From NCBI GenBank assembly GCA_009392915.1, contig CP045477.1, positions 480,001 to 544,000 on the forward strand: 64,000 nt of DNA, read 5' to 3'. Source of the stretch: Candidatus Forterrea multitransposorum CG_2015-17_Forterrea_25_41. GTDB lineage: Archaea; Iainarchaeota; Iainarchaeia; Iainarchaeales; CSSED10-239. This document shows, in pieces, positions 1 through 64,000 of the stretch. The notes beneath the pieces were generated by a model that ran no database searches, was not told where the DNA came from, and was given only the letters and a program-made list of their open reading frames with translations. Within the stretch, counting starts at the first letter, position 1; each line of letters starts with the position of its first letter. The position numbers were made by a program, and so were the translations under genes.

Positions 1-1247
1 CCCAGGAATAATTAGATACTCCAGAAACTGCATTACTTACAGAAGAATTAAAACTTATTGTTTGACCAGTATCATAATTTGTACCAGTTGTTGGAGAAGT
101 AACACTTACAGCTAAAGGATCACTAATTAAAATATTACTAACAGTATCAGAATAAACTTGATTAATAGGAGAAGGTCTTGAAGCATCTGTAACTAAAACT
201 CTAAACTCATAAGTCCCACCTGTTGCAAAACCATTTGTTGTAGTATAACTATTAGAACCAAAGTTAGTCCAACCAGTACTGTTTCTATTATACTGCCATT
301 GATAAGATTTAGTACCAATTGCATTTGAAACACCTACATCAAATATTATTCCTTCACTAAGATTATAAACATCACTTGCATCAGGAGTATAAATAGTTGC
401 TGTTAATGGAAGAACAACTGTAAAATCTTCACTTGAAGTTGAAATATCTCCAGTTCCAGAATCTGTTACTTTATAATAAATAGTATAGCTTCCTGTTGAA
501 GATAAAGTTTGAGATAAAGAAGCACAATTAGTACCAACTGCAGTATTAGTATCATTTGAGTTTAATATCCATTCACAAGAAACTGTTGAAACATTATTAT
601 CATAATTTCCAGTAAATGAAATTGTTTCATTATTATTCCAAGTAGTTCTTGACATTGTAATACTTGAAGATAACAAATCTAAAATATTTATTCCAATTGT
701 TTGAGAATCACTTGAAGAATCAAAATCATCTAAAGTATCTAATTTAATTGAATAATCATTAAATACTGAAAAAGAATAACTTGTATTACAATCAGTACTA
801 AAAGATGTAAATGATGGTAAGTCAGCTCTCTTATGACTCCAATTACAAGTTACATTTCCAACATTATTACTATATGAAGAATTAAAATTAATTGTTTTTG
901 TAACATTATAATTTGATTCTTCTGTTGGATTTAATATTGTTGATGAAAAATCATCAAAAATTTCAACAAATAAATCATCACTAAAAGTTCCTTCATCATC
1001 ATTTGCAATTACTAAAATTTCATAAATTCCAGGAGTTGTAAAAGTATAAGAAATATCACACAAGGTATCTGAAGGATTCATTCTTACTTGTGATCCACCT
1101 GCAATTGTATGATACCATTCACAAGAAACACTTCCTCTTTGATAAAGTGTATCAGTTTCAAAAGAAACAGAAGTGTTTACTCTGAATGAATCAAAATTTG
1201 TAACATTTGAAAAGAAAATTTAAGAAGATGGAAGTTCTACAGCACAT
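1..1247 (-). CDS. Partial (runs off window start) secreted/surface protein with repeated PKD/Ig-like domains (repeated C-x-W ... HTY..PG.Y.V.V.D..G motifs), Asn/Thr/Ser rich
   Basis: Hand translation of the minus strand from ATG at 1247 gives an open frame to position 1. Motifs such as VSCEWYH...YTFTTPGIYEILVIANDDEG recur and match the PKD-domain consensus. Not in the ORF track because it is open-ended. Overlaps the stop of the upstream ORF by 28 nt. Confidence 0.45.
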
Positions 1248-1744
1248 TTTCTTAAATCAATTGTTTTTTTAGGACAAGTAGAGTTTGATAAAGTAAAAAC
1301 CTTTAAATCTAAAGGATCAATTATTTCTCCAGAATCAACATTAATATCAGAATTTACAATTGTAAAATCAGTTGTTGATTTTAATTTTTTAATTTCTCCA
1401 GATAAAATAGGATTATCAAAATTACCATACATTTTTAGAACATTTGAAGAATTTTGAGAAGTTCCTTGAATATTTAAAGAAAGATTATAAAAATCAATAG
1501 GGGTTGGGTTTCTTAATAAAACTTCAATATTTCCAGTAGTTGAATCAAGATTACAAGATTCTACAACTAAATTATACTTAATACAATCCATTCTAGAAAC
1601 TTCTTGTAATTGATCTTGTGAAACATCTAATTTTTCTCTAACAGATGTTTTTGACCAAGATAAAAATCCTGCAACTAAAACAGCTGTTACCAAGATTAAT
1701 AAAACTACAGAAATTATTGCCGAAATTGATTTTTTTCTATTCAT
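1220..1744 (-). CDS. Pilin-like protein: N-terminal positively charged segment followed by a hydrophobic helix (class III/type IV pilin-like signal), then a Cys-containing extracellular domain
   Basis: N-terminus MNRKKSISAIISVVLLILVTAVLVAGF resembles archaeal prepilin signal peptides (KK-S/A followed by a hydrophobic stretch). Sits in an operon with a prepilin peptidase and FlaI/FlaJ-like genes. Confidence 0.4.
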   Translation of the reverse strand: MNRKKSISAIISVVLLILVTAVLVAGFLSWSKTSVREKLDVSQDQLQEVSRMDCIKYNLVVESCNLDSTTGNIEVLLRNPTPIDFYNLSLNIQGTSQNSSNVLKMYGNFDNPILSGEIKKLKSTTDFTIVNSDINVDSGEIIDPLDLKVFTLSNSTCPKKTIDLRKCAVELPSS

Positions 1745-1830
1745 AAATATCTTTTTTAAAATATAATATAATTATAGATATTATAGAAACTATTTTAAAG
1801 GTATCTTTATTCTTTTAAAAAAATAAATAT

Positions 1831-2172
1831 TTAAAAAGAAATAATATCATTTATTTTTATAAAAGAAATATCTGTTTCAATTGGAAGTTCAATTATATAT
1901 TTAGCTTTCTTTTTTGGAGAATAAAAAGTAAAAGGTCTTAATCTTTTTTTAATATCAATAACTTTTTTATTTGAATCTAGAAAAAGAACATTTATTGAAT
2001 AGAAAACAAAAAGCATATGAATTGAAGAGCCTACAATAGATTCATATTCTCTTTTAAAAATAAGACCAAAATCAAATTTCTTTCTTGGAAAAAACATAAG
2101 TCCAAGTCCTTGTTTTAAAGGAGAAATTATTTTCTTTTTTTTAATTATTATTTTATTATTAACTTTTATCAA
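1831..2172 (-). CDS. DUF192 (COG1430) family protein
   Basis: Motifs GLMFFPRKK...FGLIF...IHMLFV...IDVLFLDSNKKV...AKYIIELP match the DUF192 signature (GLMfr...GMLF...M.nt..plDi.F.d..g.V...YvLEl). Confidence 0.5.
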   Translation of the reverse strand: MIKVNNKIIIKKKKIISPLKQGLGLMFFPRKKFDFGLIFKREYESIVGSSIHMLFVFYSINVLFLDSNKKVIDIKKRLRPFTFYSPKKKAKYIIELPIETDISFIKINDIISF

Positions 2173-2178
2173 AAATAA

Positions 2179-3330
2179 TCACACTTTTTTTTTTAAACTT
2201 ACCCTATATAAAATAACAAAATCAATATCAGATTTTCTAATCTCAAAATCAAAAAATACAGCATCTGGTACAAAAATAGCATACTCTGCACAAGAAAGAC
2301 CACATTCACTTTGATCAAAAGGTAAAAAATATAGATTATTACTATATGTTTTATCTAGAATATATTTAGAACTAATAGATTTTAAAGCAATGACTTCAGA
2401 AATATTTACTTGTTCTAGCTGATTACGATTCATATAGGTAATAGTGTCAATTAAAACACTCTCAGCATCTGGTTTTGGAACAGCAATTTGAAAGATTAAA
2501 ATTGTAAATATAAAAAATATGAAAATATATTTGATAAAATTAAAACTACTTTCTTCTTTTATTGCAAACATTATAAAAGAAATAAAGATAGAAAGAACAA
2601 TTGCCATATAAAGAAGGAAATTATCAAAAAATATTCTTGTTATTAAATCTTGATCTGCATACCATAAAAAATTATTACCTAGTATAATATTTATGAATAA
2701 AATTACAACTAAAAAGATTACAAATAAAACAATGGATAAATAATATAAATTTAAAAAATATTTTTTCTTTTGTGTTTCTTCTTTAAAAATAGAAATATCT
2801 TTTGAAATATTTAAAAGAACTCTATCAAGAGGTATAGAACTTTCTTTAAAAGTCTTTAACAATATTAAAGTGTGAGTGATTATTGGACTTTTAATAGTCT
2901 CATTAATACCTGATAAAGCATTTTCAAAATCATCTCCCCAAGAAACTCTATTTGCTATTCTTTTTATTTCTGTATCAATTGAACCATAAACATTTGATGT
3001 TGTGATATTGTTTAATGATATTGATAAATTATTTGTAGATTTATACTCTCTCGATAAATCTTGTAAAAAGAATGTAAAAGAAGTTTCAATTGCTTTCTTT
3101 TTAAAGTGTTTTAAAACATATTCTAAAACAAAACCTAAAAAACTTACGAAAAAACCAAAAAAGAAAACTGCATAGTATAATTCAGTATGAAGAAAATATT
3201 TATTTGATAAATGAACAATTAAAAGACCAGATAAAATACTTGCAAGAATTAATATTTGGTATTCATAATTATAAATTAATAGTTTTAATTTAATATTCAT
3301 TTTATCTAAAAATTTATTTTTTTCTATCAT
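2179..3330 (-). CDS. FlaJ/TadC/GspF-family (T2SS-F domain) polytopic membrane protein of type IV pilus/archaellum-like machinery
   Basis: Architecture is TM helices, then a cytoplasmic helical domain (…SREYKSTNNLSISLNNI…IKRIANRVSWGDDFENAL…), then TM helices. Adjacent to the FlaI-like gene. Confidence 0.5.
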   Translation of the reverse strand: MIEKNKFLDKMNIKLKLLIYNYEYQILILASILSGLLIVHLSNKYFLHTELYYAVFFFGFFVSFLGFVLEYVLKHFKKKAIETSFTFFLQDLSREYKSTNNLSISLNNITTSNVYGSIDTEIKRIANRVSWGDDFENALSGINETIKSPIITHTLILLKTFKESSIPLDRVLLNISKDISIFKEETQKKKYFLNLYYLSIVLFVIFLVVILFINIILGNNFLWYADQDLITRIFFDNFLLYMAIVLSIFISFIMFAIKEESSFNFIKYIFIFFIFTILIFQIAVPKPDAESVLIDTITYMNRNQLEQVNISEVIALKSISSKYILDKTYSNNLYFLPFDQSECGLSCAEYAIFVPDAVFFDFEIRKSDIDFVILYRVSLKKKV

Positions 3331-3346
3331 TTAAAAATCAATCTCT

Positions 3347-4189
3347 TCATTTATATAAAATCCCAATTAATACAAATTCAATTACTGCAAATATTATTGA
3401 AAAAATCAACAATGATTCTTTTAATAAAAAATAATCTGTAAAAGTTATAAAAAATATTATTAAAATAACAATAAAAAAGAAAAATAAAAATATTGACATT
3501 AAAAATAAAATATTAATTCTACTTTTCTTTTGTTCACTTAACTCTCTTTTAGATTGTTCTAAATTAGTTAAGAAATCAAGAATAACTTGATTTAAGTCTT
3601 CTTTTTGATCAATAACTTCAATTAATTTTCTAAAGAAGTTTTTTTCAACTTCAGAATATGTTTCAGAAATTATTGATTTAAAAGTATCTTTAAGATTATG
3701 ATTTCTTTTATTTAAAGCAATTATTTTCTTTGCTTCTCTGCTTAATATATCATTATTTTCTAAGTTTTCAAAAACATTCAATACATCTTTAATAGTTAGA
3801 TTTTCATCTCTTAAAACAGATAAATGTTTTATAGATCTTTGAAATTCACTACCAATTTCTTTTTTTATATTATTTAAAATAAAAAAAGGATATTTAAATA
3901 AAAGTAAAAAAATCATAAAAGCAAAAGTAAAAGAAATAAAAATAGTTATAAAAAAACTAAAAAGATTAAACAATATTCCAAGTCTAATCATTAAATAAAT
4001 AAAAGCAAACTCTATAACTATTAAAAAAAATATAGAAATAAAAGAAATATTTGAAATATAACTAATAGAATCTTCATTGATACCAGTATATTCTAAAACT
4101 CTATCAAAATTTTTAAAAGTACCTTTAAATTGCATAACAATATCTTTTAAGAAAAATAAAGATATACTTGTTAAGAATTTACTAAACAT
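3347..4189 (-). CDS. FlaJ/TadC/GspF-family (T2SS-F domain) membrane protein, second half-size paralogue
   Basis: Two N-terminal TM helices, a cytoplasmic helical domain (SEFQRSIKHLSVLRDENLTIKDVL…) and C-terminal TM helices. Together with 2179..3330 this resembles a split FlaJ. Confidence 0.45.
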   Translation of the reverse strand: MFSKFLTSISLFFLKDIVMQFKGTFKNFDRVLEYTGINEDSISYISNISFISIFFLIVIEFAFIYLMIRLGILFNLFSFFITIFISFTFAFMIFLLLFKYPFFILNNIKKEIGSEFQRSIKHLSVLRDENLTIKDVLNVFENLENNDILSREAKKIIALNKRNHNLKDTFKSIISETYSEVEKNFFRKLIEVIDQKEDLNQVILDFLTNLEQSKRELSEQKKSRINILFLMSIFLFFFFIVILIIFFITFTDYFLLKESLLIFSIIFAVIEFVLIGILYK

Positions 4190-4196
4190 ATTTTTT

Positions 4197-7100
4197 TCAC
4201 TTTATATCGAGTCTTTTAAACAACTCGTCCTTTTCATAATTATATTGAGAGATAATACTATTAAAATCTTTGTAATTGTATACTTTTGAATCCTTCATCC
4301 ATCTCATAAGTTTCTTTTTCTTTAAAAAATCAACAACATTTATTGAAGAAGATAAAAGATTAATATTGTATTTATTTTCGGATATTTCTAAATCTACAAC
4401 TACACTTTCATTTTTATTAATTATTTCTTTAATATTTACAATTTGATAAGTTTCTTTAAAACCTTGTTTAATTCTTTTAATTTCTATTAGAATAGATTTT
4501 TGATTAACCATTTTTAATTGTTCAATAAATTTATCAGCAACATTTGGTTTTATTGAAAAGATATTTAAGTTATACCAAGAAACATCAAAAATATCTTCTC
4601 CAAACTCATCAATTGCAATAATATCTGGTTTCTGAGAAATTGTTTGTTCAATAATTAAACGTTTACTTAAATCTGCATTATTTGTAAAAATTCTATTAAT
4701 CCATTCTTTTTGAGGAAGTTTAAATCTATCGTATGCCTGAACAGTTATAATTTTCTGATCAGGATAAAATAAAAGTATAGAATTATAAATTACAAAAGAA
4801 TCATCAACATCATGTAAAATAACTTTATAGTTTTCTGAAATTGCAGACCAGATATATGAAAATACATCTACAGAACCAATAGATGTATTAACTAAAGCAA
4901 CAGGTGTTAATGGTTCATCAAGATATTTTTTAATTACAAAAGAAGAACCTTTACTACTAGTATCTCCTAAAGAATAAAGACCTTCAACTTTATAACCATT
5001 AGGTAAATATCCATCAATCACAGGATGTTCTGGAGTTATATAGATACCCATATTTTTAGTTAAAATAGTTACAAAGTTATTTAACTCAATAATATCTTTA
5101 AAACTAATATTTGTTTTTAAAACACCATACTCTACATGGTAAACTATAAGATTTGATTTTTCACCAGAACAACTAACTTCAATTATTTTTTTATCAAGTA
5201 AAAGATTAGTTAAAATACCTAACCCAAAAAATTCTCTTTGAATAAATTTAAGATAAAGTTTTTGTTGTAATTTACCTAAACTATAAGATAATTTTTCAAC
5301 AGAAATATCAAATATTTTTTGAATATATTTATCAAGACTATGTTTATCTCCATTAAAAGAATAATAGTTTTTATCGATTGTATTAAAAAATACTTTTTTT
5401 AATTGAATATATTCTTTTTCTTGTTCACTATTAAGTTCTGGTTGTACTAAATTATAGAAAAGACCTTTAGTATTATCATAATGTATTGTAACATATGTAA
5501 AATCATCTATAGAATATTTATCAAAAATATTTTTTATATTTTCTTCAAATGAAGCAATAGGATCTTGATACACTAAAGAAGAAAATAGAGAATTGTCAGA
5601 AGATAATTTTTCTTGATATATTTCTTTATTTATTTTAACAGGATTTTTTCCAGCATCTTTTGGAAGGATATAATCCATACCTTTTTCTCTTAAGTCTTTA
5701 AATTTTTCTGCAATTAAATCATTTTTAACTTTCGGAGTTAATTTTACTTCTTTGATAATTTTAATTTCTTGTTCTTTTGGTAATGATTCTTTTTTAATTG
5801 TTTTAGATATTTTTTCATCATCATTATCTTCATCAGAATAATTCTCTTTTGAAGTAACTTTTTCTTCTCTTATAGAAGGAGAAATATATTTTTTATTTTT
5901 GTTTGAAATTTTAGATTTATCTTTTTTATTTTTAGGAGAAGAAATTTCTCTCATACCTTTATATATTCTTTCATCATCTTCTTTAGATAAATCAACATCA
6001 GAAAATACTTTTTTAACATCTTCTTCATCTTTATCTATTTTCTCATTTAAAACATTAACATCAAATTTTTCTTTTTCTTTTTCTTCTAAAGTTTTTGATT
6101 TTTTTAATTTAGAAATATTATTTTCAATTTCAGAATTTAATTTTACTTGATTATTATCAATTACAAAATTTGGTGTTTTTTCAGAAGATTCATTTGTTTT
6201 AATTTCAGAAGATAAAGAAGAATCTTCATTTAAAACTTTTAAATCATTTTTTGAATCTTTATCATATACAGAAAACTTATCTTCAACAGTGTTAGATAAA
6301 TCTTTAACATCATCTTCAATTGCAAAAATATCTGGAACTTCAATTTCTTCAAATAAACCATTAGCCTCACCTAAAGAAGAATTATTTAAATGAGAACTAG
6401 AATTTTTAGAATCTATTTCTAAATTACCTGTGTTTTTAGGAAAATCATTTGAATTTGCTAAAGTTTCTTTATTTTGAGAATCTTTATTTTTATTTACAGA
6501 TAAATGATCTATTTTTGAATATAAATTTTTAACATCATACTTTGGAAAATCAATTTTACTTTTTTTAGGTTTATCATCTAAAAAAGAAAATGATTCTAAA
6601 TAAACTTCTTGATCAAGTTTACTTGCTTTTTTATTTAATTGATCTAATAAATCATCTACATTTTCATTTTTTGATTTTACTTCTGAAAAAATATCATTTG
6701 ATTCTTTACTTTCAGAATATTCTTTTGGTTTAGATACATTTTCTAAAATATCTTTCAAAAGAGACATGGTTTTTTTATTATTATTTGATTCATCAAAATT
6801 TATTTCTTTTTTAATTGAATTATCAATATGATCTATTTTAGGCTCACTTATTAAAAATGAATTTGAAGGTTTTATTTTTTTTTCAGAAGATGAATCCGAA
6901 AGTAGTAGTTCATGAGATGAATCAGGGAGTAATAATTCATTATTAATTTTTGATGAAATTAATTTATTAGATGTTGATTTTTTATCAACTTTATCTAAAG
7001 GAACTTCTTTTTTAAAAATATTAGAATTATCAACCTTATCTAAAGGAACTTCTTTTTTAGAAATATTAGAATTATCAACTTTATCTAAAGGAACTTCTTT

Positions 7101-7547
7101 TTTAGAAATATTAGAATTATCAACTTTATCTAAAGGAACTTCTTTTTTAGAAATATTAGAATTATCAACTTTATCTAAAGGAACTTCTTTTTTAGAAATA
7201 TCTAAATTATCAACTTTATCTAAAAGAATCTTTTTTTTTCTAAAAGGATTAAAATCTTTATATTTTTCTTCAATATCAGAAGTGTCAACTTTTAAGTTTA
7301 CTTTCTTAACATCATTATAATTTTTATTTAAAGAAAAATCATCTTTTTTAGTTTCTGGTAAAACTACATCAAATTTTTGTAATTTTTTAGAATTACTATT
7401 ATTTTTTAAAGAACTATCAATTTTATCTTCTTTTAAAGAACTATCAAATTTATTATTTTTTACAGAATCTGAAGCTTTAGATATAGATTTAGATAGAGGA
7501 ATTCTTTTAATAACCTTAAAACCAGAAAAATTATCCTCTCCACCCAT
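4197..7547 (-). CDS. FlaI/ArlI/VirB11-family secretion-ATPase homologue with degenerate Walker A (predicted catalytically inactive), fused to a ~630-aa low-complexity Lys/Asp/Ser-rich N-terminal extension containing 15-aa tandem repeats
   Basis: The C-terminal ~480 aa align by eye to FlaI: YVTIHYD…LVQPELNSEQEKEY, IEVSCSGEKSNLIVYHVEYGVLKTNISF, KGSSFVIKKYLDEPLTPV, YIWSAISEN. Where FlaI has GETASGKTT the sequence reads HDVDDSFVIY, and the His-box region is also lost. A Walker B-like PDIIAIDEFGE remains. Confidence 0.6.
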   Translation of the reverse strand: MGGEDNFSGFKVIKRIPLSKSISKASDSVKNNKFDSSLKEDKIDSSLKNNSNSKKLQKFDVVLPETKKDDFSLNKNYNDVKKVNLKVDTSDIEEKYKDFNPFRKKKILLDKVDNLDISKKEVPLDKVDNSNISKKEVPLDKVDNSNISKKEVPLDKVDNSNISKKEVPLDKVDNSNIFKKEVPLDKVDKKSTSNKLISSKINNELLLPDSSHELLLSDSSSEKKIKPSNSFLISEPKIDHIDNSIKKEINFDESNNNKKTMSLLKDILENVSKPKEYSESKESNDIFSEVKSKNENVDDLLDQLNKKASKLDQEVYLESFSFLDDKPKKSKIDFPKYDVKNLYSKIDHLSVNKNKDSQNKETLANSNDFPKNTGNLEIDSKNSSSHLNNSSLGEANGLFEEIEVPDIFAIEDDVKDLSNTVEDKFSVYDKDSKNDLKVLNEDSSLSSEIKTNESSEKTPNFVIDNNQVKLNSEIENNISKLKKSKTLEEKEKEKFDVNVLNEKIDKDEEDVKKVFSDVDLSKEDDERIYKGMREISSPKNKKDKSKISNKNKKYISPSIREEKVTSKENYSDEDNDDEKISKTIKKESLPKEQEIKIIKEVKLTPKVKNDLIAEKFKDLREKGMDYILPKDAGKNPVKINKEIYQEKLSSDNSLFSSLVYQDPIASFEENIKNIFDKYSIDDFTYVTIHYDNTKGLFYNLVQPELNSEQEKEYIQLKKVFFNTIDKNYYSFNGDKHSLDKYIQKIFDISVEKLSYSLGKLQQKLYLKFIQREFFGLGILTNLLLDKKIIEVSCSGEKSNLIVYHVEYGVLKTNISFKDIIELNNFVTILTKNMGIYITPEHPVIDGYLPNGYKVEGLYSLGDTSSKGSSFVIKKYLDEPLTPVALVNTSIGSVDVFSYIWSAISENYKVILHDVDDSFVIYNSILLFYPDQKIITVQAYDRFKLPQKEWINRIFTNNADLSKRLIIEQTISQKPDIIAIDEFGEDIFDVSWYNLNIFSIKPNVADKFIEQLKMVNQKSILIEIKRIKQGFKETYQIVNIKEIINKNESVVVDLEISENKYNINLLSSSINVVDFLKKKKLMRWMKDSKVYNYKDFNSIISQYNYEKDELFKRLDIK
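6983..7231 (-). repeat. Coding tandem repeat, 45-nt unit x ~5.5 (encodes KKEVPLDKVDNSNIS repeats) inside the FlaI-like gene
   Basis: Near-identical units ttatcaactttatctaaaggaacttcttttttagaaatattagaa repeat head-to-tail with a few substitutions. Confidence 0.85.
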
Positions 7548-7630
7548 AAATATGCCTTCTTTAAAATATATTTTAATATATAGATATTAGTTCATTAGAT
7601 TTATAAATCTTTAGATATTTTTTAATAGCT

Positions 7631-8362
7631 TCAAATAACAAAAGAAATAATTTTTGGAATAATTTCAAAAACATATAAAAGAATTAGAAAGATATAACTT
7701 ACTAGGATTAATATAATAAATGGAATTAAAGGAGAAAACCACACCTTAGAAATATTATGATTTTTAGCAATAACTTTAATTTTTTTAATTTCATTTTCTG
7801 GTTCAATATTTGGCATAAAAACAATTTTTGAAATTAATTTATTATTTTCTACATACAATTTTTCTAAAGGAGTATAAAAATTATTTACTTTTTTTAAAGA
7901 TAAAGGAACCCCTAAAAACATTAGATATAATGATTTAAAAAAATTATATTTAGGAAAATTTCTTGAAAATAAATTATATAAAAATAAGAAAACAGGTATA
8001 AGTAAAGTTAAAACTAAAGCAAAAAAGAAAATAAACATTGGAAAATATATATCAAAAATATTTGTAAATGATATTGCAAAAATAGTATAAAGATCCCCTT
8101 CTCCTATATATGTAAAATAACTAATCTTTCCTAAAACATAAAAAATTAATAAAAATATAAAACTTACAGCAAGTTGTATTAAATAACCTTTCCATAAAAT
8201 AAAATCTGTTTTAAAAACAAAAATACCTAAATAAAGAATACTAAAGATGGCTAAGAAAAATAAAGACATTATATTTATTTCTCTATACTTAATATCTTGA
8301 TAAGTTACATACAATAAAATAATTATAGAAAAAATAATTATTGGTAAATAAATATAATCCAT
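7631..8362 (-). CDS. Archaeal prepilin/preflagellin peptidase (A24 family, FlaK/PibD-like)
   Basis: Polytopic membrane protein with the two catalytic Asp motifs, TYQDIKYREI and IGEGDLY (GxGD-like). Confidence 0.55.
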   Translation of the reverse strand: MDYIYLPIIIFSIIILLYVTYQDIKYREINIMSLFFLAIFSILYLGIFVFKTDFILWKGYLIQLAVSFIFLLIFYVLGKISYFTYIGEGDLYTIFAISFTNIFDIYFPMFIFFFALVLTLLIPVFLFLYNLFSRNFPKYNFFKSLYLMFLGVPLSLKKVNNFYTPLEKLYVENNKLISKIVFMPNIEPENEIKKIKVIAKNHNISKVWFSPLIPFIILILVSYIFLILLYVFEIIPKIISFVI

Positions 8363-8369
8363 AAGTTAT

Positions 8370-9281
8370 CTATATTGATCTTTTTGTAAGATACATTAAA
8401 TCTTTATAAGCTTTAACTTTTGTTTTTCTTGCAGTTGATCTTTCAAAAAGATTATCAGTATAATTTCCAGGAGGTCCTACTGATTTAATTTTTTTATTTT
8501 TAATTTTATTTAAAAGAATCTTATTCTTTAAATTATCATCATCTTTATCAAAAAAAGAAGTATTTAGATCAATTGTTAAAATACCACTACCAATCTCAGA
8601 AACATTATAACTTCCAGAACCAGCTGTAATATAGTTTGACATTTTACCAAGCTTAATTGCTGCTTCAAATTTATAAACAACATCATAACTTTTTTGATCA
8701 ATTTTATGAGTTAAATATTCACTAAAACTTGAAAGTCCTAAAGTCTTAAAAAACCTATGAAGCTCTAAATAATCTAAAATATGTCTTAATTTTCTTAAGA
8801 AAAAAGAATCATGCATATAATAAGATAAATACCCAATTGTTCCAGTATATGCTTCAACACCAATTTTTTTTTCTTTAATAATTTTTTCTAATTTATCAAG
8901 TCCTAAAATATAAGTTGCAGAATTTGATATAAGTCCAAAAGGATGTGCAATTGTTATTAAATATCTTTTTTTATAACAAAAATCAATTAATCTTTTAAGA
9001 GAAACTTTATCTTCATAAAGTATAGAATAATTATAAATACTAGCATCTTCAGAAAAAACTAAAACTTCTCCAGAATCAGTTAATATTTTAATACCTGGAA
9101 TTAATAATTTATCTTTTGGTTTAAATTTTAAAAGTTCAAAATATGCTTTTCTAGGATCTAAATAATTATATTCAGTTATAGCTGTACCTAAAAGATTATT
9201 TTCAGAAACTACTTTCCAATATTTTTTTGCAGACTCTTTATTTTTAAAAAGATGAGTATGCATGTCAATATTATATAACAT
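8370..9281 (-). CDS. PHP-domain metal-dependent phosphoesterase
   Basis: N-terminal IDMHTH and internal IAHP motifs are typical of PHP-family hydrolases. Confidence 0.45.
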   Translation of the reverse strand: MLYNIDMHTHLFKNKESAKKYWKVVSENNLLGTAITEYNYLDPRKAYFELLKFKPKDKLLIPGIKILTDSGEVLVFSEDASIYNYSILYEDKVSLKRLIDFCYKKRYLITIAHPFGLISNSATYILGLDKLEKIIKEKKIGVEAYTGTIGYLSYYMHDSFFLRKLRHILDYLELHRFFKTLGLSSFSEYLTHKIDQKSYDVVYKFEAAIKLGKMSNYITAGSGSYNVSEIGSGILTIDLNTSFFDKDDDNLKNKILLNKIKNKKIKSVGPPGNYTDNLFERSTARKTKVKAYKDLMYLTKRSI

Positions 9282-9435
9282 ATATTAATATATGAACCTA
9301 TTAATATATATTTATTTTGCTTATATAATATATTACTTATGATGATTATTTAAAAATTTATATAAAAAATTACTATTTAAAATAATTTTTAAAAAAAAAT
9401 ATTAATTTTAAAAAAAACAAGGATGTGAATAAAAA

Positions 9436-10740
9436 ATGAAATTAAAATGTTTAGGAGCCGGAAATGAAGTTGGTAGAAGTGGTTTTTTACTTTACGGTTC
9501 TGATAAAATTTTATTTGATTATGGATTAAAATTAAATCCAAAATATCTAAATGAAAAATCTGAAAAAGTAGATTTTGAAGGAAATGTTGAAGAACCTATA
9601 AAAATAACAGAATACTTAGATGCAGTAATTCTTAGTCACGCGCACTTAGATCATTCTGGAGACATACCTTCTCTTTATAAAAAATATAATCCAAATCTTT
9701 TTTTAACTCAAGCAACTTTAGATTTATCTTCTCTTTTATGGAAAGATACTTTAAAAATTGCAAAATATGAACAAAAAACACCACCTTTTGAAAAAGAAGA
9801 TATGTATGCTGCACAAGATAGTGCTTTCTTTTTAAAACTTAATAAACCTACAGAAATTACAAAGAATTCAAAATTAACTTTTTATGATGCAGGACACATT
9901 ACTGGAAGTGTAATTTCAGTAATTGAAATGGATGGCAAAAAAGTAATGTATACTGGAGATTTTAGAGCTGAAGAAAGTTCATTATTTGCAGGATATGATA
10001 GAAATATACCAGAAGTAGATTATTTAATAATTGAAAGTACATATGGTTCTGAAAATCATATACCTAGAAAAAAAATAGAAGAAGATTTAATTAAAGAGAT
10101 TCAAGATACTTTAAAGAAAAGAGGAATGGTAATGCTTGCATCTTTTGCAATTGAAAGAAGTCAAGAACTAATAAGCCTTATGCATAAATATAAAATTAAA
10201 GCTCCAATATATGTTGATGGAATGGGAGTTAAAGCAACAGACATATTCTTAAACTACCCTGAATTTTTTAAAGATTATAAAGATTTTAAAAAATCAACTA
10301 AAGAAGTAAATTTTATAAGAAATAGCAAAATTAGAAAAAGTTTACTTAGAGAAACAAAACCATCAATTATTATAACTACAGCTGGAATGCTAGAAGGAGG
10401 ACCAATACTTCTTTATCTTAAAGAATTTGGTGATGATCCTAAAAACAAATTAATAACTACTGGATATCAAGTAGATGGTACAAATGGAAGTAGACTAAAA
10501 GAAACAGGTAAACTTTTCATTGATGGTGACTTATATCAACCAAGATGTGAAATTAAACATGCAAGTTTTTCAGGTCATCCAGGAAGAGATGAACTTATTA
10601 AATTTGTTAAAAAAGTAAAACCTAAGAAAGTAGTTTGTGTACATGGGGATCCATCCTCAATTGTAGATTTTAGAAAAACACTTGAAAAAGATGGTTTTGA
10701 AACTATTGCTCCAATGACTGGAGAAATAATTGATTTATAG
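9436..10740 (+). CDS. beta-CASP metallo-beta-lactamase-fold RNase (aCPSF2-like, no KH domains)
   Basis: HAHLDHSG motif, beta-CASP architecture, 434 aa. An SD-like AGGATGTGA lies upstream. Confidence 0.7.
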   Translation: MKLKCLGAGNEVGRSGFLLYGSDKILFDYGLKLNPKYLNEKSEKVDFEGNVEEPIKITEYLDAVILSHAHLDHSGDIPSLYKKYNPNLFLTQATLDLSSLLWKDTLKIAKYEQKTPPFEKEDMYAAQDSAFFLKLNKPTEITKNSKLTFYDAGHITGSVISVIEMDGKKVMYTGDFRAEESSLFAGYDRNIPEVDYLIIESTYGSENHIPRKKIEEDLIKEIQDTLKKRGMVMLASFAIERSQELISLMHKYKIKAPIYVDGMGVKATDIFLNYPEFFKDYKDFKKSTKEVNFIRNSKIRKSLLRETKPSIIITTAGMLEGGPILLYLKEFGDDPKNKLITTGYQVDGTNGSRLKETGKLFIDGDLYQPRCEIKHASFSGHPGRDELIKFVKKVKPKKVVCVHGDPSSIVDFRKTLEKDGFETIAPMTGEIIDL

Positions 10741-11491
10741 AAAAGTGATATATAACATGAAGAGATTTTGTCCAAAATGTGGAAAAGAAATAACTGAAGA
10801 TGAAATGATTGATAATTTTTGTATTGATTGTTACATGTCAGAAAATGAACTTATAAAAATACCAGAAATAGACATTTCTCTTTGTGTTAAATGTTTTAAA
10901 ATAAAGATGGGTAAAAAATGGTATAATAATTTTGAAGATCTTGAAGAAGATATTTCAAAAAGTATTAAATCAAATATTTTAATACAACCAAAAAAATCTA
11001 CAAAAGTAAATATCGATCTTGAAAATAACATTCATTTTGCAGAAATTACAGTAAACACCATTATTGGAAATAAATTTAAAGAATTAAAATATAATGTAAA
11101 TATTAATGTTAAGAAAGATACTTGTCTTACATGTTCTAGAATTGCTGGAAATTATTATACAACAATTATACAAATTAGGTTTAATGATAAGAAATTACAA
11201 AAACTTATTTTAGATAAACTAATTAAAGAAATTTATGAAATAATTAATGCAATAAATGAAAAAACAAGTAGACCTTCTGCAAATATAAATATCATAAAAG
11301 AAGTTCCTCAAAAAAATGGAATTGACTTTTATACAGATAATTTAAAGTACAGTAGAAATATTGGTATTCATTTAATGAAACATAAAAGCGCAATTGAAAG
11401 AAAATATTCCAAAAGTCTTGTAGGAATTGATAAAGACGGTAAAGATCTTACAAGAACAACTATTTGTATACACTTTGGAAATAAAGAATAA
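10730..11491 (+). CDS. NMD3-family protein (archaeal homologue of the 60S export adaptor); true start probably the second Met (MKRFCPKCG, near 10757)
   Basis: N-terminal paired Cys motifs CPKCG…CIDCY…C.KC match the NMD3 N-terminal zinc-binding region. Confidence 0.45.
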   Translation: MIYRKVIYNMKRFCPKCGKEITEDEMIDNFCIDCYMSENELIKIPEIDISLCVKCFKIKMGKKWYNNFEDLEEDISKSIKSNILIQPKKSTKVNIDLENNIHFAEITVNTIIGNKFKELKYNVNINVKKDTCLTCSRIAGNYYTTIIQIRFNDKKLQKLILDKLIKEIYEIINAINEKTSRPSANINIIKEVPQKNGIDFYTDNLKYSRNIGIHLMKHKSAIERKYSKSLVGIDKDGKDLTRTTICIHFGNKE

Positions 11492-11492
11492 A

Positions 11493-12149
11493 TTATTTAA
11501 GTTTCCTTAACTGGGAAACTTTTCCTTTCATGGAAATTACTAATAATTTATCTTTTTTTTCAAGAACCATTTTATCTTCAGTAAATAAAAATTTTCCTTG
11601 TCTGTAAAGACCAATTGTTCTTGTATCTCCTGGAATTTTATCATTAAAAAATTTAACAGTCTGTCCAATATATCTTGAATTATCATCTAAAGCAATTTCT
11701 ACAATTTCAGCATCTCCTTTAGAAAAGAAAGATAAATCTAAAACATCAGGCTGAGTTACAAGTTGTGCAATGTATCCAGCAGCAGCAGCTTCTGGATGAA
11801 TTACAATATCAATACCTAGTTTTTTAATAATTGGACCATGATAATGAACTTTACTTAAAGAAACAGCAACTGTTTTAACTCCTAATTCTTTTGACATAAG
11901 ACCTATAATTAAATTTGTTTCATCAGTCTCTGTTAAAGAAATTAAAACAGCAGCTCTATCAATTCCTGCTTTTTCTAAAACAGAAGGTTCTGTACCGTCT
12001 CCAGTTATAGAAATAATATCTAAATCATTTGCAACTTTTTGACTTCTTAAAGTATCTTTTTCAACAACAACCACATCATGATTTTCAGAGATTAATAATT
12101 CTGTTACATAATAACCTAGATTACCACAACCAACAATTATAATATACAT
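11493..12149 (-). CDS. trkA: TrkA-type K+ uptake regulatory subunit (RCK: TrkA-N Rossmann + TrkA-C)
   Basis: N-terminal IIIVGCGNLG Rossmann motif. Adjacent to a TrkH-like gene. Confidence 0.7.
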   Translation of the reverse strand: MYIIIVGCGNLGYYVTELLISENHDVVVVEKDTLRSQKVANDLDIISITGDGTEPSVLEKAGIDRAAVLISLTETDETNLIIGLMSKELGVKTVAVSLSKVHYHGPIIKKLGIDIVIHPEAAAAGYIAQLVTQPDVLDLSFFSKGDAEIVEIALDDNSRYIGQTVKFFNDKIPGDTRTIGLYRQGKFLFTEDKMVLEKKDKLLVISMKGKVSQLRKLK

Positions 12150-12215
12150 ATTTATTTCTTCTTTTTAATTTTTTAATATTAAATATAATAGATGTTTAGA
12201 TTTATAAATGTATTT

Positions 12216-13679
12216 TTAAATTAAATATTTTCTTGAAAAAATAATCCCTATTATTGATAATAAAGGAATAATTTCAAGTCTTCCAACCCACATATTAATA
12301 ATAAGCATAACTTTTAGAGCAGAAGGCATATAACTATTTGTAAGTCCAGTTGTTATACCAACATTGCTTTGTGCAGAAATAACTTCAAAAACACTTTCTT
12401 GAAGAGAATATCCATAAAAAGTAAACATTAAAACACCAATTAAAATAAAAATTATAAAAATAAATATTAAAAAATATACAGATCTTAATCTTGCATTATC
12501 TATAAGTTCCCCATTATATTTTTTTGAAAAATATGCAATATTTGGAAGATTAATTTGTCTTATTTTCCAAAAAATAGATTTTAAAGATAAAATTAATCTA
12601 TCAACTTTAATTCCACCAGTTGTTGAGTTTGTAGAAGCTCCTGTAAACATTAATATTAAAAAAATCACTAAAATAAAAGGTGAGAAAGATAAAATTTGTT
12701 CACTTGCAAAAGTTGAGAAACCCCCACAAGACATCATACCTACAACAGTTAAAAGTATTGTTACAAAATCAATTGAGCCATTTAATTTAAAAAAAATTAA
12801 TAAAGCAGCAATAAGCATAATTAAAAGCATATAAATAAATTGTTTATCATTTAAATAAACCTTAAAACTTTTCTTTAAATAAAATTTATAGTGTAAAATA
12901 AAAGAACTTGCACCTAAAATCATAATTATAATCAAAGTAATATATATTGGAACATTTCCAATTGATAAAAGACTTTGAGAATTAGATTGAGAACCTGTAG
13001 TTGAAACTGCAGACATTGAATAATTAAAAGAATCAAATAAAGACATTCCAAAAATATTTAAAAAAATAACTCCTAATAAAGTTACTACTAAATAAATTAC
13101 CCACATATTTATTATGGTATTTTTAAAACTTGGAGAAATTCTATCATGCCCTTCTGCAGAAATTAATTTTGAAGATCCTCTAGTACCTTTTACAATTCCA
13201 AAAAAAGCTAAAACTACAATTCCAAGTCCACCTATCCATGAAATAAAAGATCTCCAAAGAGAAAGACTTTTAAGAGAAGGAACTAAGTTATCATACATTG
13301 TAAGTCCAGTTGTTGTTAAAGAAGACATGGATTCAAAATAAGAATCAAGTAAAGATAATTCAGAAGATAAGAAATAAAATGGTAAAGATGCAAAAAAAGC
13401 ATAGATTATCCATACAAAAACAACAACTATTAAAGATTGTGTTAAAGTAATACTAAATAGATTATCATTTCCTAAGAAAACTTTTTTTTTAGTAGACTTT
13501 AATAAAAGATAACCTGTTAATAAAGCAAAAAAGAATATTAGTAAATATACAAAAGAAACTCTTAAACTTTCTTTTAAAAATAAAGAAAGAATAAATGGAA
13601 ACAGAAATGTAAAACTACTATAGAATAAAATTTGACCAGTAGAATTTAAAACATTCTTATAATTCCAATAATAACTCAT
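12216..13679 (-). CDS. trkH: TrkH/KtrB-family K+ transporter membrane subunit
   Basis: Polytopic, with repeated selectivity-filter-like TTGLT, STTGS and TTGGIK motifs. Confidence 0.65.
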   Translation of the reverse strand: MSYYWNYKNVLNSTGQILFYSSFTFLFPFILSLFLKESLRVSFVYLLIFFFALLTGYLLLKSTKKKVFLGNDNLFSITLTQSLIVVVFVWIIYAFFASLPFYFLSSELSLLDSYFESMSSLTTTGLTMYDNLVPSLKSLSLWRSFISWIGGLGIVVLAFFGIVKGTRGSSKLISAEGHDRISPSFKNTIINMWVIYLVVTLLGVIFLNIFGMSLFDSFNYSMSAVSTTGSQSNSQSLLSIGNVPIYITLIIIMILGASSFILHYKFYLKKSFKVYLNDKQFIYMLLIMLIAALLIFFKLNGSIDFVTILLTVVGMMSCGGFSTFASEQILSFSPFILVIFLILMFTGASTNSTTGGIKVDRLILSLKSIFWKIRQINLPNIAYFSKKYNGELIDNARLRSVYFLIFIFIIFILIGVLMFTFYGYSLQESVFEVISAQSNVGITTGLTNSYMPSALKVMLIINMWVGRLEIIPLLSIIGIIFSRKYLI

Positions 13680-13790
13680 AATTTTTCTTTTTAATAATAT
13701 ATTTTATAATATATAGCAGATAGTAAAGATTTTTAAAGATATATTTTATATATACTAAAAAAAAGAAGAAGAAAAAAGGAGAAAATAAAG

Positions 13791-13830
13791 AGATGTTTTA
13801 TTTTTATAAAAAAATTAAATAAAACATCTA
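13791..13830 (-). terminator. Perfect 13-bp hairpin (AGATGTTTTATTT / AAATAAAACATCT, 13-nt loop) followed on the minus strand by a T-rich tract; likely terminator for the microprotein gene
   Basis: Inverted repeat read directly from the sequence. An oligo-T follows in the minus orientation. Confidence 0.45.
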
Positions 13831-13880
13831 AGATATAACTTTATTTAAAATAACTAAGATTTCAAAAAAATAACTAAAAA

Positions 13881-13952
13881 CTATTTCTTTTTAGTTTTTT
13901 TTGCAGTCTCTTTAGCAGCTGGTTTTGCTTTAGCTTTAGCTTTTTGAGCCAT
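13881..13952 (-). CDS. 23-aa Lys/Ala-rich microprotein MAQKAKAKAKPAAKETAKKTKKK
   Basis: ATG is preceded by a strong SD (aaGGGGTGAactaaaaaATG) and followed by the terminator hairpin. Below the ORF-track size cutoff. Confidence 0.45.
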   Translation of the reverse strand: MAQKAKAKAKPAAKETAKKTKKK

Positions 13953-14002
13953 TTTTTAGTTCACCCCTTTTTTTAAAGAATCAATTAAAACGTAATTCCA
14001 TT

Positions 14003-14188
14003 TTAATAGTCATCATCATCGTCGAAATCATCATCGTCTTCTTCTTCATAACTTGGTTTCTTTGGTGAAGGTTGTTTTTTAAAATCATTAAGATCTTCTT
14101 CAAAATCTTCATCAAATTCTTCCTCGTCAAAATCCTCATCATCGTAACTTTTTCCCATTGTAATAAATGATTTATTCATAATGACCAT
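14003..14188 (-). CDS. Small, extremely acidic protein (poly-Asp/Glu, ends DDDDDFDDDDDY)
   Basis: The ORF-track start at 14197 is a TTG. A GGAGGA SD lies just upstream of the in-frame ATGs, so the true start is likely at 14188 or 14179. Confidence 0.4.
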   Translation of the reverse strand: MVIMNKSFITMGKSYDDEDFDEEEFDEDFEEDLNDFKKQPSPKKPSYEEEDDDDFDDDDDY

Positions 14189-14450
14189 TTCCTCCAAATA
14201 ACTATCAATAAAAAATATGATTTATTGATATATATTTAAAAGAACAGACTTAGTTTTTAAACTTAATGCTAGTTGAAAAAGTAGAGTAAAGATTTAAATA
14301 CTTAACCATAGTATATTTAATCAAATATAATAAAATATTAAAAACCCTTATTTTAGAAATAGTTTAAAAAGAGAATACAAGAAATAAAGAAAAAAAGAAC
14401 TCTAAATACTTATTATTAAAGCATTTAAAGTTAATTGTTAAAGACAGATT

Positions 14451-15779
14451 TTATGGATTTAATCTATCTGTGTCCCTTGGAAGGAAAGTAACTTCACGTA
14501 CATTCTTCATATCAAGCATAAGCATTAAAAATCTTGTAGGACTAATAGCAAAACCACCATGAGGAGGACAACCATATCTAAAGAAATTTAAATAATCTTG
14601 TATTAAATCAAGATTAATTTTTTTCTCAATAGCTTGTTCTCTTAAAATATCTGTCCTGTGTTCTCTTTGAGCACCAGTAGTTACTTCTACACCTTTCCAT
14701 ATTAGATCAAAACTTTTTGTAAGCCCACCTTCTTTTTTCATATGGTAAAATGGTCTTGCAGAATATGGATAGTCTTTTATGAAAACAAATTCATGATTAA
14801 AAGTTTCTTTTACATATTCAAAAATTAATTTTTCACCATCAGCATCCAAATCATCTTCTGGTCCCTTATAACCTTTTTTTCTTACAATCTCTTGTGCTTC
14901 TTTCATTGTAAGTCTTGGAAAAGGAAGAGAAGGAACTATAACTTCCTGATTGAAAATATTTTTTATTTCTTCACCATATTCTTCTTTTATTCTTCCTATA
15001 AAATAATTTATCCAGGATTCTTCTAAATGCATTACATCTTCATGAGAATCAATATAAGATATTTCCATATCAATCATTGTAAACTCTGTATCATGTCTAG
15101 ATGTATGAGATGGGTTTGCTCTGAAAACTGGATTGATTTCAAAAATTTTTTCAAAACCAGCAGACATGGCCATCTGTTTATAAAATTGCGGAGATTGTGC
15201 AAGGTATGCTTTTTTTCCAAAATAATCTACAGAGAAAAGTTCTGCACCAGATTCACTTGGAGCACCCATAAACTTAGGAGTATGTATCTGTATAAAATCA
15301 TTCTTTGCCCAAAATTCTCTCATAGCCTTTTCCATGAAAGTACCTATCTTAAATATTAAAAGATTTTTAGGTTTTCTTAAATCAATCCATCTATAATCAA
15401 GTCTTTTTGATAGATCCGCAGAATCTTTTCCTAAAACAACTTGTATTGGAAGATTAACATCTGCAGTTGAAAGAATTTCTATATTGTTTACTAAAAGTTC
15501 AATTTTATTTTCAGTAACCTCTTGACCTTTTACATTTCCTTTTTGAACAATTCCTTTAACTGAAATTACTGATTCTCTTGTAATATTTTTAATTTCTTCA
15601 AAAGAAGGAGAATCACTAGTTACTACAAGTTGCACTATTCCGGAGTAATCTCTTAAAAGTAAAAAAGCTATTTTGCTTTGTGCTCTTATTTCATGTACAA
15701 AACCTTTAAGTAAAACTTCTTGTGAAACCTTATCATTTAACTGATTAATTTTTATTCTTTCCATTTTTAAAAACCTCAT
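14451..15779 (-). CDS. aspS: Aspartyl-tRNA synthetase, archaeal type (class IIb)
   Basis: N-terminal OB fold, class II motifs (FRANPSHTSRHDTEFTMIDME; GGFAISPTRFLMLML), ~440 aa. Confidence 0.8.
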   Translation of the reverse strand: MRFLKMERIKINQLNDKVSQEVLLKGFVHEIRAQSKIAFLLLRDYSGIVQLVVTSDSPSFEEIKNITRESVISVKGIVQKGNVKGQEVTENKIELLVNNIEILSTADVNLPIQVVLGKDSADLSKRLDYRWIDLRKPKNLLIFKIGTFMEKAMREFWAKNDFIQIHTPKFMGAPSESGAELFSVDYFGKKAYLAQSPQFYKQMAMSAGFEKIFEINPVFRANPSHTSRHDTEFTMIDMEISYIDSHEDVMHLEESWINYFIGRIKEEYGEEIKNIFNQEVIVPSLPFPRLTMKEAQEIVRKKGYKGPEDDLDADGEKLIFEYVKETFNHEFVFIKDYPYSARPFYHMKKEGGLTKSFDLIWKGVEVTTGAQREHRTDILREQAIEKKINLDLIQDYLNFFRYGCPPHGGFAISPTRFLMLMLDMKNVREVTFLPRDTDRLNP

Positions 15780-15962
15780 AAAACTATCTTTTATGTCAAA
15801 TATATATATTATAATTAAAATAATTTATATATGTTACTAATAAGATAAAATGTATAAGAAAATAGAAAAATAGAAGATTAAATTAAAAATTATTTTTTAT
15901 ATTTAGAAAAAAAACATTAATACCATTAAATAACAGTATCTTGCTTTTTTTCCAAATAAAAA

Positions 15963-16235
15963 TTATCTATTCTTAAATAAAACAACAAATTGTATAATTA
16001 CTAAAATTGCAATTACAGCCCACCAAATAATATTTACTAAATCAACATTTTTACAAGTATCTAATGCATTCATTACTGGTAAACTACAATTACTTATTTT
16101 TTCAACAAAAGTAATATAATTACTTCCAAAAAAACCATAATCAACATTAATTATTTTTACATACCTTAATGCAAAAAGTATAGCTGCAATAAACACCCAC
16201 ACAAAACTAAATACCTTTATTTTATTTTTATTCAT
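15963..16235 (-). CDS. Small membrane protein (2 TM)
   Basis: Hydrophobic helices. No recognisable family. Confidence 0.3.
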   Translation of the reverse strand: MNKNKIKVFSFVWVFIAAILFALRYVKIINVDYGFFGSNYITFVEKISNCSLPVMNALDTCKNVDLVNIIWWAVIAILVIIQFVVLFKNR

Positions 16236-16304
16236 AATTTATTTTCCCCTTATTATTTTTTATTTTTTAAATTATTTAACAATAATTAATATTTTTAAAA
16301 ATAT

Positions 16305-16589
16305 TTAAACTAATCCAAAAAATTTTAAAATTAACATAATTCCTAAACCAGCAAGACCAAAGATACCTGATATAATTATTGTTAACCAGAAAGGTAGTTT
16401 AATACCTATAATTGTACAAAATATAAAACCTGCAATACCAATTATACTGTTCAATATAAAATTTTTAAAAAATACTAAAAATAAAATTGTTAATACTATT
16501 AAAACAATACCTATAATTAAACTAATAGGATTATTTACTAAATTATTAATACCAACACCAACACTTTGACTAATTATATTTGCATCCAT
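16305..16589 (-). CDS. Small membrane protein (2-3 TM, Gly/Ile-rich)
   Basis: Hydrophobic helices only. Confidence 0.3.
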   Translation of the reverse strand: MDANIISQSVGVGINNLVNNPISLIIGIVLIVLTILFLVFFKNFILNSIIGIAGFIFCTIIGIKLPFWLTIIISGIFGLAGLGIMLILKFFGLV

Positions 16590-16770
16590 ATTTATTTTCT
16601 CCTATATTCTTTAAATTTAAAATAAAAAAAGTTGTTATTAAAGTTATAATATTTTAAACAATATACATAAGATGTAATACAAACAGTGTATAAAGTGGCT
16701 TATTTTAAGAAAACAAACAAAAATTAGAAAATAATAAAATATTTAATATAAATTGTAAAATAAATTAAAG

Positions 16771-16845
16771 CAGACCGAGTGGGATTTGAACCCACGATCC
16801 CAAGCTTAGGAGGCTTGTGCGTTATCCTGACTACGCTACCGGCCT
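16771..16845 (-). tRNA. tRNA-Arg (anticodon CCU)
   Basis: Hand-folded cloverleaf. Acceptor AGGCCGG/TCGGTCT contains two G-U pairs. D arm GCGT/ACGC. Anticodon arm CAAGC-CUCCUAA-GCUUG. T arm GTGGG-TTCAAAT-CCCAC. Discriminator G. Confidence 0.75.
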
Positions 16846-16988
16846 TTTATTTTAAAGAAAAAAAGAATAAAATATAAAATACTAACCTTTTTAAATCATT
16901 GCAATATTACAAATATATAAGTATACTTAAATTTATATTATATTTGTTTTATATATTATTATAGAAAAATCAATCAAGATAGATATTT

Positions 16989-17552
16989 ATGGCAAAAAAC
17001 ATTCTTATTTTCCTAGGACCACAAGGAAGTGGTAAAAGTACTCAAGCAGAAATTGTTGCAAAAGAAAAAAAATATGTACACATCACAGAATCAGATCTTT
17101 TACATGAATTTGTTAAAAAAAATAACAAAGAATCAAAAATGGTAAAAGAAATGATGAAAAAAGGAGAAATGGTTCCTTTTGAGATAACATGTAAAATTAC
17201 TTTTGAAAAAATAGATAAAATTAAATCAAAAAATATTATTCTAGATGGTTTTCCAAGACTTTTAGATCAAACACATGTTCTTGATTATTATATCTATAAA
17301 GAAAATCATAATCTTTTAGGAATAGTATACATTGATTTACCTAAAAAAGAATGTGTAAAAAGATTACTTTTAAGAAAAAGAGAAGATGATACTTTAAAAG
17401 TAATAAATACAAGATTAAAAATTTATTTTGAAAAAACTAAAAAAGTACTTGACCATTATCAAGAAAAAAAGAAATTAATTAAAATTAATGGAAATCAAGT
17501 TATTGATAAAGTTTCAAAAGAAATATTTAAAAAATTAAAAAACATAGTGTGA
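16989..17552 (+). CDS. adk: Adenylate kinase family (Adk/UMP-CMP kinase type, short, no LID insertion)
   Basis: P-loop GPQGSGKSTQA and the ILDGFPRLLDQ motif are hallmarks of this family. Confidence 0.6.
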   Translation: MAKNILIFLGPQGSGKSTQAEIVAKEKKYVHITESDLLHEFVKKNNKESKMVKEMMKKGEMVPFEITCKITFEKIDKIKSKNIILDGFPRLLDQTHVLDYYIYKENHNLLGIVYIDLPKKECVKRLLLRKREDDTLKVINTRLKIYFEKTKKVLDHYQEKKKLIKINGNQVIDKVSKEIFKKLKNIV

Positions 17553-17556
17553 AATT

Positions 17557-19170
17557 ATGTCAGATCAAAGAATTATTGAAAATATCAGAAAATTAAAATC
17601 ATTAGGAATGCCTGATAAAGAAATAATCGAGAATCTTGTAAACATAGGTTTATCCCCTGACGAAAGTGCAAAATTAATAAATGATTCTGGTAAAGAAAAA
17701 GAAGAAAGTGAACTTCAAACAAAAATTAAAGAAATAAAAGATAAACCTAAAAAAGAAAAAACAAAAGAAGTAACTCCAAAAAAGAAAGAAGAAATACCAA
17801 ATGATTTCTTTTCAGATGATCAAGGAGAAATAATTGATTCACCAATTAACAATGATACTGATGATGATATCTTAGAAGACGATACTTCAAAAGAATTAAA
17901 CAAATTAAAAAATATATCTTCAAAAGAAAAAAATGATGAGTTAAGTTTTGATATAGATTTAAAAGAAGATAAAAAAGAAGAACCTGATCTTTATAAGAAA
18001 TACAAAGAAGATGAAAATGAAGATTTATATAAAAAATATGTTACAACAAATGAAAAACCAAACCAAGTAGAAGTTAATAATACTGGAGATGTTTGGCAAA
18101 AAGGATTACTTGCAACCATTAACTCTAAATTAACAGAACTTGAAAATAAACAAAAATCTATTGAAGATGCAATTAAATTAAAAATAGAAAATGAAATGGA
18201 TAATATCCAAAAATATCAAGAAAAAACACAACAAGAAACAAAACAAATAACCAGTAAAATAATTTCATCTGAAACAGATAAATTAAATGCAAAAATTGTA
18301 ACAGAAGTTGCAAAACTAAAAATTGCAGAAGCAAAAATAAATAATAAAATACAAATAATTGAAGAAGATAAAGGAAAAATACAAGAACTTTCAAAAGATT
18401 TTGAATCATTAAAAAAAGATTTAAAAGATAATATTATAGAAACTAAAAAAAGAACAGACTCAATTGTATCTAGAACAGAAGAAAGTCTTTCAAAAATAAT
18501 TACAACAACAACAGTTAAACTTAATGAAAAAATTAAAGAAATCAATAGCACTTTAGCATTACAATCAAAAATAACAGAAGGACTTGTTAAAAATACTCAA
18601 AATACATTATCAACAGAAATTAAAAAATTAATAGAGTTCCAAAAAGATATAAAAACACAAATTGATCCTAAAAAAATATATGATAAAATTAGTGAACTTG
18701 AAGACTTTAAGATTAAACTTGCAAATAGATATGAAGAAAGATTTGAAACTGTTAAAACTGAATTTTTACATAAAGCAAAAATTGCAATAAAATCTGAAAT
18801 TGAAAACGATTTAAAAGAGTTAAACCAAATCAAAGAAGAAGTTGTTTCAAAAACAGATCCAGAAAGAATAGAAAAGAAACTTGTAGAACTTAGAAAACTT
18901 GAAGAAGAACTAGTAGCATCAGTTGATACAAAAATAGAACAATCTTTAAAAATATATCAAGCATCAATAACTAAAGAATTTAAAGATAAAATGGTTGAAA
19001 TTGATAACTATAAAAACAGTTTAGAAAAAAGCAAATTATTAGTTGACGAATTAAAAGATAAAATAAAAGAAATAGATAAATTTAAACAACAGTTTATTGC
19101 TGTAATTGATGAAAATATCGAAAAGATGAATCAAAATATGAAGATTCTTCTAGAACAAAAAAAAGGTTAG
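17557..19170 (+). CDS. Long coiled-coil protein: small UBA-like N-terminal domain followed by a ~480-aa Lys/Glu-rich heptad-repeat region
   Basis: Composition and heptad periodicity. N-terminus LGMPDKEIIENLVNIGLSPDESAKLI is UBA-like. Confidence 0.35.
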   Translation: MSDQRIIENIRKLKSLGMPDKEIIENLVNIGLSPDESAKLINDSGKEKEESELQTKIKEIKDKPKKEKTKEVTPKKKEEIPNDFFSDDQGEIIDSPINNDTDDDILEDDTSKELNKLKNISSKEKNDELSFDIDLKEDKKEEPDLYKKYKEDENEDLYKKYVTTNEKPNQVEVNNTGDVWQKGLLATINSKLTELENKQKSIEDAIKLKIENEMDNIQKYQEKTQQETKQITSKIISSETDKLNAKIVTEVAKLKIAEAKINNKIQIIEEDKGKIQELSKDFESLKKDLKDNIIETKKRTDSIVSRTEESLSKIITTTTVKLNEKIKEINSTLALQSKITEGLVKNTQNTLSTEIKKLIEFQKDIKTQIDPKKIYDKISELEDFKIKLANRYEERFETVKTEFLHKAKIAIKSEIENDLKELNQIKEEVVSKTDPERIEKKLVELRKLEEELVASVDTKIEQSLKIYQASITKEFKDKMVEIDNYKNSLEKSKLLVDELKDKIKEIDKFKQQFIAVIDENIEKMNQNMKILLEQKKG

Positions 19171-19178
19171 AAGTAAAT

Positions 19179-21002
19179 TTAACTTCTAACACTACTTTTA
19201 TGTTTTGTTTTAATAACTCCTGTTGTAAAAAGAATTATTAAAAGTAAAGCTAAAAATATTATACCAAGTAAAATAGATTTAGATAATGTGAAAAAACCTG
19301 TTATAGGGTTTACATCGTCATCATCATATTTTACTAAAGCATCTTTAACTTTTAAAGTTACTGGTTTTGATGTAACAGCTCCAGAATTACTATAGAAAAC
19401 AAAACTGATTTCATATTCTTGAGCAGGTATGTCTCCTGAAATTATTTTTCCAGAAATAACTCTTGATGATTTTTTAGGAATATATGTATATTGATCAATT
19501 TCATAACTTATTTCTTGAGGAAGACCAACAATATCTATTCTTGAAATAGTTATATCTTTATCATCAAAGTTATAAATCTCAAATGAAAAATCTTTAGAAC
19601 CATTTACATCAACTGAAAGTTCTTTTGGGAATGATAAAAATTCAATTTTAAAAATGTCTTTTTGTCTAAAAGAAGTTACATTTAAAACAAATCTTTCAGA
19701 AAAGTTAGATTGATTAGATGCAATAAGTTCAATTTGAGAGCTTTTCTCAACAGTATTTCTACCAGCAGAAACATTAAATACAACAGTCATTGTTGTGTTT
19801 GGAGAAAGTGTTACTCTTTCACTCATATCATTGATTTTAATATCATTTGAAGAAATAAAATCAAAATATATAGTTTCTAAAACATCTCCTTTATTTTCAA
19901 CAACAGCAGTAATATTATAAGATTTACCAATCTCTAAAAGGAAAGAAGATTGTAAAAGTCTTATTTCAAGATTACTTTCTGGTTGTACTAAAAATCTTAA
20001 ATTTCTAGTAGTAGTTGTTCTTTCATCAAAGAAAGATAACTCAACAGGATAATCTCCTGAAGAAATTTCTTGAGTTGCTAAGAAAGTTATAGATACTTCT
20101 TTTAATTCATAAGGAGCAAGTTTAACTTCTCTATTTGAAAAAGAAATTTCTAAAGAATTATCTGATTCTTGAGATATAAAAATATGTTTATTTTTATTAG
20201 AAGTATTTTTAATTGTAAAATCTAAAGTATATTCTTCTCCTTTTGTAAGTAAATGAGTTGTTGATTGAACACCAACTACTGTAAAATCAGGAGTTAAAAC
20301 TTCTTGACAATCTGAAACATAAACATTAAATGTTTTCTTTGAAGTTATTTCATCATTTGAAATTGTTAAAGTAATTAAATGACTACCTGTGCTTGCATTA
20401 AAAGTTTCTATTTGAATAGGAATTTCTACATCGTCTTTTAAATATCTATTATTTCCACCTTTAATATTTGCAATAATAGTATCACTTGATAATGAAAGAT
20501 TATAGAAATCATTCATTGAAACATCTTCAAAAGTTAAAATTACTTCTTGAGCATTATTATTACAATAAGAAGTTCTTGATAAATCAACTTCAAATTTACC
20601 ATCTTCAGAATCATCATCAACATCTATTCTTAAAGAATAATCTCTAATACTGTTTGTTTTCATATCTTTTACAAAGAAAGTAACATCTGAAGATCCATCA
20701 TCTAAAGATTTAATAATAAATGAACTATCAATTGAAGAAAATTGATTAAATGTAAATACTTTTGAAAAATCACATTCAAGTTCATCTTCATCACAGAAAG
20801 TATATACTAATACTTCTTGAGATGTTGAATTATTATTTTCAATTGTAAAATTTATTTTTAAAGTATCATCATCCATCATAGAATAACTATTTTTTTCAAA
20901 ACTAACATTTATTTGGTCTATAGGCTCTGAAAAAACACCAACACTTAAAAGTGCTAAAACCACTAAAATTATTCCAAAAAATAAATAATATTTTTTATTC
21001 AT
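19179..21002 (-). CDS. Secreted surface protein with N-terminal signal peptide and C-terminal TM anchor plus basic tail (archaeal cell-surface architecture)
   Basis: Signal-like N-terminus, many N-x-S/T sequons, C-terminal hydrophobic helix followed by KTKHKSSVRS. Confidence 0.4.
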   Translation of the reverse strand: MNKKYYLFFGIILVVLALLSVGVFSEPIDQINVSFEKNSYSMMDDDTLKINFTIENNNSTSQEVLVYTFCDEDELECDFSKVFTFNQFSSIDSSFIIKSLDDGSSDVTFFVKDMKTNSIRDYSLRIDVDDDSEDGKFEVDLSRTSYCNNNAQEVILTFEDVSMNDFYNLSLSSDTIIANIKGGNNRYLKDDVEIPIQIETFNASTGSHLITLTISNDEITSKKTFNVYVSDCQEVLTPDFTVVGVQSTTHLLTKGEEYTLDFTIKNTSNKNKHIFISQESDNSLEISFSNREVKLAPYELKEVSITFLATQEISSGDYPVELSFFDERTTTTRNLRFLVQPESNLEIRLLQSSFLLEIGKSYNITAVVENKGDVLETIYFDFISSNDIKINDMSERVTLSPNTTMTVVFNVSAGRNTVEKSSQIELIASNQSNFSERFVLNVTSFRQKDIFKIEFLSFPKELSVDVNGSKDFSFEIYNFDDKDITISRIDIVGLPQEISYEIDQYTYIPKKSSRVISGKIISGDIPAQEYEISFVFYSNSGAVTSKPVTLKVKDALVKYDDDDVNPITGFFTLSKSILLGIIFLALLLIILFTTGVIKTKHKSSVRS

Positions 21003-21017
21003 ATCTAATCATTTTCC

Positions 21018-21827
21018 TTATTTTTTATTTATATGTCTTATGTATCTAGTTGAGAAAGATAAAACTAAAACAACTAAAAATACAACTAAAAGTATTTTAA
21101 AATATATAGAATCTAAAAAATCTCCTATAAATTTAAGAGAAAAATAACCTGACAAAGGATTATTTTCTAAAATATTAATTTCTTTATTAAATATTAAATT
21201 ATTACAAGTGTAGATAACATTTATTTTATTTTCATACTCTGAATATATAGTACTGTATAAATATTCTGAATTATTTGAAATACTTATTTCTTTTTCTTCA
21301 GTTAAATTAGCACCTATAATATCTGTAATTTTTACTAATTTTATATCATCAGAAGAATTTTTAAATAACATTTTTAAGTTAATAGAACCATCTTCTAAAT
21401 TATCATAAGATAAATCTAAAGATAAATCTTCACAATTTTTATTAAATACTTGATTTATTGTAAAATATTCAACAAATCTATTACCTGCAAAAGAAGTCTC
21501 TATACTTGCAGTATAAGTTTGAGATAAAGAATTATTCAAAGGATATAACTTATAAGTTATTGTTTTATACTCATTTGGAAGTAAAAGTACCTTTTCAACA
21601 GAAAGGTCTGAAGTAAATGGAGAAGTATTTAACTTTATATCAAAGTATACAGCTTCAGATAGAAAATTGTATAAAACAACCTCTTTTTCAATAGCTTCAT
21701 CAGTTAAGTACACGTTATTTTGAAGAGATATAACTGAATTTGAACCTTGAAGAGAGCTTGAGAAAACTAAAGTTATGATTATTGAAGATACTATAAAAAA
21801 CATTAAATTTTTTATATATTTTTTCAT
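21018..21827 (-). CDS. Secreted/surface protein with signal peptide and C-terminal TM anchor
   Basis: Same architecture as 19179..21002, separated from it by only 15 nt. Confidence 0.35.
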   Translation of the reverse strand: MKKYIKNLMFFIVSSIIITLVFSSSLQGSNSVISLQNNVYLTDEAIEKEVVLYNFLSEAVYFDIKLNTSPFTSDLSVEKVLLLPNEYKTITYKLYPLNNSLSQTYTASIETSFAGNRFVEYFTINQVFNKNCEDLSLDLSYDNLEDGSINLKMLFKNSSDDIKLVKITDIIGANLTEEKEISISNNSEYLYSTIYSEYENKINVIYTCNNLIFNKEINILENNPLSGYFSLKFIGDFLDSIYFKILLVVFLVVLVLSFSTRYIRHINKK

Positions 21828-22212
21828 AATTCTTTAAATCTCCTTATATTTTTTTATTATTAAATTTTTTAAAAGTTTTTGGGGAAAAAGGTTAAAAAGA
21901 AGGTAAGATAGTCTTTGTTAAATGAAGTTAATTTTTTATTAACTTATTAACTGTAAGGATTTGTTATTATATATCTTAAGAAGAAAAAGATTTATAAAGG
22001 AATCTATTTATTATGTATAGTTAAATAATTACTTATATTTAAAAACCTTATTATATCTTTTATGATTAATAATAGATATTAAAAAAGACTATAACTTCTA
22101 GCTTTCCTCTCTGGATCTTAAAGTATATAGCATTCTCCAGAATAAAGATAACTATAATCTGTAAAGATTAATTATCTATATATTTAACATATCATATAAG
22201 AATCTAAAATAT

Positions 22213-25200
22213 TTATTTTAAATTTAAACCAATAACAGAAGTATGTTCCTTTAAAGTTACACCAATAATCTGATCTGCACCAGAAACAAAAGCACCATTG
22301 TGAGATACAGAGATAATAGTTGTATCTTTTGCAAGTTCTTTTACAAAATTAAGTAAAGTTCCTGCATTATAATCATCTAAAGCAGCATCAACTTCATCTA
22401 AAATATAGAAAGGAGCTTTTCTATAAGCATAAAGAGAGAAAATAAAAGCAAGAGCAGTAATTGTCTTTTCTCCACCAGACATTATATCTATATCTTTTGT
22501 TTTACCATTCTTTGTAATATTTATCAAAAGCTTAGAAGTTAAGATATCATCTCCTTCTAAAACAAGTTCACCAGATAAAAGTTTTGACATTTGTTTAATA
22601 ATATTTTTAAATTCTTTATTAATCTTATTAAAACAATCAATAAACACTGTTTTTTTCTTTAAATTTATTTCATTTAACATACTTTCAACTTCTTCTTTTT
22701 CTTTTGAAAGTATACTACATTTTTCTAAAATTTCATCATATTCTTTTGCAAGCTTTCCATAAGAATCAATTGCATTAAAATTAATATTTCCTAAAGCATT
22801 CTTATCTCTTTTAACTTTTCTTAATTCAGAACTAATTTCTTCAAGAGAGATTTCATCCATTAAAACCATATCTTCTTCTTTAAGATCTAAAAGTTTTAAA
22901 TTTTGTTCAATTTGGTTTGCTTTACTTTGGTTTGTTGAAATTAATATCTTTAAGTTATTTAAAGAAAGATTAAGATCTGATATTTGAGAATCATAAAGAT
23001 ATATCTTTTGTGAAATTTCAGTAATTCTTTTAGAAACATCTTGTTTTTCAGAATAAAGTTTATTTTTCTTAATATCTTCTTCTTCAAAATCATTTGAAAT
23101 TTTTATAAGTCTGTTTTCAATATCTTGTTTTCTATCTTCAAGAATTGTAATTTCTTCTTTAAGTTTTGATATTTTATTAGTATTTATTTCAATATAATCT
23201 TTTTTATTTAATATTTTTTCTTGTAAAATCTTTTCATCAGAAGATTTTGAAATAACGCTTTGTTCTAAAAGATTAATTTCTGAGATTAAATCATCATATT
23301 CATTTCTTAGAGAATCATTAATACTTACATTAAATTTTTTTAATTTAATTTCTAAAGATTCCTTTTTTTCTGAAATTTTAGAAATATCATTTTCAAGAGA
23401 AGAGATTTCATTTTCAAGAGAAGAGATGTCTGTTGAAACTCTTAAGATTGTTGTTTGGTTTGTTTTAGTTAAGCTTTCTTCGTTTAATTTTTCAGTTAAA
23501 TCTTGTTTAATTGCTTTTTTTGTGTTTATTGAAATATTTAAAGATTCTTTTTTATCTTTAAAAGAATTTATTTCTTTTAAAAGAGAAGAATTTTCTTCAA
23601 TTAAAGAAGCATATTCTTCTTTTTTATTTTTAAGATCAGATTCTATTTTTAAAATATCAGACTCAAGTTTAGAAGTATCTTTATAGAGAATCTTTCTAAA
23701 AGAAAAACCATCAAAATAATAATCTTTTAAAGAAAGAGAAGGTTTTTTAGAACCTAAGCTATTCTTAAAATAAGAAGCTAATTCTTTTTGTCCAAGATTT
23801 AAGGCACTTAATATTACAAAAGATAAATTATAATCAATATTTGAAAGTATTTTTTTAATTTCACTATCATCTTTTAAAACAACATAAGAAACATAAAAAG
23901 ATTTTTCTGAATCTGAAAGAGAAATTACTTCATCTAAAAAACCAATAAATGTTTTAAAGTCTGAAACTTTTTCTTTAATCTCTTTTCTTTTATCTGTTAT
24001 ATTTGAAGAAGAAGATAAATCTTTCTTTAAAGAAGATAAATCAATCTTTAAATTATTAAGAGTATTTTCTAATGTTTGTTTTTTAATTATATTATTTTCT
24101 AAATTTTTTTCTTTATCTTCAAGTTCTTTAAAAATTAAAGAGATTTCTTTTTCAAGAGAAGATATTTCTTCAGTTAGAGATTTTGATTTTTCTGTAAAAG
24201 ATTGAACTCTTGAAACAATTTCTTTATTTTGTTTTTCTAAATTTTCTTTTTGTAAAGAAAAAGCATTAAGTCTACTTTTTTTCTCAAAGAAAAGATCTTG
24301 TTTTTCATTTAAAGATTTATTTTCAAGAGATAATTTTTCATAAAGCTCTTCTTGCATAGCTTTAATCTCTTCAAATTCTCTTTTATTTTTATCTAAATCT
24401 ATTTTTAAAGCATCTTTAGTTTTTTGTTTTTCAGAAATTTTAGTTTTAATATTTGAAACAATTATTTTAATTTCATCAATTTCTTTTACAAAAGAAGATA
24501 GTTCTTGTGAAGCTTTATTATTTTCAGAAATTAAATAATTTAAATTATTTTTTGAAGAATTTAAAGAATTTGTAACTATTTCTTTAGAAGCATTAATTTC
24601 AGATAATTGTTTTCCAATGGTTGTTTGTACTTTTTCAGAATGAGCAATTAATTCTTGATTTATTTGTTCTAATTTTTCATCAAGTTCTTTTGTTTTTAAA
24701 TTACCATCTTGTTTTTCTATGGTCAAAAGATTAAGTTTTTCTTCTTTTTCTTCTAAATCATTTCCATAATCATTTATTTCTTGAGTATACAAATCAATTT
24801 GTTTTTTATAAAGATTATAATTATATTTATTTTCTAAAGTTTCAAGTTCTTTATACTTAATAGCATTATCTTTTTCTTCTCTTAATTGTTCAACATATGG
24901 CTTTCTTTCATTTAAAGCAATGTTTACTTTATCAAGTCTTTCTTTTACTTTTTTTAAATTAACTTCAGCTTCTTTTTTTCTAGCATCAAAAAGAGAAATT
25001 CCTGAAACATCATCAATGATTGTTCTTCTCTCTTCTGAATTAAGATTTATAATTTTTGTAACATCTCCTTGCTGTACTGTGTTAAAACCATCAGTATCAA
25101 GACCTAATTCGTTTAAATAAGACATTATTTCATGAAGAGCTTGTTTTTTACCATTTAGAGAAAAAATAGATTTACCTTCTTTATCAATCTCTCTTGAAAC

Positions 25201-25461
25201 TTCAATTTCTTGATCTTCGTTTTTTAAAACTGCTCTTACAAGAGCAGTATTTGCTTTTGTATGATGATTAATAAGGTTTGTAAGTTTATCAACTCTTAAT
25301 CTTTTAAGAGAAGTTGCTCCAAAAACAAAAAGTAAAGCATCTACTATATTACTTTTTCCAGAACCATTAGGCCCAACAACAATATGTAGTCCTTTATCAA
25401 AAGGTATTTTAGTATATTCAAAGGATTTGAAATTTTTAATAATAAGTTCTTTTAATTGCAT
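22213..25461 (-). CDS. smc: SMC chromosome-segregation ATPase
   Basis: N-terminal Walker A GPNGSGKSNIVDAL, long coiled coils, a central hinge-like globular segment, and C-terminal signature plus Walker B (LSGGEKTITALAFIFS…YILDEVDAALD). Confidence 0.75.
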   Translation of the reverse strand: MQLKELIIKNFKSFEYTKIPFDKGLHIVVGPNGSGKSNIVDALLFVFGATSLKRLRVDKLTNLINHHTKANTALVRAVLKNEDQEIEVSREIDKEGKSIFSLNGKKQALHEIMSYLNELGLDTDGFNTVQQGDVTKIINLNSEERRTIIDDVSGISLFDARKKEAEVNLKKVKERLDKVNIALNERKPYVEQLREEKDNAIKYKELETLENKYNYNLYKKQIDLYTQEINDYGNDLEEKEEKLNLLTIEKQDGNLKTKELDEKLEQINQELIAHSEKVQTTIGKQLSEINASKEIVTNSLNSSKNNLNYLISENNKASQELSSFVKEIDEIKIIVSNIKTKISEKQKTKDALKIDLDKNKREFEEIKAMQEELYEKLSLENKSLNEKQDLFFEKKSRLNAFSLQKENLEKQNKEIVSRVQSFTEKSKSLTEEISSLEKEISLIFKELEDKEKNLENNIIKKQTLENTLNNLKIDLSSLKKDLSSSSNITDKRKEIKEKVSDFKTFIGFLDEVISLSDSEKSFYVSYVVLKDDSEIKKILSNIDYNLSFVILSALNLGQKELASYFKNSLGSKKPSLSLKDYYFDGFSFRKILYKDTSKLESDILKIESDLKNKKEEYASLIEENSSLLKEINSFKDKKESLNISINTKKAIKQDLTEKLNEESLTKTNQTTILRVSTDISSLENEISSLENDISKISEKKESLEIKLKKFNVSINDSLRNEYDDLISEINLLEQSVISKSSDEKILQEKILNKKDYIEINTNKISKLKEEITILEDRKQDIENRLIKISNDFEEEDIKKNKLYSEKQDVSKRITEISQKIYLYDSQISDLNLSLNNLKILISTNQSKANQIEQNLKLLDLKEEDMVLMDEISLEEISSELRKVKRDKNALGNINFNAIDSYGKLAKEYDEILEKCSILSKEKEEVESMLNEINLKKKTVFIDCFNKINKEFKNIIKQMSKLLSGELVLEGDDILTSKLLINITKNGKTKDIDIMSGGEKTITALAFIFSLYAYRKAPFYILDEVDAALDDYNAGTLLNFVKELAKDTTIISVSHNGAFVSGADQIIGVTLKEHTSVIGLNLK

Positions 25462-25559
25462 TAATAATCAAGGATTTATAATTTTATATTTAGTAAATAT
25501 ACTAAAATATATTATACCAAAATATATTTAAATACTACAATAAAGAAAAAAAAAGAAAA

Positions 25560-26852
25560 TTAGAAGAAATTTTCATTCTTCTTAATTTCTGTCTTTCCAT
25601 ACATATAAGGAACTAAAACTTCAGGAACTTTTATGTTTCCTTCCTTTGTTTGGAAGTTTTCAATAATAGCAACTAAAGTTCTTTGAGTAGGTATAGCTGT
25701 ATTATTTAAAGTATGAACATAATACTTTTCCCCTTGCTTTGTTTTTCCTTTAATGTTAAGACCAATTGCTTGAGCTTCTGTAAGATTTGAACAAGAACCA
25801 AGCTCTATAAAACCATTTCTTCTTGGAGAATGTGCTTCTAAGTCTATTTGTCTGTATTTCATGTCACCTAAATCTCCAGAACAAATCTCTAAAATTCTTA
25901 TTGGAAGACCTAAGCCTTTAAAGATCTCTATAGAGTTATTTTTAAGTTCTTCAAATATTTTTTCAGATTCATCTGCTTTACAGATTACAACTTGCTCTAT
26001 CTTATCAAATTGATGAAGACGGAAAAGACCTCTTTCTTCAATACCATGAGCTCCAATCTCTTTTCTAAAACATGAAGTATAAGAGTAAAGTTTTAAAGGT
26101 AATTTTTCTTCAGGAATAGTCTTATCCATAAACATTGAGATTAATGGATGCTCTGAAGTTCCTATCATGTAAAGGTCTTCATTTTCTATTTTATAGACCA
26201 TATCTTTAAAGAAAGTAAAATCAATAACACCATCACATGCTTTTTTATTAATCATTAATGGTGGTAGGACGTATGTATATCCTTTCTTTGCTAAGATATC
26301 TTGAGCATACCTTATTAAAGCATTGTTAAGTAAAGCAAGATCTCCTAAAAGATAATAAAAGCCTTTACCAGAGTTATCTCTTGAAGAATCAAAGTCTACA
26401 ATGTTTAGTTTTTCTGCAATCTCAGCATGACCTTTTATTTCAAAATCAAAGTCTCTTATTTTCCCATACTCTTCAGTTACAACATTTTCTTTATCATCTT
26501 TACCTATTGGTGTTTCTTTACTTATAAGGTTTGGTATTTGATTTAAGAGCGTATCAATTTCTTCTTTTTGTGTTTTTAAAACAACATCCATTTCTTTTAT
26601 TTTTTCAGGTAAAGCTTTAACTTCAGCTAAGACATCGCTTGCATCTTGACCATTATGTTTTCTTTTTGCAACTTCTTCAGTTAAGATGTTTCTTTGATTT
26701 CTTAATTGATTTGCTTTTTTTAAAGTCTCTCTGTATTCTATATCTAAAGCAATTAATTTTTCTAGGGAAGAAACCTTATGCTCCTGGAATTTCTTCTTTA
26801 AGTTTTCAATAACTGCTTCTTTGTTTTCTCTTATATATTTTATGTCAAGCAT
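25560..26852 (-). CDS. serS: Seryl-tRNA synthetase
   Basis: N-terminal coiled-coil arm and class II catalytic core. 430 aa. Confidence 0.8.
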   Translation of the reverse strand: MLDIKYIRENKEAVIENLKKKFQEHKVSSLEKLIALDIEYRETLKKANQLRNQRNILTEEVAKRKHNGQDASDVLAEVKALPEKIKEMDVVLKTQKEEIDTLLNQIPNLISKETPIGKDDKENVVTEEYGKIRDFDFEIKGHAEIAEKLNIVDFDSSRDNSGKGFYYLLGDLALLNNALIRYAQDILAKKGYTYVLPPLMINKKACDGVIDFTFFKDMVYKIENEDLYMIGTSEHPLISMFMDKTIPEEKLPLKLYSYTSCFRKEIGAHGIEERGLFRLHQFDKIEQVVICKADESEKIFEELKNNSIEIFKGLGLPIRILEICSGDLGDMKYRQIDLEAHSPRRNGFIELGSCSNLTEAQAIGLNIKGKTKQGEKYYVHTLNNTAIPTQRTLVAIIENFQTKEGNIKVPEVLVPYMYGKTEIKKNENFF

Positions 26853-26943
26853 AGTAATTTCCTCCTTTTACACTTTTTATGTTAAAATATATATATATTT
26901 ATTATATCAAAACAAATATAAATAGAAAATAAAAAGAAAAAAC

Positions 26944-29592
26944 CTAAGATTCTATTTTCCAGAATCTTTTAGATTTGTTTATTTTCTTTAATAAATCATA
27001 AATAATTACAAAAAATAAACCAATAGAAATAGCAACAACCCATTCAATAAACATTAAAGGAGTTGTTCCAAAAGATACATTTAATGGAGTATAAATAATT
27101 ATAACTGTTGCAGCAATAGAAATTAAGGATGCATAAAATAAATATTTGTTAACTAATGGAGATCTATTTAAAACTCCTTTTCTAAAAGACCTAAAATTAA
27201 AAGCACCTAATATCTCAAGCATAATTAAAGTTAAAAGTGCAGTTGTTGCTGCATGAACTTGATTTAAACCTAAAATATTAAAAGTTATATAGTATACAGT
27301 TAAAGTAAATAATGTCATTAAGATACCAGAAAAGAAAAGTAAAATTAATAGATTTTTAGTTAAGATTTGTCTTTTAATTGGTTTCTCATTCATAATATCA
27401 TTTGAAGATGGATTAAACCCTAAAGCTATTGCTGGAAGATTATCAGTTACAATATTCATAAATAAAATTTGAAGTGGTAAAAGAATAGGTATTGGCCATC
27501 CAAAATTACTAGCAAGCAAAACACCAAAGATAACTATAAATAATTCAGAAAAATTACAAGAAAGTTGATAAGTCATAAACTTTCTAATATTTGTAAAAAT
27601 TGTTCTTCCTTCTTTTACAGCATAAACAATTGTTGCAAAATTATCATCCTTTAAAGTTAAATCAGCAACAGATCTTGAAACATCAGTTCCTGCAATACCC
27701 ATTGCAACTCCAACATGTGCTTCTTTTAAAGCAGGAGCATCATTTACACCATCTCCTGTCATGGTTACAATTTCTCCATTTTCTTTTAAAGCTTTAACAA
27801 TTCTTAATTTATGTTCAGGTCTTACTCTTGCAAAAACAGAAACATCTTTTATAATTTGTTTTAATTCTTCATCTGAAAAATCATCAATTTGAAAACCTTC
27901 TAAAACTTTTCCATCTAAAAGTCCAATTTCTTTTGCAATTGCAATTGCTGTTTCTTTATTATCACCAGTAATCATTTTAACATTTATACCAGCTCTTCTA
28001 CAAAGAGAAATTGTATCTTTAACTTCTTCTCTTGGAGGATCTTCCATTCCAACAAAACCAATAAATATTAATTCTGATTCAAGATCATTATAATTCTTAT
28101 CTTTATAAGCAAACGCTAAAGTCCTTAAAGCTCTTTTTGTCATTTCTTGGTTTTCTGCTAATATTTTTTTAACATCTGATTCTGTTATTTTATAGACTTT
28201 TTCATTTTTTAGAATATGTGTACATTTCTTTAAAACATATTCAATCGCACCCTTAACATACACTTCTTTATTTTCATCTTTAGAAATTAAAACACTCATC
28301 ATTTTTCTTTCAGAAGAAAATGGAATTTCTTCATCTCTAACAATATTAAAATCTTCTTTATAAATACCTGCTTTTGAAGCTAAAACTAAAAGAGAAGCTT
28401 CTGTTGGAGTTCCTGTAATTTTAAAATAATTTTCATTTTCAATTTCTGAAATATAAGAATCATTACAAAGAACTGAAGATTTTAAAAGAAGAGATAAATC
28501 TTTTTCTTTTACAAGATCAATTTCTTTTTTATTATTTAAAAATAAACCATGTTTTTCATAACCAACACCAGTAACATCAAATAATTTGTTATCAATATAT
28601 ATTTTTCTTACAGTCATTTCTCCTTTTGTAATAGTTCCTGTTTTATCTGAACAAATAACTGTTGTTTCTCCTAAAGTTTCAATGATTGACATTCTACTTA
28701 CAACTGCATTCTTTTGTGCCATTCTATAAGCACCTGAAGAAAGAGTAGTTACTAAAACAACAGGAAGACCTTCTGGGAAAGATGCAACTGAAATTGCAAT
28801 AACAAGTATCAATACTTCAACTATAACTTCACTTGTAATAACTGGAGACTTTAATAAAACTAGAATACCTGTTAAGATAGATAAAGAGAGACCAATAAAT
28901 GCAAGAACTTTTGTGATTTTATTTATTTTTTTCTGTAACAATATTTCTTTTTCGGTTCCAGAAATTAATTTTGCAATCTTTCCAAACTTTGTATTCATTC
29001 CTGTATGTGTAACTTTTAAAATAGCTTTTCCTGAAACTACAAAAGATCCCATAAAAGCTTTATTTTCATCAGTTAATTCTTTTTCAGTTGAGATTGTTTT
29101 TCTAACTTCTTTAGATTCTCCTGTAAGAATAGATTCATTTAAAGAAATATTTTTTTCACTTATCAAAACACCATCAGCAGGAACTCTTTCTCCTGTTCTT
29201 AAAATTAAATAATCTCCAGGCACAATTTCACTTGAAGGTATTTCTATTTCTTTTGAGTCTCTAATAACTAAAGAAACAGAAGTTATCATTTTTTTAAGAG
29301 CAGAAACTGCTTTTTCAGCTCTGTATTCTTGGAAAAAACCTACCCCCACAACTAAAAGGATAACTGCTATAACTGTATAACCAGTTGCTGTTTTTCCAAC
29401 TAAAAAAGATAAAAAAGAAGCTGCAAGTAAAAGATAAACTATAAAGTTTGATTTAACTTGTCTTAAAAGAATATCATACCATTTAATTTTATTTACTTCT
29501 ATGATTTCATTAAGACCATATTGTTTTAAATTTTCTTTAGCTTCCTTTGTAGTTAACCCTGTATACTTCATAAATATCTTTATTTTAAACAA
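26944..29592 (-). CDS. P-type cation-transporting ATPase (P2-like)
   Basis: CSDKTGTITKG phosphorylation motif, TGDN and GDGVNDAPAL motifs. 882 aa with 8-10 TM helices. Confidence 0.8.
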   Translation of the reverse strand: MFKIKIFMKYTGLTTKEAKENLKQYGLNEIIEVNKIKWYDILLRQVKSNFIVYLLLAASFLSFLVGKTATGYTVIAVILLVVGVGFFQEYRAEKAVSALKKMITSVSLVIRDSKEIEIPSSEIVPGDYLILRTGERVPADGVLISEKNISLNESILTGESKEVRKTISTEKELTDENKAFMGSFVVSGKAILKVTHTGMNTKFGKIAKLISGTEKEILLQKKINKITKVLAFIGLSLSILTGILVLLKSPVITSEVIVEVLILVIAISVASFPEGLPVVLVTTLSSGAYRMAQKNAVVSRMSIIETLGETTVICSDKTGTITKGEMTVRKIYIDNKLFDVTGVGYEKHGLFLNNKKEIDLVKEKDLSLLLKSSVLCNDSYISEIENENYFKITGTPTEASLLVLASKAGIYKEDFNIVRDEEIPFSSERKMMSVLISKDENKEVYVKGAIEYVLKKCTHILKNEKVYKITESDVKKILAENQEMTKRALRTLAFAYKDKNYNDLESELIFIGFVGMEDPPREEVKDTISLCRRAGINVKMITGDNKETAIAIAKEIGLLDGKVLEGFQIDDFSDEELKQIIKDVSVFARVRPEHKLRIVKALKENGEIVTMTGDGVNDAPALKEAHVGVAMGIAGTDVSRSVADLTLKDDNFATIVYAVKEGRTIFTNIRKFMTYQLSCNFSELFIVIFGVLLASNFGWPIPILLPLQILFMNIVTDNLPAIALGFNPSSNDIMNEKPIKRQILTKNLLILLFFSGILMTLFTLTVYYITFNILGLNQVHAATTALLTLIMLEILGAFNFRSFRKGVLNRSPLVNKYLFYASLISIAATVIIIYTPLNVSFGTTPLMFIEWVVAISIGLFFVIIYDLLKKINKSKRFWKIES

Positions 29593-29608
29593 AAATCAGT
29601 TGTTATAA

Positions 29609-29634
29609 TATATGTTGTATATTATATTTATAAA
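29609..29634 (-). promoter_or_regulatory. 26-nt promoter-proximal element containing a TATA box (minus orientation TTTATAAATATAATATACAACATATA), 17-42 nt upstream of the P-type ATPase start; exact duplicate at 53080..53105
   Basis: Exact 26-nt identity between the two copies, read directly. Confidence 0.5.
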
Positions 29635-29658
29635 GATATCTTTTAGAAATTATAAAAA

Positions 29659-31359
29659 TTAAACCTCTTCAAAATGAAGGTCTTCTCTGTTTTCAAAAGA
29701 AGAAATATGTTTAAACTTTTCTTCTAAAAATTTCTTTTTATTAAAACCGTGTTTTTCAATCATTGAAGAAATATGCTCTCCACCTAAAAGATCAGGCATA
29801 ATAACATGAGTTGCACCTTCTTTATAAAGACTAAAAGTATTCTCTACATTATTAGAAGTTACAATAATTATTAAATCTTTATTAATCTCTTTTATTTTAT
29901 TAATAAACATTATATTTGATTCATAACTAGAAATAATAGATATAACCATCTTAGTTTCTTTTAGATTAAGATCATCTAAAAGTTCCATGTTTGTAACATC
30001 CCCATAGATACATGGAATTCTTCTTCTTGTAAGTTTTTGAATAGTTAAAGGATCATAATCAACTATTAAAAAATTAATATTATTTCTTTTAAAATGTTTT
30101 AAAAGATCATGGCCTACTCTATCATAACCAAAGACAATAACATCGTGAGGTTTATCTTGATTGTAAGATGCATCATCAACTTTCTTTCCTTGTTTTTCAA
30201 ATATTTTTAAATATTTTGAAATATATGGAAAGATCTTATCAGCATAAATAATCATGTAACTTGAACCAGCCATTGTTATTAAACCAACAGCAGTAACTAA
30301 AGAAAGAATAGTAGTATCAACATGTCCTACAGTTACACCAAGAGCAACTAAAATTAAAGAAAATTCACTAATCTGTGCAACAGTTAAACCTGCTAAAAAA
30401 CCATTTCTTCTTGAATATCCTAATTTACCCATTAGAATAATAACAATTAAAGGATTTCCAATTAAAACAAATAAAGATAAAAGAATAATTGGTACAATGT
30501 ATAAACCTACACTTGAAAAATTCATTTGGTATCCTAAAAGTATAAAGAAAATTACAATAAAGAAATCTCTTATAGGTCTCATTCTAGAACTAATCTCATG
30601 CCTGTAAGGAGACATTGAAAGAGTCATTCCTGCTAAAAAAGCTCCAACTTCAATTGAGAAATTAAAAAAATGAAATACAGCAGATAAAATTAAAGCCCAA
30701 CTTATTGAAAAAAGAATTAAAAGTTCTTGAGATTTTGCTAAAAATTTTGTAAATCTTGGAAGAACATATAAACCTATTAAAAAGAAAATTACAACTAGTA
30801 AAATACCTATTAAAACAGTTTTTATAATTTCAAAAGTAATATTTGTTCCTTGAGAACCTGCAATTGAAGATACAACCATTAATATTAATACAGCTAAGAT
30901 GTCTTGAACTATTAAAAAACCAATAGAAATTTTACCATATAGTCTATTTGTATCTCCTCTATCAGAAAGAAGTTTCATAATAATAATAGTACTACTAAAG
31001 GTAAGAGCTATTGCAATATAAATAGAAATTACTGTTGAAAAACCTAAAAGTATAGATACTAAAAAACCTATTACAGAAGTAAAAATAACTTGACCTAAAC
31101 CAGTAATTAAAGAAACCTTTCCAACTTCTTTTATAATTTTTGGATTTAAGTGAAGCCCTACAACAAACAATAAAAGAGCAATACCAATTTTTGAAAATAA
31201 TTCAATTGTTGATATGTTTGATAAGATATTTAAAGCAGAAACAATAATTCCAGTAACAATATACCCTATAAGTAAAGGTTGTTTTAATTTTTGCATAATT
31301 AAACCAACTAAGGTTGCAATTCCGATAATAAGGGCAATTTCAAAAAATACTTGAATCAT
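29659..31359 (-). CDS. CPA2-family (Kef-type) monovalent cation/H+ antiporter with C-terminal RCK/TrkA-N domain
   Basis: Roughly 12 TM helices followed by a VIVFGYDRVGHDL Rossmann motif. Confidence 0.7.
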   Translation of the reverse strand: MIQVFFEIALIIGIATLVGLIMQKLKQPLLIGYIVTGIIVSALNILSNISTIELFSKIGIALLLFVVGLHLNPKIIKEVGKVSLITGLGQVIFTSVIGFLVSILLGFSTVISIYIAIALTFSSTIIIMKLLSDRGDTNRLYGKISIGFLIVQDILAVLILMVVSSIAGSQGTNITFEIIKTVLIGILLVVIFFLIGLYVLPRFTKFLAKSQELLILFSISWALILSAVFHFFNFSIEVGAFLAGMTLSMSPYRHEISSRMRPIRDFFIVIFFILLGYQMNFSSVGLYIVPIILLSLFVLIGNPLIVIILMGKLGYSRRNGFLAGLTVAQISEFSLILVALGVTVGHVDTTILSLVTAVGLITMAGSSYMIIYADKIFPYISKYLKIFEKQGKKVDDASYNQDKPHDVIVFGYDRVGHDLLKHFKRNNINFLIVDYDPLTIQKLTRRRIPCIYGDVTNMELLDDLNLKETKMVISIISSYESNIMFINKIKEINKDLIIIVTSNNVENTFSLYKEGATHVIMPDLLGGEHISSMIEKHGFNKKKFLEEKFKHISSFENREDLHFEEV

Positions 31360-31434
31360 GTTTTATACACTATTAATAACTTTTTATAAATATATAAAAA
31401 TATAATATAAAACATTTAAAAACAGAACTAATTA

Positions 31435-32073
31435 TTAGTTTTTAAAAATAAGAAACCTTCTTTTTTCAAGGAAAATATTTTTTTTAAAATAAAGATATAA
31501 ACCAAAAAATAATATTGAAAAACCAAGAAAATAACCAGCTAAAACATCTGTAAACCAGTGAATATTAATTATTATTCTTGAAAATCCCATAAAAATAAAT
31601 AATAGTAAAGAAATAATTGAAATAAATTTGTTATTTTTATAAAACAAGAAAAAAATAAAACCAAAAAGAACAACACCCATAGTTGCATGTCCACTTGGAA
31701 AACTTAAAGTTGTAAGAAAAAGATTATCAGGTCTAATTCTTCCAATAATGTGTTTTAAAGAATAAACTATTAAAAGATCTAAAAAAACTAAAACATAGAG
31801 AAGATTAATTTCTTTATGTTTATTTAATAAACTTAAATAAATAGTTAATAGAATAACAATTATTAAAACACCATAAACAGAACCAATTGCAGAGATTATT
31901 TTTGCAAAAGAATAAGTAAAAGTATTTGTTAAATCAACTGTGCTACTGCTTACAAAATTATCTAATGAATTTGTAAGATTTATTTTAAATAAAACTAATA
32001 CTATTGAAAATAAAGATAAAAAGAAAAGTGATATAAAAAGATATTTTTTACTTTTATTTATAGCTTTTTTCAT
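31435..32073 (-). CDS. PAP2-superfamily membrane phosphatase
   Basis: KHIIGRIRPD (Kx6RP), SFPSGHA (PSGH) and SRIIINIHWFTD (SRx5Hx3D) motifs. Confidence 0.7.
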   Translation of the reverse strand: MKKAINKSKKYLFISLFFLSLFSIVLVLFKINLTNSLDNFVSSSTVDLTNTFTYSFAKIISAIGSVYGVLIIVILLTIYLSLLNKHKEINLLYVLVFLDLLIVYSLKHIIGRIRPDNLFLTTLSFPSGHATMGVVLFGFIFFLFYKNNKFISIISLLLFIFMGFSRIIINIHWFTDVLAGYFLGFSILFFGLYLYFKKNIFLEKRRFLIFKN

Positions 32074-32183
32074 AAAACATCAAAATTAATATTTGTAGTT
32101 AAAGAATATTCTATGAAAATATTTATATTTGTTTTTAAATTGAATTTTTTAAAGAAATAATTATTTTATCAAAATATAAAATA

Positions 32184-32528
32184 CTAAATTAATAATAAAC
32201 AACTAATCCAGTCTAACCATAAATGTAATAATACACCTAAAGAAAAATATCTTATAAACTTATTATTTTGTAATAAGCCTAATACCCAAAGAGGCATAGT
32301 ATACCAACTATGTAATGGATGAAAATTTATTGAGCATCTGGTAGGATCATATATTGGAGTAGCTAACAAATGATCTATATCAATTAAATTTGAACCAAAA
32401 ACTGATAAACAAAGATATAAGAAAGATTTTTTATCCTCTAAAAACCATTTTTTAACTTCTTTATCAAACAAATATATAATAGCAATTAATAATATATTTG
32501 AAACTATATGAATTTCTGTTGTAGGCAT
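32184..32528 (-). CDS. Small membrane protein, unknown function
   Basis: Hydrophobic helices only. Confidence 0.3.
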   Translation of the reverse strand: MPTTEIHIVSNILLIAIIYLFDKEVKKWFLEDKKSFLYLCLSVFGSNLIDIDHLLATPIYDPTRCSINFHPLHSWYTMPLWVLGLLQNNKFIRYFSLGVLLHLWLDWISCLLLI

Positions 32529-32608
32529 AAAAATTAATCCTAGTTTTTATTTTTTGAAAAATTAGATGAATGCTTGACCATCGCTCTTCAACTAAGTAAA
32601 GAGTTGAG

Positions 32609-32681
32609 TGCCTCGAGCCAGATTTGAACTGGCGGTCTCCAGATTATGAGTCTGGCGCTTTAACCACTAAGCCACCGAGGC
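32609..32681 (-). tRNA. tRNA with CAU anticodon (elongator Met or Ile2-type)
   Basis: Hand-folded. Acceptor GCCTCGG/TCGAGGC, anticodon arm CCAGA-CUCAUAA-UCUGG, T arm GCCAG-TTCAAAT-CTGGC, discriminator A. No initiator features (no G-C triplet in the anticodon stem, G1-C72). Confidence 0.75.
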
Positions 32682-32770
32682 AAAATATTTTTTAAAAAAT
32701 AATGATTTTTTTTAAAAAAAGACTTATTTTATTAATATATAATTATGAAACATATAGTTTATATATATTT

Positions 32771-33469
32771 TTATTTTTGTGCAGAAACCCTATAAACAAG
32801 CATTCTCTTAGAATTAAAAGACTGCATATAAAAAGATCTGTAATTAATAGGAATATTTTTAGTTTCAACTAAAGATACATTTACTTTTTTAAAATTATTT
32901 GAAAAAGCAGAATTAATATTTTCTAAATATTTATCCTTTGATATAAGTTCAGCTTCTCTAAAAGTATAAACAATTACTTTTCCTCCAGGTTTTAATTTTT
33001 TAGAAATTAAGTCAACTACCTTTTGAGTATATTTTTTAGAGCCTAGGTTTACAATTGAAAAAACATTAAAAAATTGTATAAAATTTAGAACTTTTAAATT
33101 ATTAAAATTTTTAGCTCTTGAATAAAAACCTAAAGCAAAATCACTTACAACAAGATCTAAAGAATTATTTTTAAATCTTGAAAGACCATTAACAAAATCT
33201 TCTTTATATTGTTCTAAGTTTTTAGGAACTGGTTTAAATTGTCTTTTTTCTTTTAAACCAAAATTTTTAAATCTCATTGATTCATGAACATAAGATTCAC
33301 TTTTTATATCTTTTAAATCAATTCCAAAAAACATAAATTCAGGAAACTTTTCAGCTAAAACTTTAGATCTAAATGCAGCATCTTCTCCTACATTTCCTAA
33401 ATGTACAATTTTTCTTTTTGGAGAAGCTTTATTTTTTACAAATAAATTAGAACTTTTTTTTAACACCAT
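32771..33469 (-). CDS. Putative SAM-dependent methyltransferase, TrmB (tRNA m7G46)-like
   Basis: IVHLGNVGEDAAF…FFGIDLK…LKPGGKVIVYT aligns loosely to the TrmB pattern. Weak. Confidence 0.3.
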   Translation of the reverse strand: MVLKKSSNLFVKNKASPKRKIVHLGNVGEDAAFRSKVLAEKFPEFMFFGIDLKDIKSESYVHESMRFKNFGLKEKRQFKPVPKNLEQYKEDFVNGLSRFKNNSLDLVVSDFALGFYSRAKNFNNLKVLNFIQFFNVFSIVNLGSKKYTQKVVDLISKKLKPGGKVIVYTFREAELISKDKYLENINSAFSNNFKKVNVSLVETKNIPINYRSFYMQSFNSKRMLVYRVSAQK

Positions 33470-33482
33470 ATAAAGCTACCAA

Positions 33483-34154
33483 TTAATTTTCTCTTCTTCT
33501 TACAGAAACAGAATCTTTTTCAGGATCATAAATAATAACAGTATCTAAAAGACCTAAAAAAACACCAGTTTCTAAAACACCAGGAATATTTCTTACAGAA
33601 TATTCAAAATCATCTAAAGTAATATTTTTATCTAATTTTATTTTTGCAAGAAAATGACCAATCTCAGTTTTTATAAATTCAGAATTAGAATCATAAAGAA
33701 CTTGAGCAACACCAAAACTTTGCAGGTGAATAATTGTTCTTTGCCATGCAAAAGTTGAAATTTCAACACAGACTTCAGAATTAATTTCAGGAACATATTT
33801 TTTAGTATTTGTTAAAACAACAAGTTTTAAAGCAGATTGAGAAACCATCTTATCTCTAATAAAAGAATTTGTTTTAATCTTTATAAAATTATTATAATAA
33901 TCAACTTGATCTCCAAGCTCTAAAGCAACATCAATCTCTTTATCATTTAAAGAAACAATATTTTGTTTTAAAAAAGTTAAATGTTTTGACTGCTTAGCAT
34001 TTACAGCTACAAAATAAACTACTTTGTTTTCTTTTTCTAAATATTCTACAACTAAAGAAATAAATTCTAAGTCTTTTGAAAAAGGTGCAATAGCTATTGT
34101 GTTTTTATTATTTATTTCTTTAATAAATTCCTGAACAATTAATGATAGATTCAT
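33483..34154 (-). CDS. Ribose-5-phosphate isomerase A-like protein, divergent
   Basis: The C-terminal PGVLETGVFLGLLDTVII matches the RpiA IPGVVE.GLF signature. Size 223 aa fits. The N-terminal GxGxGST motif is not conserved. Confidence 0.4.
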   Translation of the reverse strand: MNLSLIVQEFIKEINNKNTIAIAPFSKDLEFISLVVEYLEKENKVVYFVAVNAKQSKHLTFLKQNIVSLNDKEIDVALELGDQVDYYNNFIKIKTNSFIRDKMVSQSALKLVVLTNTKKYVPEINSEVCVEISTFAWQRTIIHLQSFGVAQVLYDSNSEFIKTEIGHFLAKIKLDKNITLDDFEYSVRNIPGVLETGVFLGLLDTVIIYDPEKDSVSVRRREN

Positions 34155-34226
34155 AACTAATGATTTATTGTTTGAAAAGTATTAAAAAGTTATGTTTTAA
34201 AAACAGAAGCACCTAAATATATATTA

Positions 34227-34287
34227 GGCGATGATGATATTGAACACCTGCTGATTAAAATATGATGATAGATGGGCGGGCTGAGCC
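34227..34287 (+). ncRNA. Dual-guide C/D box sRNA (2'-O-methylation guide): C AUGAUGA, 13-nt guide, D' CUGA, C' AUGAUGA, 12-nt guide, D CUGA, closed by a GGC/GCC terminal stem
   Basis: Canonical box order and spacing are read directly from the sequence. The D' guide pairs over 9 bp with the 23S A-loop in this window (target U at + coordinate ~39082, the Um2552 equivalent). The D guide matches the universal 16S sequence ACCGCCCGUCA with target C1402. Confidence 0.75.
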
Positions 34288-34530
34288 TTATAAATCTTTT
34301 TTAGGTTTTAAGACTACTTTTTCTTTAATAACAAAATCTTTCTTATTTTCTTCTAAAAAAGATATTCTTTTATTTAAAACTTCAATTTTTGAATTTAAGA
34401 TATCAAATTTAGCATCATTTGATGAAAAATTAAAAATTCTATTTTTTCTTACAATTACATAAGATAGTAAAAGATTTCCTATAAAAAAAATAATTATAAA
34501 AATTATTAAAATAACTGTTAAAGCATCCAT
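34288..34530 (-). CDS. Small protein with one N-terminal TM helix and a short coiled-coil
   Basis: Track ORF with a hydrophobic N-terminus. Function unknown. Confidence 0.3.
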   Translation of the reverse strand: MDALTVILIIFIIIFFIGNLLLSYVIVRKNRIFNFSSNDAKFDILNSKIEVLNKRISFLEENKKDFVIKEKVVLKPKKDL

Positions 34531-34553
34531 ATCAAACTAACCTCTTTTTTATT

Positions 34554-35312
34554 CTAAACAAAAACATAATTTCCTTTTCTTTTTTCAATTATTAAACCTT
34601 CATCTTTTAAAATTTCAATAACAACTTTTAAAACTTCTTTAGAATAATTTAGTTTTAAAGAAAGAAAATCAAGAGAAAAGTTTTCTTTTAAATTAAGATT
34701 AAATAAATTATTTTTAATTTCTATAAATAAATATTTATAAATAACATAATAGTTACCATCAAAAGATTTAATACCAATAACTTCTTTAGACTTAATTAAT
34801 TCTTCAAAATCAAGAGAAAACTTTTTTGCAAGATTAACATCTTTTAAAATAATATATTTATTTGTTTGAAAATCTGAAAATTCAGAATTTTTAGAATCAT
34901 TAAAATCTTTTTTAAAATTCATCTCTTTATAGTTTGAAGGTTGATAAACCCCTTTCTTGTATTTAGAAGACATTTTATATATTTCAATTTCATTATTTTT
35001 AAGCATATCCTTAAAAATCAATAAATCTTCTTTATTTAAGAGTTTTTCAAAAGAACCTTCAACTTTATCTTGGAAAGTTAAAGATTTATCATTTAATAGA
35101 TTTAATATTTTTTTCTTTCTTAAATCAACAGAATCAACTTCTTTAACAGAACCCTCTTCTTTTTTAGAAAGTGATTCTTTTAAAGAAATTTTTAAAAAAG
35201 AACCTTCTTTTTCTAAAATCAAAGGTTTACCTATAAATACCTCTAAATCATTAGATTCTTCTTTAGAATCAACATTTAAAAAATAAACTTGATTTTTTTT
35301 AACAATTTTCAT
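34554..35312 (-). CDS. Hypothetical protein with C-terminal winged-helix-like segment
   Basis: C-terminus …EVLKVVIEILKDEGLIIEKRKGNYVFV is wHTH-like. Start overlaps the upstream gene by 4 nt. Confidence 0.3.
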   Translation of the reverse strand: MKIVKKNQVYFLNVDSKEESNDLEVFIGKPLILEKEGSFLKISLKESLSKKEEGSVKEVDSVDLRKKKILNLLNDKSLTFQDKVEGSFEKLLNKEDLLIFKDMLKNNEIEIYKMSSKYKKGVYQPSNYKEMNFKKDFNDSKNSEFSDFQTNKYIILKDVNLAKKFSLDFEELIKSKEVIGIKSFDGNYYVIYKYLFIEIKNNLFNLNLKENFSLDFLSLKLNYSKEVLKVVIEILKDEGLIIEKRKGNYVFV

Positions 35313-35977
35313 AAATTATCAATATATTCATTAATTTCTTCAAAAGAAACTGAACATCCTTTAAACTTTAGAGCGTATAAAGCACCTTTTAAATTATTTT
35401 TATCTTTAAAAACAGATGCTAATAAGCCTTTTCTGTAAGCATATACTAAAAAATCTACAGATCTTATAACATTAACATTACCAATAATCTCCATAAACTT
35501 AATATATTTTTGTTCATCAATTGAAACTTTACTAGTTTTATATTTTCTTTTAAAAATTTCTAAAAGAGCATGAGGTTGTTCAATAATCATCCTTGTAGTT
35601 CTTTCATCAACTGCTAAATAAGAAGCATCTGTAAGTCCTAAAAGAGCTAAAGATTCAGCTTCTCCAATTTGAATAATTTTTATTGGATTACCTCTAACAT
35701 AAAACATATTATTTGTAAGATACATTATTTTATTTGTAGTTTCATCTAAAGCCTTATCACTTTGGTAAACATCAAAAATATGTGATGAAATTTCTTCTTC
35801 AATTCTTGTAGAACTAAGTTTAAATCTCATAACATTTCTAACTTTATCAATACATTCAAACTTAACATTTTTAGTAATTATAAAATTTCCAAGATTTTCT
35901 TTTAAATCTTTAAATAAAGGAATAAAACAGGTTTCTGAAAAACTAATAATTACACCAGAATCAAATACTATTTTCAT
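35309..35977 (-). CDS. Hypothetical protein with PIN-like nuclease fold features
   Basis: N-terminal VFDSGVII and internal IGEAESLAL / AVDERT acidic motifs resemble PIN catalytic residues. Start overlaps the upstream gene by 4 nt. Confidence 0.3.
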   Translation of the reverse strand: MKIVFDSGVIISFSETCFIPLFKDLKENLGNFIITKNVKFECIDKVRNVMRFKLSSTRIEEEISSHIFDVYQSDKALDETTNKIMYLTNNMFYVRGNPIKIIQIGEAESLALLGLTDASYLAVDERTTRMIIEQPHALLEIFKRKYKTSKVSIDEQKYIKFMEIIGNVNVIRSVDFLVYAYRKGLLASVFKDKNNLKGALYALKFKGCSVSFEEINEYIDNL

Positions 35978-36561
35978 TGTTTATCACCTTTATCTTTTTC
36001 AGCCATTACTTCTAAGAGATGTACTCTCTCATTTATACTTTTAAATTGTTTATCTTCATCTGGCATTTTTGTAATTCCAACATAAGACATTAATTGTTCT
36101 TTTGTAATTGATAAAAGATCAGAAGACTGAGATGCTGATAAACCATAAGCATATGCAGTTGATGCAAGTTTTACTCTTCCATCATCAATAACAACACTAA
36201 CATATCTTCCAAGCTCATGATCTGCTTTTTTTATAAGTTCTATAATATTTTTAATATAATTATTAAATTTACTTGGATCTTCTTCTCTATATACATTTAA
36301 AGCAGAATTTAAGTTTTCAACAATTGATATTTTATAATTTGCCCAAGAATTTGTTTGTGAGATGTGTTTTTTAGAGATTAATTTTCTTAAACCATAAAGC
36401 ATAACACAAATTTCTGAATAATCTTTATTAAAATTAACAATTGCTTGTTCTAAAGTATTATTCTCTATTAAATGTAAAGATTCATAATCATTTCTTTCAA
36501 GAAAAACAATTGCTGATTTAATAATATCAGTTATTTTTAAGTTTTCAATATTTTCTTCCAT
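35974..36561 (-). CDS. Hypothetical protein, first gene of a three-gene cassette with overlapping stop/start codons
   Basis: Track ORF. No recognisable motifs. Confidence 0.3.
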   Translation of the reverse strand: MEENIENLKITDIIKSAIVFLERNDYESLHLIENNTLEQAIVNFNKDYSEICVMLYGLRKLISKKHISQTNSWANYKISIVENLNSALNVYREEDPSKFNNYIKNIIELIKKADHELGRYVSVVIDDGRVKLASTAYAYGLSASQSSDLLSITKEQLMSYVGITKMPDEDKQFKSINERVHLLEVMAEKDKGDKQ

Positions 36562-36667
36562 CTTCTATCAACTCATTTTACATATTTCTTAAGATATATG
36601 TATAAATATATAAAACAAAACATATTTATATTATTTTATATATAGATAATATTGGGTAGAATAACAT

Positions 36668-37150
36668 ATGAGTCTTTATAAAGAAAATAAATTTGATTTT
36701 TTAAAAAATAAATATATATGGATAGTTATAGGTGCTATACTTGTTTTAGCTATATTAGGTTATCTTTTAACAATGGTTAACTGGCAAGGAATGTTTGAAA
36801 AAGATAACATAAAAGTTAAATTTCAAAATAATCCTTTAGTTGTTTCAGAAAAAGACAATACTTTAATTGAGATAACTTTAATTAACAATACAGAAAAAGA
36901 TTTAGATAACTTAGAAGTAACTATTAAAGATGTTGAAAATAACTTTGAAATATTTTGTCCAGATTCACAAGAAGACAAAACAAAAGTTATAATTCCAAAA
37001 ATGGCAAGTGGTAATGAAAGAATAATAACTTGTAATGTAAGATATGACCCTACAAAAGATTTTTTTGAAGGAACATATAGTTTTGATATAGAATATTCAA
37101 TTGAAGATTATATTTATACGAAAAGAGCAGACTTAACAGTTGAAAGGTGA
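36668..37150 (+). CDS. Membrane-anchored protein (N-terminal TM helix) with COG1361/CARDB-like extracellular domain
   Basis: N-terminal TM helix. Pattern LIEITLINNTEKDLDNLEVTIKDV is typical of archaeal S-layer-domain proteins. Confidence 0.35.
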   Translation: MSLYKENKFDFLKNKYIWIVIGAILVLAILGYLLTMVNWQGMFEKDNIKVKFQNNPLVVSEKDNTLIEITLINNTEKDLDNLEVTIKDVENNFEIFCPDSQEDKTKVIIPKMASGNERIITCNVRYDPTKDFFEGTYSFDIEYSIEDYIYTKRADLTVER

Positions 37151-37157
37151 AAGATAA

Positions 37158-37901
37158 ATGATCAGTAGTTTATGGAAAGGATTTAATTTTTTTAAAAAGA
37201 AAGAATTTTTTAAAATATTTATAGCATTTGTTTTATATGGAATTTCAATTTTTTTTTTAATAGATTATATTAATAATATAATAGATAGAATTGATTTAGT
37301 GTATGTTACAACCATAAACTACCCTCAATTAATAATTAACACCTTAGGTTTTGAAATTATACTTATCTTAGGTTCAATTTTTATAATTCTACTAACATAT
37401 GTTTTACTTTCAATAACAATTGCAAATACAGAAAGTAAAAAGAAAATTAATTTTTTTGAAAGATTAAGATTAAGTTTTAGATATTCATTATTATTTTTCT
37501 TAATATTTTTAGCATTTATTATATTGTTTGCTATTTTAGGAAGCATAATTAATATATTTACAATAATATTAATGATTCTATTATTATTTTCATTAATAAT
37601 GGTTATATTTATGTTTTATATTGGGAATATGTTTATTGGAATATATAATATAGATATTAAAGATGCTTTAGAAAAATCAAAAGACTTTTTTAAGAAAAGA
37701 TTTTGGAGAACTATTGCTATTTTGATATTAATATATTTAGTAAATGAATTAATTTTTATTGTTTTAGACTTTTTATATTTTAATATTTTTATATATAACA
37801 CAATAGCTGCAATAATTACAATACAGATAACCTTTTTTATAGGTACTATATATGTATTAAATGCTTTAGCTATATATGTAAAATCTCAAAAATTTATATA
37901 G
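37158..37901 (+). CDS. Polytopic membrane protein (about 6 TM), unknown function
   Basis: Hydropathy only. Confidence 0.35.
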   Translation: MISSLWKGFNFFKKKEFFKIFIAFVLYGISIFFLIDYINNIIDRIDLVYVTTINYPQLIINTLGFEIILILGSIFIILLTYVLLSITIANTESKKKINFFERLRLSFRYSLLFFLIFLAFIILFAILGSIINIFTIILMILLLFSLIMVIFMFYIGNMFIGIYNIDIKDALEKSKDFFKKRFWRTIAILILIYLVNELIFIVLDFLYFNIFIYNTIAAIITIQITFFIGTIYVLNALAIYVKSQKFI

Positions 37902-37914
37902 ATGGTTTATTAAT

Positions 37915-38597
37915 ATGATTTTTAAAAAAATTTTTAAAAGAAATAATAAACCAAAAATTAATTTTGCAAGCTATCCTAAAAAAAAGTTAATAAAAAGTAT
38001 ATTGATTCCTTTTGGGAAAAATACTTTGATGGAACTTTAAAAAGATCTATCAATAAAAGAATAGATAATAATACAATATCTAGTTATAATCCTAATGTTA
38101 AAATATTCCCTCTTTCTCCTACAGTTGCTGTTACTATTAGAAAAATTCATAATGGAAAAAGATATCTTGAATTAAATGAATATTTTAAAAATAAACTTAA
38201 GAATAAAAAACTAAAATATTCAGAAATTGTAATTTCAGATATTATTGATTATAAAATAAAAGGAAGAGATTACTTTTTAATGGAAAGAATAATTCCAGGA
38301 GCATCTGTAGCAGATGTATTAAATTATAAACTGTATAATAGAACAGCATTCTTAAATAGATTTAATGATTCATTTTTAAAAATAGTTCAGAAAATGGAAA
38401 AAAAAACTTTAGATAAAATGTATATTAATTTAGAAAAAGCAGTAAAAGAACTAAAAATAACTATTAGGAAAAATGAAAAAGAACATAAAATAGATAATTC
38501 TAAAGGAAATATTATAATTATAGACTATAATCCAAATAATGGAAAATTTAAACTAGGATTAATTGACCTTGATAGCTATTTTACATTTAGTTTTTAA
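37915..38597 (+). pseudogene. Small atypical protein-kinase-like gene (Bud32/RIO/Kdo-kinase-like) interrupted by a +1 frameshift in an A8 homopolymer at 37978..37985
   Basis: Frame 1 (MIFKKIFKRNNKPKINFASYPKKK…) stops after 41 codons. The overlapping frame continues KKVNKKYIDSFWEKY…FLMERIIPGASVADVL…HKIDNSKGNIIIIDYNPNNGKFKLGLIDLD, which has kinase hinge, HxDxxxxN and DFG-like motifs. One inserted A would fuse the frames. Confidence 0.5.
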
Positions 38598-38662
38598 ACA
38601 TATTATAAAAAAAAGAGCGATGCCTATATTTTACTAATTCTTTTAAAAAAAAAGTTAAAAAA

Positions 38663-38678
38663 GTAGGAAATAATGCCT
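38663..38678 (-). other. 3' half of the 23S processing stem (GTAGGAAATAATGCCT), perfectly complementary to 41749..41764
   Basis: 16-nt exact reverse complement flanking both sides of the 23S gene. Confidence 0.6.
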
Positions 38679-38721
38679 TTTTATAGCAAAGAGCAAGATG
38701 TTTTATTTAGTTAAAAAAAAT

Positions 38722-41692
38722 CTTAAACTTTACTCGAACCATTAGTATTAGAGAGCTTAAATACTCGCCCGAAGGCTTGCATCGTATACTCCTAACCTAT
38801 CAAACCGGTCTTCTTCCGGAGTTCTCGTCTCGCATTTCTGCGAAAATGGCTGTCTCGTTTTAGGGTTCGCTTCGTGCTTAGATGCTTTCAGCACTTATCG
38901 AATACAGCGTAGCTACTGGGCATTGCCTTGTCAGACAACCCACACACCAGAGACTGCGACCCATCGTTCCTCTCGTACTAAACGGATCTTACCTTCAAAC
39001 AACCAACACAACCAATAGATAGGAACCAAACTGTCTCGCAACGTTCTTAACCCAGCTAATGTACGGCTTTAATGAGTGAACACCTCCACCCTTGGCTGCT
39101 TGTGCACAGCCAGGATGCCGTAAGCCGACAGCGAGGTAGCAAACCGCGGGGTCGATGTGAACTCTCACCCGCGACAACCCAGTTACCCCCAGGGTAAGTT
39201 CACTGTCAGACTAGGCCCCCATAAATAGGGACACTAGCGTTCGCTAGACCCAAGTTTCCTTCCAACGTTCCGTGCTTTTAAGAACATTGTTAAGCCTGCT
39301 TTTGGTCTTGTCCTCTACGGCTGATTTCTGACCAGCCTGAGCAGACCTTTGGACGCCCCTGATATCTTTTCAGGGGCGTACCGCCCCAGTCCAACCACCC
39401 GATCAAGTGATGTCCGTCATATAGACGTAAGTTGTATTTTTCCTACTAGATGGTGTTACATTGGCGTCTGACTACTTCCTAGCGAAAGCAGCTAAAGCGA
39501 CTCCCATCTACGCTCTATAGTAAAAACAATACAACAACACCAGACTGTGGTAAACCTCCGTGGGGTCTTATCCTCCCATTGGTTGTCCGTGGCTTATTCA
39601 CCACGCTAAGCAAGTTCACTAAGTTAAAGTTAGGGACAGTGACGATCTCGTTACTTCCTTGGTGCAAGCCGACATTTAATCGGCAAGGTATTACGCTACC
39701 ATGAGAGCCTCAGAGTTAGGCCCGCTCTTTACCAGCGCTTAGACCAGTTGGACCTGGCGTTCACGTACTAGCAGTGAGCAGAAGTCAGTGACTATACACA
39801 CCGTTTCCGGCTAGCAGTCACCTGTGTTTTTGATAAACAGTCGGACCATCTTTGTAATTAAAACTTACAGTTTACTCAACCGTAAGCACCCCTTCTACCT
39901 AAGATACAGGGCTAATTTGCCGAATTCCCTTAACTTTATTCTCTTATTACGCTTTGGCCTATTCAGCCAGGGACACCTTTCTCAGTTCTGGGTACGAACA
40001 ACAATACACTTTATAGTTTCTTTTTCATGGACCCTTGGCCTTGATAAAAGATTTCTCCCATTCACCTCTTTAATCTCCATCTCATTATTATAATTCTCCG
40101 GAGATCTATAAGGTTTAGATATGCAGACAAGCATACTCCACCTTGCCAAAAGTGTTAGAAACTATACTTGCGTTACCACACGTGCATTATCGGTACAGGA
40201 ATATGAACCTGTTTCCCTTTCGTCATTCTTCGAGTTACGAAGAGACTTAGGATCGACTTACCCTTAGCTAAAGATTAGTGCTAAGGAACCCTTGCCCTTT
40301 CAGCGGAAATGATTCTCACATTTCTTTGATGTTACTATCGCGAGGATCCATATCTTTGACAGATCCAGTGGACGTTACCCCCCACCTTCTGCTCTATCAA
40401 AGCACCTACCTACCAGATCACATATTGCATGTGCTCTATGATATCGGCGACAAACTTAGCCCCGTTAATTTTCAAGGCAATCGTCCTAGATTGGTGAGCT
40501 ATTACGCACTCTTTAAAGGATGGCTGCTTCTAAGCCAACCTCCCAATTGTCTTAGGAAAACTACTCTTTTCGAATTTACACTTAGTTTGTACTTAAGGGC
40601 CTTAATCATAGTCTGGGTTTTTTCCCTTTTGGAACAGAGGCTTACCCCCCGCCCCCTACTCTGGACTTCTTAGAAAATAACAGATTCGGAGTTTAACAAG
40701 AAAGGTGGAAATTTCTTCCCAGTACTTTCTAATCAGTAGCTCTACCCCGTTATTCTTCTCCATCCATGCTAACCTCAGAGTTATTTCGATAGGAGCCCGC
40801 TATCACCAGGTTCGATAACCTTATCAGTCCTACTCCCAAGTCATACGAACAGTTAGACTAGTACCGCTTATGACCTCCACCAACCAGGCGGTTGGTTTCA
40901 TCAAGCTCAGGAGTTTATCACCTGGTTTCGGGTCTAGTTTATGTGACTTAAGGCACAGTTAATACCTTTAGCCCTCAGAATCTTGCGGCACATCGGTTTC
41001 CCTACGACACAACGACTTAATCGCTTAGTCTTGCCACACAAACTAACTCCCTCGCCCGTGCTTCGTGACGGACAGTGTGACCCTGATCAAGTAATTTGCG
41101 CTTTAAAAGTTACCTTTTATCACTTATAAATTACTCTCATTCCTTTCAAGCCACACCCGCGCTGTCACCAATTAGTTTCAAGTGCTTTTTACTCCCCGTC
41201 AAGGGATCTTTTCAACATTCCTTCGCAGTACTCGTTCACTATCGGTCTTGTGTTATATTTAGAATTAGCTGTAAATGCCAGCTATTTTCTTACGCGATAT
41301 CCAACGCGCAATACTCTAGGACATCGGAAATCTTCTCAGATATCTTCTGCTTACGGGACTATCACCCTCTATGGTAGATCTTTCCAGATCGCTTCAACTT
41401 AAATATATAAGAAGTAACCAAGCCATACCCCACATGTCTCTTATATTACTATAAGAGATTCGGTTTGTTCTCTTCTGCTTTCGATCAACTCTATTTACAG
41501 AATCACTATTGTTTTCTTTTCCTCCAGGTACTAAGATGCTTCAATTCCCTGGGTTACCCCTTCACCTTATTTTCATAAAGTGAATAATTCAGAAATCTTG
41601 GGATCAAAGGTTGCATGCACCTACCCCAAGCTTATCGCAGCTTGCCACGTCCTTCATCAGTACACAAGCCAAGTTATCCACTAATTGGTTTA
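38722..41692 (-). rRNA. 23S (large-subunit) rRNA, archaeal
   Basis: The reverse complement contains domain V/VI landmarks: GCTGGGTTAAGAACGTTGCGAGACAGTTTGG, the sarcin-ricin loop TAGTACGAGAGGAAC, the A-loop GGAGGTGTTCAC, and the 5' region GATGAAGGACGTG. GC-rich relative to its surroundings. End coordinates are approximate to within ~10 nt. Confidence 0.9.
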
Positions 41693-41748
41693 GCTAAAAT
41701 TTAAGAATCATTTTTTTTTAACCAAATAAACTTGCTTTTGTTATTATT

Positions 41749-41764
41749 AGGCATTATTTCCTAC
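41749..41764 (-). other. 5' half of the 23S processing stem (AGGCATTATTTCCTAC on the + strand)
   Basis: Perfect complement of 38663..38678. Confidence 0.6.
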
Positions 41765-42068
41765 TTCTTTCATTCCGTAAAATTTGTTAAGTATTAAACG
41801 GTCTAACTCACTAAGAAAAAACTCCTAGTGGGTAATATAATCTTTAGAAGAGCAAAGCTTTTAAAGGTATTGTTTTTTTCCTAAGTGATTTTTTAAAATT
41901 AAAAAAAAGAAGGTTAAATTAAACTTTATTTAGAGTAAAAAACAATTAAAATTACTTAATTTTAGTTTGAACGGTTTTAAAAGGTTTTTTAATACAACTT
42001 AACTTATAAAAACACTTAGATGAATTTTTTAAAAAATTAAGATTTTAAAAAAATATTAATACATAAAA

Positions 42069-42437
42069 TTATTTTGCAGAAACTAATTCACATTTTGTAG
42101 AAATTACTACTTGATGAGAGATATTTTTTTCAATATAACTTTTACATTGGTTTTTAGGATTATTATCAACAATACTTATTTTTGGTTGATTAACCACATC
42201 ACAAGCCCAACCTTTAACAATTTCTTCTGAAAGACAAGGTCCTTCTGTTAAAATTATTCCTTTAGTGTTTGCCTGAAGACATTCTTGAATACAATTATCT
42301 ATTGCAAGATCTTTATTTTCCATAAAAGAAGAGGGTTTATTAAAAATAACATTTAAAACACCAGCTACAAGTATTAATAAAAAAACTATAATATACACTG
42401 AAAATGGAATCTTTGCTTTTAGAAAATTAATTTTCAA
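42069..42437 (-). CDS. Small secreted/membrane-anchored Cys-rich protein
   Basis: N-terminal TM/signal sequence and 7 Cys in ~90 aa. Confidence 0.3.
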   Translation of the reverse strand: MKINFLKAKIPFSVYIIVFLLILVAGVLNVIFNKPSSFMENKDLAIDNCIQECLQANTKGIILTEGPCLSEEIVKGWACDVVNQPKISIVDNNPKNQCKSYIEKNISHQVVISTKCELVSAK

Positions 42438-42593
42438 AATTACCTTTTCTCCTTAGGGTTTAATAATTAAACAATTATATATGATATTAAATAAATATAA
42501 ATGTTTCTATTTAACATATTTTTTAATAAATATATTGAAAAAACTAAAAAGATATAAAAAGACTTATATATTATAATATATAAGTGAATAATT

Positions 42594-43793
42594 ATGTTAA
42601 TTGGAATTGTCGGAAAACCTAACGTGGGAAAAACAACTTTTTTTAGAGCTTTAACATTAATGGATGCAGAATCTGCAAATTATCCGTTTACAACAATTGA
42701 CCCTAACAAAGGAGTTGGTTTTGTAAGAAATAAATGTATTGATACTTTTTTTAATACACAATGCAATCCAAGAACAGGATACTGTAAAAACCACATAAGA
42801 TATCTTCCTGTAGATGTTATTGATGTTGCAGGTTTAGTTCCAGGAGCATCTGAAGGAAGAGGACTTGGAAATAAGTTTTTAACTGACCTTAACCAAGCAG
42901 ATGTTTTAATACAAGTAATTGATGCATCAGGTTCCACTGATGAAGAAGGAAAACCTGTTAAAGCTGGAAGTTATAATCCATCTCTTGAAATTAAATTTTT
43001 AGTTGAAGAAATTGAAAAATGGTTATTTGATATTTTTAAAAGAAATTTTATAAAAATTGGAACTGTTCAAAGAGTACAAAAAATTAAAACATTAAGAGTT
43101 TTAGAAGAATATCTCTATTCAACATTAGGATCAAAAGAAGAAGAAATACTTCAAGCACTTAAAAAAAGTAATTTAGTTGATAAAAATATTGCAGAATGGA
43201 CAGATGAAGAACTTTTATTTTTTACAAAAGAGATTAGAAAAGTTTCAAAACCTATAGTTATTGCTGCAAACAAAATAGATCTTCCTTTTGCAAAAGAAAA
43301 TATTGAAAGAATGAAAGAAGAATTTCCTGAACTTACAATTATTCCATGTTCTGCAGAATCAGAATATGCTCTAAAAGCTGCAGAAAAAGCAAAAATTATT
43401 GAATATCTACCAGGAGATTCTACCTTTAAAATATTGAAAGAAGATTTATCTGATAAACAAAAACAAGCTCTTGAATTTATAAAAACAAATATTTTAGAAA
43501 AATATCAAGAAACTGGAGTTCAAAAAATATTAGACACTTCTGTTTTTGAAGTTTTAAAATATATTGCAGTATATCCAGGAGGAACAAAAGGACTAGGGGA
43601 TAAAGATGGAAATATCTTACCTGACTGTTTCTTAATGCCACCTGGCTCAAAAGCAATTGATTTTGCTTTTAAACTGCATACAGACTTTGGTAAAAACTTT
43701 ATTAAAGCAATTGATGTTAAGACAAAAATGCTTCTAGGAAAAGATCATCCTTTAAAAAATAATGATTGTATTGAAATTGTTTCTGGGAAGTGA
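42594..43793 (+). CDS. Obg-family P-loop GTPase (YchF/OLA1-like) with C-terminal TGS domain
   Basis: MLIGIVGKPNVGKTTFF G1 motif, ANYPFTTIDPNKGV, DVAGLV G3 motif, and a C-terminal TGS-like segment. Confidence 0.65.
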   Translation: MLIGIVGKPNVGKTTFFRALTLMDAESANYPFTTIDPNKGVGFVRNKCIDTFFNTQCNPRTGYCKNHIRYLPVDVIDVAGLVPGASEGRGLGNKFLTDLNQADVLIQVIDASGSTDEEGKPVKAGSYNPSLEIKFLVEEIEKWLFDIFKRNFIKIGTVQRVQKIKTLRVLEEYLYSTLGSKEEEILQALKKSNLVDKNIAEWTDEELLFFTKEIRKVSKPIVIAANKIDLPFAKENIERMKEEFPELTIIPCSAESEYALKAAEKAKIIEYLPGDSTFKILKEDLSDKQKQALEFIKTNILEKYQETGVQKILDTSVFEVLKYIAVYPGGTKGLGDKDGNILPDCFLMPPGSKAIDFAFKLHTDFGKNFIKAIDVKTKMLLGKDHPLKNNDCIEIVSGK

Positions 43794-43797
43794 AAAA

Positions 43798-44313
43798 ATG
43801 GCAATAAAAATAGAACTTAAAGAGAATCTTACAAAAGAAGAATATGATCAAATTTCTCAGATATATGCAAAAACATTTACAATCAAAAATGAATTTACAG
43901 AAACAAATTTAAGTTTGAAAAATTGTAATAAATTGTTTGAAAAATTTCCTAAATCTTCTGCTCTTATAAAAGATAATAAAAAAACAATTGGACAAACATG
44001 GATTGTCCCTACAAATAGAAAAATAATGACTGAATTTCTTGAAAATAAAATAACAGAACAAGAAATGGTTTTAAAGTCTTTAAAAAAAGTTTCTTTAGAT
44101 AACTTTAATTGCATTTATCTTTTTTATTCTTCAATATTTCAAAAATATAGAAGACAAGGATTAATATTCAAAGCAAGAATAAAAACATTAAACCACTACA
44201 TTAAATTTAATAAAAAAATAATTCTATTTGCATGGGTATACTCTAAAGAAGGAGAAAACCTAGCAATAAAGACTGCTGAAAAATATAAACTACCTTTAAT
44301 TATTAAAAAATAA
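43798..44313 (+). CDS. Hypothetical protein, possible GNAT-fold acetyltransferase
   Basis: YRRQGLIFKA resembles GNAT motif A (R/QxxGxG/A). The ORF-track start at 43762 overlaps the upstream gene, so the start is probably the Met at 43798. Confidence 0.25.
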   Translation: MAIKIELKENLTKEEYDQISQIYAKTFTIKNEFTETNLSLKNCNKLFEKFPKSSALIKDNKKTIGQTWIVPTNRKIMTEFLENKITEQEMVLKSLKKVSLDNFNCIYLFYSSIFQKYRRQGLIFKARIKTLNHYIKFNKKIILFAWVYSKEGENLAIKTAEKYKLPLIIKK

Positions 44314-45696
44314 TTATTTTAAAATAAGATTAAACTTCTTTTTATTTCTTTTATTAAATAAATAATCTATGTCAGTTTCTTTAATAGTTACTTTTTTAGA
44401 TTTAATAATCTTTATTTTATCTCCATTTTTAAGAAGATGAGACTTATCTTTAATTATTTCTCCATTAATTTCTGCAAAATAAAAATATTTTGCAAAATCA
44501 GAATGAAGAGAAAATGCAAAATCTAGAAGAGTTGATTTTTTTGGGATTACAATTTCTTGATTTGTTTGGGTATAAACACTAATATAATCTATATATGAAA
44601 TATCTTTTGGTTTTTCAATTAATGTTTTATCTTTTAAAATATTAATTAAACGATTATCTTTTTCAGAAAATTCAATATTTTTATAGTGGAAATGAGCAGA
44701 AACACCAAACTCAGCATTGTTATGCATATCTATAGTTCTTATTTGTATTTCTAAAGGAAATCCATCTAAAATAATATTTAAGTGAATAGATTGATAACCA
44801 TTTTCTTTAGGATGCTTAATAAAATCTCTTACCTTTATATCATTATTCTCAATTACATTCAAATTATCTTTAATAAATTTTAAAGCAACATAACATTCTT
44901 TCTTAGAATTATAAATTAACCTTAAAGCATAAATATCTAAAACTTCATCAATATTATTTTTTTCTTTTCTAATAAATATTTTCTGAAATAAACTACCAGG
45001 ACTTTTATATCTATAATTATAAGTTATTGGCTTATGACCTGAATTTTTTAAAAGATTAATAACAGTTTCTTTTAAAGAAGTAAGTTTTTCTAAAGGATAT
45101 CTTTTTTTAAGTTCAGCATAATTTTTATTAAAACTATCTTTATATTTTAATTTCATTAGTTGAGTTAAAAAATCTTCTTTAAAATTTTGCATACCAAGTT
45201 GATAAGCTAAAGGAAAAATTGCAATTTCAATAATATCTAAAAATCTTTTTTTAAATTCAGGATCTTTTATTTTAGGAAAATAATCTAAAATAACTAAAGC
45301 TTCACCAAAAGTAATAATAATTGCTTCAATTTTAAAAAAAGACTGAACAATCATATTTTTAATTTTTATAGGAGAAATAGAAGGATTATTTATTAGATTA
45401 TAAAAATTAATAAAATAAATATCTTTAGATATCTTTCTAATAATTTTTACAAAACCCTTTTCTTTAATATTTAAATTATATTTATAAGGATTATAAAGAA
45501 CAGATGAAATTATAATATTTTCATCATAAACATTTAATCTTTTAGCAATAGCTAGAGAATATTCTACTAAAGATATATTCTTAAAAACATATTTATCAGA
45601 ATAATTATCTATAATTAAATTATATGATTTTTCAATATTTGAAGTATAATCTTTAATTAATTCTTTATATTCTTTTACAAATTTATTTTTAATCAT
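44314..45696 (-). CDS. RelA/SpoT-homologue (RSH) protein: degenerate N-terminal HD-like region, intact (p)ppGpp-synthetase motif, C-terminal TGS domain
   Basis: DIYALRLI…ECYVALKFI…DFIKHPKENGYQSIHLNI…EIQIRTIDMHNNAEFGVSAHFHYK matches the RSH synthetase signature (DYIA.PK.NGYQSLHT…EVQIRT.eMH..AE.GVAAHW.YK). IAIFPLAYQLGMQNFKEDF matches the preceding helix. The HD dyad is replaced by YN. C-terminal TGS: LLDFAFSLHSDFAKYF…NGDKIKII. Confidence 0.6.
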   Translation of the reverse strand: MIKNKFVKEYKELIKDYTSNIEKSYNLIIDNYSDKYVFKNISLVEYSLAIAKRLNVYDENIIISSVLYNPYKYNLNIKEKGFVKIIRKISKDIYFINFYNLINNPSISPIKIKNMIVQSFFKIEAIIITFGEALVILDYFPKIKDPEFKKRFLDIIEIAIFPLAYQLGMQNFKEDFLTQLMKLKYKDSFNKNYAELKKRYPLEKLTSLKETVINLLKNSGHKPITYNYRYKSPGSLFQKIFIRKEKNNIDEVLDIYALRLIYNSKKECYVALKFIKDNLNVIENNDIKVRDFIKHPKENGYQSIHLNIILDGFPLEIQIRTIDMHNNAEFGVSAHFHYKNIEFSEKDNRLINILKDKTLIEKPKDISYIDYISVYTQTNQEIVIPKKSTLLDFAFSLHSDFAKYFYFAEINGEIIKDKSHLLKNGDKIKIIKSKKVTIKETDIDYLFNKRNKKKFNLILK

Positions 45697-45739
45697 TTTA
45701 ATTCTCTACTGTATGGTTTATTTATTTGTTTAAAAAATA

Positions 45740-48607
45740 CTACTCAACTAAAAAACCTATTTTTCCAGGAGTTGCACTTTTTGCTTTTTCATTATCACTT
45801 TCTTCTGCTTTTATAATTTCAATAGATGTATTAAAAGTTAATTCTAAAAAATCTTTAATAGAAATTAAAAAATTATAATCTTCTTCTTGAGTTTTAATAT
45901 TTTCTTTAGACATTGGTTGTTTTAATAACTTAGGAATAGCTTTTGAAACTTCTTGTTTATTATCTGGATATTTAGAAATAAATTTGGAAATAATTTGTCC
46001 AACATTTTTAGTAATTTCAAGTTCAGCAATAACTTCTGAATAAAAAACATATTTCCAAGATTCAGATACAAATAAAGAAATTTTATTTATTTTTTCAAGA
46101 CCTGAAAGCTTAATTACATTTCTTAAGTTACTAATCATTTTTTCAACATTTTTTTCTTTATCATCAAGAGAAAGATTTATTTTTTCAATTTCAATTTCAG
46201 GAAATGTTTGTTTAACAACAAGTGTTTTATTTCCAACTAAACTATTAAGTTCTTCAGAAGTATGAGGAGTGAAAAGACCCATTGTTAAAATCCATTTTTT
46301 AAGAACTGAAAATATAACTTTTTTATTTATTCCACCTCTCTTAAGATACCAAGAAAAGTCATTATAAAAATTAAAATAAATTTCATCAGTAGCAGCTTTA
46401 AACTCTATTTTTTCCATAGATTCAATAATTGTTTGAAGTCTTAAATTAAATTTAGATTCAAACCATCTATCAAGTTCAGTTTCTTTTAAATCTTCTTTAA
46501 ACTCATTTGAAGAAATAATATTTTCAATAAACACAAATATTCTTTCAAGTCTTTGTTTATAAGTCTTTAAATCTTCTTCTTCAAAAGTAATATCAACAAA
46601 AGGACTTGCAATATTTGCATAGAAAAGTCTAATTGCATCTACAGAATATTTTTCTGCTTCAGATCCAATAGAACCTACTCCACCTTTAGATTTAGAAATT
46701 TTACCACCATTTGAAACAACCCACCAATTCACAAAAATTCCTTTAGGATAGAAATTTTTTTCAAAAACAGCAACATGATTCATTAAAAATGTTGGAAAAT
46801 GAACTGTTTGATGTTCTTTACCACCTAAATTAATATCTAATGGATACCAATAAATTACATCTTTTCTAATATTCTCTAAAATATTAATATCTATTGAAAT
46901 ATTTTTTGCAACCTCAATTGAATTTCCTTTTCCTAAAAACACAAAGTCAAAAAATTCTTCAGTTAATTGTTCAACATTTATTCTTCCTTGATTTACATAA
47001 AGTGAAACTAAATAATAAATAGGATAAAGAGTACTATCTGATATTGGTTCAACTGTATAAGATGGATCAAAAGGAAGTTTTGTTCCAAGCCAAGTTCCTT
47101 GTCTTGCACAAGCTCTATCATCAAACCAATTTAAAACATTTGGTAAATTCTTTTTAAAAGAATCTGGTAAAATAGACATTTCTTTAACATACTCAATTGT
47201 TTTTTCAGTTAATTGTTTATCTGAATATTTAATAAACCATTGATCATCTATTCTTTTTATGACAACTGGAGAAGAACATCTACAAAGAACTTCTTCTGAT
47301 AAATCATAAAAGATAAAAGCATTATTTTCATCAATCATTTTTTGTTTTATTTTATCTTTTGCAACTTCTACTTTAAGGCCTGCATATTCATCACAAACTT
47401 CACTCATAACCCCTGTATGATATCCTTTTTTGTAAACTTCTTTTTTTGCAATTTCTAACTTTTCAGTATCTTTTTGAGAATTAATTTTCATATTTTCACA
47501 AATTTCAACTGCAGGAAAATCACCGAAATCTTTAGATTTAATTATTGGTATTAGTTTAATATCTTTAATAGTTTCAAAATCTAAATTATATTTATCACAT
47601 TCTTCTTTTGATCTTTGTAAGTCATAAAGACCCATCCAATCAGCAGGAGCATCAGAAGGAACAGAAGTTACAATTCCAGTTCCTATCTTAGGATCACAAA
47701 AAGAAGAAGGTAATATAATTATCTCTCTATTAATTATTGGAGGAGTAACATACTTACCTAAAAGTTCACTTCCTTTAAAAGATTGACCTAAAAGTTCAAG
47801 ATTATCTACTTGATATTTTATTTTTTCATAAAAATCTTTTGATGCAATCCAAGTTTCATCTCCAGATTTTATTTTCACATATTCTTCTTCTGAGGAAAGC
47901 CAAATATTTGTTTGACCATAAACTGTTTCAGGTCTTAAAGTTGCAACTAAAATAAATTGATTTTCTTTTTCAAATTTTAATTTAATAATTGTAAACTCTT
48001 GTTTTTCTGCATTTCCACCTTTTGATAAATCCATTTCAGATGGGTCTACTGCAACAGGTCCACATTTAACACAAGCTGTTGCAAAATAAGGTTTTTGTAC
48101 AAGCAAATCTTTTTCTTTTAATTTTCTAAATTGCCATTCAATAAACTTTTGATAATCAGGATAAGTGGTTACAGTAAATCTTCTATCATCAACTAAATAA
48201 CCATAAGAAATATAATCTTTAACATACATTTGAGAAAAAAAATCAACAAAACCTTCAGGTGTTGAAATTTGATCTAAATTTTCTTTTGTTAAACCTTTAC
48301 TTTTATAATACTCAATTGTATCAGAATCATTTTCTTTAACTTTTAAAGCCTTTGAAACAGCACCATTTCCAGAAGCATGCCCTCCAGCTGATAGTAAAAC
48401 ATTATAACCTTGCATTCTTTTAAACCTACAAACAGCATCAGCATAAGAATACCCTCTCATATGCCCTACATGATGGAAACCAGATACTGTTAAGTATGCC
48501 CAGATTAAGAAAAATTTAGGTTTTGTCTCATCTCTATTTGAAACACCTATATTTTCTTCTTTCCATTTTGTTTGCCATTTTTTTTCAAAGTCATTATAGT
48601 TATACAT
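45740..48607 (-). CDS. leuS: Leucyl-tRNA synthetase (archaeal/eukaryal type)
   Basis: HIGH (HHVGHMRGY) and KMSKS (KISKSKGG) motifs. 955 aa. Confidence 0.85.
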   Translation of the reverse strand: MYNYNDFEKKWQTKWKEENIGVSNRDETKPKFFLIWAYLTVSGFHHVGHMRGYSYADAVCRFKRMQGYNVLLSAGGHASGNGAVSKALKVKENDSDTIEYYKSKGLTKENLDQISTPEGFVDFFSQMYVKDYISYGYLVDDRRFTVTTYPDYQKFIEWQFRKLKEKDLLVQKPYFATACVKCGPVAVDPSEMDLSKGGNAEKQEFTIIKLKFEKENQFILVATLRPETVYGQTNIWLSSEEEYVKIKSGDETWIASKDFYEKIKYQVDNLELLGQSFKGSELLGKYVTPPIINREIIILPSSFCDPKIGTGIVTSVPSDAPADWMGLYDLQRSKEECDKYNLDFETIKDIKLIPIIKSKDFGDFPAVEICENMKINSQKDTEKLEIAKKEVYKKGYHTGVMSEVCDEYAGLKVEVAKDKIKQKMIDENNAFIFYDLSEEVLCRCSSPVVIKRIDDQWFIKYSDKQLTEKTIEYVKEMSILPDSFKKNLPNVLNWFDDRACARQGTWLGTKLPFDPSYTVEPISDSTLYPIYYLVSLYVNQGRINVEQLTEEFFDFVFLGKGNSIEVAKNISIDINILENIRKDVIYWYPLDINLGGKEHQTVHFPTFLMNHVAVFEKNFYPKGIFVNWWVVSNGGKISKSKGGVGSIGSEAEKYSVDAIRLFYANIASPFVDITFEEEDLKTYKQRLERIFVFIENIISSNEFKEDLKETELDRWFESKFNLRLQTIIESMEKIEFKAATDEIYFNFYNDFSWYLKRGGINKKVIFSVLKKWILTMGLFTPHTSEELNSLVGNKTLVVKQTFPEIEIEKINLSLDDKEKNVEKMISNLRNVIKLSGLEKINKISLFVSESWKYVFYSEVIAELEITKNVGQIISKFISKYPDNKQEVSKAIPKLLKQPMSKENIKTQEEDYNFLISIKDFLELTFNTSIEIIKAEESDNEKAKSATPGKIGFLVE

Positions 48608-48686
48608 GTATTCTCTTATTTTAAATATATTTTAGTATATAATATTAAGTATAGAAATGTTTATAAAAACTCAAGAAACTTAAAAA

Positions 48687-49487
48687 CTATTTTTCTCTTT
48701 CAACAAATAAATAAACTTGAGGAAGATCTGGAGATTTCTTTTTAAAATTTGAAGGAAGATATGAAAAATCTGCTTTAAAACCTCTTTTCTCTAGTGCTTT
48801 TAAAACTTGCATTCTGTGTTCTTTATCTAGATTAGTACGAAGCAATATAGGATTAAAACTAAAAATAGCCACACCACCATTATTTAAAGAATAAAGATAT
48901 TTTAAAAGAACTTCTTTTTTTAAAGGAGTTTGAGTATAATGAAAACCACCATAGACAGAAATAATTAAATCATATTTTCTTTCAGGAATAAAATTAATAA
49001 CATTCCCTATTTTTTTAAAATCAATATTTTTTGTAGAAAAGCTTTTTGTTAAAGAAACTGCTGTTGTTTTTAAATCTGCAGATACTTTTTTTTCTTTTTT
49101 TAAAGTATTCCATTTTTCTTTAAGCTGTGATAAAAAATAACCTCTACCAGCACCATCATCTAAAACATTAATTTCTTTTTTTTTATATTTCTGTTCAATC
49201 ATTTTTAAAGTAGAAATTATATCTCTTCTAAAAACAAGACTTTTAAGAGAAACTGTATTATTTAAGATTTGTTTAAAAATAAGATTATAATCTTTATATT
49301 TTCTATCTAAAATATATCTTCCAGACCTATCACTTTTCTTTAGTTTATTTAAAGAAAACTTAAGTCTTTGAGAAATTTCCTTATTTTTCAATTTTTTAGA
49401 AATTAGATCTTTTTGTAAAGATACCATACCATTAGAAATTTCTTTTTTAGTTTCTGACTTAGGATTAGTTTTTAATTTTTTAATCAT
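48687..49487 (-). CDS. Class I SAM-dependent methyltransferase
   Basis: Motif I VLDDGAGRGY, then a LIISV…GGVAIF fold pattern. Confidence 0.4.
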   Translation of the reverse strand: MIKKLKTNPKSETKKEISNGMVSLQKDLISKKLKNKEISQRLKFSLNKLKKSDRSGRYILDRKYKDYNLIFKQILNNTVSLKSLVFRRDIISTLKMIEQKYKKKEINVLDDGAGRGYFLSQLKEKWNTLKKEKKVSADLKTTAVSLTKSFSTKNIDFKKIGNVINFIPERKYDLIISVYGGFHYTQTPLKKEVLLKYLYSLNNGGVAIFSFNPILLRTNLDKEHRMQVLKALEKRGFKADFSYLPSNFKKKSPDLPQVYLFVEREK

Positions 49488-49509
49488 ATCTAAAAATTTT
49501 TAAAAACAA

Positions 49510-50292
49510 TTATTCTCCACCAAAAATATTTGCCATAGCATCATAACTTGCTCTAAACTTATTATAAAGTTCTTCAAAATTATCAAGCATAGTATCATTT
49601 AATCTTCCTTCAATTCCAGTAACAGAATCATTTAAAGAAACATTAATATCTTGAACATCTTGATTTAAAGTATTAATTTCACCCATAACGTTATTATCAA
49701 TATATTCTTGCATACCATAAATCCTCATATCTACAGAATTAATCTGTGCTCTAACATTTGAATCCAAGGCATTAATCTTTGCAACTAAATCATTATATTG
49801 TTCTCTTTGAGATTGAGACATTTCAACAATTAAATTAAGTCCAGGAGATACGTGGAAAGAATAAGATATGTTTAATGTTCTAGGAGTATCGTTTCTTACA
49901 ACAGTACATCTTATATGTTCTTCATAAATACCAGGTGTTTGAGGTGTTGTAAAAGCATGATAATAGTTTCCAGGAACTGAAGTTGGAAGCATAGGGACAT
50001 CTATTAAGAAATAAGATTTATCAGGATAAAGAAGAGACAATATACAATCAGCATCCTCTATTGGTGTGTTTCTAGTATCTTCTAGACGAACAATAACTTG
50101 TCCTTGTTCACCTGAAATATATTCTGTTCCAGATACCATTTTAATACCTGGTTCTGCACTTTTTTTACTATAACTTAAAATTAAAAATAGAACTAAACCA
50201 ATAATTAAGACACCTATAACTATATAAAAAATAATTTTTTTATTAGAACTATTTAAATGTCTAAAATTATGATGTCTAAATCCTTTTTCCAT
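49510..50292 (-). CDS. Membrane-anchored protein with extracellular domain paralogous to the N-terminus of 50386..52980, followed by a coiled-coil
   Basis: Shared motifs: QVIVRLEDTRNTPIEDADCILSLLYPDKSYF vs STIVRLSDYKGNPYPIDECRVTILHPDKSVF, and PGIYEEHIRC vs LGTYEQEVTC. Confidence 0.4.
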   Translation of the reverse strand: MEKGFRHHNFRHLNSSNKKIIFYIVIGVLIIGLVLFLILSYSKKSAEPGIKMVSGTEYISGEQGQVIVRLEDTRNTPIEDADCILSLLYPDKSYFLIDVPMLPTSVPGNYYHAFTTPQTPGIYEEHIRCTVVRNDTPRTLNISYSFHVSPGLNLIVEMSQSQREQYNDLVAKINALDSNVRAQINSVDMRIYGMQEYIDNNVMGEINTLNQDVQDINVSLNDSVTGIEGRLNDTMLDNFEELYNKFRASYDAMANIFGGE

Positions 50293-50385
50293 TTGTACTC
50301 TTTTTTTAAAAATTAAAAGAAATAAAAAAAGTTCTTTTTTAAAAAAAGAACTAATAATTTATTTCTAAAATAATAAAAGAAAACT

Positions 50386-52980
50386 TTAAGAAATTATTCT
50401 TATATTAATTTCTGATTCTTGGTTTTCTAATATTTGATGAACAGTTGCATTGATATCAGTTGTTTGTGCTTTAATAATACCAACATCAGTTAAGATAGAA
50501 TCAATGTTTGTCCTAACCTCACCACTTAAAAGATTCCATGTATTTAAAGTAGTTTGATTAATTTCTTCTAACTTTTGTGCTTGTGTTTGATCCATTATTT
50601 CAATAGCTGTTTTAATATTATAAACTTCTTGACATAATGGGCTGTTGTTAGTATCTTCATTACCACAAAAGTTTTCAACTAATGCAAGATTATCATCAAC
50701 TGATGAAAATCTGTTTCTAATTTCTCCCATGTCTTCTTGATTAATTGAATTTGAAACTAACCAATTAGTATCTTGCTTAATTGATGTTAATTGATTTGTT
50801 AAATCTTCAAGCATTAAATCAAGTTGAACATTAATATTGTTTACAACTAAATCTGTCATTAAACTTGAAAGAGAATCATTTACATCAATTATCTGTGTCT
50901 GTAATGTTTGACCTGTTGAAACAACAGTTCCATTTACAGAAATCTCTAAATTATCAAGTCTTGTTGAAAGGAAATCATTTGAATCTGAAAACTTTTGTGC
51001 AATCAATGCATTTGTATAATTAAATTGATTTGTAATTTCAGTAGATAAATTAACATTAACAGCATTTAAAAGATCTGTTAAAGAAGTTGAAACATTTGTT
51101 AAATTTGTATTTATTTCTTCACCAGTTTCTGTAACAGTTGCAGTTAATGATAAATTTACATTATCAAGTTGACTAGATAATTCTGCAAATCTTAAATCAA
51201 TCTTATCTGAAAGATCAGTATTAACTGTGTTTAAAAGATTTGAAAGAGTTGTTGTTGAAAGAGAAATATTTGTATTTATCTCTTCACCTGTCTCTTCTAA
51301 ATTTGCATTTAAACTTAAATTAACATTTGTAAGTTGATCAGATAATTGATTAAATCTTAAATCAATCTTATCTGAAAGATCTGTATTAACTGTGTTTAAA
51401 AGATTTGAAAGAGTAGTTGTTGAAAGAGAAATATTTGTATTAATCTCTTCTCCAGTCTCATCTAAATTTGCATTTAAACTTAAACTTACATTTGTAAGTT
51501 GATTAGATAATTCTGTAAACTTTAAATCAATCTTATCTGAAAGATCTGTATTAACTGTATTTAAAAGACCAGTTAAAGAAGTTGAAACATTTGTTAAATT
51601 TGTATTTATTTCTTCACCAGTTTCTTCTAAATTTGCAGTTAAACTTAAATTTACATTTTCTAAATTATTTTGAGAAGTATTAAAATCTTCTTCTAATTGA
51701 TTTAATAAATTATTATTTACTGAATTTAATAAATCTAAAATATTTGTTGTAGAAGTATTAATATTTGTATTAATCTCTTCTCCTGTAGTTGTAACTGTAC
51801 CTGTTAAATTTAAACTAACATCATTTAAATTTGCAGTTAAAGAATTATAATCAAATTCCATTTGATCTAAAAGACCAGAATTAACTGAATTTAAAAGATT
51901 AGTTAAATTTGTGTTTGTAGTATCAATATTTGTATTTATTTCTTCGCCTGTTAAAAGAACAGTTCCTGTTAAATTTAAACTAACATCATTTAAATTTTCA
52001 TTTAATGAATTTAAATCAGAATCCATTTGATCTAAAAGACCAGAATTAACTGAATTTAAAAGATTAGTTAAATTTGTGTTAGTTGCATCAATATTTGTAT
52101 TAATTTCTTCACCAGTAGATGCAATTGTTCCAGTTAAATTTAAATTTACATTATTTAAATTTGCATTTAAAGAATCAAAATTTGTATCCATTTGTTCTAA
52201 AATACCAGAATTAACATTTGATAAAAGATTTTCTAAATTTGTATTAACATTTGTTAAACTTGTTTGAATTTCTTCACCAGTTGATGAAATTGTACCTGTT
52301 AAAGAAAGATCAACACCTGAAAGATCAGTTTGTAATGTTACAATTCCTTCTTGTAATTCATTTGCAAGAGTTCCATTAACATCTGCAAGTAAATCATTTA
52401 AAGAAGTATTCATGTTTGTTAAATTTGTTGTAATATATTCTCCAGTTTCAGAAATTTGACCAGCTACAGAAACATTAACATCTGCAAGTCTTAAATCTAA
52501 ATTATCTGATTTTTCGGTTAAAACACTTATTTGTTCAAGTGCTGGATTTAAGTGAAAAGATTGTGAACTTTTTACAATTGTTGCACCACTTCTACAAGTT
52601 ACTTCTTGTTCATAAGTTCCTAAAGGAGCATCTCCTAAATAATCTGTTCTATACCAGTTTCCTGCAATATTTGATTCAGACATTGGCTGATCATCAACAA
52701 ATACAGATTTGTCTGGATGCAGTATAGTTACTCTACATTCATCTATTGGATAAGGATTACCTTTATAGTCTGATAATCTAACAATAGTTGAACCATAATC
52801 TTCTCTCCAGTATTCTGTGTGAGAAACCCATTGGAAAGAAATTTCATCTTCAACAACAGTTTTTCCACTAACATAAGCAGTTGCTAAAAAGGCAACAACA
52901 ATTAATAAAACACCTAAAATACTTAATTTTAAGTATTTATTTCTTTTTTTCTTATCTGTCATAATTACTCTTAACCTCAT
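50386..52980 (-). CDS. Large membrane-anchored surface protein: N-terminal TM helix, globular domain, then ~8-9 tandem 54-aa Asn/Thr/Leu-rich repeats (coiled-coil/fibrous)
   Basis: Repeat units such as NANLEETGEEINTNISLSTTTLSNLLNTVNTDLSDKIDLRFNQLSDQLTNVNLSL. The underlying DNA units recur at a 162-nt period, for example at 51210 and 51372. Confidence 0.5.
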   Translation of the reverse strand: MRLRVIMTDKKKRNKYLKLSILGVLLIVVAFLATAYVSGKTVVEDEISFQWVSHTEYWREDYGSTIVRLSDYKGNPYPIDECRVTILHPDKSVFVDDQPMSESNIAGNWYRTDYLGDAPLGTYEQEVTCRSGATIVKSSQSFHLNPALEQISVLTEKSDNLDLRLADVNVSVAGQISETGEYITTNLTNMNTSLNDLLADVNGTLANELQEGIVTLQTDLSGVDLSLTGTISSTGEEIQTSLTNVNTNLENLLSNVNSGILEQMDTNFDSLNANLNNVNLNLTGTIASTGEEINTNIDATNTNLTNLLNSVNSGLLDQMDSDLNSLNENLNDVSLNLTGTVLLTGEEINTNIDTTNTNLTNLLNSVNSGLLDQMEFDYNSLTANLNDVSLNLTGTVTTTGEEINTNINTSTTNILDLLNSVNNNLLNQLEEDFNTSQNNLENVNLSLTANLEETGEEINTNLTNVSTSLTGLLNTVNTDLSDKIDLKFTELSNQLTNVSLSLNANLDETGEEINTNISLSTTTLSNLLNTVNTDLSDKIDLRFNQLSDQLTNVNLSLNANLEETGEEINTNISLSTTTLSNLLNTVNTDLSDKIDLRFAELSSQLDNVNLSLTATVTETGEEINTNLTNVSTSLTDLLNAVNVNLSTEITNQFNYTNALIAQKFSDSNDFLSTRLDNLEISVNGTVVSTGQTLQTQIIDVNDSLSSLMTDLVVNNINVQLDLMLEDLTNQLTSIKQDTNWLVSNSINQEDMGEIRNRFSSVDDNLALVENFCGNEDTNNSPLCQEVYNIKTAIEIMDQTQAQKLEEINQTTLNTWNLLSGEVRTNIDSILTDVGIIKAQTTDINATVHQILENQESEINIRIIS
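50890..52330 (-). repeat. Coding tandem repeat array, 162-nt unit (54 aa), ~8-9 copies with graded divergence; central copies nearly identical
   Basis: Long near-identical stretches (…cttatctgaaagatctgtattaactgtgtttaaaagatttgaaagagt…) recur at a 162-nt period. Confidence 0.7.
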
Positions 52981-53079
52981 TTAAATTTATTAAACAATAT
53001 AAAAAGAAATTTTGAACTTTGAAAAATAACTGTTTTGATAAATAAAAATTTCTTAAAAATTTATAACTAAATTTACTAT

Positions 53080-53105
53080 TATATGTTGTATATTATATTT
53101 ATAAA
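53080..53105 (-). promoter_or_regulatory. Second exact copy of the 26-nt TATA-containing element, ~100-125 nt upstream of the 50386..52980 gene start
   Basis: Exact identity with 29609..29634. Confidence 0.45.
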
Positions 53106-53130
53106 CATTTCCTTTTAAAAAAATAAAAAA

Positions 53131-53748
53131 TTAAGATTTAATAATTAGAAAAAATTTTCTTTTTTTTAAAGAATCAGAATTATAAATAAACATCTCACTA
53201 TTTATAAAAAATCTCTTAAAAGCATTAAAAACTGTTTGAAAAATAGTTTCAGAATCAGGATAAAATTGAAAAATTGAAATTCCGTCTTCTTTTAATATTT
53301 TTTTAAGATCTTTTGCAATTTTTTTAATAATATTTTTAATTTCAATTTCAGATTTATTTGAAATTACCCACTGAAGTGCAGAAATTGAAAGAATTAAGTC
53401 ATATTTTTCATAGATCTTTGATAAATCTTGAAAACCACCGATTTTAACATCTAGTTTTTTAGATTTTGCAATTTTTATCATTTCTTTTGAAGGATCTATG
53501 CCTTTTAAAGACAAATAACCTAGATATCTTAAATATTCTAAAGAAAAACCAGTTCCACAACCTATGTCTAAAACAGATAAAGAGAGGTTATTTGAGAAAG
53601 GAGAAGATAAAGAAAGTGCAATTTTAGTGAGCTCTTCTTGTGTTTTTTTCATACCACTGCTTTGATTATATCTATTTGATTCATCTTCAGTGTAGAAATC
53701 ATTAGGATCCTGAAAAACTTTTTCAGGAACCTCTAATTTAAAGCTCAT
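53131..53748 (-). CDS. Class I SAM methyltransferase with Bud23/WBSCR22-like N-terminal signature (candidate small-subunit rRNA m7G methyltransferase)
   Basis: PNDFYTEDESNRYNQSSGMKKTQEELT…VLDIGCGTGFSLEYL parallels Bud23 P.ELFYNE.EAKKYT.NSR.IEIQ…LLDIGCGSGLSG. Confidence 0.45.
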   Translation of the reverse strand: MSFKLEVPEKVFQDPNDFYTEDESNRYNQSSGMKKTQEELTKIALSLSSPFSNNLSLSVLDIGCGTGFSLEYLRYLGYLSLKGIDPSKEMIKIAKSKKLDVKIGGFQDLSKIYEKYDLILSISALQWVISNKSEIEIKNIIKKIAKDLKKILKEDGISIFQFYPDSETIFQTVFNAFKRFFINSEMFIYNSDSLKKRKFFLIIKS

Positions 53749-53751
53749 AAA

Positions 53752-54807
53752 TTATTTTTTAAGCTCAATTGTTTGAGTTGGGAAAGCAAACTCAATTTTT
53801 GCTTTTTCAAATTCTTTTTTAATTGCAGTATTTACTTCATCTTTTGTTTTCATATAAACATCATAATCTCCTGGAATCCAGTAAATAACTCTTATATTTA
53901 ATGAAAAATCTCCAAAAGACTCAAAAGTTACATAAAAAGAATCTTTTTCAACATTTTTATTTTTATTTAAAATGTTTGTAACAATTTTCTTACCTTCTTC
54001 CATTTTCTTTAAAGAAGTACCGTAAGTTAAACCAAGAGTAAAATTTTCTTTTCTTGCTCTTCTTTGAGAAATATTTTCAACAGCAAAAGAAGATAATTCT
54101 CTATTTGGAACAACAATTAATGTATTATCAAAAGTTCTTACCTTTGTTGATCTGATACCAATTTCTTCAACAATACCTGTTCCATCTTTTGTAGTTAATA
54201 TATCATCTATCTTAAATGGTTTTTCAATAAATATAACAATTCCTGCTAAGAAATTTTCAACAATATCTTTAGATGCCATTGCAAGTGCAAGACCACCAAT
54301 TCCAAGACCTGCAAGTAAAGCACTTATATTATATCCAAAATTTGATAAAACTAAAAGAACTGCTATAATAAACAAAAATATTTTTATTAAAGATTTTAAT
54401 AAAGGGATTAATTGATCATCATATTTAGAATCTGTTTTTGCAGCATAAGTTTCAAAATATTCTTCAATAAGACCTATGAAAAATTTTATTAAAAATAAAG
54501 TAACTGCTAAAACATAGATTAAAAAAGATACTTGCTTAATTGCAGTATCCCACCATGTAGAAACAGATAATCTTACAAAACCAATATTAAAAAATATTGT
54601 TAAAATAACAATCTTAAAAGGTAAAGGTTTTGATAAAATTCTTGAAATAATATCATCAACTTTATTTTTTGTAAAGTTTGATAATCTTGTTAAAAAACGT
54701 TTACTTATAAAGACTATTATTCCACTTACAATAAACCCTAACAATATAAAAAACAAAAACCATAAATAATCTTTAACTGTATTTCCTAAAAAAATTTGAT
54801 CTAACAT
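53752..54807 (-). CDS. MscS-family mechanosensitive channel
   Basis: Three N-terminal TM helices, then the conserved beta-domain pattern (FKIDDILTTKDGTGIVEEIGIRSTKVRTFDNTLIVVPN). Confidence 0.7.
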   Translation of the reverse strand: MLDQIFLGNTVKDYLWFLFFILLGFIVSGIIVFISKRFLTRLSNFTKNKVDDIISRILSKPLPFKIVILTIFFNIGFVRLSVSTWWDTAIKQVSFLIYVLAVTLFLIKFFIGLIEEYFETYAAKTDSKYDDQLIPLLKSLIKIFLFIIAVLLVLSNFGYNISALLAGLGIGGLALAMASKDIVENFLAGIVIFIEKPFKIDDILTTKDGTGIVEEIGIRSTKVRTFDNTLIVVPNRELSSFAVENISQRRARKENFTLGLTYGTSLKKMEEGKKIVTNILNKNKNVEKDSFYVTFESFGDFSLNIRVIYWIPGDYDVYMKTKDEVNTAIKKEFEKAKIEFAFPTQTIELKK

Positions 54808-54921
54808 AATATCATTTCACCTTTAAAAATTGTTACTTAAATTAATTAAGTACCAAAATATTTATAATGATATAGATACATATAATATATACTATTTTTA
54901 TACTTAAAAGAAAGAATAAAC

Positions 54922-55626
54922 ATGAAAGATAAACCAATTGTAGAACTTAAGAATGTATCTAAAATATACAAGATGGGAGATGTTGAAGTTAAAGCTGTAA
55001 ATGATGTCTCATTAGAAATATATCCAAAAGAATTTGTTGCAATTATGGGTGCATCAGGTTCAGGAAAATCAACAATGATGCATTTAATCGGTGCACTTGA
55101 TTTGCCTACAAAAGGAGAAATATATATTAAAAAACAAAAATTAAATAAATTTACAGAAAACCAACTTTCAAATCTTAGAGGAAAAACAATTGGTTTTGTT
55201 TTTCAAGATTTTTATTTAATCTCAACATTAACAGCTCTTGAAAATGTAAGATTACCTATTCTTTTTCAAGAAAACGATGAAACTGAAGAAGAATATAATA
55301 AAAGATGTATAAATTTGCTTGAAATTGTAGGACTTCAAGATAGAATAAATCACAAACAAACAGAGCTTTCTGGAGGTCAACAACAAAGAGTTGCAATTGC
55401 AAGAGCTCTAGCAAATGATCCTGAAATAATTTTAGGAGATGAACCTACAGGTGCACTTGATTCTAAATCTTCAAAAGAAATAATTAATCTTTTTAAAAAA
55501 TTAAATAATATTGGAAAAACAATAATAATTATTACACATGATTTAAATGTTGCAAAAAATGCAAAGAGAATAATTACTTTAAAAGATGGTAAAATAATAG
55601 AAGATAAAAAAAACAAACCAGAATAA
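54922..55626 (+). CDS. ABC transporter ATP-binding protein (MacB/LolD-type)
   Basis: Walker A GASGSGKST, signature LSGGQQQRVAIARAL, Walker B IILGDEPTGALD. Confidence 0.85.
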   Translation: MKDKPIVELKNVSKIYKMGDVEVKAVNDVSLEIYPKEFVAIMGASGSGKSTMMHLIGALDLPTKGEIYIKKQKLNKFTENQLSNLRGKTIGFVFQDFYLISTLTALENVRLPILFQENDETEEEYNKRCINLLEIVGLQDRINHKQTELSGGQQQRVAIARALANDPEIILGDEPTGALDSKSSKEIINLFKKLNNIGKTIIIITHDLNVAKNAKRIITLKDGKIIEDKKNKPE

Positions 55627-55628
55627 AC

Positions 55629-56819
55629 ATGAAAAAAATAATACCTTTTGTAATAATGAATCTTAAAAGAAGAAAACTTAGAAGTTATTTAACAATCATT
55701 GGTATAATTGTAGGTGTAATTGCAATAGTTTCATTAATGTCTCTTTCAGAAGGTTTAAAATCAGGGATAACTGAAGAATTCTCAAAAACTGGTGCACAAA
55801 AAATAACAATTTCATCAAAATATTCTATGATGGGACAAGGTTCAAATAAAGGACTTACTTTAGATGATGTTAAAGAAATTGAAAGAATTGGAGAAGTTGA
55901 TTTTGCAACAGGATATTTAAATTCACAAACAATATCTAAATTTTCAAAAGAAGAAAGACAATTAAGTGTTACAGGATATCAAGTGGACAACTATGAAAAA
56001 ATATTAACCCAAGAAGGAAAAGAACTATTAAGAGGAAAATATATTGATTCTGATAAATCTAATGAAATCATTATAGGATATGATCTTTTTGCAAGCGATG
56101 AATATTTTGGAAAAATTATAAAACTTGGAGACTCTATTGAAATTTCAAATAATAATTATAAAGTAGTTGGAATATTAGATGATACTGGAAATGTAAATAA
56201 CGATAGAAAAATATATATGTCTCTTGAAAATTTAAGAGAAATTTCAAATGCAGGAGAAAAAGAAGTTGATGGGATATATGCATTTGCAAAAGAAACTTCA
56301 GATATTGAAAAGACTGGAGAAAAAATAGAAGAAAGTCTTGAAAAATTTAGAGATCAAGAAGATTTTGTTGTAACAACACCAGTTAAAGAAGCAGAAAATA
56401 GAGCACAAACTTTAGAAGCAGTTTCAATTGTTGTTGTAGGAATTGCAACTATTTCTTTACTTGTTGGAGGAATTGGAATCTTAAACTCAATGTATACTTC
56501 TGTTCTTGAAAGAAGAAGAGAAATTGGAGTTATGAAAGCTATTGGTGCAAGAAGAGAAGATATTTTAGGAATCTTTTTAATTGAAGCTGGAATAATAGGA
56601 CTTATTGGTGGGATAATAGGAACTATCGGTGGATTTTTAATTGCTTTTATAGTAAATATTATAGGACAATTTACAGGTACAGAAATAAATTTATCATTTG
56701 ATATAACAATTATTTTAATAGCACTAGGATTTTCTTTTATCCTTGGATTAATTGCAGGTTTTCTTCCAGCATACCAAGCCTCAAAACAACAAGCAATTGA
56801 TTCTTTAAGAGAGGAATAA
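55629..56819 (+). CDS. ABC transporter permease, FtsX/MacB family (4 TM with large periplasmic domain)
   Basis: N-terminal TM helix, a ~250-aa extracytoplasmic domain, and a C-terminal FtsX-like 3-TM bundle (ILNSMYTSVLERRREIGVMKAIGA). Confidence 0.75.
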   Translation: MKKIIPFVIMNLKRRKLRSYLTIIGIIVGVIAIVSLMSLSEGLKSGITEEFSKTGAQKITISSKYSMMGQGSNKGLTLDDVKEIERIGEVDFATGYLNSQTISKFSKEERQLSVTGYQVDNYEKILTQEGKELLRGKYIDSDKSNEIIIGYDLFASDEYFGKIIKLGDSIEISNNNYKVVGILDDTGNVNNDRKIYMSLENLREISNAGEKEVDGIYAFAKETSDIEKTGEKIEESLEKFRDQEDFVVTTPVKEAENRAQTLEAVSIVVVGIATISLLVGGIGILNSMYTSVLERRREIGVMKAIGARREDILGIFLIEAGIIGLIGGIIGTIGGFLIAFIVNIIGQFTGTEINLSFDITIILIALGFSFILGLIAGFLPAYQASKQQAIDSLREE

Positions 56820-56823
56820 AAAT

Positions 56824-57483
56824 ATGTTAAAACAAAAATATGGAAGCACTAGAGTTGAAAAAAAAGGAGTTAGTGCATTCATTAATAATAAAAAGGAAAT
56901 TTGGCCTGCCTTTGGTCAAGAATATAGATACAGTCACATATTTATTAAAAAATTTAGTGAAAAACCATTTTTACATTTAAAAAAAATTAAAAAAGAAAAA
57001 CCAAAAATTATGGTTTTAGGAGCAGGACTTGGAGTTGATTTAATAGAATTTAAAAAAGCATTAAATTTAATTAAAATTAATCCAACAATTGATGTTCTTT
57101 CATTAACAAAATCATTATCTCCAAGAGCTAAAAAAATAGTTAATAAGGATTATTCACAAAACAAAGCAATTGAAACAATTGATTTTAAAAAAGAAACAAA
57201 ACTAGCATCAAATTTAAAAAGCAAATACGATCTTGTAGTAGCTCCATTAAGTGTTGGAGTATATACTGATCATCCTTCATATAATATGTTTTTAACCTCA
57301 TTAATGTTAAGTAAAAATGGAAAAGCATATATTGAATTAGGAGAATTTAAATTAAAAACAGTTACAAGATTTAAAAAATTTGTAGAAATATATAATCTGC
57401 AAAATAAAACAGATTATAGATTTACAGTAAATAAAATTAATCCAAATGAAGAAAAATTTTTAGAAATAACAAGAACAAATTAA
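56824..57483 (+). CDS. Hypothetical protein, weak Rossmann/methyltransferase-like motif
   Basis: IMVLGAGLGVDL is glycine-rich. No other support. Confidence 0.2.
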   Translation: MLKQKYGSTRVEKKGVSAFINNKKEIWPAFGQEYRYSHIFIKKFSEKPFLHLKKIKKEKPKIMVLGAGLGVDLIEFKKALNLIKINPTIDVLSLTKSLSPRAKKIVNKDYSQNKAIETIDFKKETKLASNLKSKYDLVVAPLSVGVYTDHPSYNMFLTSLMLSKNGKAYIELGEFKLKTVTRFKKFVEIYNLQNKTDYRFTVNKINPNEEKFLEITRTN

Positions 57484-57484
57484 G

Positions 57485-58738
57485 GTGAAAAAAATGAATT
57501 TAAAAAAAATAATGCTTATCTTGGTTGCAATTATGTTACTTGCAATACCAATTACAGCAAATGAAGTAAATTATGATATAATAAATTTAAATGCAGATAC
57601 ATATAATTACAATCCAACACCAGTAATTTCAGGTGAAGATTTTGAAATCTGGATACAACTTACAAACAAAAGTAATGTAGCTGCAGAAAATGTAGAATAT
57701 TTTTTAGAAACAGAATATCCATTTATTCTAATTTCTGAAAATGAAGGACTAATTAATAAATTAGAACCTTTTCAATCAAAAATTATAAAATATAAATTAA
57801 AAACAAACACTGATGTTTTAACTGGAACTTATGATCTTGAATTTAGATATAAAAGAGAAGGATCAAACATCTATAATGTCAAAAAATATATAATTGATGT
57901 TAAAGGAAAAAGTGCAATAATTGAACTTATTGATTCTTCTTTTAATAATGCAAAGATAGGTGCTGATGGAACAGTTACACTTAATTTAAAAAATTTAGGT
58001 CAAAAGAATGCAAAAGATATTTTCTTAACATTAAATGATTCTGAAGATGAAAGTATAAAAGTAATTGATCTTAAAACACAGTATATTGAAAAAATAAATA
58101 CAGAAGAAGAAACAGAAGTTTCATTTAAAATAAATATTTCTAAAAATGCAGAAAACATAAGTTATAGTCTTCCATTAACTATTAGTTATTCTGATGTTGA
58201 TAGAGAATATACAATCACTAGAAATATAGGTCTAAAGTTAGAAGATCAACCAAAAATGATACTTAATGTTTTAGATATAGGAACTAATTTTAAGATTAAA
58301 GAAAATAGTGAAGAAAAAATATCTGTTGAAATATATAATATTGGAAATGTAGATACTGAAGTTTCATACATTACAGTTAATGGAGAAGGTATAAGACCAA
58401 CTCAAGAGTTTATAGGATCTATTGAAAAAAATAACTATGATACTATAGAGTTAACAATTAACACAACAGATATTAAAGAAAAAGAAACAAAATTAATAAT
58501 TAATTTATTCTATAAAGATAGTAATCTTAAAGAAGAAAAAATAACTCAAGAAATAACAGTTGAAGTTATGCCTCAAGCAAATGGACAAGGTGCAAATAAA
58601 GTAATAATGTCTATTTTTAGTATTTTGTTATTTATTGTAGGTCTTGCAATATTAATACTTCTTATAAAATGGCTAATAAGAATACTTATCAAACCTGCAT
58701 TAAATGTTTTAAAAGAAACTTTTAAAAGAAGAAAATAA
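57485..58738 (+). CDS. Secreted COG1361/CARDB-like (S-layer-domain) protein with signal peptide and C-terminal TM anchor
   Basis: Signal peptide, repeated beta-rich modules (VTLNLKNLGQKNAKDIFLTL…), a C-terminal TM helix and a basic tail. Embedded in the ABC/FtsX operon. Confidence 0.45.
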   Translation: MKKMNLKKIMLILVAIMLLAIPITANEVNYDIINLNADTYNYNPTPVISGEDFEIWIQLTNKSNVAAENVEYFLETEYPFILISENEGLINKLEPFQSKIIKYKLKTNTDVLTGTYDLEFRYKREGSNIYNVKKYIIDVKGKSAIIELIDSSFNNAKIGADGTVTLNLKNLGQKNAKDIFLTLNDSEDESIKVIDLKTQYIEKINTEEETEVSFKINISKNAENISYSLPLTISYSDVDREYTITRNIGLKLEDQPKMILNVLDIGTNFKIKENSEEKISVEIYNIGNVDTEVSYITVNGEGIRPTQEFIGSIEKNNYDTIELTINTTDIKEKETKLIINLFYKDSNLKEEKITQEITVEVMPQANGQGANKVIMSIFSILLFIVGLAILILLIKWLIRILIKPALNVLKETFKRRK

Positions 58739-58782
58739 TTTTTCTTCTTATTTTTTATTTTTAAAAGAAATTTAGAAAAATC

Positions 58783-60006
58783 ATGAGTTTTGAAAAATAT
58801 AAACATTTGTTAGATTTAACAATTAAAAATATCTTCAGAAGAAGATTAAGATCAATATTAACAATTATAGCTGTAGTTATTGGAATTGCAACTATTGTTT
58901 CTCTTTTTTTAATAAGTGATGGTTTATTTAATTATGTTGAAGATGTTTTTATGACAATGGGAATAAATACAGTTTTTATTTTTCCTATAAGCTTTCAAGG
59001 AGGTCCTACTCAAAGTATTAGTAGAATTACAGAAGATATAATGATAACAGAAAAAGATCTTAAAATAATTGAAAGAATTGGAGAAATAGATTATGCTATA
59101 GGTTTTTCTTTTAGAACTGCAAAAATAGAATATAGAAATGAAGAAATATTTCAGTTTGCAATAATGCTGGATCCAAAGCTTGCTGATAAAACTTTTGAAA
59201 TTATGGATATTGATTTAAGAGAAGGAAAATCTTTACAAGGAAGAATCGCTTATGAAGTTGTAATTGGACCTTATTTTGCAGATAATCTTTTTAAAGATCC
59301 AATAAAGGTAGGACAAAAAATAAAAATACAAGATAAAGAGTTTAAAGTTATTGGAATTTTAGAACCAGTTGGTAATCTTGCAGACGATTCTCAAGTCTAT
59401 ATTACTTTAGATAAAGGAAGAGAAATATTTGAAATTGGAGATACTATTGATCAAATATATGCAAATGTTAAAGAAGAATATGATCCTTTAGAAGTACAAG
59501 AAGAAATTGAAAAAAGACTTGAAAAAGAACATGGTAAAGATAAATTTTATATAATTACTGCAAAACAAGTACTTTCAATTATTAAATCAGTGCTTGGATT
59601 ATTAAAAGTAATTTTAGTATCTATTGGTTTAATTTCAGTTGTTGTTGGAAGTATTGGAATCATGAACTCAATATATACATCTGTTATTGAAAGAACAAAA
59701 GAAATTGGTATTTTAAAATCATTAGGTGCAAAGAGAGAAGATATTTATTTTATATTTACAATTGAATCTGTTATTCTTTCTTTATTTGGAGGAATTATAG
59801 GTTTAGGACTAGGGATAGGAATTGCAAAAGCTGTTGAGTTTTATGCAACAAGTCAAGGTTTTCTAACTCTAAAAATAGTTATAGGTTGGCAAATTATATC
59901 ACTTGCTTTAATTGTATCAATAGTTGTTGGTTTAATATCTGGTCTTTTGCCTTCAAGAAAAGCTTCTAGAATGAATGTTGTTGAAGCACTAAGAAATAAC
60001 TTTTAA
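58783..60006 (+). CDS. Second FtsX/MacB-family ABC permease
   Basis: Same architecture. Conserved IMNSIYTSVIERTKEIGILKSLGA. Confidence 0.75.
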   Translation: MSFEKYKHLLDLTIKNIFRRRLRSILTIIAVVIGIATIVSLFLISDGLFNYVEDVFMTMGINTVFIFPISFQGGPTQSISRITEDIMITEKDLKIIERIGEIDYAIGFSFRTAKIEYRNEEIFQFAIMLDPKLADKTFEIMDIDLREGKSLQGRIAYEVVIGPYFADNLFKDPIKVGQKIKIQDKEFKVIGILEPVGNLADDSQVYITLDKGREIFEIGDTIDQIYANVKEEYDPLEVQEEIEKRLEKEHGKDKFYIITAKQVLSIIKSVLGLLKVILVSIGLISVVVGSIGIMNSIYTSVIERTKEIGILKSLGAKREDIYFIFTIESVILSLFGGIIGLGLGIGIAKAVEFYATSQGFLTLKIVIGWQIISLALIVSIVVGLISGLLPSRKASRMNVVEALRNNF

Positions 60007-60040
60007 GATAACTTTATAATTATTACTATAGTAAATATAT

Positions 60041-60526
60041 TTGAATAATTACAAATTGGTAAAAAATATGATTAATGAAAAATTAATTGAAATAATTAAT
60101 GATTTAAAAAATAAAAGATTATCAGATATTGAAATAATAGATATTTTACTTTTAAATAATTATAATATTGATGAAATTAAAGAAAATTTAACACATTATA
60201 ATGAAATCCATGGATATAATAGTCTTAACTATATAGATAAATATGAAAAAATCCAAGGTAAAAAATTCTTTGATAATAATGAAAGACTTGAAGAAACTAA
60301 TGAAGAACCATCTGTTAAAAAAGAAGTAGTCAAAGAAAATAAAAAAGAAGAAATAAAAGAACCAGTAAAAGAAATTAAAAAAGAAGTTTTAAAAGTTGAA
60401 AAAGTAAAAAAGAAAATGAAAATTGGAGATTTTATTGGTCTTCTTGCAATTGTTATTTTACTTGCATTTATTATTTATGTAATTTTAAACTATGATGTAA
60501 TTGGTAAATTAAAGGCAGCATTATAG
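60041..60526 (+). CDS. Small protein: UBA-like N-terminal domain, Lys/Glu-rich linker, C-terminal TM anchor
   Basis: LSDIEIIDILLLNNYNIDEIKENL resembles the N-terminal domain of 17557..19170. C-terminal hydrophobic helix. Confidence 0.3.
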   Translation: MNNYKLVKNMINEKLIEIINDLKNKRLSDIEIIDILLLNNYNIDEIKENLTHYNEIHGYNSLNYIDKYEKIQGKKFFDNNERLEETNEEPSVKKEVVKENKKEEIKEPVKEIKKEVLKVEKVKKKMKIGDFIGLLAIVILLAFIIYVILNYDVIGKLKAAL

Positions 60527-60622
60527 TTTATTAATTTCTAAAAAAGATTATGTTTTTAAAGTTATAGTATATATATTATTTATATATAGTCTATTTTTTT
60601 AAAAACTAGATTAACATATAAA

Positions 60623-60695
60623 GCCTCTATAGCTCAGTGGCTAGAGCGGCAGTCTTGTAAACTGTAGGTCGAGGGTTCAAATCCCTCTAGAGGCT
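60623..60695 (+). tRNA. tRNA-Thr (anticodon UGU)
   Basis: Hand-folded. Acceptor GCCTCTA/TAGAGGC, D arm GCTC/GAGC, anticodon arm GCAGT-CUUGUAA-ACTGT, T arm GAGGG-TTCAAAT-CCCTC. A TATA-like atttatatata sits ~35-45 nt upstream. Confidence 0.8.
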
Positions 60696-60767
60696 TCTTT
60701 TTATTGGGTTATAGCTATTTCACTTTTTTTGTACGCTTTTTAATCTTTTCTACACTAATAAATATTT

Positions 60768-61487
60768 ATGGATAATAAGTATTTAAAATATATAAATAAT
60801 TTTGTTGAAACTGATTTTAAAATTCCAAATGAATTTAAAAATAAAAATATGTTTGGATCACTAAAAAACTTTCATAAGGGATTAGATCCAGAAACTATAT
60901 TACGAGGACTAATTCAATTAATACCTGCAGGTGGATTGATCGAAAAATATTTGTTTGCTAATAAAGATAAAAATGAAATAAAAAAAATTTATTATTTTTT
61001 GTATTGTTATTATATACAAATAAATAAAATAATTGAGGATAATAAAAATAAAATTGATCAAAAATATTTAAAAACAGAACAATTTTATAATTTATTTAAA
61101 CAATGTATTGAAAAAATAAGATTTGAAACTGAAATTAGTAAAATTCAATTATTTAAGAATTTTCTAATTAATGCAAGTATTTTAAATAATAAAAATATAG
61201 ATAAAGAATATATTTTATCAAAATTAGATAATATTTCTTTAAATCATTTTGAAATAATAGACTGGTATTATAAATATAACTACATTATAATTACAGGGAT
61301 TGGTTCCGAATACGATCAAAATAAAAAAAAAATTAAATTAAAATATTCTTATTTTGATTCTTATGAAAATGATTTAGCAACAATTGGTTTTTTAAATAAA
61401 ATTAATGGATTAGGAAGTGTTGAACGATATTATTTAACAAAATTAGGACTTGATTTTTATAATTTTATAAAATATGATGATTTGTAA
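60768..61487 (+). CDS. Hypothetical protein (cargo of the candidate element), no recognisable family
   Basis: Track ORF. Extremely AT-rich codon usage. Confidence 0.3.
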   Translation: MDNKYLKYINNFVETDFKIPNEFKNKNMFGSLKNFHKGLDPETILRGLIQLIPAGGLIEKYLFANKDKNEIKKIYYFLYCYYIQINKIIEDNKNKIDQKYLKTEQFYNLFKQCIEKIRFETEISKIQLFKNFLINASILNNKNIDKEYILSKLDNISLNHFEIIDWYYKYNYIIITGIGSEYDQNKKKIKLKYSYFDSYENDLATIGFLNKINGLGSVERYYLTKLGLDFYNFIKYDDL

Positions 61488-61527
61488 AAATAATATCTAT
61501 GATTTTCATAAATTATTGTTTTAATTT

Positions 61528-61986
61528 TTAATAGTCTGGATTATACTTTTTAATTAATTTAGATTTTATTAATTCAATTATAAATAAAGCAATAAAAAAA
61601 TAAATTATTAATTCTATAGTAAAACTATCTCGTAAATTTATGTCGTTAAAATTGGCAAGTATTTTTGATATTAATTGTATTGATGGAATAATAAATAAAG
61701 AAAATACAATTGTAATAAATAGATTTTTATTTTTTGAACTTATAAAGCTAATATTTTTTAGCGAAAATGTTTTATATATTCTTTTAAATAAAAAAACTAG
61801 TATGCAAAGATACATAATAAAAATAATAATAATAGCAATAACTTCTTTAAATTCTGGAAATAAAACCGGAAACTTTTCATTTAAAATTATATGAATCATT
61901 GCTAAATAATATAATCCAAAATAAGATAATAAAATAATAGGTTCAAAAAAATTCTTTTTAAATTTGATTAAATTTTCTAATTTCAC
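61528..61986 (-). CDS. Small membrane protein (4 TM)
   Basis: Hydropathy. Ends 5 nt downstream of the cas1 stop. Confidence 0.3.
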   Translation of the reverse strand: MKLENLIKFKKNFFEPIILLSYFGLYYLAMIHIILNEKFPVLFPEFKEVIAIIIIFIMYLCILVFLFKRIYKTFSLKNISFISSKNKNLFITIVFSLFIIPSIQLISKILANFNDINLRDSFTIELIIYFFIALFIIELIKSKLIKKYNPDY

Positions 61987-61990
61987 ATTT

Positions 61991-63172
61991 TCACCAATTA
62001 TTCACAATTTCTTCAATATTTTTATTCATACTAAAAGGTTTATTTACTCTTGCATTCTTTTTAAGATAAAATAATGTGCCTTTTGATAAACCTTTATTCT
62101 TCCAATCAACATAAGATATATTTAATATCTTATTTCTAATTTCTTCTGTATCTTTCCTTTCTAGTTTATGTTTAGGTTTTGTAAAATCTATGTTTTTCGA
62201 TTTTTTCTTTAAAAAGTTAGATAGTTCTCTTGTTTTTAATAATATTAAATAATGAAAGTTTACTTTATCTCCTTTATATAATATCTTATGATTAAAATGT
62301 TTATTAATACTTTCTAAAACCTTTTTAGCTCCAGAAGATCTTAACCTTAAATTATAGTTTTCTGTTCTTATAAAATCCTTATCATTAATCAAATTATTCT
62401 CAATTAAATCTAAAACTGCAAGATCAACTAAATATCTAAATGGTTCTTGCATATCATAAGCTAAACTATTCTTACCATTTTGCTTTTCATGTAAAAAACC
62501 TATGTGTCTATCAAGACCAATAGAATTTATTGATTTTAAAATCTCTGCTTCTAATATAGCATATCCATAATTAAGCATACAATTAAATTGATCTCCAGTA
62601 CCTTTAGCTTCTTTCTTATATTCTCTACCTTCAAATTCATATTTTTTAGGTATAATCTTAATAAATTGTTTCCAATAATGAGAAGCAATTCTACCTTCTG
62701 ATAATAAAATATCTTGAATTGTATTTGATTTCTTAAATAATTCTAGCTCTTTACTAAAATTATTATCAATTACTGAATATCTTTCTTTTAGATAATCTAA
62801 AACTAGTTGTTGTTTTTCAAATTTAGCTTCAACAAACTTTTTAGCTAAATTTAATCTTTGAATTGAATAATCATAAGCTTTATATTGTTCAAACTTAGCT
62901 TCTGAACCTATATTCTTATATGGTAACATACTAGTAAGTAGTTGTCCATCCCAATTTAGAAAGCTAACTTGAACATAGTGTTTCATTAACCATCTAATAG
63001 CATCTAAAGTTAATTCTCCCGACCTACCATATATTACTATATGATCAATATTCATTTTTCTTGGAGAGTATACTAATGTTTCATTAACTAAATCAGTTTG
63101 ATGTTTAATTATTAGTTTTGCTTTATCTACTCTTAGGTTAATTCCATAACCATCTAATAACAATATTTTCAT
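61991..63172 (-). CDS. cas1: Cas1-family integrase, stand-alone (casposase-like: Cas1 core plus ~60-aa C-terminal HTH-like extension)
   Basis: Conserved Cas1 motifs: N-terminal MKILLLDGYGINLRVD, LLSEGRIASHYW (catalytic Glu), and NCMLNYGYAILEAEI…GLDRHIGFLHEKQNGKNSLAYDMQEPFRYLVD (His and Asp-x-x-Glu cluster). C-terminal LSKGTLFYLKKNARVNKP is HTH-like. 393 aa versus ~300-330 for CRISPR Cas1. Confidence 0.75.
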   Translation of the reverse strand: MKILLLDGYGINLRVDKAKLIIKHQTDLVNETLVYSPRKMNIDHIVIYGRSGELTLDAIRWLMKHYVQVSFLNWDGQLLTSMLPYKNIGSEAKFEQYKAYDYSIQRLNLAKKFVEAKFEKQQLVLDYLKERYSVIDNNFSKELELFKKSNTIQDILLSEGRIASHYWKQFIKIIPKKYEFEGREYKKEAKGTGDQFNCMLNYGYAILEAEILKSINSIGLDRHIGFLHEKQNGKNSLAYDMQEPFRYLVDLAVLDLIENNLINDKDFIRTENYNLRLRSSGAKKVLESINKHFNHKILYKGDKVNFHYLILLKTRELSNFLKKKSKNIDFTKPKHKLERKDTEEIRNKILNISYVDWKNKGLSKGTLFYLKKNARVNKPFSMNKNIEEIVNNW

Positions 63173-64000
63173 AAAATCTCACTTTCGGATTTTTTAATAT
63201 TTAATAATTTATTAACATTGTATCTTATTTGTAGAATTAAATCAGTTTGTCTTGTTAAACCATTAAAATTAAATTTTTGTTGTAATTTATATAAGTCTTC
63301 TCTATGATTATGTATGTAATTAGTGATATATTTAACAGAATATGTATGTTTAACATAATCTTCATTTTCATTTATTAAATCATCTTCCAATTGTATTAAT
63401 ACTTGTTTATCATCATAATGTGCTAATAAATAAAGTATCCATCTTTTTAGATTTGAAAATTCACTATCATATTTATTATATTTTTCCAGTAATTTTTTTA
63501 ATATAGTTCTAAATTCAGTTTGATTTATAACTTCTATATTATTTTCTAAAATTAATTGAACTAGTGTGTAACCAACAGAATTAATTAATTCTTTATCATT
63601 TATATTTAATTTAAGTATATTAATAAGATCATCAACGTTTTTAGCATAAATTAAATCATCTCTATATAAACTAATATCTCTTAATATTAACATTTTATTT
63701 TTTTCCGATTTTTCTTTACTTAACTCCTCTAATCTATTATTAATATATTGAATAATTTCTTTATTTTGTTTTAATCCAATGTACACAATCCTATTATCTT
63801 TTTCTATAATATCATAAACAGAATATTCGTCTTTAGTAATTTTAATTAATTCTTTACTATCTATAAAATGTTGTATATGTCTAACTGCTGTTGGTTTACT
63901 ACATTTATAATTATCCATTATAAAATTAATTAAATCAGTTTTAGGAACGAAAATTTTATCTCTTATAAATTTACTTATTTTAGGAATATCAATTTTAACC
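63169..64000 (-). CDS. Hypothetical protein, partial (open to the window end), overlaps the cas1 start by 4 nt
   Basis: The track ORF starts at 63918, but the frame stays open upstream to position 64000 (…VKIDIPKISKFIRDKIFVPKTDLINFIMDNYK…). Confidence 0.35.
   Translation of the reverse strand, partial: VKIDIPKISKFIRDKIFVPKTDLINFIMDNYKCSKPTAVRHIQHFIDSKELIKITKDEYSVYDIIEKDNRIVYIGLKQNKEIIQYINNRLEELSKEKSEKNKMLILRDISLYRDDLIYAKNVDDLINILKLNINDKELINSVGYTLVQLILENNIEVINQTEFRTILKKLLEKYNKYDSEFSNLKRWILYLLAHYDDKQVLIQLEDDLINENEDYVKHTYSVKYITNYIHNHREDLYKLQQKFNFNGLTRQTDLILQIRYNVNKLLNIKKSESEIL

Follow-up and report, generated by a model that had tools for sequence, protein, structure and literature searches.

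An archaeal type IV pilus operon carries, in the position of its assembly ATPase, a 1116-aa protein whose motifs for ATP handling have been lost across a conserved protein family. The C-terminal ~500 aa of this protein are homologous to the FlaI/GspE2-type secretion ATPases, both in sequence and in predicted fold. We infer from its sequence that the pseudo-ATPase is incapable of ATP binding or hydrolysis. With a confidence slightly above even, we propose that this conserved protein serves the pilus platform as a scaffold or adaptor without catalysis, and that energy, if required at all, is supplied in trans.

Gene content of the pilus operon

The window, i.e. the whole stretch of DNA analyzed, comprises 64,000 nt (contig CP045477.1, positions 480,001-544,000 of the forward strand; assembly GCA_009392915.1). 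The host, Candidatus Forterrea multitransposorum CG_2015-17_Forterrea_25_41, is a small symbiont-type DPANN archaeon. In the ORF list, the minus-strand order is A24 peptidase, 1116-aa protein, two T2SSF proteins, DUF192 protein, pilin-like protein and PKD-like repeats, with intergenic gaps of 6-86 nt:

8370..9281, minus strand: PHP-like metallohydrolase-type gene, 303 aa (ORF; weak NCBIfam CehA/McbA match, 1.1e-3)
7631..8362, minus strand: archaeal class III signal (prepilin) peptidase, A24 family, 243 aa (Pfam and NCBIfam)
4197..7547, minus strand: FlaI/GspE2-type pseudo-ATPase with long N-terminal extension, 1116 aa (profile matches, alignments, AF2 model)
3347..4189, minus strand: platform protein 1, single T2SSF domain, 280 aa (Pfam T2SSF 2.1e-9; NCBIfam ArlJ/FlaJ 5.2e-9)
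2179..3330, minus strand: platform protein 2, single T2SSF domain and C-terminal extension, 383 aa (Pfam T2SSF 2e-8)
1831..2172, minus strand: DUF192 (COG1430) protein, 113 aa (Pfam DUF192 2.9e-9; 37.4 bits, cut-off 27)
1..1744, minus strand: pilin-like adhesin gene with class III signal peptide, pilin-like domain and PKD/Ig repeats, continuing past the window edge
1220-1744, minus strand: pilin-like ORF, followed by PKD-like repeats from 1219 to the window edge

The original prediction of seven co-directional minus-strand genes was correct in order, strand and tight spacing, but the pilin-like and PKD ORFs form one gene and an eighth co-directional gene lies upstream. This PHP-like gene lies 7 nt upstream of the peptidase and possibly opens the transcription unit; relatives all have it in the equivalent place, with 57-71% identity. 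Its product had no sequence match in the PDB.

The pilin-like and PKD ORFs share one frame and are parted only by a TAA codon at 1220-1222. In a close relative this codon is CAA and a single 811-aa ORF results; intact adhesins in relatives measure 811-954 aa. What had been taken for two separate proteins is one gene broken by a CAA-to-TAA nonsense codon. The premature TAA was seen in three sequenced assemblies, and the shortened product of 174 aa is listed on 41 contigs. The repeats matched PKD_4 (2.3e-6).

The peptidase matched Pfam Arc_PepC_II (5.8e-10; 40.1 bits, cut-off 29.9), Peptidase_A24 (2.2e-4) and NCBIfam FlaK (1.3e-7). Its catalytic Asp23 (YQDIKYREI) and GxGD Asp89 (IGEGD) are kept across relatives, and the enzyme is apparently active, judging by these residues. 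Orthologues of platform proteins 1 and 2 are 44-55% and 47-54% identical, respectively. The DUF192 protein has no N-terminal hydrophobic segment of signal-peptide type and a single internal hydrophobic stretch (aa 46-65); its gene stays beside the pseudo-ATPase even in a lineage without platform genes.

The closest systems are the Epd pilus (TFF system 1; in Methanococcus maripaludis, EppA peptidase, EpdJ/EpdK platform pair and EpdL ATPase), subsystems 4A/4B and bacterial Tad (TadB/TadC, CpaF). Like the window operon, they have a class III signal peptidase of their own, two separate platform genes of one domain each, a class III signal peptide on the pilin and a large adhesin-type protein, and they occur in DPANN (10.64898/2026.04.22.720090). 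Two platform genes define system 1 (Epd-like) and subsystems 4A and 4B, DPANN included, and the ATPases of these systems are stated to have functional ATP-binding motifs (10.64898/2026.04.22.720090). In the window operon, in contrast, a homologue that is apparently catalytically dead takes the ATPase slot, and DUF192 belongs to the conserved gene set. The nearest canonical relative, P0048, likewise has an ATPase gene followed by two T2SSF genes. The 'split FlaJ' originally noted as an anomaly is thus the normal layout of Epd/Tad-like archaeal pili. The label 'archaellum-like' also found no support, as the operon proteins scanned gave no match to archaellin or accessory Arl families.

Loss of ATP-handling motifs in a conserved family

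No Pfam profile matched the 1116-aa protein, and the T2SSE profile does not detect it. However, NCBIfam FlaI matched at 1.9e-30, restricted to aa 668-955 (profile positions 26-327 of 527), and phmmer against the PDB found GspE2 (2oap, 1.1e-30) and FlaI (4ihq/4ii7, ~1e-21). In the AF2 model of the FlaI-like part (pLDDT 83.3, pTM 0.82) the two-domain FlaI/GspE2 fold is kept; the best Foldseek matches were 2oap and 4ii7/4ihq, with E ~1e-29 to 1e-31 over ~500 columns. Profile, alignments and predicted fold thus agree with the FlaI-type homology first proposed from the letters, and the landmarks KGSSFVIKKY, PLTPV and IEVSCSGE are all present. The protein is divided as follows:

5700..7547, minus strand: N-terminal extension, aa 1-616, Lys/Ser/Asp/Asn-rich and fast-evolving
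6982..7239, minus strand: tandem repeat of 45 nt (15 aa), 5.7 copies, within the extension
6264..6701, minus strand: family-specific conserved block, aa 283-428 (conservation map)
4878..5570, minus strand: FlaI-type N-terminal domain, aa 660-890 (alignments, conservation)
4368..4877, minus strand: degenerate RecA-like C-terminal domain, aa 891-1060 (alignments, AF2 fold)
4788..4817, minus strand: former P-loop LHDVDDSFVI with family-invariant Asp916 (translation, family alignment)
4200..4367, minus strand: conserved C-terminal helical tail, aa 1061-1116 (conservation map, AF2 model)

FlaI/ArlI and GspE2 (PilT/VirB11-like secretion ATPases; 4ihq, 4ii7, 2oap) have the same N-terminal domain, RecA-like C-terminal domain and C-terminal helices, and share the landmarks GLG..L..D..IE(V/I)SC.G, YG...TN, LP.G, GSSF.I.K(Y/F) and PLTP. 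In the window protein, in contrast, Walker A, Asp-box Glu and His box are missing, and a disordered N-terminal extension of ~620 aa is added. Note that Walker A/B, both acidic residues (catalytic Glu and Asp-box Glu) and two Arg fingers are described as completely conserved in PilT-like ATPases (McCallum et al. 2017, PMC5424180). In the phmmer alignments with 2oap and 4ihq/4ii7, 'LHDVDDSFVIYNS' of the window protein aligns to 'VGETASGKTTTLNA' with a two-residue deletion. The Asp box reads VQAYDRF versus IEDTREI, with loss of the Mg-binding Glu; the His-box segment is deleted, and both Arg-finger positions are Lys (YKVEG, VIKKY). The catalytic-Glu position differs across the family (E, N, T, D or K), the window protein keeping Glu. 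Also retained is a hydrophobic strand resembling Walker B, with Asp at its end (PDIIAIDEF). Three independent alignments, the family-wide alignment and a regex scan establish the register of the P-loop and confirm the predicted loss of Walker A and His box.

The pseudo-ATPase family comprises ~16 clusters (50% identity) in Iainarchaeota/Diapherotrites-like DPANN archaea and is monophyletic on a long stem branch. Common to these clusters are the motif losses, the N-terminal motif block, the operon and the invariant Asp of the former P-loop (Asp916; D300 of family alignment A2). Walker A is absent from each of the 16 clusters with scores above 620 bits; among the lower-scoring relatives, nearly all have GGTA[ST]GKT. 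The degenerate P-loop is conserved across the family. Because the losses are common to a monophyletic family with intact ORFs (750-1130 aa) and a conserved operon, we rejected a recent pseudogene. Operon order is identical in relatives at 40-54% identity, and the operon partners match two neighboring housekeeping genes, NMD3 and a methyltransferase, in their degree of conservation. The more distant, Walker-less P0047 has the order peptidase, ATPase-like gene and two T2SSF genes.

Conservation is distributed unevenly. The FlaI-type N-terminal domain is the most conserved part (54% identity to the window protein), followed by the helical tail (46%), whereas the N-terminal extension shows 26% identity. 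Pairwise identity within the family is 56.5% for the N-terminal and 43.3% for the C-terminal domain, a pattern inverted relative to canonical relatives (39% and 42%). The 16-sequence alignment has 79 invariant columns, and new invariant residues have appeared in the degenerate domain (D916, Q937, D940, F982, W991).

The extension agrees with the predicted ~630-aa Lys/Asp/Ser/Asn-rich region with 15-aa repeats: aa 1-616 contain 19% K, 13% S, 11% D and 10% N. Repeat copy number varies among populations, yielding proteins of 1116, 1101, 1086 and 1071 aa. Within the block at aa 283-428 (motifs D.LL..L.K; PF.E.ISFL.D.PK..KI; LY.K.D; LIEEIEIPEI.S..DD), AF2 predicted local helix and beta-hairpin only, with no confident fold (pLDDT 60.6, pTM 0.20). 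An HMM of the block matched all pseudo-family representatives (75-120 bits) and none of the canonical relatives. The family-specific block and the new invariant residues argue for a gain of constraint, not drift.

An intact ATPase at a second locus

The pseudo-ATPase had been called the only ATPase; this applies to the operon and to the whole 64-kb window, where no other T2SSE-type ATPase was found, but not of the genome. As predicted, an active-type ATPase is encoded elsewhere: an intact 587-aa 4Fe-4S-ferredoxin-T2SSE fusion (Fer4-ATPase) on the same contig, its gene starting ~8 kb past the left edge of the window and ~12 kb from the pseudo-ATPase. At this locus B, relatives, including a strain 97% identical in the ATPase, have two small T2SSF-like genes after the Fer4-ATPase; the platform pair is known from relatives, as the contig DNA covered ends inside the Fer4-ATPase gene. 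On an 839,632-bp contig, pseudo-ATPase (NCP72015), pilin (NCP72019) and Fer4-ATPase (NCP72030) have neighboring accessions, and a sister population carries both ATPase homologues on equally long contigs. A 813,239-bp contig encodes the Fer4-ATPase and P0024, a 44%-identical pseudo-ATPase family member; here the pseudo-ATPase locus has lost both T2SSF genes but kept peptidase and DUF192, and locus B retains a platform pair. Since locus B comes with its own platform pair and occurs widely among DPANN lineages, with or without the pseudo-ATPase operon, co-occurrence may reflect lineage alone.

Like locus B, the Aap pilus of Sulfolobales (Fe-S protein AapX) combines an Fe-S cluster domain with a TFF ATPase and platform module. 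In locus B, however, the ATPase itself carries a 2x[4Fe-4S] ferredoxin domain as an N-terminal fusion, and the two small T2SSF-like genes follow with no pilin or peptidase.

Candidate roles of the pseudo-ATPase

The ancestor of the 1116-aa protein was probably the assembly ATPase of an Epd/Tad-like archaeal pilus operon. The pseudo-ATPase may still dock on the platform from the cytoplasmic side, using its strongly conserved N-terminal domain and its C-terminal tail, while the disordered extension, with its conserved helix, beta-hairpin and acidic motifs, could act as a docking hub. Absence of ATP use, platform docking and a docking arm together suggest a scaffold or adaptor that would organize or gate how the pilin-like adhesin is matured and displayed. 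ATP-driven steps, if any, would be carried out in trans, most plausibly by the Fer4-ATPase. We counted against this reading the adhesin nonsense codon, the T2SSF loss in the P0024 lineage, a pseudo-ATPase gene split on one 4.7-kb contig (P0001 and P0030), the block without confident fold and the possibly lineage-bound co-occurrence with locus B.

The first three of these would also fit a functionless relic in an operon on its way to loss from reduced DPANN genomes, as would the faster evolution of the family's C-terminal domain relative to canonical relatives. We consider such decay quite unlikely, given the intact ORFs, the invariant columns, the stable operon order, conservation on a par with housekeeping genes, the gained constraint and the persistence of pseudo-ATPase, peptidase and DUF192 where the platform genes are gone. 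It is rather unlikely, if less so, that a dead ring acts as a brake, competing with the Fer4-ATPase for a platform or capping its own, which would yield a static, non-retracting adhesin or pilus fit for permanent host attachment. Retention of the platform-facing domain despite lost catalysis, an active paralogue with its own platform in the same genomes and a P0024 genome lacking the cognate platform pair are consistent with this idea; however, it leaves the family-specific block unexplained and makes the same predictions for sequence data as the scaffold model.

The long, variable, repeat-bearing extension with its conserved short motifs, and persistence beside no T2SSF genes in one lineage, could also indicate a hub outside pilus assembly, with the FlaI-like fold as oligomerization module only and the ~600-aa arm recruiting other cytoplasmic factors, e.g. 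at a cell-cell contact site. We give this low probability: in all other relatives examined, distant P0047 included, the gene stays between peptidase and platform genes, and the hub has no named partner and its block no recognizable domain. Very improbable is a non-canonical NTPase or a sensor of nucleotide or another ligand. The retained PDIIAIDEF strand, the catalytic-position Glu of the window protein and Lys instead of a neutral residue at both finger positions would be compatible with it, but no member has the GK[ST] triad, the P-loop is two residues shorter and bears an invariant Asp, Asp-box Glu and His box are gone, and the catalytic-Glu position varies.

For the scaffold reading there are precedents in non-catalytic or degenerate NTPase subunits, such as TadZ/CpaE of Tad pili, ArlH of the archaellum, the degenerate ATPase domains of EccC and the P-loop-less AAA modules of dynein, in which the fold is kept as a structural or regulatory part and another ATPase provides energy. 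TadZ and ArlH still bind nucleotide, and to our knowledge none of these is a PilT/VirB11-family protein in the motor position. No description of such a conserved motif-less pilus ATPase turned up in the literature searched. In conclusion, a conserved dead motor homologue with an intact ATPase nearby points to a pilus machine that has a non-catalytic relative of its motor at the core.

A degenerate FlaI/GspE2-type protein in a pilus-like operon

At locus A, the operon was resolved into the following genes, with intergenic gaps of 6-86 nt:

8370-9281 (-), PHP-like gene, 303 aa, 7 nt upstream of the peptidase gene and co-directional
7631-8362 (-), A24 peptidase (profile search)
4197-7547 (-), 1116-aa pseudo-ATPase (NCBIfam and PDB matches)
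3347-4189 (-), single-domain T2SSF protein (profile search)
2179-3330 (-), single-domain T2SSF protein (profile search)
1831-2172 (-), DUF192 protein (profile search)
1220-1744 (-), pilin-like ORF, followed by PKD-like repeats to the window edge

The pseudo-ATPase matched the NCBIfam FlaI model at 1.9e-30, confined to aa 668-955, and in the PDB it matched GspE2 (2oap, 1.1e-30) as well as FlaI (4ihq/4ii7). There were zero Pfam matches, T2SSE included. An AlphaFold2 (AF2) model displayed the full two-domain FlaI/GspE2 fold (pLDDT 83.3, pTM 0.82). Foldseek with this model returned E values of ~1e-29 to 1e-31 over ~500 columns (2oap, 5.7e-31 over 501 columns). The N-terminal domain and the RecA-like C-terminal domain both show sequence and fold homology to PilT/VirB11-like secretion ATPases of the FlaI/GspE2 clade.

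Walker A (GxxxxGK[ST]) is missing from the alignments, its place being taken by HDVDDSFVIY with a 2-residue deletion; against 2oap and 4ihq/4ii7, 'ILHDVDDSFVIYNS' stands opposite 'VVGETASGKTTTLNA', again with 2 residues deleted. In the Asp box, VQAYDRF stands in for IEDTREI (I.QS.D..K in the family version), with loss of both Glu and Arg. In family alignments, a 5-residue deletion removes the segment of the His box. VGEVRG, comprising the atypical Walker B and the catalytic Glu, is changed to IDEF, LDNF, VENF, LDTF and similar sequences across the family, with E, N, T, D or K at the catalytic-Glu position. The Arg-finger motifs SR(V/L) and (T/I)RKF align with YKV and IKKY, where both aligned positions are Lys; we infer that these are the counterparts of the two Arg fingers. 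Note that the PDB alignments lose strength past the Walker B strand. In PilT-like ATPases, the motif residues lost here are completely or highly conserved, and their roles have been assigned, including Mg coordination by the Asp-box Glu (McCallum et al. 2017, PMC5424180).

Mis-registration of the P-loop was ruled out, since a regex scan gave the same result as five alignments, three of them pairwise HMM alignments and two family-wide. Judged from these alignments, the pseudo-ATPase is a member of the FlaI/GspE2 clade by descent, yet it lacks every catalytic feature by which membership is defined.

Residues 1-616 form a K/S/D/N-rich extension that is fast-evolving (26% identity to relatives). 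It contains a 45-nt repeat (15-aa, KKEVPLDKVDNSNIS) in 5.7 copies at window 6982-7239. The copy number varies among otherwise identical populations, resulting in proteins of 1116, 1101, 1086 and 1071 aa; in one assembly a scaffold gap falls at this repeat. A block at aa 283-428 is conserved in all members of the pseudo-ATPase family; neither the canonical relatives nor P0047, a Walker-less protein further removed from the family, have it. For this block, AF2 predicted no more than a beta-hairpin and two helices (pLDDT 60.6), with no confident fold, and the model thus fits binding motifs better than a domain. Taken together, the profile searches, the motif losses and the composition and repeat of the extension bear out the description of the operon and its FlaI-like protein in the original prediction, with the loss of P-loop and His box upheld.

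Conservation of the family, the operon and its setting

A word-indexed search identified 28 homologues of the pseudo-ATPase with 40-73% identity, the full-length ones measuring 750-860 aa; none had a precomputed Pfam domain. When 1.84 billion cluster representatives were searched exhaustively with a profile, 16 clusters scored >620 bits and the next ones 271 bits or lower. By alignment and regex, GxxxxGK[ST] was absent in all 16 top clusters, and GGTA[ST]GKT was found in nearly all lower-scoring proteins. Among the latter, P0108 (GKAKSGKH) and P0095 (GDAGTGRTS) have independent degenerations of the P-loop, and P0047 also belongs to this group. In two lower-scoring canonical relatives (P0073 and P0161), Walker A is broken directly behind GSGK by a Cys-initiated insertion, a pattern consistent with intein insertion into the P-loop of these archaeal PilB/FlaI-like ATPases.

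The pseudo-ATPase family formed a single long stem in a rough neighbour-joining tree. Its degenerate P-loop is common to all members, being shortened and carrying an invariant Asp (D916). Family identity is 56.5% in the N-terminal domain versus 43.3% in the C-terminal domain, compared to 39% versus 42% in canonical relatives. The conservation pattern is inverted relative to these relatives, and the degenerate C-terminal domain still has invariant residues of its own. The exact 1116-aa sequence occurs on 26 contigs, and its variants differ in repeat number only; three assemblies are identical over 15.5 kb except for repeat number and one scaffold gap. More than 24 homologues are intact, the single split copy lying on a 4.7-kb contig. 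A recent pseudogene, an outcome that would have undone the original prediction, is ruled out by these intact ORFs and by motif losses that are conserved family-wide. The protein in the motor slot is a catalytically degenerate homologue that has kept its fold and is under purifying constraint. At present, members of the family are annotated as 'hypothetical' or misnamed as ATPase. Close relatives appear at NCBI under 'Candidatus ainarchaeum sp.' or 'Candidatus Diapherotrites archaeon', which places the window in a DPANN archaeon of the Iainarchaeota/Diapherotrites type.

Relatives with 40-54% identity have the peptidase, the pseudo-ATPase, T2SSF proteins of 280 and ~380 aa and DUF192 in the same order. 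The shared housekeeping flanks consist of adenylate kinase, TrkH/TrkA, NMD3, beta-CASP and the PHP-like gene on one side and of ribosomal L16/L10e and NDK on the other. The operon proteins are conserved to the same degree as NMD3 or the neighbouring methyltransferase. P0047 is encoded between a peptidase and two T2SSF genes. A long extension at the N-terminus is also seen in the closest canonical ATPase, P0048, whose gene has two T2SSF genes behind it. This gene order indicates that the dead protein sits in the ancestral motor slot. The pseudo-ATPase is co-inherited with the apparently active peptidase, the platform pair and DUF192; in one lineage (P0024, on an 813-kb contig) both T2SSF genes were lost and the peptidase, pseudo-ATPase and DUF192 were kept.

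The peptidase scored 40.1 bits with Arc_PepC_II (cut-off 29.9) and 22.1 bits with Peptidase_A24, under the cut-off of 26.5. Its catalytic D23 and D89, the Asp of GEGD, are retained in five out of six orthologues; GEAD is found in the remaining one. It matches the family HMM and has the catalytic Asp pair of an A24 enzyme, of which the second lies in GxGD, and is apparently active. The DUF192 protein (COG1430) was assigned by Pfam PF02643 (37.4 bits, cut-off 27) and NCBIfam PRK03760 (1.2e-21). PDB sequence searches with the peptidase and the PHP-like protein yielded nothing useful. The PHP-like gene is the best-conserved neighbour (57-71% identity), and in more distant relatives the tight array also includes an ATP-grasp_5 gene ahead of it. 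From its position, the PHP-like gene may be part of the operon's transcription unit. A sigma-70 promoter scan gave 83 sites versus 83.8 expected, and a terminator scan found none.

The pilin-like protein and the PKD-repeat surface protein, originally listed as separate genes, proved to be a single one. The two ORFs are in one frame (gene 1-1744 (-)), divided solely by a TAA at window 1220-1222, and no start codon occurs in the 46 codons past it. In a close relative (L171), CAA replaces the TAA within a single 811-aa ORF, and sister populations have intact adhesin forms of 933-954 aa. The TAA was present in all three assemblies compared at the DNA level, and 41 contigs are listed with the truncated 174-aa product. 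The ORFs are therefore one ancestral gene, which encoded a putative class III signal-peptide adhesin of ~811-954 aa and was interrupted when CAA changed to TAA. The N-terminus, MNRKKS/ISAIISVVLLILVTAVLVAGFLSW, is the sole match to the archaeal pilin pattern found in the window; no pilin HMM reached threshold with the gene product (UpsA, 0.052). Where relatives have no pilin gene, the region from DUF192 to the L16 gene contains a stretch that is conserved among them and has stops in all frames (L001:12918-13343, L004:14900-15370, L005:14870-15360). A 141-aa ORF called there looks spurious, and the stretch could be a conserved non-coding RNA.

The window has a G+C content of ~22% and contains tRNAs. 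Where it overlaps JGI contig Ga0100381_1000002 (663,621 bp), all 11,744 bases agree; NCBI GCA_009993835.1 and an ENA assembly carry this locus as well, and the exact proteins occur on contigs up to 839,632 bp. Other features of the window are:

17557-19170 (+), coiled-coil or low-complexity protein, 537 aa, adjoining adenylate kinase, syntenic in all relatives
32608-32681, Rfam 'Plastid-ycf2' match on the opposite strand to a tRNA, exactly at the gathering score
38722-41705 (-), complete archaeal 23S rRNA gene
50386-52980 (-), coiled-coil or low-complexity protein, 864 aa, apolipoprotein-like repeats
61991-63172 (-), Cas1 gene (Pfam 2.3e-62), adjoining a 249-aa ORF without family match

No 16S rRNA gene was found with the 23S rRNA gene in the 64 kb, indicating an unlinked rRNA operon. 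No CRISPR array was detected by Cas1 (59000-64000). The 'Plastid-ycf2' match is almost certainly a false positive.

An intact ferredoxin-fused ATPase at a separate locus

Within the window, phmmer and tblastn with the C-terminal 500 aa returned the query itself only. A P-loop regex over all window ORFs identified adenylate kinase, SMC, ABC, GTPase and tRNA synthetase proteins, with no FlaI-like one, and Pfam found no T2SSE in ten further window ORFs. The statement that the pseudo-ATPase is the operon's only ATPase thus holds for the window and fails for the genome: a 587-aa Fer4-T2SSE gene (Fer4-ATPase; L087:19709-20525) lies on the contig of the pilin gene, starting 9.2 kb past the pilin gene and ~8.0 kb beyond the left end of the window; its distance from the stop codon of the pseudo-ATPase is 12.2 kb. 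P0182, which represents its cluster at 90% identity, is 97% identical over the available part and has all four motifs: GNTGSGKTT as Walker A, VVVEEVREI as Asp box, RMRPDRVVIGEIR as Walker B and GTYTTFHS as His box. The same motifs are found in Fer4-ATPase orthologues. An intact ATPase encoded elsewhere, as presupposed by one of the two options initially considered, therefore exists.

P0313, a member of the P0182 cluster, is encoded on the same 839,632-bp contig as the pseudo-ATPase, 15 NCBI accession numbers apart (NCP72030 after NCP72015). In a sister population, both ATPase types are on contigs of matching size (364,349, 368,344 and 48,270 bp), and in the P0024 genome they are ~210 kb apart on the 813,239-bp contig Ga0116249_10000002. 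The complete locus B, a second type IV filament-like module seen in L171:10001-13864 and L172:10001-13950, comprises PRPP synthase, the 587-aa 2x[4Fe-4S]-ferredoxin-T2SSE ATPase, a pair of small T2SSF-like proteins and a DedA/VTT protein; neither a pilin nor a peptidase is encoded there. Thus, the same genomes encode an intact ferredoxin-fused ATPase, which has its own platform pair wherever the downstream DNA is readable.

The Fer4-T2SSE family is large and widespread in DPANN, with Walker A in 118 of 119 among the matches listed. A search with the partial 272-aa Fer4-ATPase sequence gave three fragments only, and a metagenome scan on ferredoxin motifs found at least two intact relatives; further ones came from an alignment search and exact cluster look-ups. 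The best 80 of >582 matches to canonical paralogues, obtained with patterns that could not match Fer4-ATPase, included none from the four GTDB assemblies that carry the pseudo-ATPase family.

Relation to known filament systems and possible roles

The operon had been described as archaellum-like. Among the seven operon proteins scanned, none matched the archaellin, ArlH, ArlX or ArlCDE families, and an archaellum was ruled out by the absence of archaellins. In contrast to an archaellum, the platform consists of two single-domain proteins, and the PKD adhesin is the sole candidate that the window yielded for a protein with a class III signal peptide. A class III signal peptidase and two single-domain T2SSF proteins are shared with archaeal type IV filament (TFF) system 1 (Epd-like), subsystems 4A/4B and Tad-like systems. 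The apparent splitting of FlaJ is therefore no anomaly: two platform genes occur in the Epd-like and 4A/4B systems, which are present in DPANN (preprint 10.64898/2026.04.22.720090), and also follow the canonical P0048. However, the in-cluster ATPases of these systems have functional motifs, which are stated to be present throughout archaeal TFF ATPases (same preprint), whereas here the in-cluster homologue is degenerate and an intact T2SSE is encoded ~12 kb away at a separate locus.

Neither the 2016 archaeal T4P census (PMC4858521) nor the preprint mentions inactivated ATPases or DUF192. Searches of the literature, including full text, found no description of a Walker-less FlaI/PilB family and no link between DUF192 and pili.

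On sequence grounds, the pseudo-ATPase is probably a scaffold or adaptor at the platform that has no catalytic function, its disordered N-terminal arm serving as a docking hub. Any ATP-dependent step would probably be performed in trans, most plausibly by Fer4-ATPase. A fuller version of this scheme, to which we assign a rather low probability, is a two-part pilus machine. A dead FlaI-like ring with a ~600-aa disordered docking arm would permanently occupy the motor position at the pilin-processing platform, and a separate redox-sensing ferredoxin-fused ATPase with its mini-platform would supply or gate energy, via mixed rings or platform hand-over. If true, this division of labour between scaffold and motor would be undescribed for any type IV filament system.

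Other roles would read the same gene differently. That the pseudo-ATPase acts as a brake or regulator is doubtful, and that it is a hub unrelated to pili is improbable. A relic is similarly improbable and fits poorly with the family-wide conservation. Least credible is a cryptic ligand binder or cryptic NTPase, the latter being difficult to reconcile with the deletions and the invariant Asp.

To our knowledge, an active PilT/VirB11-type ATPase acting on a platform protein is a defining part of all type IV filament systems described so far (pili, archaella, type II secretion, Tad, Com). Described here is a conserved lineage in which peptidase, platform pair and pilin-adhesin are kept and the motor slot is filled by a catalytically dead homologue, and the central mechanistic question is the source of energy, if any. 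The pseudo-ATPase family offers a natural 'motif-null' variant for structural study of ring-platform contacts. The structural role of the motor fold may be separable from catalysis, or an ATPase encoded elsewhere may be able to serve a foreign platform. Either possibility bears on motor-platform coupling and on the attachment structures of host-dependent DPANN archaea.

Follow-up and report, generated by a model that had tools for sequence, protein, structure and literature searches.

A probable dual-guide box C/D sRNA in an Iainarchaeota-like archaeon with predicted targets at 23S U2552 and 16S C1402

In the present work, we describe an unannotated locus at positions 34227-34287 (+ strand) of a 64,000-nt stretch of DNA from an Iainarchaeota-like DPANN archaeon (hereafter the window), which very probably (~88% by our own estimate) represents a functional dual-guide archaeal box C/D sRNA directed at U2552 of 23S rRNA and C1402 of 16S rRNA. 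We are somewhat less confident that both of the predicted methylations take place in vivo. If the assignment holds, an Iainarchaeota-like DPANN genome gains a functional RNA gene that annotation had missed, and a sharp prediction follows, namely that an A-loop Um and a Cm at the 1402 equivalent both depend on a single 61-nt RNA. Each of the two guide specificities has precedents, and the novelty is modest: it lies in an unannotated family member from a mesophilic, AT-rich DPANN lineage and in the presence of both specificities within one RNA.

Sequence inspection revealed a complete archaeal C/D box sRNA of 61 nt, the full order of which reads GGCG-ATGATGA-TATTGAACACCTG-CTGA-TTAAAAT-ATGATGA-TAGATGGGCGGG-CTGA-GCC on the DNA. 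A preceding sequence-only reading of the window had described the sequence, the four boxes, the guide lengths, the spacer and the terminal stem at 34227-34287, and all of them are as it stated. On the + strand, the 5' strand of the terminal stem, (A)GGC at 34226..34229, faces the 3' strand, GCC(U) at 34285..34288: GGC at 34227-34229 forms three base pairs with GCC at 34285-34287, and A34226-U34288 adds a fourth. Between the stem and the C box lies G34230, the putative unpaired first bulge nucleotide of a k-turn; G or A is found here in relatives, as expected for an unpaired position of this kind. It is followed by the C box AUGAUGA (34231..34237), which matches the RUGAUGA consensus (PMC7229835), by the 13-nt D' guide UAUUGAACACCUG (34238..34250) and by the D' box CUGA (34251..34254). 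A linker of 7 nt, UUAAAAU (34255..34261; 8 nt when counted up to UGAUGA), would form the loop of an internal k-loop and leads to the C' box AUGAUGA (34262..34268), the 12-nt D guide UAGAUGGGCGGG (34269..34280) and the D box CUGA (34281..34284). The locus thus combines C and D boxes, a terminal stem, and internal D' and C' boxes separated by a short linker, and its 61 nt with spacers of 12 (D) and 13 nt (D') compare with the ~60 nt and ~12-nt spacers typical of archaeal box C/D sRNAs. As regards guide complementarity, a target for the D' guide is present in the 23S rRNA of the window, while that of the D guide is seen in the universal 16S sequence only. [quoted passage not shown]

A regular-expression scan of both strands of the 64-kb window for the four-box geometry returned this site alone, and none of 300 dinucleotide-preserving shuffles contained such an arrangement, irrespective of whether strict or relaxed boxes were demanded. 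The minimum free energy fold, on the other hand, is non-significant (z = -1.2) and pairs both guides with each other; it is uninformative here, since an sRNA of this type is a protein-bound k-turn RNA. Likewise, the locus has no Rfam match that reaches the gathering threshold. In a permissive Rfam search, many archaeal and eukaryotic C/D families nevertheless aligned over their full length exactly on 34227-34287, all of them below gathering, with snoPyro_CD (RF00095) at 28.8 bits (gathering 45), sR1 (RF01152) at 27.8 bits (45) and sR2 (RF01139) at 26.3 bits (42). These and the other archaeal C/D families of Rfam resemble the window sRNA in box architecture, whereas their guides are unrelated to it, which places the RNA outside every curated family. 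Sub-threshold scores are to be expected for a C/D RNA whose guides are unlike those of any of these families.

The window, archaeal DNA of ~23% G+C, carries a 23S rRNA gene at 38722-41705 (- strand) as well as three tRNAs. Against this 23S rRNA, the best anchored match of the D' guide comprises nine Watson-Crick base pairs, formed by positions 2-10 counted from the D' box (UGAACACCU) with the A-loop. The complement of these positions, AGGTGTTCA, has a single occurrence outside the guide, at 39077-39085 (- strand), where the target AGGUGUUCA lies in the context CCAAGGGU-GGAGGUGUUCACUC-AUUAAAG, that is, in helix 92 and its A-loop. The N+5 nucleotide, and with it the predicted Um, falls on window position 39082. 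In a global alignment with the E. coli 23S sequence, a record with a one-base numbering offset that we checked against the sarcin-ricin loop, this position corresponds to U2552, so the alignment agrees with the sequence-only reading on the nine pairs with the window's 23S rRNA and on the methylated residue alike. The A-loop sequence GGAGGUGUUCACUC is identical in four relatives, namely those for which the available DNA extends into this region of the 23S gene. When the D' guide was shuffled, 20% of the permuted guides reached at least nine anchored base pairs somewhere on the ~3-kb 23S rRNA. A match of this length is therefore not rare and complementarity alone is weak evidence; the weight of the guide evidence lies in which sites are matched and in their comparative conservation.

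The D guide pairs with the universal 16S sequence CCGCCCGUC (positions 1399-1407). We computed nine base pairs over guide positions 2-10, among them one G-U wobble between U8 of the guide and G1405, and the N+5 rule then points to C1402; pairing, wobble and register had all been anticipated from the sequence. In both guide duplexes, position 1 is mismatched and pairing extends over nine base pairs. This fits structural and biochemical work on the C/D RNP, in which position 1 of the spacer does not bind the substrate and at most 10 bp are recognised (PMC7229835). On the 23S rRNA and the three tRNAs of the window, the D guide has no site better than chance. No 16S gene was present within the 64-kb window or in the 160 loci of scan matches (see below), and the D-guide target hence rests on the near-universal conservation of 16S positions 1399-1407. 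In the organism's own 16S rRNA, the target would read ACCGCCCGUCA across the equivalent of 1398-1408. While the assignment of both guides stood, the sequence-only reading had also ranked their targets as the two most conserved rRNA 2'-O-methylation sites, which slightly overstates the case: Gm2251 is at least as conserved (PMC11542601). In haloarchaeal rRNA, the equivalents of Um2552 and Gm2251 are both found, and all three Nm sites detected there reside in 23S rRNA (PMC11542601).

Related RNAs were collected in two ways. A genome scan with the D-guide half of the RNA, covering one genome per prokaryotic species, yielded at least 120 loci. Among the matches listed, at least ~50 are archaeal sRNAs in which a proper C box is correctly spaced, whereas the bacterial matches lacked a C box. 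At least six species-representative genomes share the D' guide of the window, two of which are named Candidatus Iainarchaeum. A metagenome scan with the dual-guide pattern, in which the two guide positions that vary with the A-loop were left free, added 35 further contigs, and GAACACCUG was present in 35 of 35. Taken together, Iainarchaeota-like DPANN genomes and metagenomes contributed at least 42 instances, which represent at least 28 distinct sequences.

Across 28 distinct homologues, conservation follows the predicted functional parts of the RNA. The C box AUGAUGA, the D' and D boxes and, counted as UGAUGA, the C' box are invariant, the first base of the latter being A or G. The nine pairing nucleotides of the D' guide as well as its position 1 are the same in all homologues, and so is the D guide core AUGGGCGG (28/28). 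By contrast, the 5' end of the D' guide, where it adjoins the C box, varies in length and sequence and is the only part of this guide to do so, and the D'/C' linker differs in sequence and spans 4-10 nt up to UGAUGA, or 3-9 nt up to RUGAUGA. The flanks are variable too, with nucleotide conservation ending at the 3' end of the stem. Meanwhile, the protein encoded by the neighbouring rpiA drops to ~50% amino-acid identity in loci in which boxes and pairing nucleotides are kept to 100%.

The terminal stem varies in sequence, and it changes in concert on both strands. GGC/GCC, AGC/GCU, CAC/GUG and AAGACA/UGUCUU all occur among the 28 homologues, and compensatory double changes affect all four inner pairs of the stem (34226-34229 with 34285-34288). 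The covariation score of 0.885 compares with 0.23 in shuffled alignments, none of 500 shuffles reached it, and sliding one strand against its partner lowered the score to 0.15 or less.

The surroundings of the RNA are conserved as well. In nearly all loci, a divergent rpiA is followed by the sRNA, a convergent gene for an 80-aa membrane protein and a gene for a 252-aa protein, in this order. Upstream of the sRNA, a TATA-like element, TTTTAAAAA (34194..34202, + strand), is located ~28 nt before the first nucleotide of the stem, which is the usual distance between an archaeal TATA box and the transcription start. Of 33 distinct upstream regions, 31 have a TT[TA]A[TA]A motif whose first base lies 38 to 31 nt ahead of the C box, compared with a background expectation of 11%. 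Its distance to the start of the divergent rpiA varies between 58 and 122 nt and extends to 1.7 kb in one locus. Fixed spacing to the sRNA and variable spacing to rpiA argue that the box belongs to the sRNA, for which it would serve as promoter. At the other end, a run of six T (34300..34305, + strand) begins 13 nt after the stem and might act as an archaeal termination signal. This suggestion is a weak one: runs of at least five T within 40 nt downstream were seen in 25 of 33 homologues, compared with ~40% expected in DNA this rich in A and T.

From these elements, we infer that 34227-34287 is transcribed independently, from the + strand, into an RNA of ~61 nt. On the model of the archaeal C/D RNPs that have been characterised, the terminal C/D k-turn and the internal C'/D' k-loop would each be bound by L7Ae, with a dimer of Nop5 connecting both motifs and carrying two copies of fibrillarin. 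Each spacer would then pair with its substrate over no more than 10 bp, and the nucleotide opposite spacer position 5 would be 2'-O-methylated (PMC7229835). Pairing of the D' guide with 23S 2549-2557 is thus predicted to let fibrillarin methylate U2552 in the A-loop, and pairing of the D guide with 16S 1399-1407 to bring about 2'-O-methylation of C1402 in the P-site part of the decoding centre. As for the protein machinery, Pfam searches of ~50 window ORFs gave no hit to fibrillarin, Nop5, L7Ae (these three in ORFs of at least 90 aa) or FtsJ. In 1.26 Mb of loci, tblastn returned no match to fibrillarin or L7Ae with M. jannaschii queries of approximate sequence, and fibrillarin, Nop5 and L7Ae were likewise absent from the 10 kb beyond either edge of the window, as represented by the protein-identical contigs JAACSP010000001.1 (of GCA_009993835.1) and Ga0100381_1000002. 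The window accounts for only a small share of the genome. We assume that the three proteins are present in this organism, since they are near-universal single-copy markers of archaea (PMC9258230).

To what extent could other explanations account for the locus? UGAUGA-like words are common in a genome of ~23% G+C, and the match of the D' guide to 23S rRNA is by itself non-significant. Such motifs could have come together by chance in AT-rich DNA, or they could form a k-turn regulatory element that serves neighbouring genes and has no guide function, given that L7Ae is a known ligand of k-turns in mRNAs (PMC5539422). We consider this very improbable. The shuffles failed to reproduce the four-box arrangement, and the guides are G+C-rich islands in AT-rich DNA that remain invariant even where the proteins of the relatives are only ~50% identical. 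Both guides are in exact register with known, universal Nm sites, and the + strand has no gene downstream of 34227-34287 that such an element might regulate. The probability is smaller still, and practically nil, that the region codes for protein and that the box-like motifs merely coincide with the start of a real gene. An ATG-initiated ORF of 66 codons does exist on the + strand (34262-34462; MMIDGRAEPY…), beginning at the ATG of the C' box. In relatives, however, the frame that opens at the same ATG runs for a mere 7-31 codons, or the ATG is replaced by GTG, and in a relative with flanking proteins that are ~95% identical it closes after 14 codons. The body of the ORF is moreover antisense to the 80-aa minus-strand gene (34288-34530), which is conserved at the protein level in ~35 loci. 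Conservation of the locus itself is of the nucleotide type, stops where the stem ends and comes with covariation of that stem. The unconserved frame and the antisense gene rule out the ORF as a real gene, and its dismissal as an artefact in the sequence-only reading was justified.

A further explanation accepts the locus as a genuine C/D sRNA and questions what it does: one of the guides, or neither, might direct methylation in vivo, and the RNA would chiefly bind rRNA as a chaperone or assembly factor. Um2552, for example, could be introduced by a stand-alone enzyme of the RlmE/FtsJ type, as proposed for haloarchaea, in which an RlmE homologue is thought to make the Um equivalent to U2552; in yeast, Spb1 and snR52 act redundantly on the corresponding site (PMC11542601). 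Chaperone roles of archaeal sRNAs have been proposed before (PMC5389701). In addition, the duplexes are short: they measure 9 bp in the window, and in one subfamily the D guide forms 8 bp. An 8-bp substrate was left unmodified in vitro in assays performed at 50-70 °C (PMC7229835). Even so, we deem this explanation unlikely. Over 28 homologues, both guides keep an exact N+5 register to a nucleotide that is known to be methylated, and this invariance counts against a pure binding role, as the register could shift without harm to binding alone. Within the window, itself a small part of the genome, we detected no FtsJ-type domain. Besides, the two targets sit on different rRNAs, so that the sRNA cannot join two regions of one rRNA during folding.

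The reading of the locus as a dual-guide methylation sRNA also finds parallels among characterised guide RNAs. For five of the seven archaea in the analysis of Dennis et al. (PMC4644070), guides to the U2552 equivalent have been predicted. A close case is sR10 of Nanoarchaeum equitans, likewise a DPANN archaeon, the D' guide of which (AGUGAACACCCU-CUGA) faces the A-loop sequence GGGGGUGUUCACCC and places N+5 on the equivalent of U2552 (PMC4644070). It has the GAACACC core in common with the window sRNA, and the two organisms share an unusual A-loop variant with G2551 and A2557. Unlike in the window sRNA, however, the D guide of sR10 (AAAAUCCACACA) has a second site in domain V of 23S rRNA as its assigned target, and not 16S rRNA. 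The hyperthermophile N. equitans has 26 sRNAs, and its Cm1402 has been detected although no guide for this modification was found (PMC5389701).

For the C1402 guide, a counterpart is sR11 of Ignicoccus hospitalis (CCGAUGGGCGGA-CUGA), in which the guide core GAUGGGCG(G) and its register are as in the window and which has been proposed for Cm1402, the methylation at 1402 remaining below 50% in this organism (PMC5389701). The same core in the same register occurs in Methanopyrus kandleri sR114 (GUGAUGGGCGGA-CCGA) and Methanococcus maripaludis sR106 (AAGAUGGGCGAG-CUGA). In the published rRNA alignments, the only label for sR114 lies near 16S position 900, and we found no label for sR106. Whereas the window sRNA carries its C1402 guide in the D position, sR11 and sR114 have theirs in the D' position, and the partner guides of all three RNAs are unlike that of the window.

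Beyond archaea, yeast snR70 guides 18S Cm1639, the equivalent of Cm1402 (Cm1703 in human; PMC2794176), and yeast snR52 guides 25S Um2921, the equivalent of Um2552 (PMC11542601). Both are box C/D snoRNAs that guide fibrillarin by the N+5 mechanism predicted for the window sRNA. They differ from it in being separate, longer RNAs with degenerate C'/D' boxes, which act together with Nop56, Nop58 and Snu13; Spb1 is a second source of Um2921. To our knowledge, no sequence homology to the window sRNA is to be expected beyond the boxes and the guide sequence imposed by the target. In bacteria such as E. coli, the same two ribose methylations are introduced by RsmI (Cm1402) and RlmE/FtsJ (Um2552), which are, in contrast to the window sRNA, stand-alone protein enzymes that work without a guide RNA (PMC11542601, PMC11551388). 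The combination of the two specificities on one minimal archaeal guide would illustrate that conserved modifications of the ribosome can persist through changes in the machinery that makes them.

The C1402 guide core extends well beyond the homologues of the window sRNA. In the same register before the D box, it is present in at least ~50 sRNAs from Thermoplasmata, Methanofastidiosa, DHVE2 and several DPANN, and in some of these RNAs C replaces the U opposite G1405 and still pairs. The core recurs with differing partner guides, such as AACCGACAGCGU, which corresponds to 23S U2504, and among the matches listed, only the clade with the AGGUGUUCA A-loop combines U2552 and C1402. A more far-reaching view, which we regard as possible if rather doubtful, is that these RNAs belong to a widespread lineage of archaeal C/D sRNAs, largely unrecognised in the literature and built on an ancient C1402 guide, GAUGGGCGG. 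Within such a lineage, the partner guide may have been swapped from clade to clade, Iainarchaeota-like DPANN having one for U2552 and Methanofastidiosa one for U2504, and in genome-reduced mesophilic DPANN the RNA may be one of few C/D sRNAs or the sole one. When 355 kb of related loci were scanned with relaxed four-box criteria, no second C/D sRNA emerged, which says little on the size of the repertoire, as these loci mostly represent the same locus in different genomes. Should this view prove right, a single RNP would supply a minimal guide set for universally conserved methylations in the decoding centre and the peptidyl-transferase centre, and the lineage would serve as a template in the search for the Cm1402 guide missing in N. 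equitans. Either way, the comparative set, with at least 28 distinct homologues and, from other lineages, at least ~50 sRNAs, could be the starting point of a covariance model for annotating such RNAs in archaeal metagenome-assembled genomes and may help to explain archaeal Cm1402. As a side observation on gene content, the window also encodes NMD3, an archaeal prepilin peptidase and a beta-CASP nuclease.

The 12-nt D guide of the sRNA (..GAUGGGCGGN-CUGA), which is predicted to direct methylation of 16S C1402, is common to at least ~50 archaeal C/D sRNAs recovered in the genome-contig scan (loci among L004-L113), while the D' guides that accompany it differ by lineage. Among the matches listed, the guide occurs in Thermoplasmata, Methanofastidiosa/'Thermococci', DHVE2/Aciduliprofundum, Aenigmatarchaeota, Undinarchaeales and Nanobdellati (example loci: L005:4117-4147, L004, L029, L008, L021, L036 and L061). 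As for its partners, one D' guide, AACCGACAGCGU, corresponds to 23S U2504, and another, CUAUCUAAUCCG, matches 16S GGAUUAGAUA. The family of C1402-guide sRNAs is larger than the at least ~50 members listed.

The predicted target of the D' guide lies in a solitary 23S rRNA gene (38722-41705, minus strand), whose G+C content is only ~38%. Neither a 16S nor a 5S gene was found in the 64-kb window or in 10-kb extensions at either side, and the rRNA genes are therefore unlinked. Positions 2551 and 2557, which close the A-loop, form a C-G pair in E. coli and most archaea. In helix 92 of the window's 23S (GGAGGUGUUCACUC; 39074-39087, minus strand), however, they are G and A. Nanoarchaeum equitans carries the same variant in its A-loop, GGGGGUGUUCACCC, and the A-loop guides of both organisms fit G2551/A2557.

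In the minimum-free-energy fold of the sRNA, the D' guide pairs through its 3' part (34247-34252) with the D guide (34275-34280; both plus strand) over ~6 bp, CCUGCU with GGCGGG. The fold itself was not significant (z = -1.2), and covariation cannot probe the guide-guide pairing because both guides are invariant. Directly downstream, an ORF of 80 aa whose N-terminus is hydrophobic (34288-34530, minus strand) is kept as a protein in ~35 related loci; in every case the ORF and the sRNA converge, and the stop codon of the ORF directly adjoins the 3' end of the sRNA. Its sole Pfam match is weak and PspB-like.

Elsewhere in the window, an Rfam match to 'Plastid-ycf2 5'UTR' (32608-32681, plus strand), which scored exactly at the gathering score, was dismissed as a false positive because it is simply the minus-strand tRNA-Met(CAT) read in antisense. 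A Cas1 gene (61991-63172, minus strand; Pfam E-value 2e-62) may be of the solo type or represent a casposon-like element. Tandem Repeats Finder detected no CRISPR array in the whole window, and the neighbours of Cas1 gave no Pfam matches, either here or in contig L161, which is identical. An 864-aa ORF (50386-52980, minus strand) contains long tandem repeats (51099-52303), whose periods are 165 and 330 nt, and gave sub-threshold matches to apolipoprotein-like helical repeats. Besides, a 460-aa protein (44314-45696, minus strand) combines RelA/SpoT (alarmone synthetase) and TGS domains, a pairing that seems unusual for an archaeon, and its gene adjoins one for an Obg-like GTPase (42594-43793, plus strand).

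Follow-up and report, generated by a model that had tools for sequence, protein, structure and literature searches.

Gene, neighbouring genes and archaeal residence

The DNA analysed (the window) is a stretch of 64 kb. It carries at 44314..45696, on the minus strand, a complete gene for a RelA/SpoT homologue (RSH) of 460 amino acids, with an ATG start and a TAA stop at 44314-44316. Three parts make up the protein, a pseudo-hydrolase domain (pseudo-HD), a synthetase domain (SYNTH) and a TGS domain, in the order [h]-SYNTH-TGS, as judged from Pfam, NCBIfam, a profile and an AlphaFold2 (AF2) model. The open reading frame lies exactly where the first-pass annotation had placed an RSH, and all the motifs quoted there were found: DIYALRLI (containing D254), DFIKHPKENGYQSIH at residues 291-305, EIQIRT at 316-321 and IAIFPLAYQLGMQNF at 158-172. 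In the Pfam search that it had proposed, RelA_SpoT (PF04607) matched residues 229-340 (E=1.7e-29; 102.8 bits, cutoff 27) and TGS (PF02824) matched residues 372-432 (E=1.3e-11; 44.8 bits, cutoff 22.2), both far beyond chance, and HD_4 and HD showed no match. On sequence grounds, the RelA_SpoT score together with the synthetase catalytic residues place the protein in the RSH superfamily. At NCBI it is identical to NCP71982.1 and related entries, named 'TGS domain-containing protein [archaeon]', which lie on 40 contigs, the longest of 839,632 bp.

Directly upstream, on the same strand and separated by 43 nt, lies an archaeal-type leucyl-tRNA synthetase (LeuRS; 45740..48607, minus strand), which scored 785.6 bits with leuS_arch and 119 with leuS_bact. 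LeuRS directly precedes the RSH gene in six of six orthologous loci, all assembled from other samples, with a conserved same-strand spacing of 34-112 nt, and co-transcription of the two genes is possible. The spacer contains the TATA-like TTTTTTAAA, which is uninformative because GC is only about 20%. The GC content of the RSH gene is 18.7%, compared with 23.2% for the window. A full-length archaeal 23S rRNA gene (38722..41705, minus strand; 2487.7 bits, model positions 1-2987 of 2987) shows that the contig is archaeal. With this rRNA and the archaeal LeuRS on the same contig, the earlier reading of the genome as archaeal held against the possibility of a bacterial contig, and the RSH gene is native to a tiny, AT-rich archaeon (Iainarchaeota/DPANN).

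Convergent to the RSH gene is a GTPase with a C-terminal TGS domain (42594..43793, plus strand), described here as context only. It had been assigned to the Obg family, an assignment that had to be corrected: the ObgE model gave 89.6 bits against a cutoff of 406, whereas the YchF-related model NF007171 gave 521.1 bits (cutoff 387) and Pfam showed YGR210-like_G4, MMR_HSR1 and TGS, indicating a YchF-related/YGR210-like, Obg-like GTPase. A YGR210-type GTPase was found within two genes after the RSH gene in six loci from other assemblies. A functional tie between the two genes was considered and rejected, since the whole region is collinear in close relatives and the archaeal RSH loci L086, L087 and L089 have no such GTPase; given this general collinearity, the adjacency does not speak for joint action of the two. 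Between the GTPase and the RSH gene, and likewise convergent to the latter, lies a small ORF (43798..44313, plus strand; 167-183 amino acids), which is conserved at the loci L081, L082 and L084 and absent at L088, and for which family searches gave no match.

Domains of the RSH protein

Conservation was read from 16 members of the clade to which the protein belongs, which are 44-94% identical to it. The pseudo-HD (residues ~4-200; 45097..45687, minus strand) has kept an all-helical fold and lost its catalytic site. A profile built from the HD regions of bacterial RSH matches aligned end to end with the N-terminus (residues ~4-175, E=4e-05); the alignments of TIGR00691 and of the RelA model start at residue 80-112. 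The AF2 model shows this region as helical, with a pLDDT of about 85-95. Profile and model thus both point to an N-terminal HD-fold domain ahead of SYNTH, which is a criterion for a long RSH. The active hydrolase site of bifunctional Rel and SpoT (His...HD...ED...DRLHN) is absent. Profile alignment and a multiple alignment against HD-intact RSHs placed Y68-N69 (45490..45495, minus strand) where the catalytic His-Asp dyad should be; the upstream His corresponds to Y46, the ED pair to K72-Y73 and DRLHN to E132-A-L-V-I136 (45289-45303). The claim of a dead HD domain, with LYNPYK (residues 67-72) in place of the former dyad, was therefore borne out for all hydrolase ligands. N69, P70 and Y71 are invariant in the clade, and the whole domain has 29 invariant columns and a mean identity of 57%.

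SYNTH (residues 201-345; 44662..45096, minus strand; Pfam RelA_SpoT part at 44677-45012) is the most conserved region, with 62% identity and 45 of 145 columns invariant. A SYNTH profile made in this analysis matched with 2.8e-39, and the best PDB sequence matches were B. subtilis Rel (6yxa, 1.1e-26) and E. coli RelA (2.2e-24). Residue alignment to 6yxa paired D254 (44935..44937, minus strand), invariant in the clade, with Rel D264, whose substitution by glycine abolishes synthesis in B. subtilis Rel (PMC7797070). The basic ATP-phosphate-binding residues of Rel, R241/K243 and K251, are represented by R229-Y-K231 (45004..45012, minus strand) and K239 (44980-44982, minus strand), which are likewise invariant. 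The acceptor-nucleotide/catalytic motifs K297-E-N-G-Y-Q-S-I-H305 and E316-I-Q-I-R-T321 (44734..44808, minus strand) align with K304, N306, Y308, H312, E324, Q326 and R328 of Rel; their residues presumably have the roles known from the RelSeq and RelP/RelQ structures. K297, N299, Y301, S303, H305, E316, Q318, R320 and T321 of this motif pair are invariant in the 16 sequences. The complete Rel reference set (R241, K243, K251, D264, R269, K304, N306, Y308, H312, E324, Q326 and R328) was matched, and the synthetase residues R229, K231, K239, D254, R259, D291, K297, N299, Y301, H305, E316, Q318 and R320 are invariant throughout the clade. The synthetase motif had been described as intact, and every catalytic residue examined, including D254 and E316, is indeed kept. 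The RXKD-equivalent motif varies among clade members (KVRD, KVND or RITD), and is KVRD in the protein from the window.

A flexible linker (residues 346-371; 44584..44661, minus strand), which overlaps a low-confidence stretch of the AF2 model (332-364) and is among the least conserved segments (49% identity), connects SYNTH to the TGS domain (residues 372-432; 44401..44583, minus strand). The latter was delimited by the Pfam match and by alignment to RelA. By the same alignment its H398 (44503-44505, minus strand) corresponds to H432 of E. coli RelA and H420 of B. subtilis Rel, the histidine stacking against the 3'-CCA terminus of tRNA (PMC7797070). H398 and the adjoining DFA..H motif are invariant in the clade. 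Beyond TGS, where the first-pass annotation had the protein stop without ACT or zinc-finger domains, there remain 28 residues, a Lys-rich tail with two short predicted helices (44317..44400, minus strand) in which F447 and N451 are invariant. In sequence, the tail appears to resemble the 'DWLxFVKTxxARxKI' segment conserved past TGS in long RSHs; this comparison, of 'LFVKKNKKKF' in the clade with 'WLNFVKTxKAR', was read by eye, as MAFFT did not align the stretch automatically. No helical, ZFD/RIS or ACT/RRM domain follows: PF28438, PF13291, PF01842 and PF19296 gave no match in 15 clade members, whereas bacterial RSH matches did show C-terminal domain matches.

The AF2 model (pLDDT 83.6, pTM 0.80) matched Rel, RelA and SpoT structures over its full length, and HD+SYNTH catalytic fragments of Rel superposed on it with target TM scores of 0.71-0.74. 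dN/dS was 0.14 overall, 0.17 for pseudo-HD, 0.13 for SYNTH and 0.09 for TGS plus tail; all parts of the protein are under purifying selection. These results support the view that the protein is native to an archaeal genome and descends from a long RSH, with its hydrolase domain dead, its synthetase intact and TGS present.

Relation to other RSHs and origin

Bifunctional Rel (B. subtilis, 6yxa; S. equisimilis RelSeq, 1vj7) is the best match both in sequence and in fold (3.2e-22) and has the same order of HD fold, SYNTH and TGS, the same synthetase catalytic residues and the CCA-reading histidine of TGS. The protein differs from Rel in the replaced hydrolase ligands, in the missing helical, ZFD/RIS and ACT/RRM domains, in its archaeal host and in sequence, the two being only about 22-30% identical. 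With E. coli RelA (5iqr) it shares the synthetase-only logic of an inactive HD fold ahead of an active SYNTH. The HD site was, however, lost independently, and the ribosome-binding C-terminal half is missing, so that the A-site mechanism of RelA cannot apply as such. The RelA equivalog NF008124 scored 100.9 bits against a cutoff of 728, and KVRD stands at the EXDD/RXKD position, where RelA has EXDD. The earlier label 'RelA-type' is thus apt for the function and wrong as a statement of orthology. The score also stayed far below the SpoT equivalog cutoff, and TIGR00691 (spoT_relA) gave 165.8 bits against a cutoff of 499.2, covering profile positions 94-446 of 687.

The small alarmone synthetases (SAS) RelQ and RelP (5ded, 6ewz) have the synthetase fold and catalytic motifs in common with the protein. 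They are, however, single-domain proteins of about 200-250 amino acids, matched at about 1e-8 with a query TM of about 0.25, and lack the long-RSH flanking domains found here. Assignment to the SAS/toxSAS class was rejected, as the protein has three domains and the small ORF beside its gene runs convergently and can be dispensed with. In Patescibacteria/CPR there are short RSHs with the order HD-SYNTH-TGS (about 481-500 amino acids; among them P0038, P0430 and P0483), which have the same truncation point and end in 'WLxFVKT..AR.KI', but these are bacterial, have an intact HD site (LHD..ED, DRLHN) and stand apart from the clade in neighbour-joining (NJ) trees.

The clade itself is small and isolated, its members being labelled Candidatus Iainarchaeum. 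It was monophyletic in 96-100 of 100 NJ bootstraps and shares only about 30% identity with all other RSHs, no bacterial protein exceeding about 34%. Sisterhood with a second HD-less archaeal clade, clade B, received 43-55% NJ support, with a risk of long-branch attraction, and no donor was supported. Proteins of clade B are of about 575 amino acids, have no HD_4 match and have kept the zinc finger. Further DPANN RSHs are P0037, a complete HD-SYNTH-TGS-RIS-ACT protein of 644 amino acids with intact HD on a contig carrying ribosomal protein L15e, and an RSH of 629 amino acids in L080, from a Nanoarchaeota genome, with HD replaced by HG. All have archaeal DPANN hosts and long-RSH ancestry in common with the clade, and many have a degenerate HD; the clade described here is the shortest and most divergent, has nothing past TGS and is about 30% identical to them.

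Long RSHs had been called nearly absent from archaea. This is true of cultivated archaea (Atkinson 2011, PMC3153485) and untrue of DPANN, where RelA/SpoT was reported in 69.0% of Diapherotrites, 41.7% of Woesearchaeota, 21.3% of Pacearchaeota and 19.0% of Nanoarchaeota, with a predicted bacterial origin (Li et al. 2021, PMC8407392). The DPANN RSHs examined here agree with that survey. A genome survey had thus already recorded RelA/SpoT homologues in DPANN, and enzymes of this class are well known. A GTDB genome scan with the clade alignment (generic patterns IKxPKxNGY and E[IV]QIRT) yielded ordinary bacterial RSHs and, usefully, L080, with no clade member among the matches listed; a profile search with the alignment of HD-degenerate neighbours (A2) gave only generic bacterial Rel proteins. 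A term search of the supplementary tables of the RSH census by Jimmy et al. found no archaeal entries. Origin by acquisition from bacteria is the more plausible course, and the Iainarchaeota lineage probably acquired the gene anciently, from bacteria or from DPANN with fuller long RSHs, with vertical descent since.

Activity, regulation and significance

The gene probably encodes a native, selectively maintained, synthetase-only (p)ppGpp synthetase, a reduced form of a bacterial-type long RSH. While its architecture, conserved residues, fold, selection, residence in an archaeon and distribution over the clade are shown by the data above, its product, regulation and cellular targets are what we infer. 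SYNTH most likely moves pyrophosphate from ATP to the 3'-OH of GTP or GDP, yielding (p)ppGpp. The pseudo-HD, having lost the metal and substrate ligands, cannot hydrolyse this product; its role is probably that of a scaffold, structural or allosteric, as it is in RelA. Canonical ribosome-dependent activation is impossible, since the protein lacks the helical, zinc-finger and RRM/ACT domains by which Rel and RelA lodge in the ribosomal A-site. As TGS keeps the histidine that reads the CCA end of uncharged tRNA, coupling to tRNA charging, or autoinhibition mediated by TGS, is plausible. The invariance of H398 and the DFA..H motif, together with the dN/dS of TGS plus tail, points to a specific TGS ligand, not a passive module. 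The search for alarmone hydrolases suggested by the first-pass annotation was run within the 64-kb window, where neither a SAH/Mesh1-like hydrolase nor a second RSH, Nudix or PPX/GppA gene was found. This counts against the explanation, because in bacteria a synthetase is toxic if no hydrolase accompanies it (PMC3153485); so do the variation of the RXKD-equivalent motif within the clade and the scores far below the curated TIGR00691, RelA and SpoT cutoffs.

The same enzyme and product might instead be regulated without tRNA or ribosome, the protein being a low-level constitutive or transcriptionally controlled synthetase, possibly co-transcribed with LeuRS, and TGS serving only for autoinhibition or partner binding. 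This is a serious possibility, if short of an even chance. It agrees with the loss of the helical, ZFD and RRM domains and with the conserved close spacing after LeuRS. The isolated TGS of B. subtilis Rel did not stably bind tRNA without the helical domain, and deletion of ZFD and RRM impaired synthesis (PMC7797070), which makes tRNA sensing by so minimal a protein doubtful; in the same enzyme the C-terminal domains were required for regulation by the ribosome. The CCA-stacking histidine and its motif do not vary, however, and of all parts TGS plus tail shows the lowest dN/dS. At the other end stands the bolder and rather unlikely proposal that the clade is a self-contained minimal stringent factor, the first true (p)ppGpp maker in archaea, which, in a reduced genome without an RSH-type hydrolase and away from the ribosome, would respond through TGS alone to uncharged tRNA or to another ligand of that domain.

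It is improbable that the synthetase fold serves a different pyrophosphoryl transfer, either yielding (pp)pApp or pyrophosphorylating the 3'-CCA of tRNA, whose end TGS would bring to the active site. Such transfers are reportedly known from toxSAS enzymes of the RSH family. A partial domain match to the PADLOC candidate PDC-S33 (residues 205-326), TGS as a binder of CCA ends and the lack of a visible alarmone hydrolase in the window would fit this idea. The nearest relatives in sequence and fold are, however, long-RSH (p)ppGpp enzymes and not SAS or toxSAS, and all the acceptor-site residues common to Rel are invariant. Furthermore, no antitoxin-like neighbour lies on the same strand, the small ORF being convergent and missing at L088, and the RSH gene is stable, single-copy, under purifying selection and in a housekeeping context. 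It is very unlikely that the protein is a catalytically inert relic kept as a structural or regulatory component: it has already lost one of two ancestral active sites, divergence from all other RSHs is high and scores fall below curated family cutoffs, but the checked catalytic residues of SYNTH are invariant at 44-94% identity and SYNTH is the most conserved region, with a low dN/dS. Hardly credible is a bacterial gene, for instance from CPR/Patescibacteria, placed on an archaeal contig by misassembly or mis-binning: HD-SYNTH-TGS proteins of 481-500 amino acids do occur in bacterial contexts or under Patescibacteria labels, and CPR and DPANN are found together in the same samples, but the gene is flanked by the archaeal LeuRS and the archaeal-type GTPase about 2.6 kb from the archaeal 23S rRNA gene, its arrangement recurs in six loci from other samples, the identical protein is present on 40 contigs, its GC content matches the host and bacterial proteins reach at most about 34% identity.

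Whether archaea use (p)ppGpp has been open for decades; the alarmone was undetected in model archaea, and reviews of 2023 describe Archaea as having no canonical stringent response. The gene described here is a clean, clonable candidate, with an intact synthetase domain, an unambiguously archaeal genome and clear selection, and its expression would be a direct test of whether the alarmone can be made by a DPANN lineage. With so few domains, the protein also bears on the question of how far regulation requires the C-terminal machinery of long RSHs. If the clade were indeed a minimal stringent factor, alarmone signalling would act on the translation GTPases and the nucleotide metabolism of archaea, and its off-switch would differ from the bacterial one.

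Domain architecture of the RSH protein

The gene for the RelA/SpoT homologue (RSH) was found where the first-pass annotation had placed it, at 44314..45696 on the minus strand, encoding 460 aa from an ATG start to a TAA stop. Two Pfam domains matched: the synthetase domain RelA_SpoT over residues 229-340 (E=1.7e-29, 102.8 bits vs a cutoff of 27) and TGS over residues 372-432 (E=1.3e-11). HD_4 and HD did not match the protein, including the N-terminal 226 residues scanned separately at E<=10. The general NCBIfam model spoT_relA covered residues 112-456 (profile 94-446 of 687, E=1.4e-48); at 165.8 bits it stayed far under the cutoff of 499.2, which is what one expects of a family member that is truncated and divergent. 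Among solved structures, B. subtilis Rel matched best (6yxa, 1.1e-26), followed by E. coli RelA (2.2e-24); with small alarmone synthetases the matches reached only ~1e-8. Compared with a 94%-identical orthologue, the whole protein showed a dN/dS of 0.14.

A profile of the HD region, built from the 105 other RSH matches of the homologue search, spanned the N-terminal domain (residues ~4-200) end to end (E=4e-05). The hydrolase had been described as dead, and every catalytic position of its site was indeed replaced: the upstream His by Y46, the HD dyad by Y68-N69, ED by K72-Y73 and DRLHN by E132-ALVI. In the AlphaFold2 model (pLDDT 83.6, pTM 0.80) the pseudo-HD region was confidently helical, and the whole model could be superposed on Rel, RelA and SpoT structures, with a target TM of 0.71-0.74 over ~350 columns for HD+SYNTH catalytic fragments. 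Across the clade of short (~460-aa) relatives the domain showed a mean pairwise identity of 57%, 29 invariant columns and a dN/dS of 0.17; it is conserved, with no decay.

The SYNTH domain (residues 201-345) was aligned residue by residue to B. subtilis Rel. Equivalent residues (Rel numbering in brackets) were R229 (R241), K231 (K243), K239 (K251), D254 (D264), R259 (R269), D291 (D298), K297 (K304), N299 (N306), Y301 (Y308), H305 (H312), E316 (E324), Q318 (Q326) and R320 (R328). All 13 were invariant in the 16 clade sequences, D254 and E316 among them, in agreement with the intact motif first noticed. The roles of residues other than D264 we take to be those known from RelSeq and RelP/RelQ structures. 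The RXKD (Rel)/EXDD (RelA) motif reads KVRD here and is not constant within the clade. In Rel, D264G is the standard synthetase-dead mutant (PMC7797070).

A poorly conserved linker (residues 346-371), at a low-confidence stretch of the model (332-364), leads to the TGS domain. Its H398 aligned with H432 of RelA and H420 of Rel, the histidine that activation requires and that stacks on the 3'-CCA end of uncharged tRNA (PMC7797070). TGS and tail together showed a dN/dS of 0.09 against the 94%-identical orthologue. As initially described, the protein ends soon after TGS, with only a Lys-rich tail of 28 residues, which by our reading resembles the post-TGS segment 'DWLxFVKTxxARxKI' of long RSHs; helical, ZFD/RIS and ACT/RRM domains had no counterpart in the protein.

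Predicted activity and regulation

The RSH is a real and correctly described feature, and its sequence points to a probable synthetase-only alarmone synthetase, in which the SYNTH domain would use ATP and either GTP or GDP to make (p)ppGpp, with the pseudo-HD domain as its scaffold or allosteric partner, like in RelA. The earlier term 'RelA-type' is functionally apt in this respect, but this RSH is no orthologue of RelA and carries KVRD where RelA has EXDD. Within the 64-kb window, no RSH-type (p)ppGpp hydrolase, Nudix or PPX/GppA gene was found.

Regulation is the weakest part of this reading. The invariant CCA-reading histidine and the strong constraint on TGS suggest that this domain recognises a specific ligand, plausibly uncharged tRNA. 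Both features speak against a serious alternative, if not the expected one, namely that the RSH is regulated independently of the ribosome or by simple transcriptional control. This alternative has to be considered because in B. subtilis Rel no stable tRNA binding was seen with TGS alone, and both autoinhibition and ribosome-dependent activation need the C-terminal domains (PMC7797070). For the alarmone synthetase reading, use of a different pyrophosphoryl acceptor ((pp)pApp or the tRNA CCA end) would be an improbable departure. The SYNTH domain showed a dN/dS of 0.13 against the 94%-identical orthologue, and an inert pseudoenzyme is very improbable.

Archaeal context and neighbouring genes

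The genome had been called apparently archaeal, and a complete archaeal 23S rRNA (38722-41705, 2487.7 bits) and an archaeal-type LeuRS gene upstream of RSH (45740..48607, minus strand; leuS_arch 785.6 bits vs leuS_bact 119) confirmed this. Other genes of the window encode an archaeal-type non-discriminating AspRS, a FlaI-like ATPase, an archaeal prepilin peptidase, NMD3 and an aCPSF1-like nuclease. GC content was 18.7% in the RSH gene and 23% in the window on average. The identical NCBI entry, 'TGS domain-containing protein [archaeon]', occurs on 40 contigs, the longest of 839,632 bp. Members of its cluster, like those more distant in the clade, bear the label Candidatus Iainarchaeum, a taxon of the Iainarchaeota (formerly Diapherotrites) in the DPANN group. 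Other assemblies provided six loci whose RSH proteins are 48-94% identical, and in all six LeuRS directly preceded RSH on the same strand and a YGR210-type GTPase followed convergently within two genes. Archaeal 23S rRNA and LeuRS, the 40 contigs, the Iainarchaeum labels and this synteny effectively exclude misassembly or contamination, so that a bacterial contaminant is hardly conceivable as the source.

The GTPase gene (42594-43793, plus strand) had been assigned to the Obg family; its product is YchF-related/YGR210-like (NF007171, 521.1 bits), not Obg. It is convergent as described, but a conserved small ORF lies in between. Other archaeal RSH loci do not have this neighbour, which is adjacent here because close relatives are collinear in general. 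The small ORF (43762/43798-44313, plus strand, 167-183 aa), which reaches the RSH stop codon, had no match in Pfam, NCBIfam or PADLOC; it was kept in L081, L082 and L084, loci with RSH orthologues, and missing from the 94%-identical L088. Its true start is likely M13 (43798), removing the overlap with the GTPase gene.

At L081 (76% identical), a diadenylate cyclase gene (DAC, PF02457; c-di-AMP synthase; L081:9458-10153, plus strand) lies directly downstream of the RSH orthologue (L081:8001-9401), so that synthases for two nucleotide messengers are neighbours there; in the window this position holds no gene. The c-di-AMP receptor DarB of B. subtilis binds Rel (PDB 8acu).

The position right behind LeuRS is at least suggestive of tRNA-linked regulation, as is that of clade B, a second HD-less archaeal RSH group, near ProRS. 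Clade B genes (L086:11245-12660 and L087:10561-11979) lie one to two genes from ProRS, with another class I aminoacyl-tRNA synthetase also nearby in L086. This recurrent closeness may be coincidence.

Further features were observed in the window. The 23S rRNA (minus strand) is solitary; Rfam finds no 16S or 5S rRNA within the 64 kb, indicating unlinked rRNA genes. An Rfam match to 'Plastid-ycf2 5'UTR' (32608-32681, plus strand) was spurious, scoring at the gathering threshold and lying antisense to tRNA-Met(CAT). A type IV pilus/archaellum-like cluster (2179-8362, minus strand) encodes two T2SSF/FlaJ-like membrane proteins, an archaeal A24 prepilin peptidase and a 1116-aa protein with a FlaI-like ATPase in its C-terminal part (668-955) and a long unannotated N-terminus. 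A beta-CASP nuclease (9436-10740, plus strand, 434 aa) looks like an aCPSF1 that lacks the N-terminal KH region (334.7 bits, below cutoff) and scored 266.1 bits against NCBIfam 'type VII CRISPR-associated Cas14' (cutoff 800). Helical repeats of apolipoprotein type (PF01442, 8.1e-23, below cutoff) occur in an 864-aa protein (50386-52980, minus strand), probably a surface protein or a long coiled coil. Close to the window end, a Cas1 gene (61991-63172, minus strand; PF01867, 2.3e-62) precedes an ORF of 249 aa that has no annotation (63169-63918). The interval 59.5-64 kb contained no CRISPR array, and one could only lie beyond the window.

Relatives and origin of the RSH clade

A word-indexed search yielded 15 clusters of 455-467 aa with RelA_SpoT and TGS only (44-94% identity), beyond which scores fell from 378 to 139 bits. 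The same isolation was seen when 1.84 billion cluster representatives were searched exhaustively with HMMER: the clade comprised only three of them (P0015, P0131 with 39% identity and the fragment P0132) and scores dropped from 275.1 to 134.4 bits. In neighbour-joining (NJ) trees, 96-100 of 100 replicates recovered the clade as monophyletic; the best candidate for a sister, with support of only 43-55%, was clade B (~18 proteins, ~575 aa, HD_4 unmatched, zinc-finger motif kept), which is likewise archaeal as its contigs carry group II chaperonin and archaeal/eukaryotic-type ProRS. The wider neighbourhood held many proteins of ~610-645 aa, often with degenerate HD motifs (LHN, LHH, LHG), one from a Nanoarchaeota MAG; a protein of similar size with the complete HD-SYNTH-TGS-RIS-ACT order was encoded on a contig with ribosomal protein L15e. 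Short HD-SYNTH-TGS proteins of 481-500 aa had an intact HD, came from bacterial contexts or bore Patescibacteria labels, and fell outside the clade.

Either bacterial transfer or lineage-specific retention had been proposed. The patchy, DPANN-only distribution among archaea favours transfer from bacteria, but the NJ trees supported no particular donor. Extreme divergence, host-like composition and conserved synteny indicate an old acquisition followed by vertical descent.

The view that long RSHs are nearly absent from archaea agrees with an RSH census, which reported none and only sporadic SAS and SAH genes (PMC3153485), but not with a DPANN survey, which gives in one sentence RelA/SpoT in 69.0% of Diapherotrites and 41.7% of Woesearchaeota, as well as in 21.3% of Pacearchaeota and 19.0% of Nanoarchaeota, and predicts a bacterial origin (Li et al. 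2021, PMC8407392). No paper was found on the architecture, catalytic state or reduced clade of these archaeal RSHs. The [h]-SYNTH-TGS variant is new, but the family is known and the survey had foreshadowed its occurrence in DPANN. The protein is a strongly reduced, divergent form of the long-RSH family, native to an Iainarchaeota lineage, and offers a direct way to test for alarmone signalling in archaea.

Follow-up and report, generated by a model that had tools for sequence, protein, structure and literature searches.

Gene content of the locus

The window analysed here, a 64-kb stretch of DNA from an AT-rich DPANN archaeon with a tiny genome of 0.66-0.84 Mb, contains a lone cas1 gene close to an intact tRNA-Thr gene (Table 1). 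The sequence past window position 64000 was supplied by the source contig (663 kb). Read from the tRNA side, the locus comprises two cargo ORFs, cas1 and the gene of an HTH protein of 277 aa (p277), followed on the opposite strand by genes for an RHH protein, an HTH protein of 210 aa (HTH210), an HNH endonuclease and a family-B DNA polymerase (PolB), and finally by a further cargo ORF. A preliminary description of the window had recognized the tRNA gene, on which ARAGORN and Rfam agree, and a gene upstream of cas1 that overlaps it by 4 nt and runs off the window, which the JGI gene call bears out. It had also anticipated PolB, HNH and HTH/RHH genes further on, and all of them adjoin cas1 in the extended contig.

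Table 1. Features of the putative casposon and its target, in window coordinates; positions beyond 64000 are window equivalents.
Feature	Position	Strand	Description	Basis
tRNA-Thr(TGT)	60623..60695	+	integration target, gene intact	ARAGORN; Rfam tRNA, 75.5 bits
Target-site duplication (TSD), proximal copy	60692..60705	.	14 bp, perfect duplicate	direct sequence reading
Right terminal inverted repeat (TIR)	60706..60741	.	GGGTTATAGCTATTTCACTTTTTTTGTACGCTTTTT	
Cargo ORF, 239 aa	60768..61487	+	element-specific; GC 17%	
Cargo ORF, 152 aa	61528..61986	-	predicted membrane protein; hydrophobic, directly downstream of cas1	
Cas1 homologue with C-terminal HTH (casposase)	61991..63172	-	393 aa	6OPM, Pfam and TIGR00287 matches
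p277, family-2 core gene upstream of cas1	63169..64000, start at 64002	-	277 aa	JGI gene call
Partner TIR	69038-69073 (L001 4100-4135)		GGGTTATATATATCTAATTATTTTTGTACGTTTGTT	
TSD, distal copy	69074-69087 (L001 4086-4099)		identical to proximal copy	

The Cas1 protein and the genes around it

The Cas1 homologue matches Pfam Cas_Cas1 over residues 6-290 (2.3e-62) and TIGR00287 over residues 4-325 (2.5e-60), and its entire length (residues 1-393) aligns with the family-2 casposase of Methanosarcina mazei in PDB entry 6OPM (E 8.7e-132, 443 bits). The best match to a CRISPR Cas1 is far weaker (133 bits, E 1.8e-37), so that by sequence the protein is closer to casposases than to CRISPR Cas1, a distinction that the preliminary description had proposed to draw by a Cas1 phylogeny. 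The Cas1 motifs noted there hold the catalytic triad E159/H228/E243, which aligns with E162/H232/E247, the active site of the M. mazei casposase (PMC6977970). Its suggestion that the extra C-terminal segment is an HTH was likewise correct: residues ~326-393 lie past the Cas1 models and align with the C-terminal HTH of 6OPM, and a Cas1 with a fused C-terminal HTH is a feature of family 2 (PMC4046053). Full-length casposases from Methanosarcinales and Methanomicrobiales and from most DPANN loci are 47-56% identical to it, the most distant one (L053) 42%, and a scan of IMG/VR viral contigs for relatives returned just one 42-residue fragment.

PolB, HNH, HTH210, RHH, p277 and Cas1 are all conserved, in content and order, with elements of Methanosarcinales, Methanomicrobiales and DPANN archaea, including that of Methanosarcina sp. 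2.H.T.1A.6, for which a casposon has been published (PMC4779613), and the RHH, HTH, HNH and PolB genes beyond position 64000 follow one another as in published family-2 casposons. The PolB carries ExoI-III and motifs A, B and C, in a gene split by a 1-nt frameshift; it groups with the RNA-primed-type PolBs of other family-2 loci, to which it is 37-51% identical. It falls below the Pfam DNA_pol_B threshold, which its close homologues pass, and its PDB matches are weak and to archaeal PolBs only (E 1e-5 around motif B). In addition, the C-terminal tail of PolB is homologous to the C-terminal HTH of Cas1 (hhalign 97.5%, E 5e-12), a resemblance that has been stated as a hallmark of family 2 (PMC4046053). 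The HNH protein is encoded by a 106-aa ORF with the pattern CxxC...HH...CxxCH (PHROGs HNH, 7.6e-6), and its homologues occupy the same position in 38 loci; homologues of HTH210 were found in 40 loci.

The p277 protein consists of an N-terminal HTH and a helical C-terminal part, and its first ATG inside the window would give a 249-aa ORF at 63169..63918. Syntenic homologues of it precede cas1 in 21 further casposon loci. Within the locus of Methanosarcina sp. 2.H.T.1A.6, the gene most similar to it (E 1.5e-17) lies away from the cas1 of that strain and adjoins a PolB-HNH-HTH-RHH block ~8 kb from it. C-terminal HEAT repeats have been described for this family of genes; Pfam detected none in p277, and for both HTH proteins, HTH210 and p277, the Pfam HTH matches are sub-threshold only.

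The cargo ORFs of 239, 152 and 405 aa yielded nothing usable from Pfam, NCBIfam, PADLOC or PHROGs, the 239-aa ORF reaching only a marginal PHROGs match (E 0.017). This ORF is without a homologue in 76 related casposon loci, and its slot is taken by restriction-modification genes in diverged relatives. The 152-aa ORF was considered as a Cas2 and rejected, being hydrophobic and without a family match; a sequence at L001 658-1227, beyond the element, is weakly paralogous to it (40% over 73 aa, E 2e-8).

Boundaries of the element and insertion at tRNA-Thr

The element is flanked by a 14-bp TSD, composed of the last 4 nt of tRNA-Thr (GGCT) and 10 nt of downstream sequence, and ends in imperfect TIRs of 36 nt with the family terminus GGGTTATA. 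The TIR arms are complementary at 28 of 36 positions (78%) and differ at the other eight, the first 8 nt being identical. This TSD with these TIRs was the top match of a combined TSD and TIR scan, and in none of 150 composition-matched simulated sequences was a TSD of at least 12 bp reached together with a TIR match of at least 22/30. A GGGWTATA terminus is common to eight other family-2 elements delimited in this analysis, and 14-bp TSDs and overlaps of 4-6 nt with a tRNA 3' end likewise recur among the delimited elements; for family 2 in general, TSDs of ~14-15 bp that overlap a tRNA 3' end by 4-7 nt are characteristic. A diverged copy from another population (L093, 76% nt identity) also occupies tRNA-Thr(TGT), which it likewise overlaps by 4 nt.

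The preliminary description had expected one TIR just after the tRNA, and it indeed starts 10 nt after it, with its partner 8.3 kb away. Two related expectations were right in part. PolB does lie beyond position 64000, but the window already contains one of the TIRs together with a copy of the TSD (60692-60741); and the duplication does include the tRNA 3' end, though only the 4 nt GGCT rather than the 23-nt piece of T-arm and acceptor that had been proposed, of which a search of the extended locus found no match other than the tRNA itself.

Strains at 96% nt identity have neither casposon nor cas1. They share the tRNA flank up to window position 60699 and diverge from there, so that their homology ends inside the TSD. 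The predicted empty site reads …TCTAGAGGCT TCTTTTTATT ATTTTATTTTCAC…, but this exact site was not found: the pre-insertion allele was not observed because the casposon-free strains also differ in ~3.9 kb distal to the element. A 33-mer of the predicted empty site had no matches in JGI metagenome contigs, in which the element's own left-TIR 30-mer also matched nothing, so that this collection lacks the source sample and the missing match carries no weight. Tandem elements were considered for the adjacent 3.9-kb island and rejected, as it holds no third copy of the TSD or a TIR within 3-4 mismatches.

Together, these observations make it very probable that the lone Cas1 is the casposase of a family-2 casposon, a self-synthesizing DNA transposon, which spans 8,368 bp (~8.4 kb) from window position 60706 to window-equivalent 69073, with only its first 3.3 kb inside the window. 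The casposon is recorded in its insertion footprint, its gene set and its homology. By analogy with the biochemistry of the M. mazei and Aciduliprofundum boonei systems, a tetramer of the casposase would hold both 3' ends of the element (...TATAACCC-3'OH) and join one to each target strand with a stagger of 14 bp, the site straddling the final 4 nt of tRNA-Thr. Repair of the gaps would then produce the 14-bp duplication and leave the tRNA intact, and the element would be replicated by its own PolB.

Alternative readings and the state of this copy

The protein is annotated by both NCBI and JGI as a CRISPR-associated endonuclease Cas1, which would favor a leftover or outlying adaptation module whose CRISPR-Cas system lies elsewhere in the genome. 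We regard this as hardly conceivable. As the preliminary description had stated, the 64-kb window is free of CRISPR-like arrays and its called genes match no further cas Pfam family, and the next 10 kb also hold no cas2, other cas gene or array; the resemblance to CRISPR Cas1 proteins is far below that to the casposase, and PolB, HNH, TIRs and TSD are all present. A second possibility, a domesticated ‘Cas1-solo’ in which the transposon is dead and its casposase has been kept by the host for a cellular function, would fit the intact cas1 found in most assemblies alongside a broken polB, as well as the GC content of the element (21.7%), which is near that of the host (23-24%) and suggests long residence. 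Nevertheless, we consider it very improbable: a nonsense allele of cas1 (S325*) is present in a near-identical sister sample, the N-terminus of cas1 is disrupted in the diverged copy L093, the gene is absent altogether from the strains at 96% identity, and the Cas1 keeps the full transposase architecture and lies between TIRs. The broader proposal of an orphan Cas1 recruited to another function, raised as an alternative in the preliminary description, is likewise not supported, because cas1 lies within a transposon with defined ends and carries the nonsense allele in the sister sample.

For the casposon itself, the remaining question is whether this copy is decaying or active. A 1-nt deletion interrupts polB between its motifs B and C, at NIKF|YGL (frameshift region, AAATTTATGG); without ribosomal slippage, translation would end short of the catalytic DTDS motif. 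The S325* allele (TCG>TAG) occurs in the sister sample L010, where 21 kb of sequence is in other respects almost the same; the allele removes the casposase HTH, and the M. mazei casposase without its HTH is inactive (PMC6977970). Judged from its sequence, this copy is probably no longer autonomous and partly decayed, because of the polB frameshift, the TIR divergence and the S325* allele in the sister sample.

A casposon that is still active and autonomous, by a programmed -1 frameshift at AAA-UUU-A or by a PolB working as a split enzyme, seems unlikely to us, although several features point in that direction. Apart from the frameshift, neither reading frame of polB is interrupted and no motif is damaged, slippage by -1 at AAA-UUU-A would give NIKF-YGL and a PolB of exactly homologue length, the TSD and the terminal 8 nt of both TIRs are perfect, and the frameshift is uniform, with identical fragments of 520 and 288 aa in 38-39 contigs and four NCBI MAGs. 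A further locus, L086, was considered as a diverged copy for testing conservation of the frameshift and was set aside, since only 1 SNP separates it from the present element. However, PolB is in one frame in all 33 full-length homologues examined, and AAA-UUU-A, when the sequence is read directly in the zero frame, does not fit the canonical slippery heptamer X XXY YYZ. Moreover, the TIRs have diverged at 8/36 positions, whereas several relatives retain 30/30, and the cas1 nonsense allele and the disrupted cas1 of L093 indicate relaxed constraint. A copy that is ordinary in mechanism and probably decaying remains our preferred reading.

Family-2 casposons in DPANN archaea

Casposons are rare and have been proposed as the ancestors of the CRISPR adaptation machinery, and DPANN archaea are mostly without CRISPR. 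In the published descriptions that we found, family 2 is confined to Euryarchaeota, mostly methanogens, a host range that the DPANN host of the present element does not match. The preliminary description had remarked that casposons would be essentially undescribed in an AT-rich archaeon with a small genome; the host is a DPANN archaeon, and we found no published report of casposons in DPANN. The element is of a known kind, and what is new is the extension of the host range to DPANN.

It is not alone there. Similar elements were found in 14 DPANN genome loci, including one complete Iainarchaeum genome. The elements of Ca. Iainarchaeum (CP064981.1, L036), a Nanoarchaeota MAG (L046), an Aenigmatarchaeota MAG (L053) and Woesearchaeota (L048/L002) have the same core synteny, TSDs of 14-15 bp and GGGWTATA termini. 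Of the delimited elements, L036 adjoins tRNA-Arg and L046 adjoins tRNA-Ser, and a further locus (L025) holds a tRNA-Ser, with no element ends found. In contrast to the present copy, PolB is intact in the other DPANN copies (859-925 aa), and the TIRs of L036 and L046 are perfect (30/30). All of these other DPANN elements are annotated just as ‘CRISPR-associated Cas1’ and hypothetical proteins.

In a midpoint-rooted NJ tree, the DPANN casposases are deep and paraphyletic, and the methanogen sequences form a derived crown. The genes of the present element differ in their affinities: its Cas1 groups weakly with Woesearchaeota, while PolB, HNH, the HTH protein and the inner TIR are nearest to Methanosarcinales elements, PolB grouping with the methanogen clade and not with the other DPANN copies (100% NJ bootstrap). 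It is conceivable, if less likely than not, that family-2 casposons have a large and so far overlooked reservoir in DPANN archaea, perhaps the older one, and that they have passed from DPANN cells to methanogens or the other way. The host range of family 2 is in any case extended to ultra-small, probably symbiotic archaea, and a ‘Cas1’ annotation in a DPANN genome should not be taken as evidence of CRISPR immunity. In addition, these loci offer material for asking where family 2 was born and whether casposons travel between DPANN and other archaea.

Comparison with known systems

Like the present element, family-1 casposons (Nitrosopumilus) and CRISPR Cas1-Cas2 adaptation modules use an integrase of the Cas1 fold, and its catalytic triad is the same in all of them. 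In family 1, PolB is protein-primed, Cas1 is compact, with no HTH or other extra domain, and the target is aEF-2 (PMC4046053); assignment to it was rejected, as the PolB here groups with family-2 PolBs, the Cas1 has an HTH and the target is a tRNA. CRISPR Cas1 and Cas2 integrate spacers with repeat-length duplications of 25-50 bp (PMC6977970); a CRISPR adaptation module was also rejected, the ORF downstream of cas1 encoding the 152-aa membrane protein and neither an array nor another cas Pfam family being present in the window or the next 10 kb.

The family-2 element AciBoo-C1 of Aciduliprofundum boonei has, by its published description, likewise the architecture of family 2, with site-specific integration at the 3' end of tRNA-Pro and short TSDs (PMC9939771). 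The PolB of AciBoo-C1 has been placed in the divergent ‘PolB_CDTDS’ group (PMC7544198), to which the YMDTDS motif of the present PolB is related, but host and target tRNA are different. Methanosarcina elements L029 and L034 have PolB, HNH, two HTH proteins and RHH in common with the element described here, in the same order in L029, and an element of Methanosarcina sp. DH2 shares the inner TIR motif TTTTTGTACGCTTT.

The family-2 casposons of M. mazei (e.g., MetMaz1FA1A3-C2, with the structure 6OPM) have a casposase with which the present one aligns over its full length, HTH included. The insertion geometry is exactly the same in the two, the TSD measuring 14 bp and overlapping the tRNA 3' end by 4 bp, and both have element 3' ends of the form TATAWCCC, TATAACCC here matching the M. 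mazei end TATATCCC (PMC6977970). In vivo casposition has been reported only for M. mazei (PMC10359463). The two differ in target, tRNA-Leu in M. mazei and tRNA-Thr here, and in host, a methanogen as against a DPANN archaeon with 23% GC; the cargo is unrelated, and it is in the present element that polB is frameshifted and the TIRs are imperfect.

Identity of the Cas1 gene

The element that begins at position 60706 is a genuine family-2 casposon inserted at tRNA-Thr, and the casposon interpretation offered in the preliminary description is supported by the gene set, the terminal inverted repeats (TIRs), the target-site duplication (TSD) and the casposase match. The 393-aa product of its cas1 gene matched Pfam Cas_Cas1 (2.3e-62, residues 6-290) and TIGR00287 (2.5e-60, residues 4-325), which shows that the ORF had been correctly read as a Cas1. 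About 65 C-terminal residues extend beyond these matches, and the longer C-terminus claimed for the protein aligned with the C-terminal domain of the Methanosarcina mazei casposase 6OPM, its top match among all PDB sequences (E 8.7e-132; residues 1-393 versus 18-414), whereas the best CRISPR Cas1 in the PDB, A. fulgidus 4N06, reached only 1.8e-37. The M. mazei active site consists of E162/H232/E247 (PMC6977970), with which E159/H228/E243 align, and these residues coincide with all three core motifs named earlier. The neighboring tRNA-Thr(TGT) and the gene that shares 4 nt with cas1 and leaves the window were also found as described. Likewise, the reported absence of Cas2 and a CRISPR array held: tandem-repeat and direct-repeat searches revealed no repeat-spacer array in the 64 kb, and Pfam annotations of called genes across the whole window included no other cas family; the annotated genes serve housekeeping functions, among them aminoacyl-tRNA synthetases, SMC, TrkAH and ABC transporters. 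Nor is the ORF downstream of cas1 a Cas2; it encodes a 152-aa hydrophobic protein.

Gene content and boundaries of the element

An exact-sequence look-up found the same Cas1 protein on ~40 contigs, including four NCBI MAGs, and the locus was extended with contig Ga0100381_1000002 (663,621 bp) of JGI metagenome 3300007985; the extended locus, L001, spans 10 kb on either side of cas1, and a window position equals 73173 minus the L001 position. [quoted passage not shown] The N-terminal PolB ORF carries ExoI (FDTET), ExoII (NLAFD), ExoIII (YLITD), motif A (DFTSMYPT) and motif B (KILVNTFSYG). This PolB falls below the Pfam DNA_pol_B threshold, its 42-50%-identical homologues lie above it, and its PDB matches are weak and confined to archaeal PolBs. 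No HEAT repeats were matched in the 277-aa protein; the family-2 core set includes two HTH proteins.

An inverted-repeat search recovered a pair of 36-nt TIR arms (78% complementary), and the 14-mer AATAAAAAGAAGCC abuts the outer side of both, its second copy sharing four bases with the end of the tRNA-Thr gene. In a scan for direct repeats whose inner flanks form inverted repeats, this pair was the top hit in L001, and none of 150 simulated sequences (first-order Markov, matched composition) reached a TSD ≥12 with a TIR ≥22/30. The positions of the TIRs and TSD therefore delimit an element of 8,368 bp. Both had been expected past position 64000, which is true of the distal copies, but the proximal ones lie within the window; similarly, the expected distal duplication of the tRNA-Thr 3' end was found for its last 4 nt, within the 14-bp TSD, but not for a longer fragment.

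Coordinates of the element and of other features (strand as read in the coordinates given)
Feature	Position	Strand	Remarks
tRNA-Thr(TGT)	window 60623-60695		
Proximal TSD	window 60692-60705; L001 12468-12481		AATAAAAAGAAGCC
Proximal TIR arm	window 60706-60741; L001 12432-12467		
cas1, 393 aa	window 61991-63172	−	
277-aa gene	start L001 9171	+	
RHH protein, 46 aa	L001 8879-9019	−	Pfam RHH_1 1.2e-4
HTH protein, 210 aa	L001 8250-8882	−	
HNH endonuclease, 106 aa	L001 7925-8245	−	PHROGs 7.6e-6
PolB N-terminal ORF, 522 aa	L001 6382-7950	−	exo motifs, motifs A, B
PolB C-terminal ORF, 288 aa	L001 5369-6235	−	begins MDTDS, motif C
ORF, 405 aa	L001 4160-5377	+	function unknown
Distal TIR arm	L001 4100-4135		
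Distal TSD	L001 4086-4099		AATAAAAAGAAGCC
Island	L001 380-4085; window-equivalent 69088-72793		five called ORFs
ORF, 1116 aa	window 4197-7547	−	repeats at 6982-7239
Rfam 'Plastid-ycf2 5'UTR'	window 32608-32681	+	very likely false positive
tRNA-Met	window 32609-32681	−	
23S rRNA gene	window 38722-41705	−	complete
RelA_SpoT + TGS protein, 460 aa	window 44314-45696	−	precomputed Pfam
ORF, 864 aa	window 50386-52980	−	repeats at 51099-52303

State of the copy

This copy is probably decaying. Its polB ORFs are split by a frameshift, the first frame ending …NNIKFMV* and the second reading …YGLNEFSS…ITSGARLFL…YMDTDS. Homologous PolBs run D-I-Q-V-YGL unbroken, so one nucleotide has been lost at AAATTT(T)ATGG. 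The 520- and 288-aa PolB products do not vary among 38-39 contigs, and four independent NCBI MAGs carry them as well, so the frameshift is not an assembly error; as read from its frames, the polymerase would lack motif C unless a −1 slip occurs. In addition, the TIR arms mismatch at 8/36 positions, versus 30/30 matches in several relatives. The 21-kb locus of a sister sample (3300007986, L010) differs from ours at only two positions, one of which is TCG→TAG in cas1 (S325*; L010 position 10974, window 62199) and removes the region equivalent to that missing from the M. mazei ΔHTH construct (residues 342-406), a casposase with zero integration activity (PMC6977970). In a third sample, polB shows a one-base difference, and the 520-aa protein encoded there is likewise not identical to ours. 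The GC content of the element (21.7%) is near that of the host (23-24%), and casposons of other hosts exceed their flanks in AT content by 2-16 points. On balance, we lean toward a long-resident copy that is probably non-autonomous.

Variability of the integration site

Four strains at 96% nucleotide identity (L005, L006, L008 and L009, the last being GCA_015657875.1) share the flank as far as position 60699, a point within the TSD that lies 4 nt beyond the tRNA. From there they carry a 1.8-kb set of three genes unrelated to ours (2'-5' RNA ligase-like, 117-aa ORF and DUF3368), followed by a Zip transporter gene. Our genome instead has the casposon and an island of 3.7-3.9 kb (GC 17.5%) before the transporter gene, and none of the compared 96% strains showed a clean empty site. 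The tRNA-Thr site is therefore a strain-variable hotspot for integration or variability. The island is strain-specific and lies just past the distal TSD. One of its products has a PD-(D/E)xK-like C-terminus (PADLOC PDC-S69, 3e-8), another is a metallophosphoesterase (Pfam 7e-5), and a third, a membrane protein, is a paralogue of the 152-aa cargo protein of the casposon (40% over 73 aa).

A more diverged copy (L093, JGI 3300001335; 76% nucleotide identity) also targets tRNA-Thr(TGT), its end TATAACCC adjoining 14 bp that overlap the tRNA by 4 nt. The cas1 of this copy is broken close to its N-terminus, and genes for a DNA methylase and an Eco47II-type restriction enzyme, rather than our two ORFs, fill the cargo slot that separates cas1 from the right TIR; in another relative (L087, SRR8925719) an N6/N4 methyltransferase occupies that slot.

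Host and distribution in DPANN

In clusters at ≥90% identity, two host proteins are grouped with entries labeled 'Candidatus (I)ainarchaeum sp.' at NCBI, and the 17 LeuRS neighbors with an organism label comprise three Ca. ainarchaeum (63-65% identity), ten Woesearchaeota and two Nanoarchaeota (all 49-53%), one labeled only 'archaeon' and a stray 'Acidobacteriota'. Iainarchaeum belongs to DPANN (kingdom Nanobdellati). The archaeal 23S rRNA gene stands alone, with no adjoining 16S or 5S gene, in a region of 38-39% GC against ~23% for the window. The DPANN placement of the host agrees with its low GC, its contig sizes of 0.66-0.84 Mb and this unlinked 23S rRNA gene, an arrangement consistent with a genome of DPANN type.

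Other features of the window were also recorded. The 864-aa ORF, with no Pfam hit, contains ~7 tandem 165-nt (55-aa) repeats at 75-84% identity, the sole poorly conserved part relative to the 96% strains, and may encode a variable surface protein. The 1116-aa ORF, with 5.7 copies of a 45-nt tandem repeat (96% matches), adjoins two genes with T2SSF domains, in a locus of pilus or archaellum type. A protein with RelA_SpoT and TGS domains, by precomputed Pfam hits, is encoded in this reduced DPANN genome; alarmone synthetase/hydrolase homologues are uncommon in archaea. The 'Plastid-ycf2 5'UTR' match, exactly at the gathering score, is in all likelihood spurious and due to tRNA-Met on the opposite strand.

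Papers of 2014, 2016 and 2023 give Euryarchaeota, mostly methanogens, as family-2 hosts, and a search of the open-access literature recovered no description of casposons in DPANN, which in that literature is an unreported host group. At least 14 DPANN loci carry such elements, labeled 'CRISPR-associated Cas1'. The 14 with family-2-type casposases come from the Iainarchaeum complete genome CP064981.1, Woesearchaeota, Nanoarchaeota and Aenigmatarchaeota (L036, L046, L053, L048/L002, L014, L025, L027, L043, L045, L047, L049, L051, L035 and L073), and in most of them PolB, HNH and HTH genes are present with conserved order. Judging from their perfect 30-nt TIRs and 14-bp TSDs, the L036 and L046 elements may be active.

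Comparison with known casposons

Family 2 was defined by a Cas1 with a C-terminal HTH, an RNA-primed type PolB with a similar C-terminal HTH, and a core in which these two are joined by HNH and a pair of HTH proteins, in elements of 6-16 kb with TIRs and TSDs of median 15 bp that in several cases overlap a tRNA 3' end by 4-7 nt (Krupovic et al., 2014; PMC4046053). Profiles of the C-terminal tails of Cas1 and PolB matched each other here (hhalign 97.5%, E 5e-12), and this family-2 hallmark is therefore reproduced. The element proteins were compared with all ORFs of 75 casposase-relative loci (one genome per species, archaea and bacteria) plus the Woesearchaeota locus L002. Homologues turned up for the 210-aa HTH protein (40 loci), PolB (39-40), HNH (38), the 277-aa protein (21) and RHH (13), but for none of the three cargo ORFs in any compared locus. 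Gene order is the same in most inspected loci (e.g., L029, L015, L020, L027, L036 and L048). Methanosarcina sp. 2.H.T.1A.6, with a published family-2 casposon (PMC4779613), has all core homologues, but the PolB-side block is ~8 kb from the matched cas1.

Target sites of related elements delimited by the scan that was applied to L001
Host	Locus	TSD	Termini	TIR	tRNA and overlap
Ca. Iainarchaeum complete genome	L036	14 bp	GGGATATA	30/30	tRNA-Arg, 5 nt
Nanoarchaeota MAG	L046	14 bp	GGGTTATA	30/30	tRNA-Ser, 4 nt
Aenigmatarchaeota MAG	L053	~14-15 bp	GGGATATA		no tRNA in locus
Methanosarcina	L029, L044	14 bp	GGGATATA		no tRNA in locus
Methanoculleus	L020	14 bp	GGGTTATA		tRNA-Leu, 4 nt
Methanolobus	L015	14-17 bp	GGGTAATA		tRNA-Leu, 6 nt
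Methanosarcinales MAG	L011	14 bp	GGGATATA		tRNA-Gln, 5 nt

In neighbor-joining distance trees (200 bootstraps, no outgroups), the casposase groups with three metagenomic sequences (100% support) and this group then weakly with Woesearchaeota sequences (55% and 25%), DPANN being deep and paraphyletic and methanogens a crown under midpoint rooting. For the PolB, the sister group is the methanogen crown clade (100% support), apart from other DPANN PolBs; the HNH and 210-aa HTH proteins are likewise nearer those of Methanosarcinales, and a Methanosarcina element has the inner TIR motif TTTTTGTACGCTTT in common with ours. There are thus hints that DPANN and methanogen elements may exchange or recombine, in either direction. 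For the M. mazei element, a TSD of 14 bp that overlaps tRNA-Leu by 4 bp and 3' ends of TATATCCC are published (PMC6977970); the element described here has the same TSD length and tRNA overlap, with 3' ends of TATAACCC and tRNA-Thr as its target.
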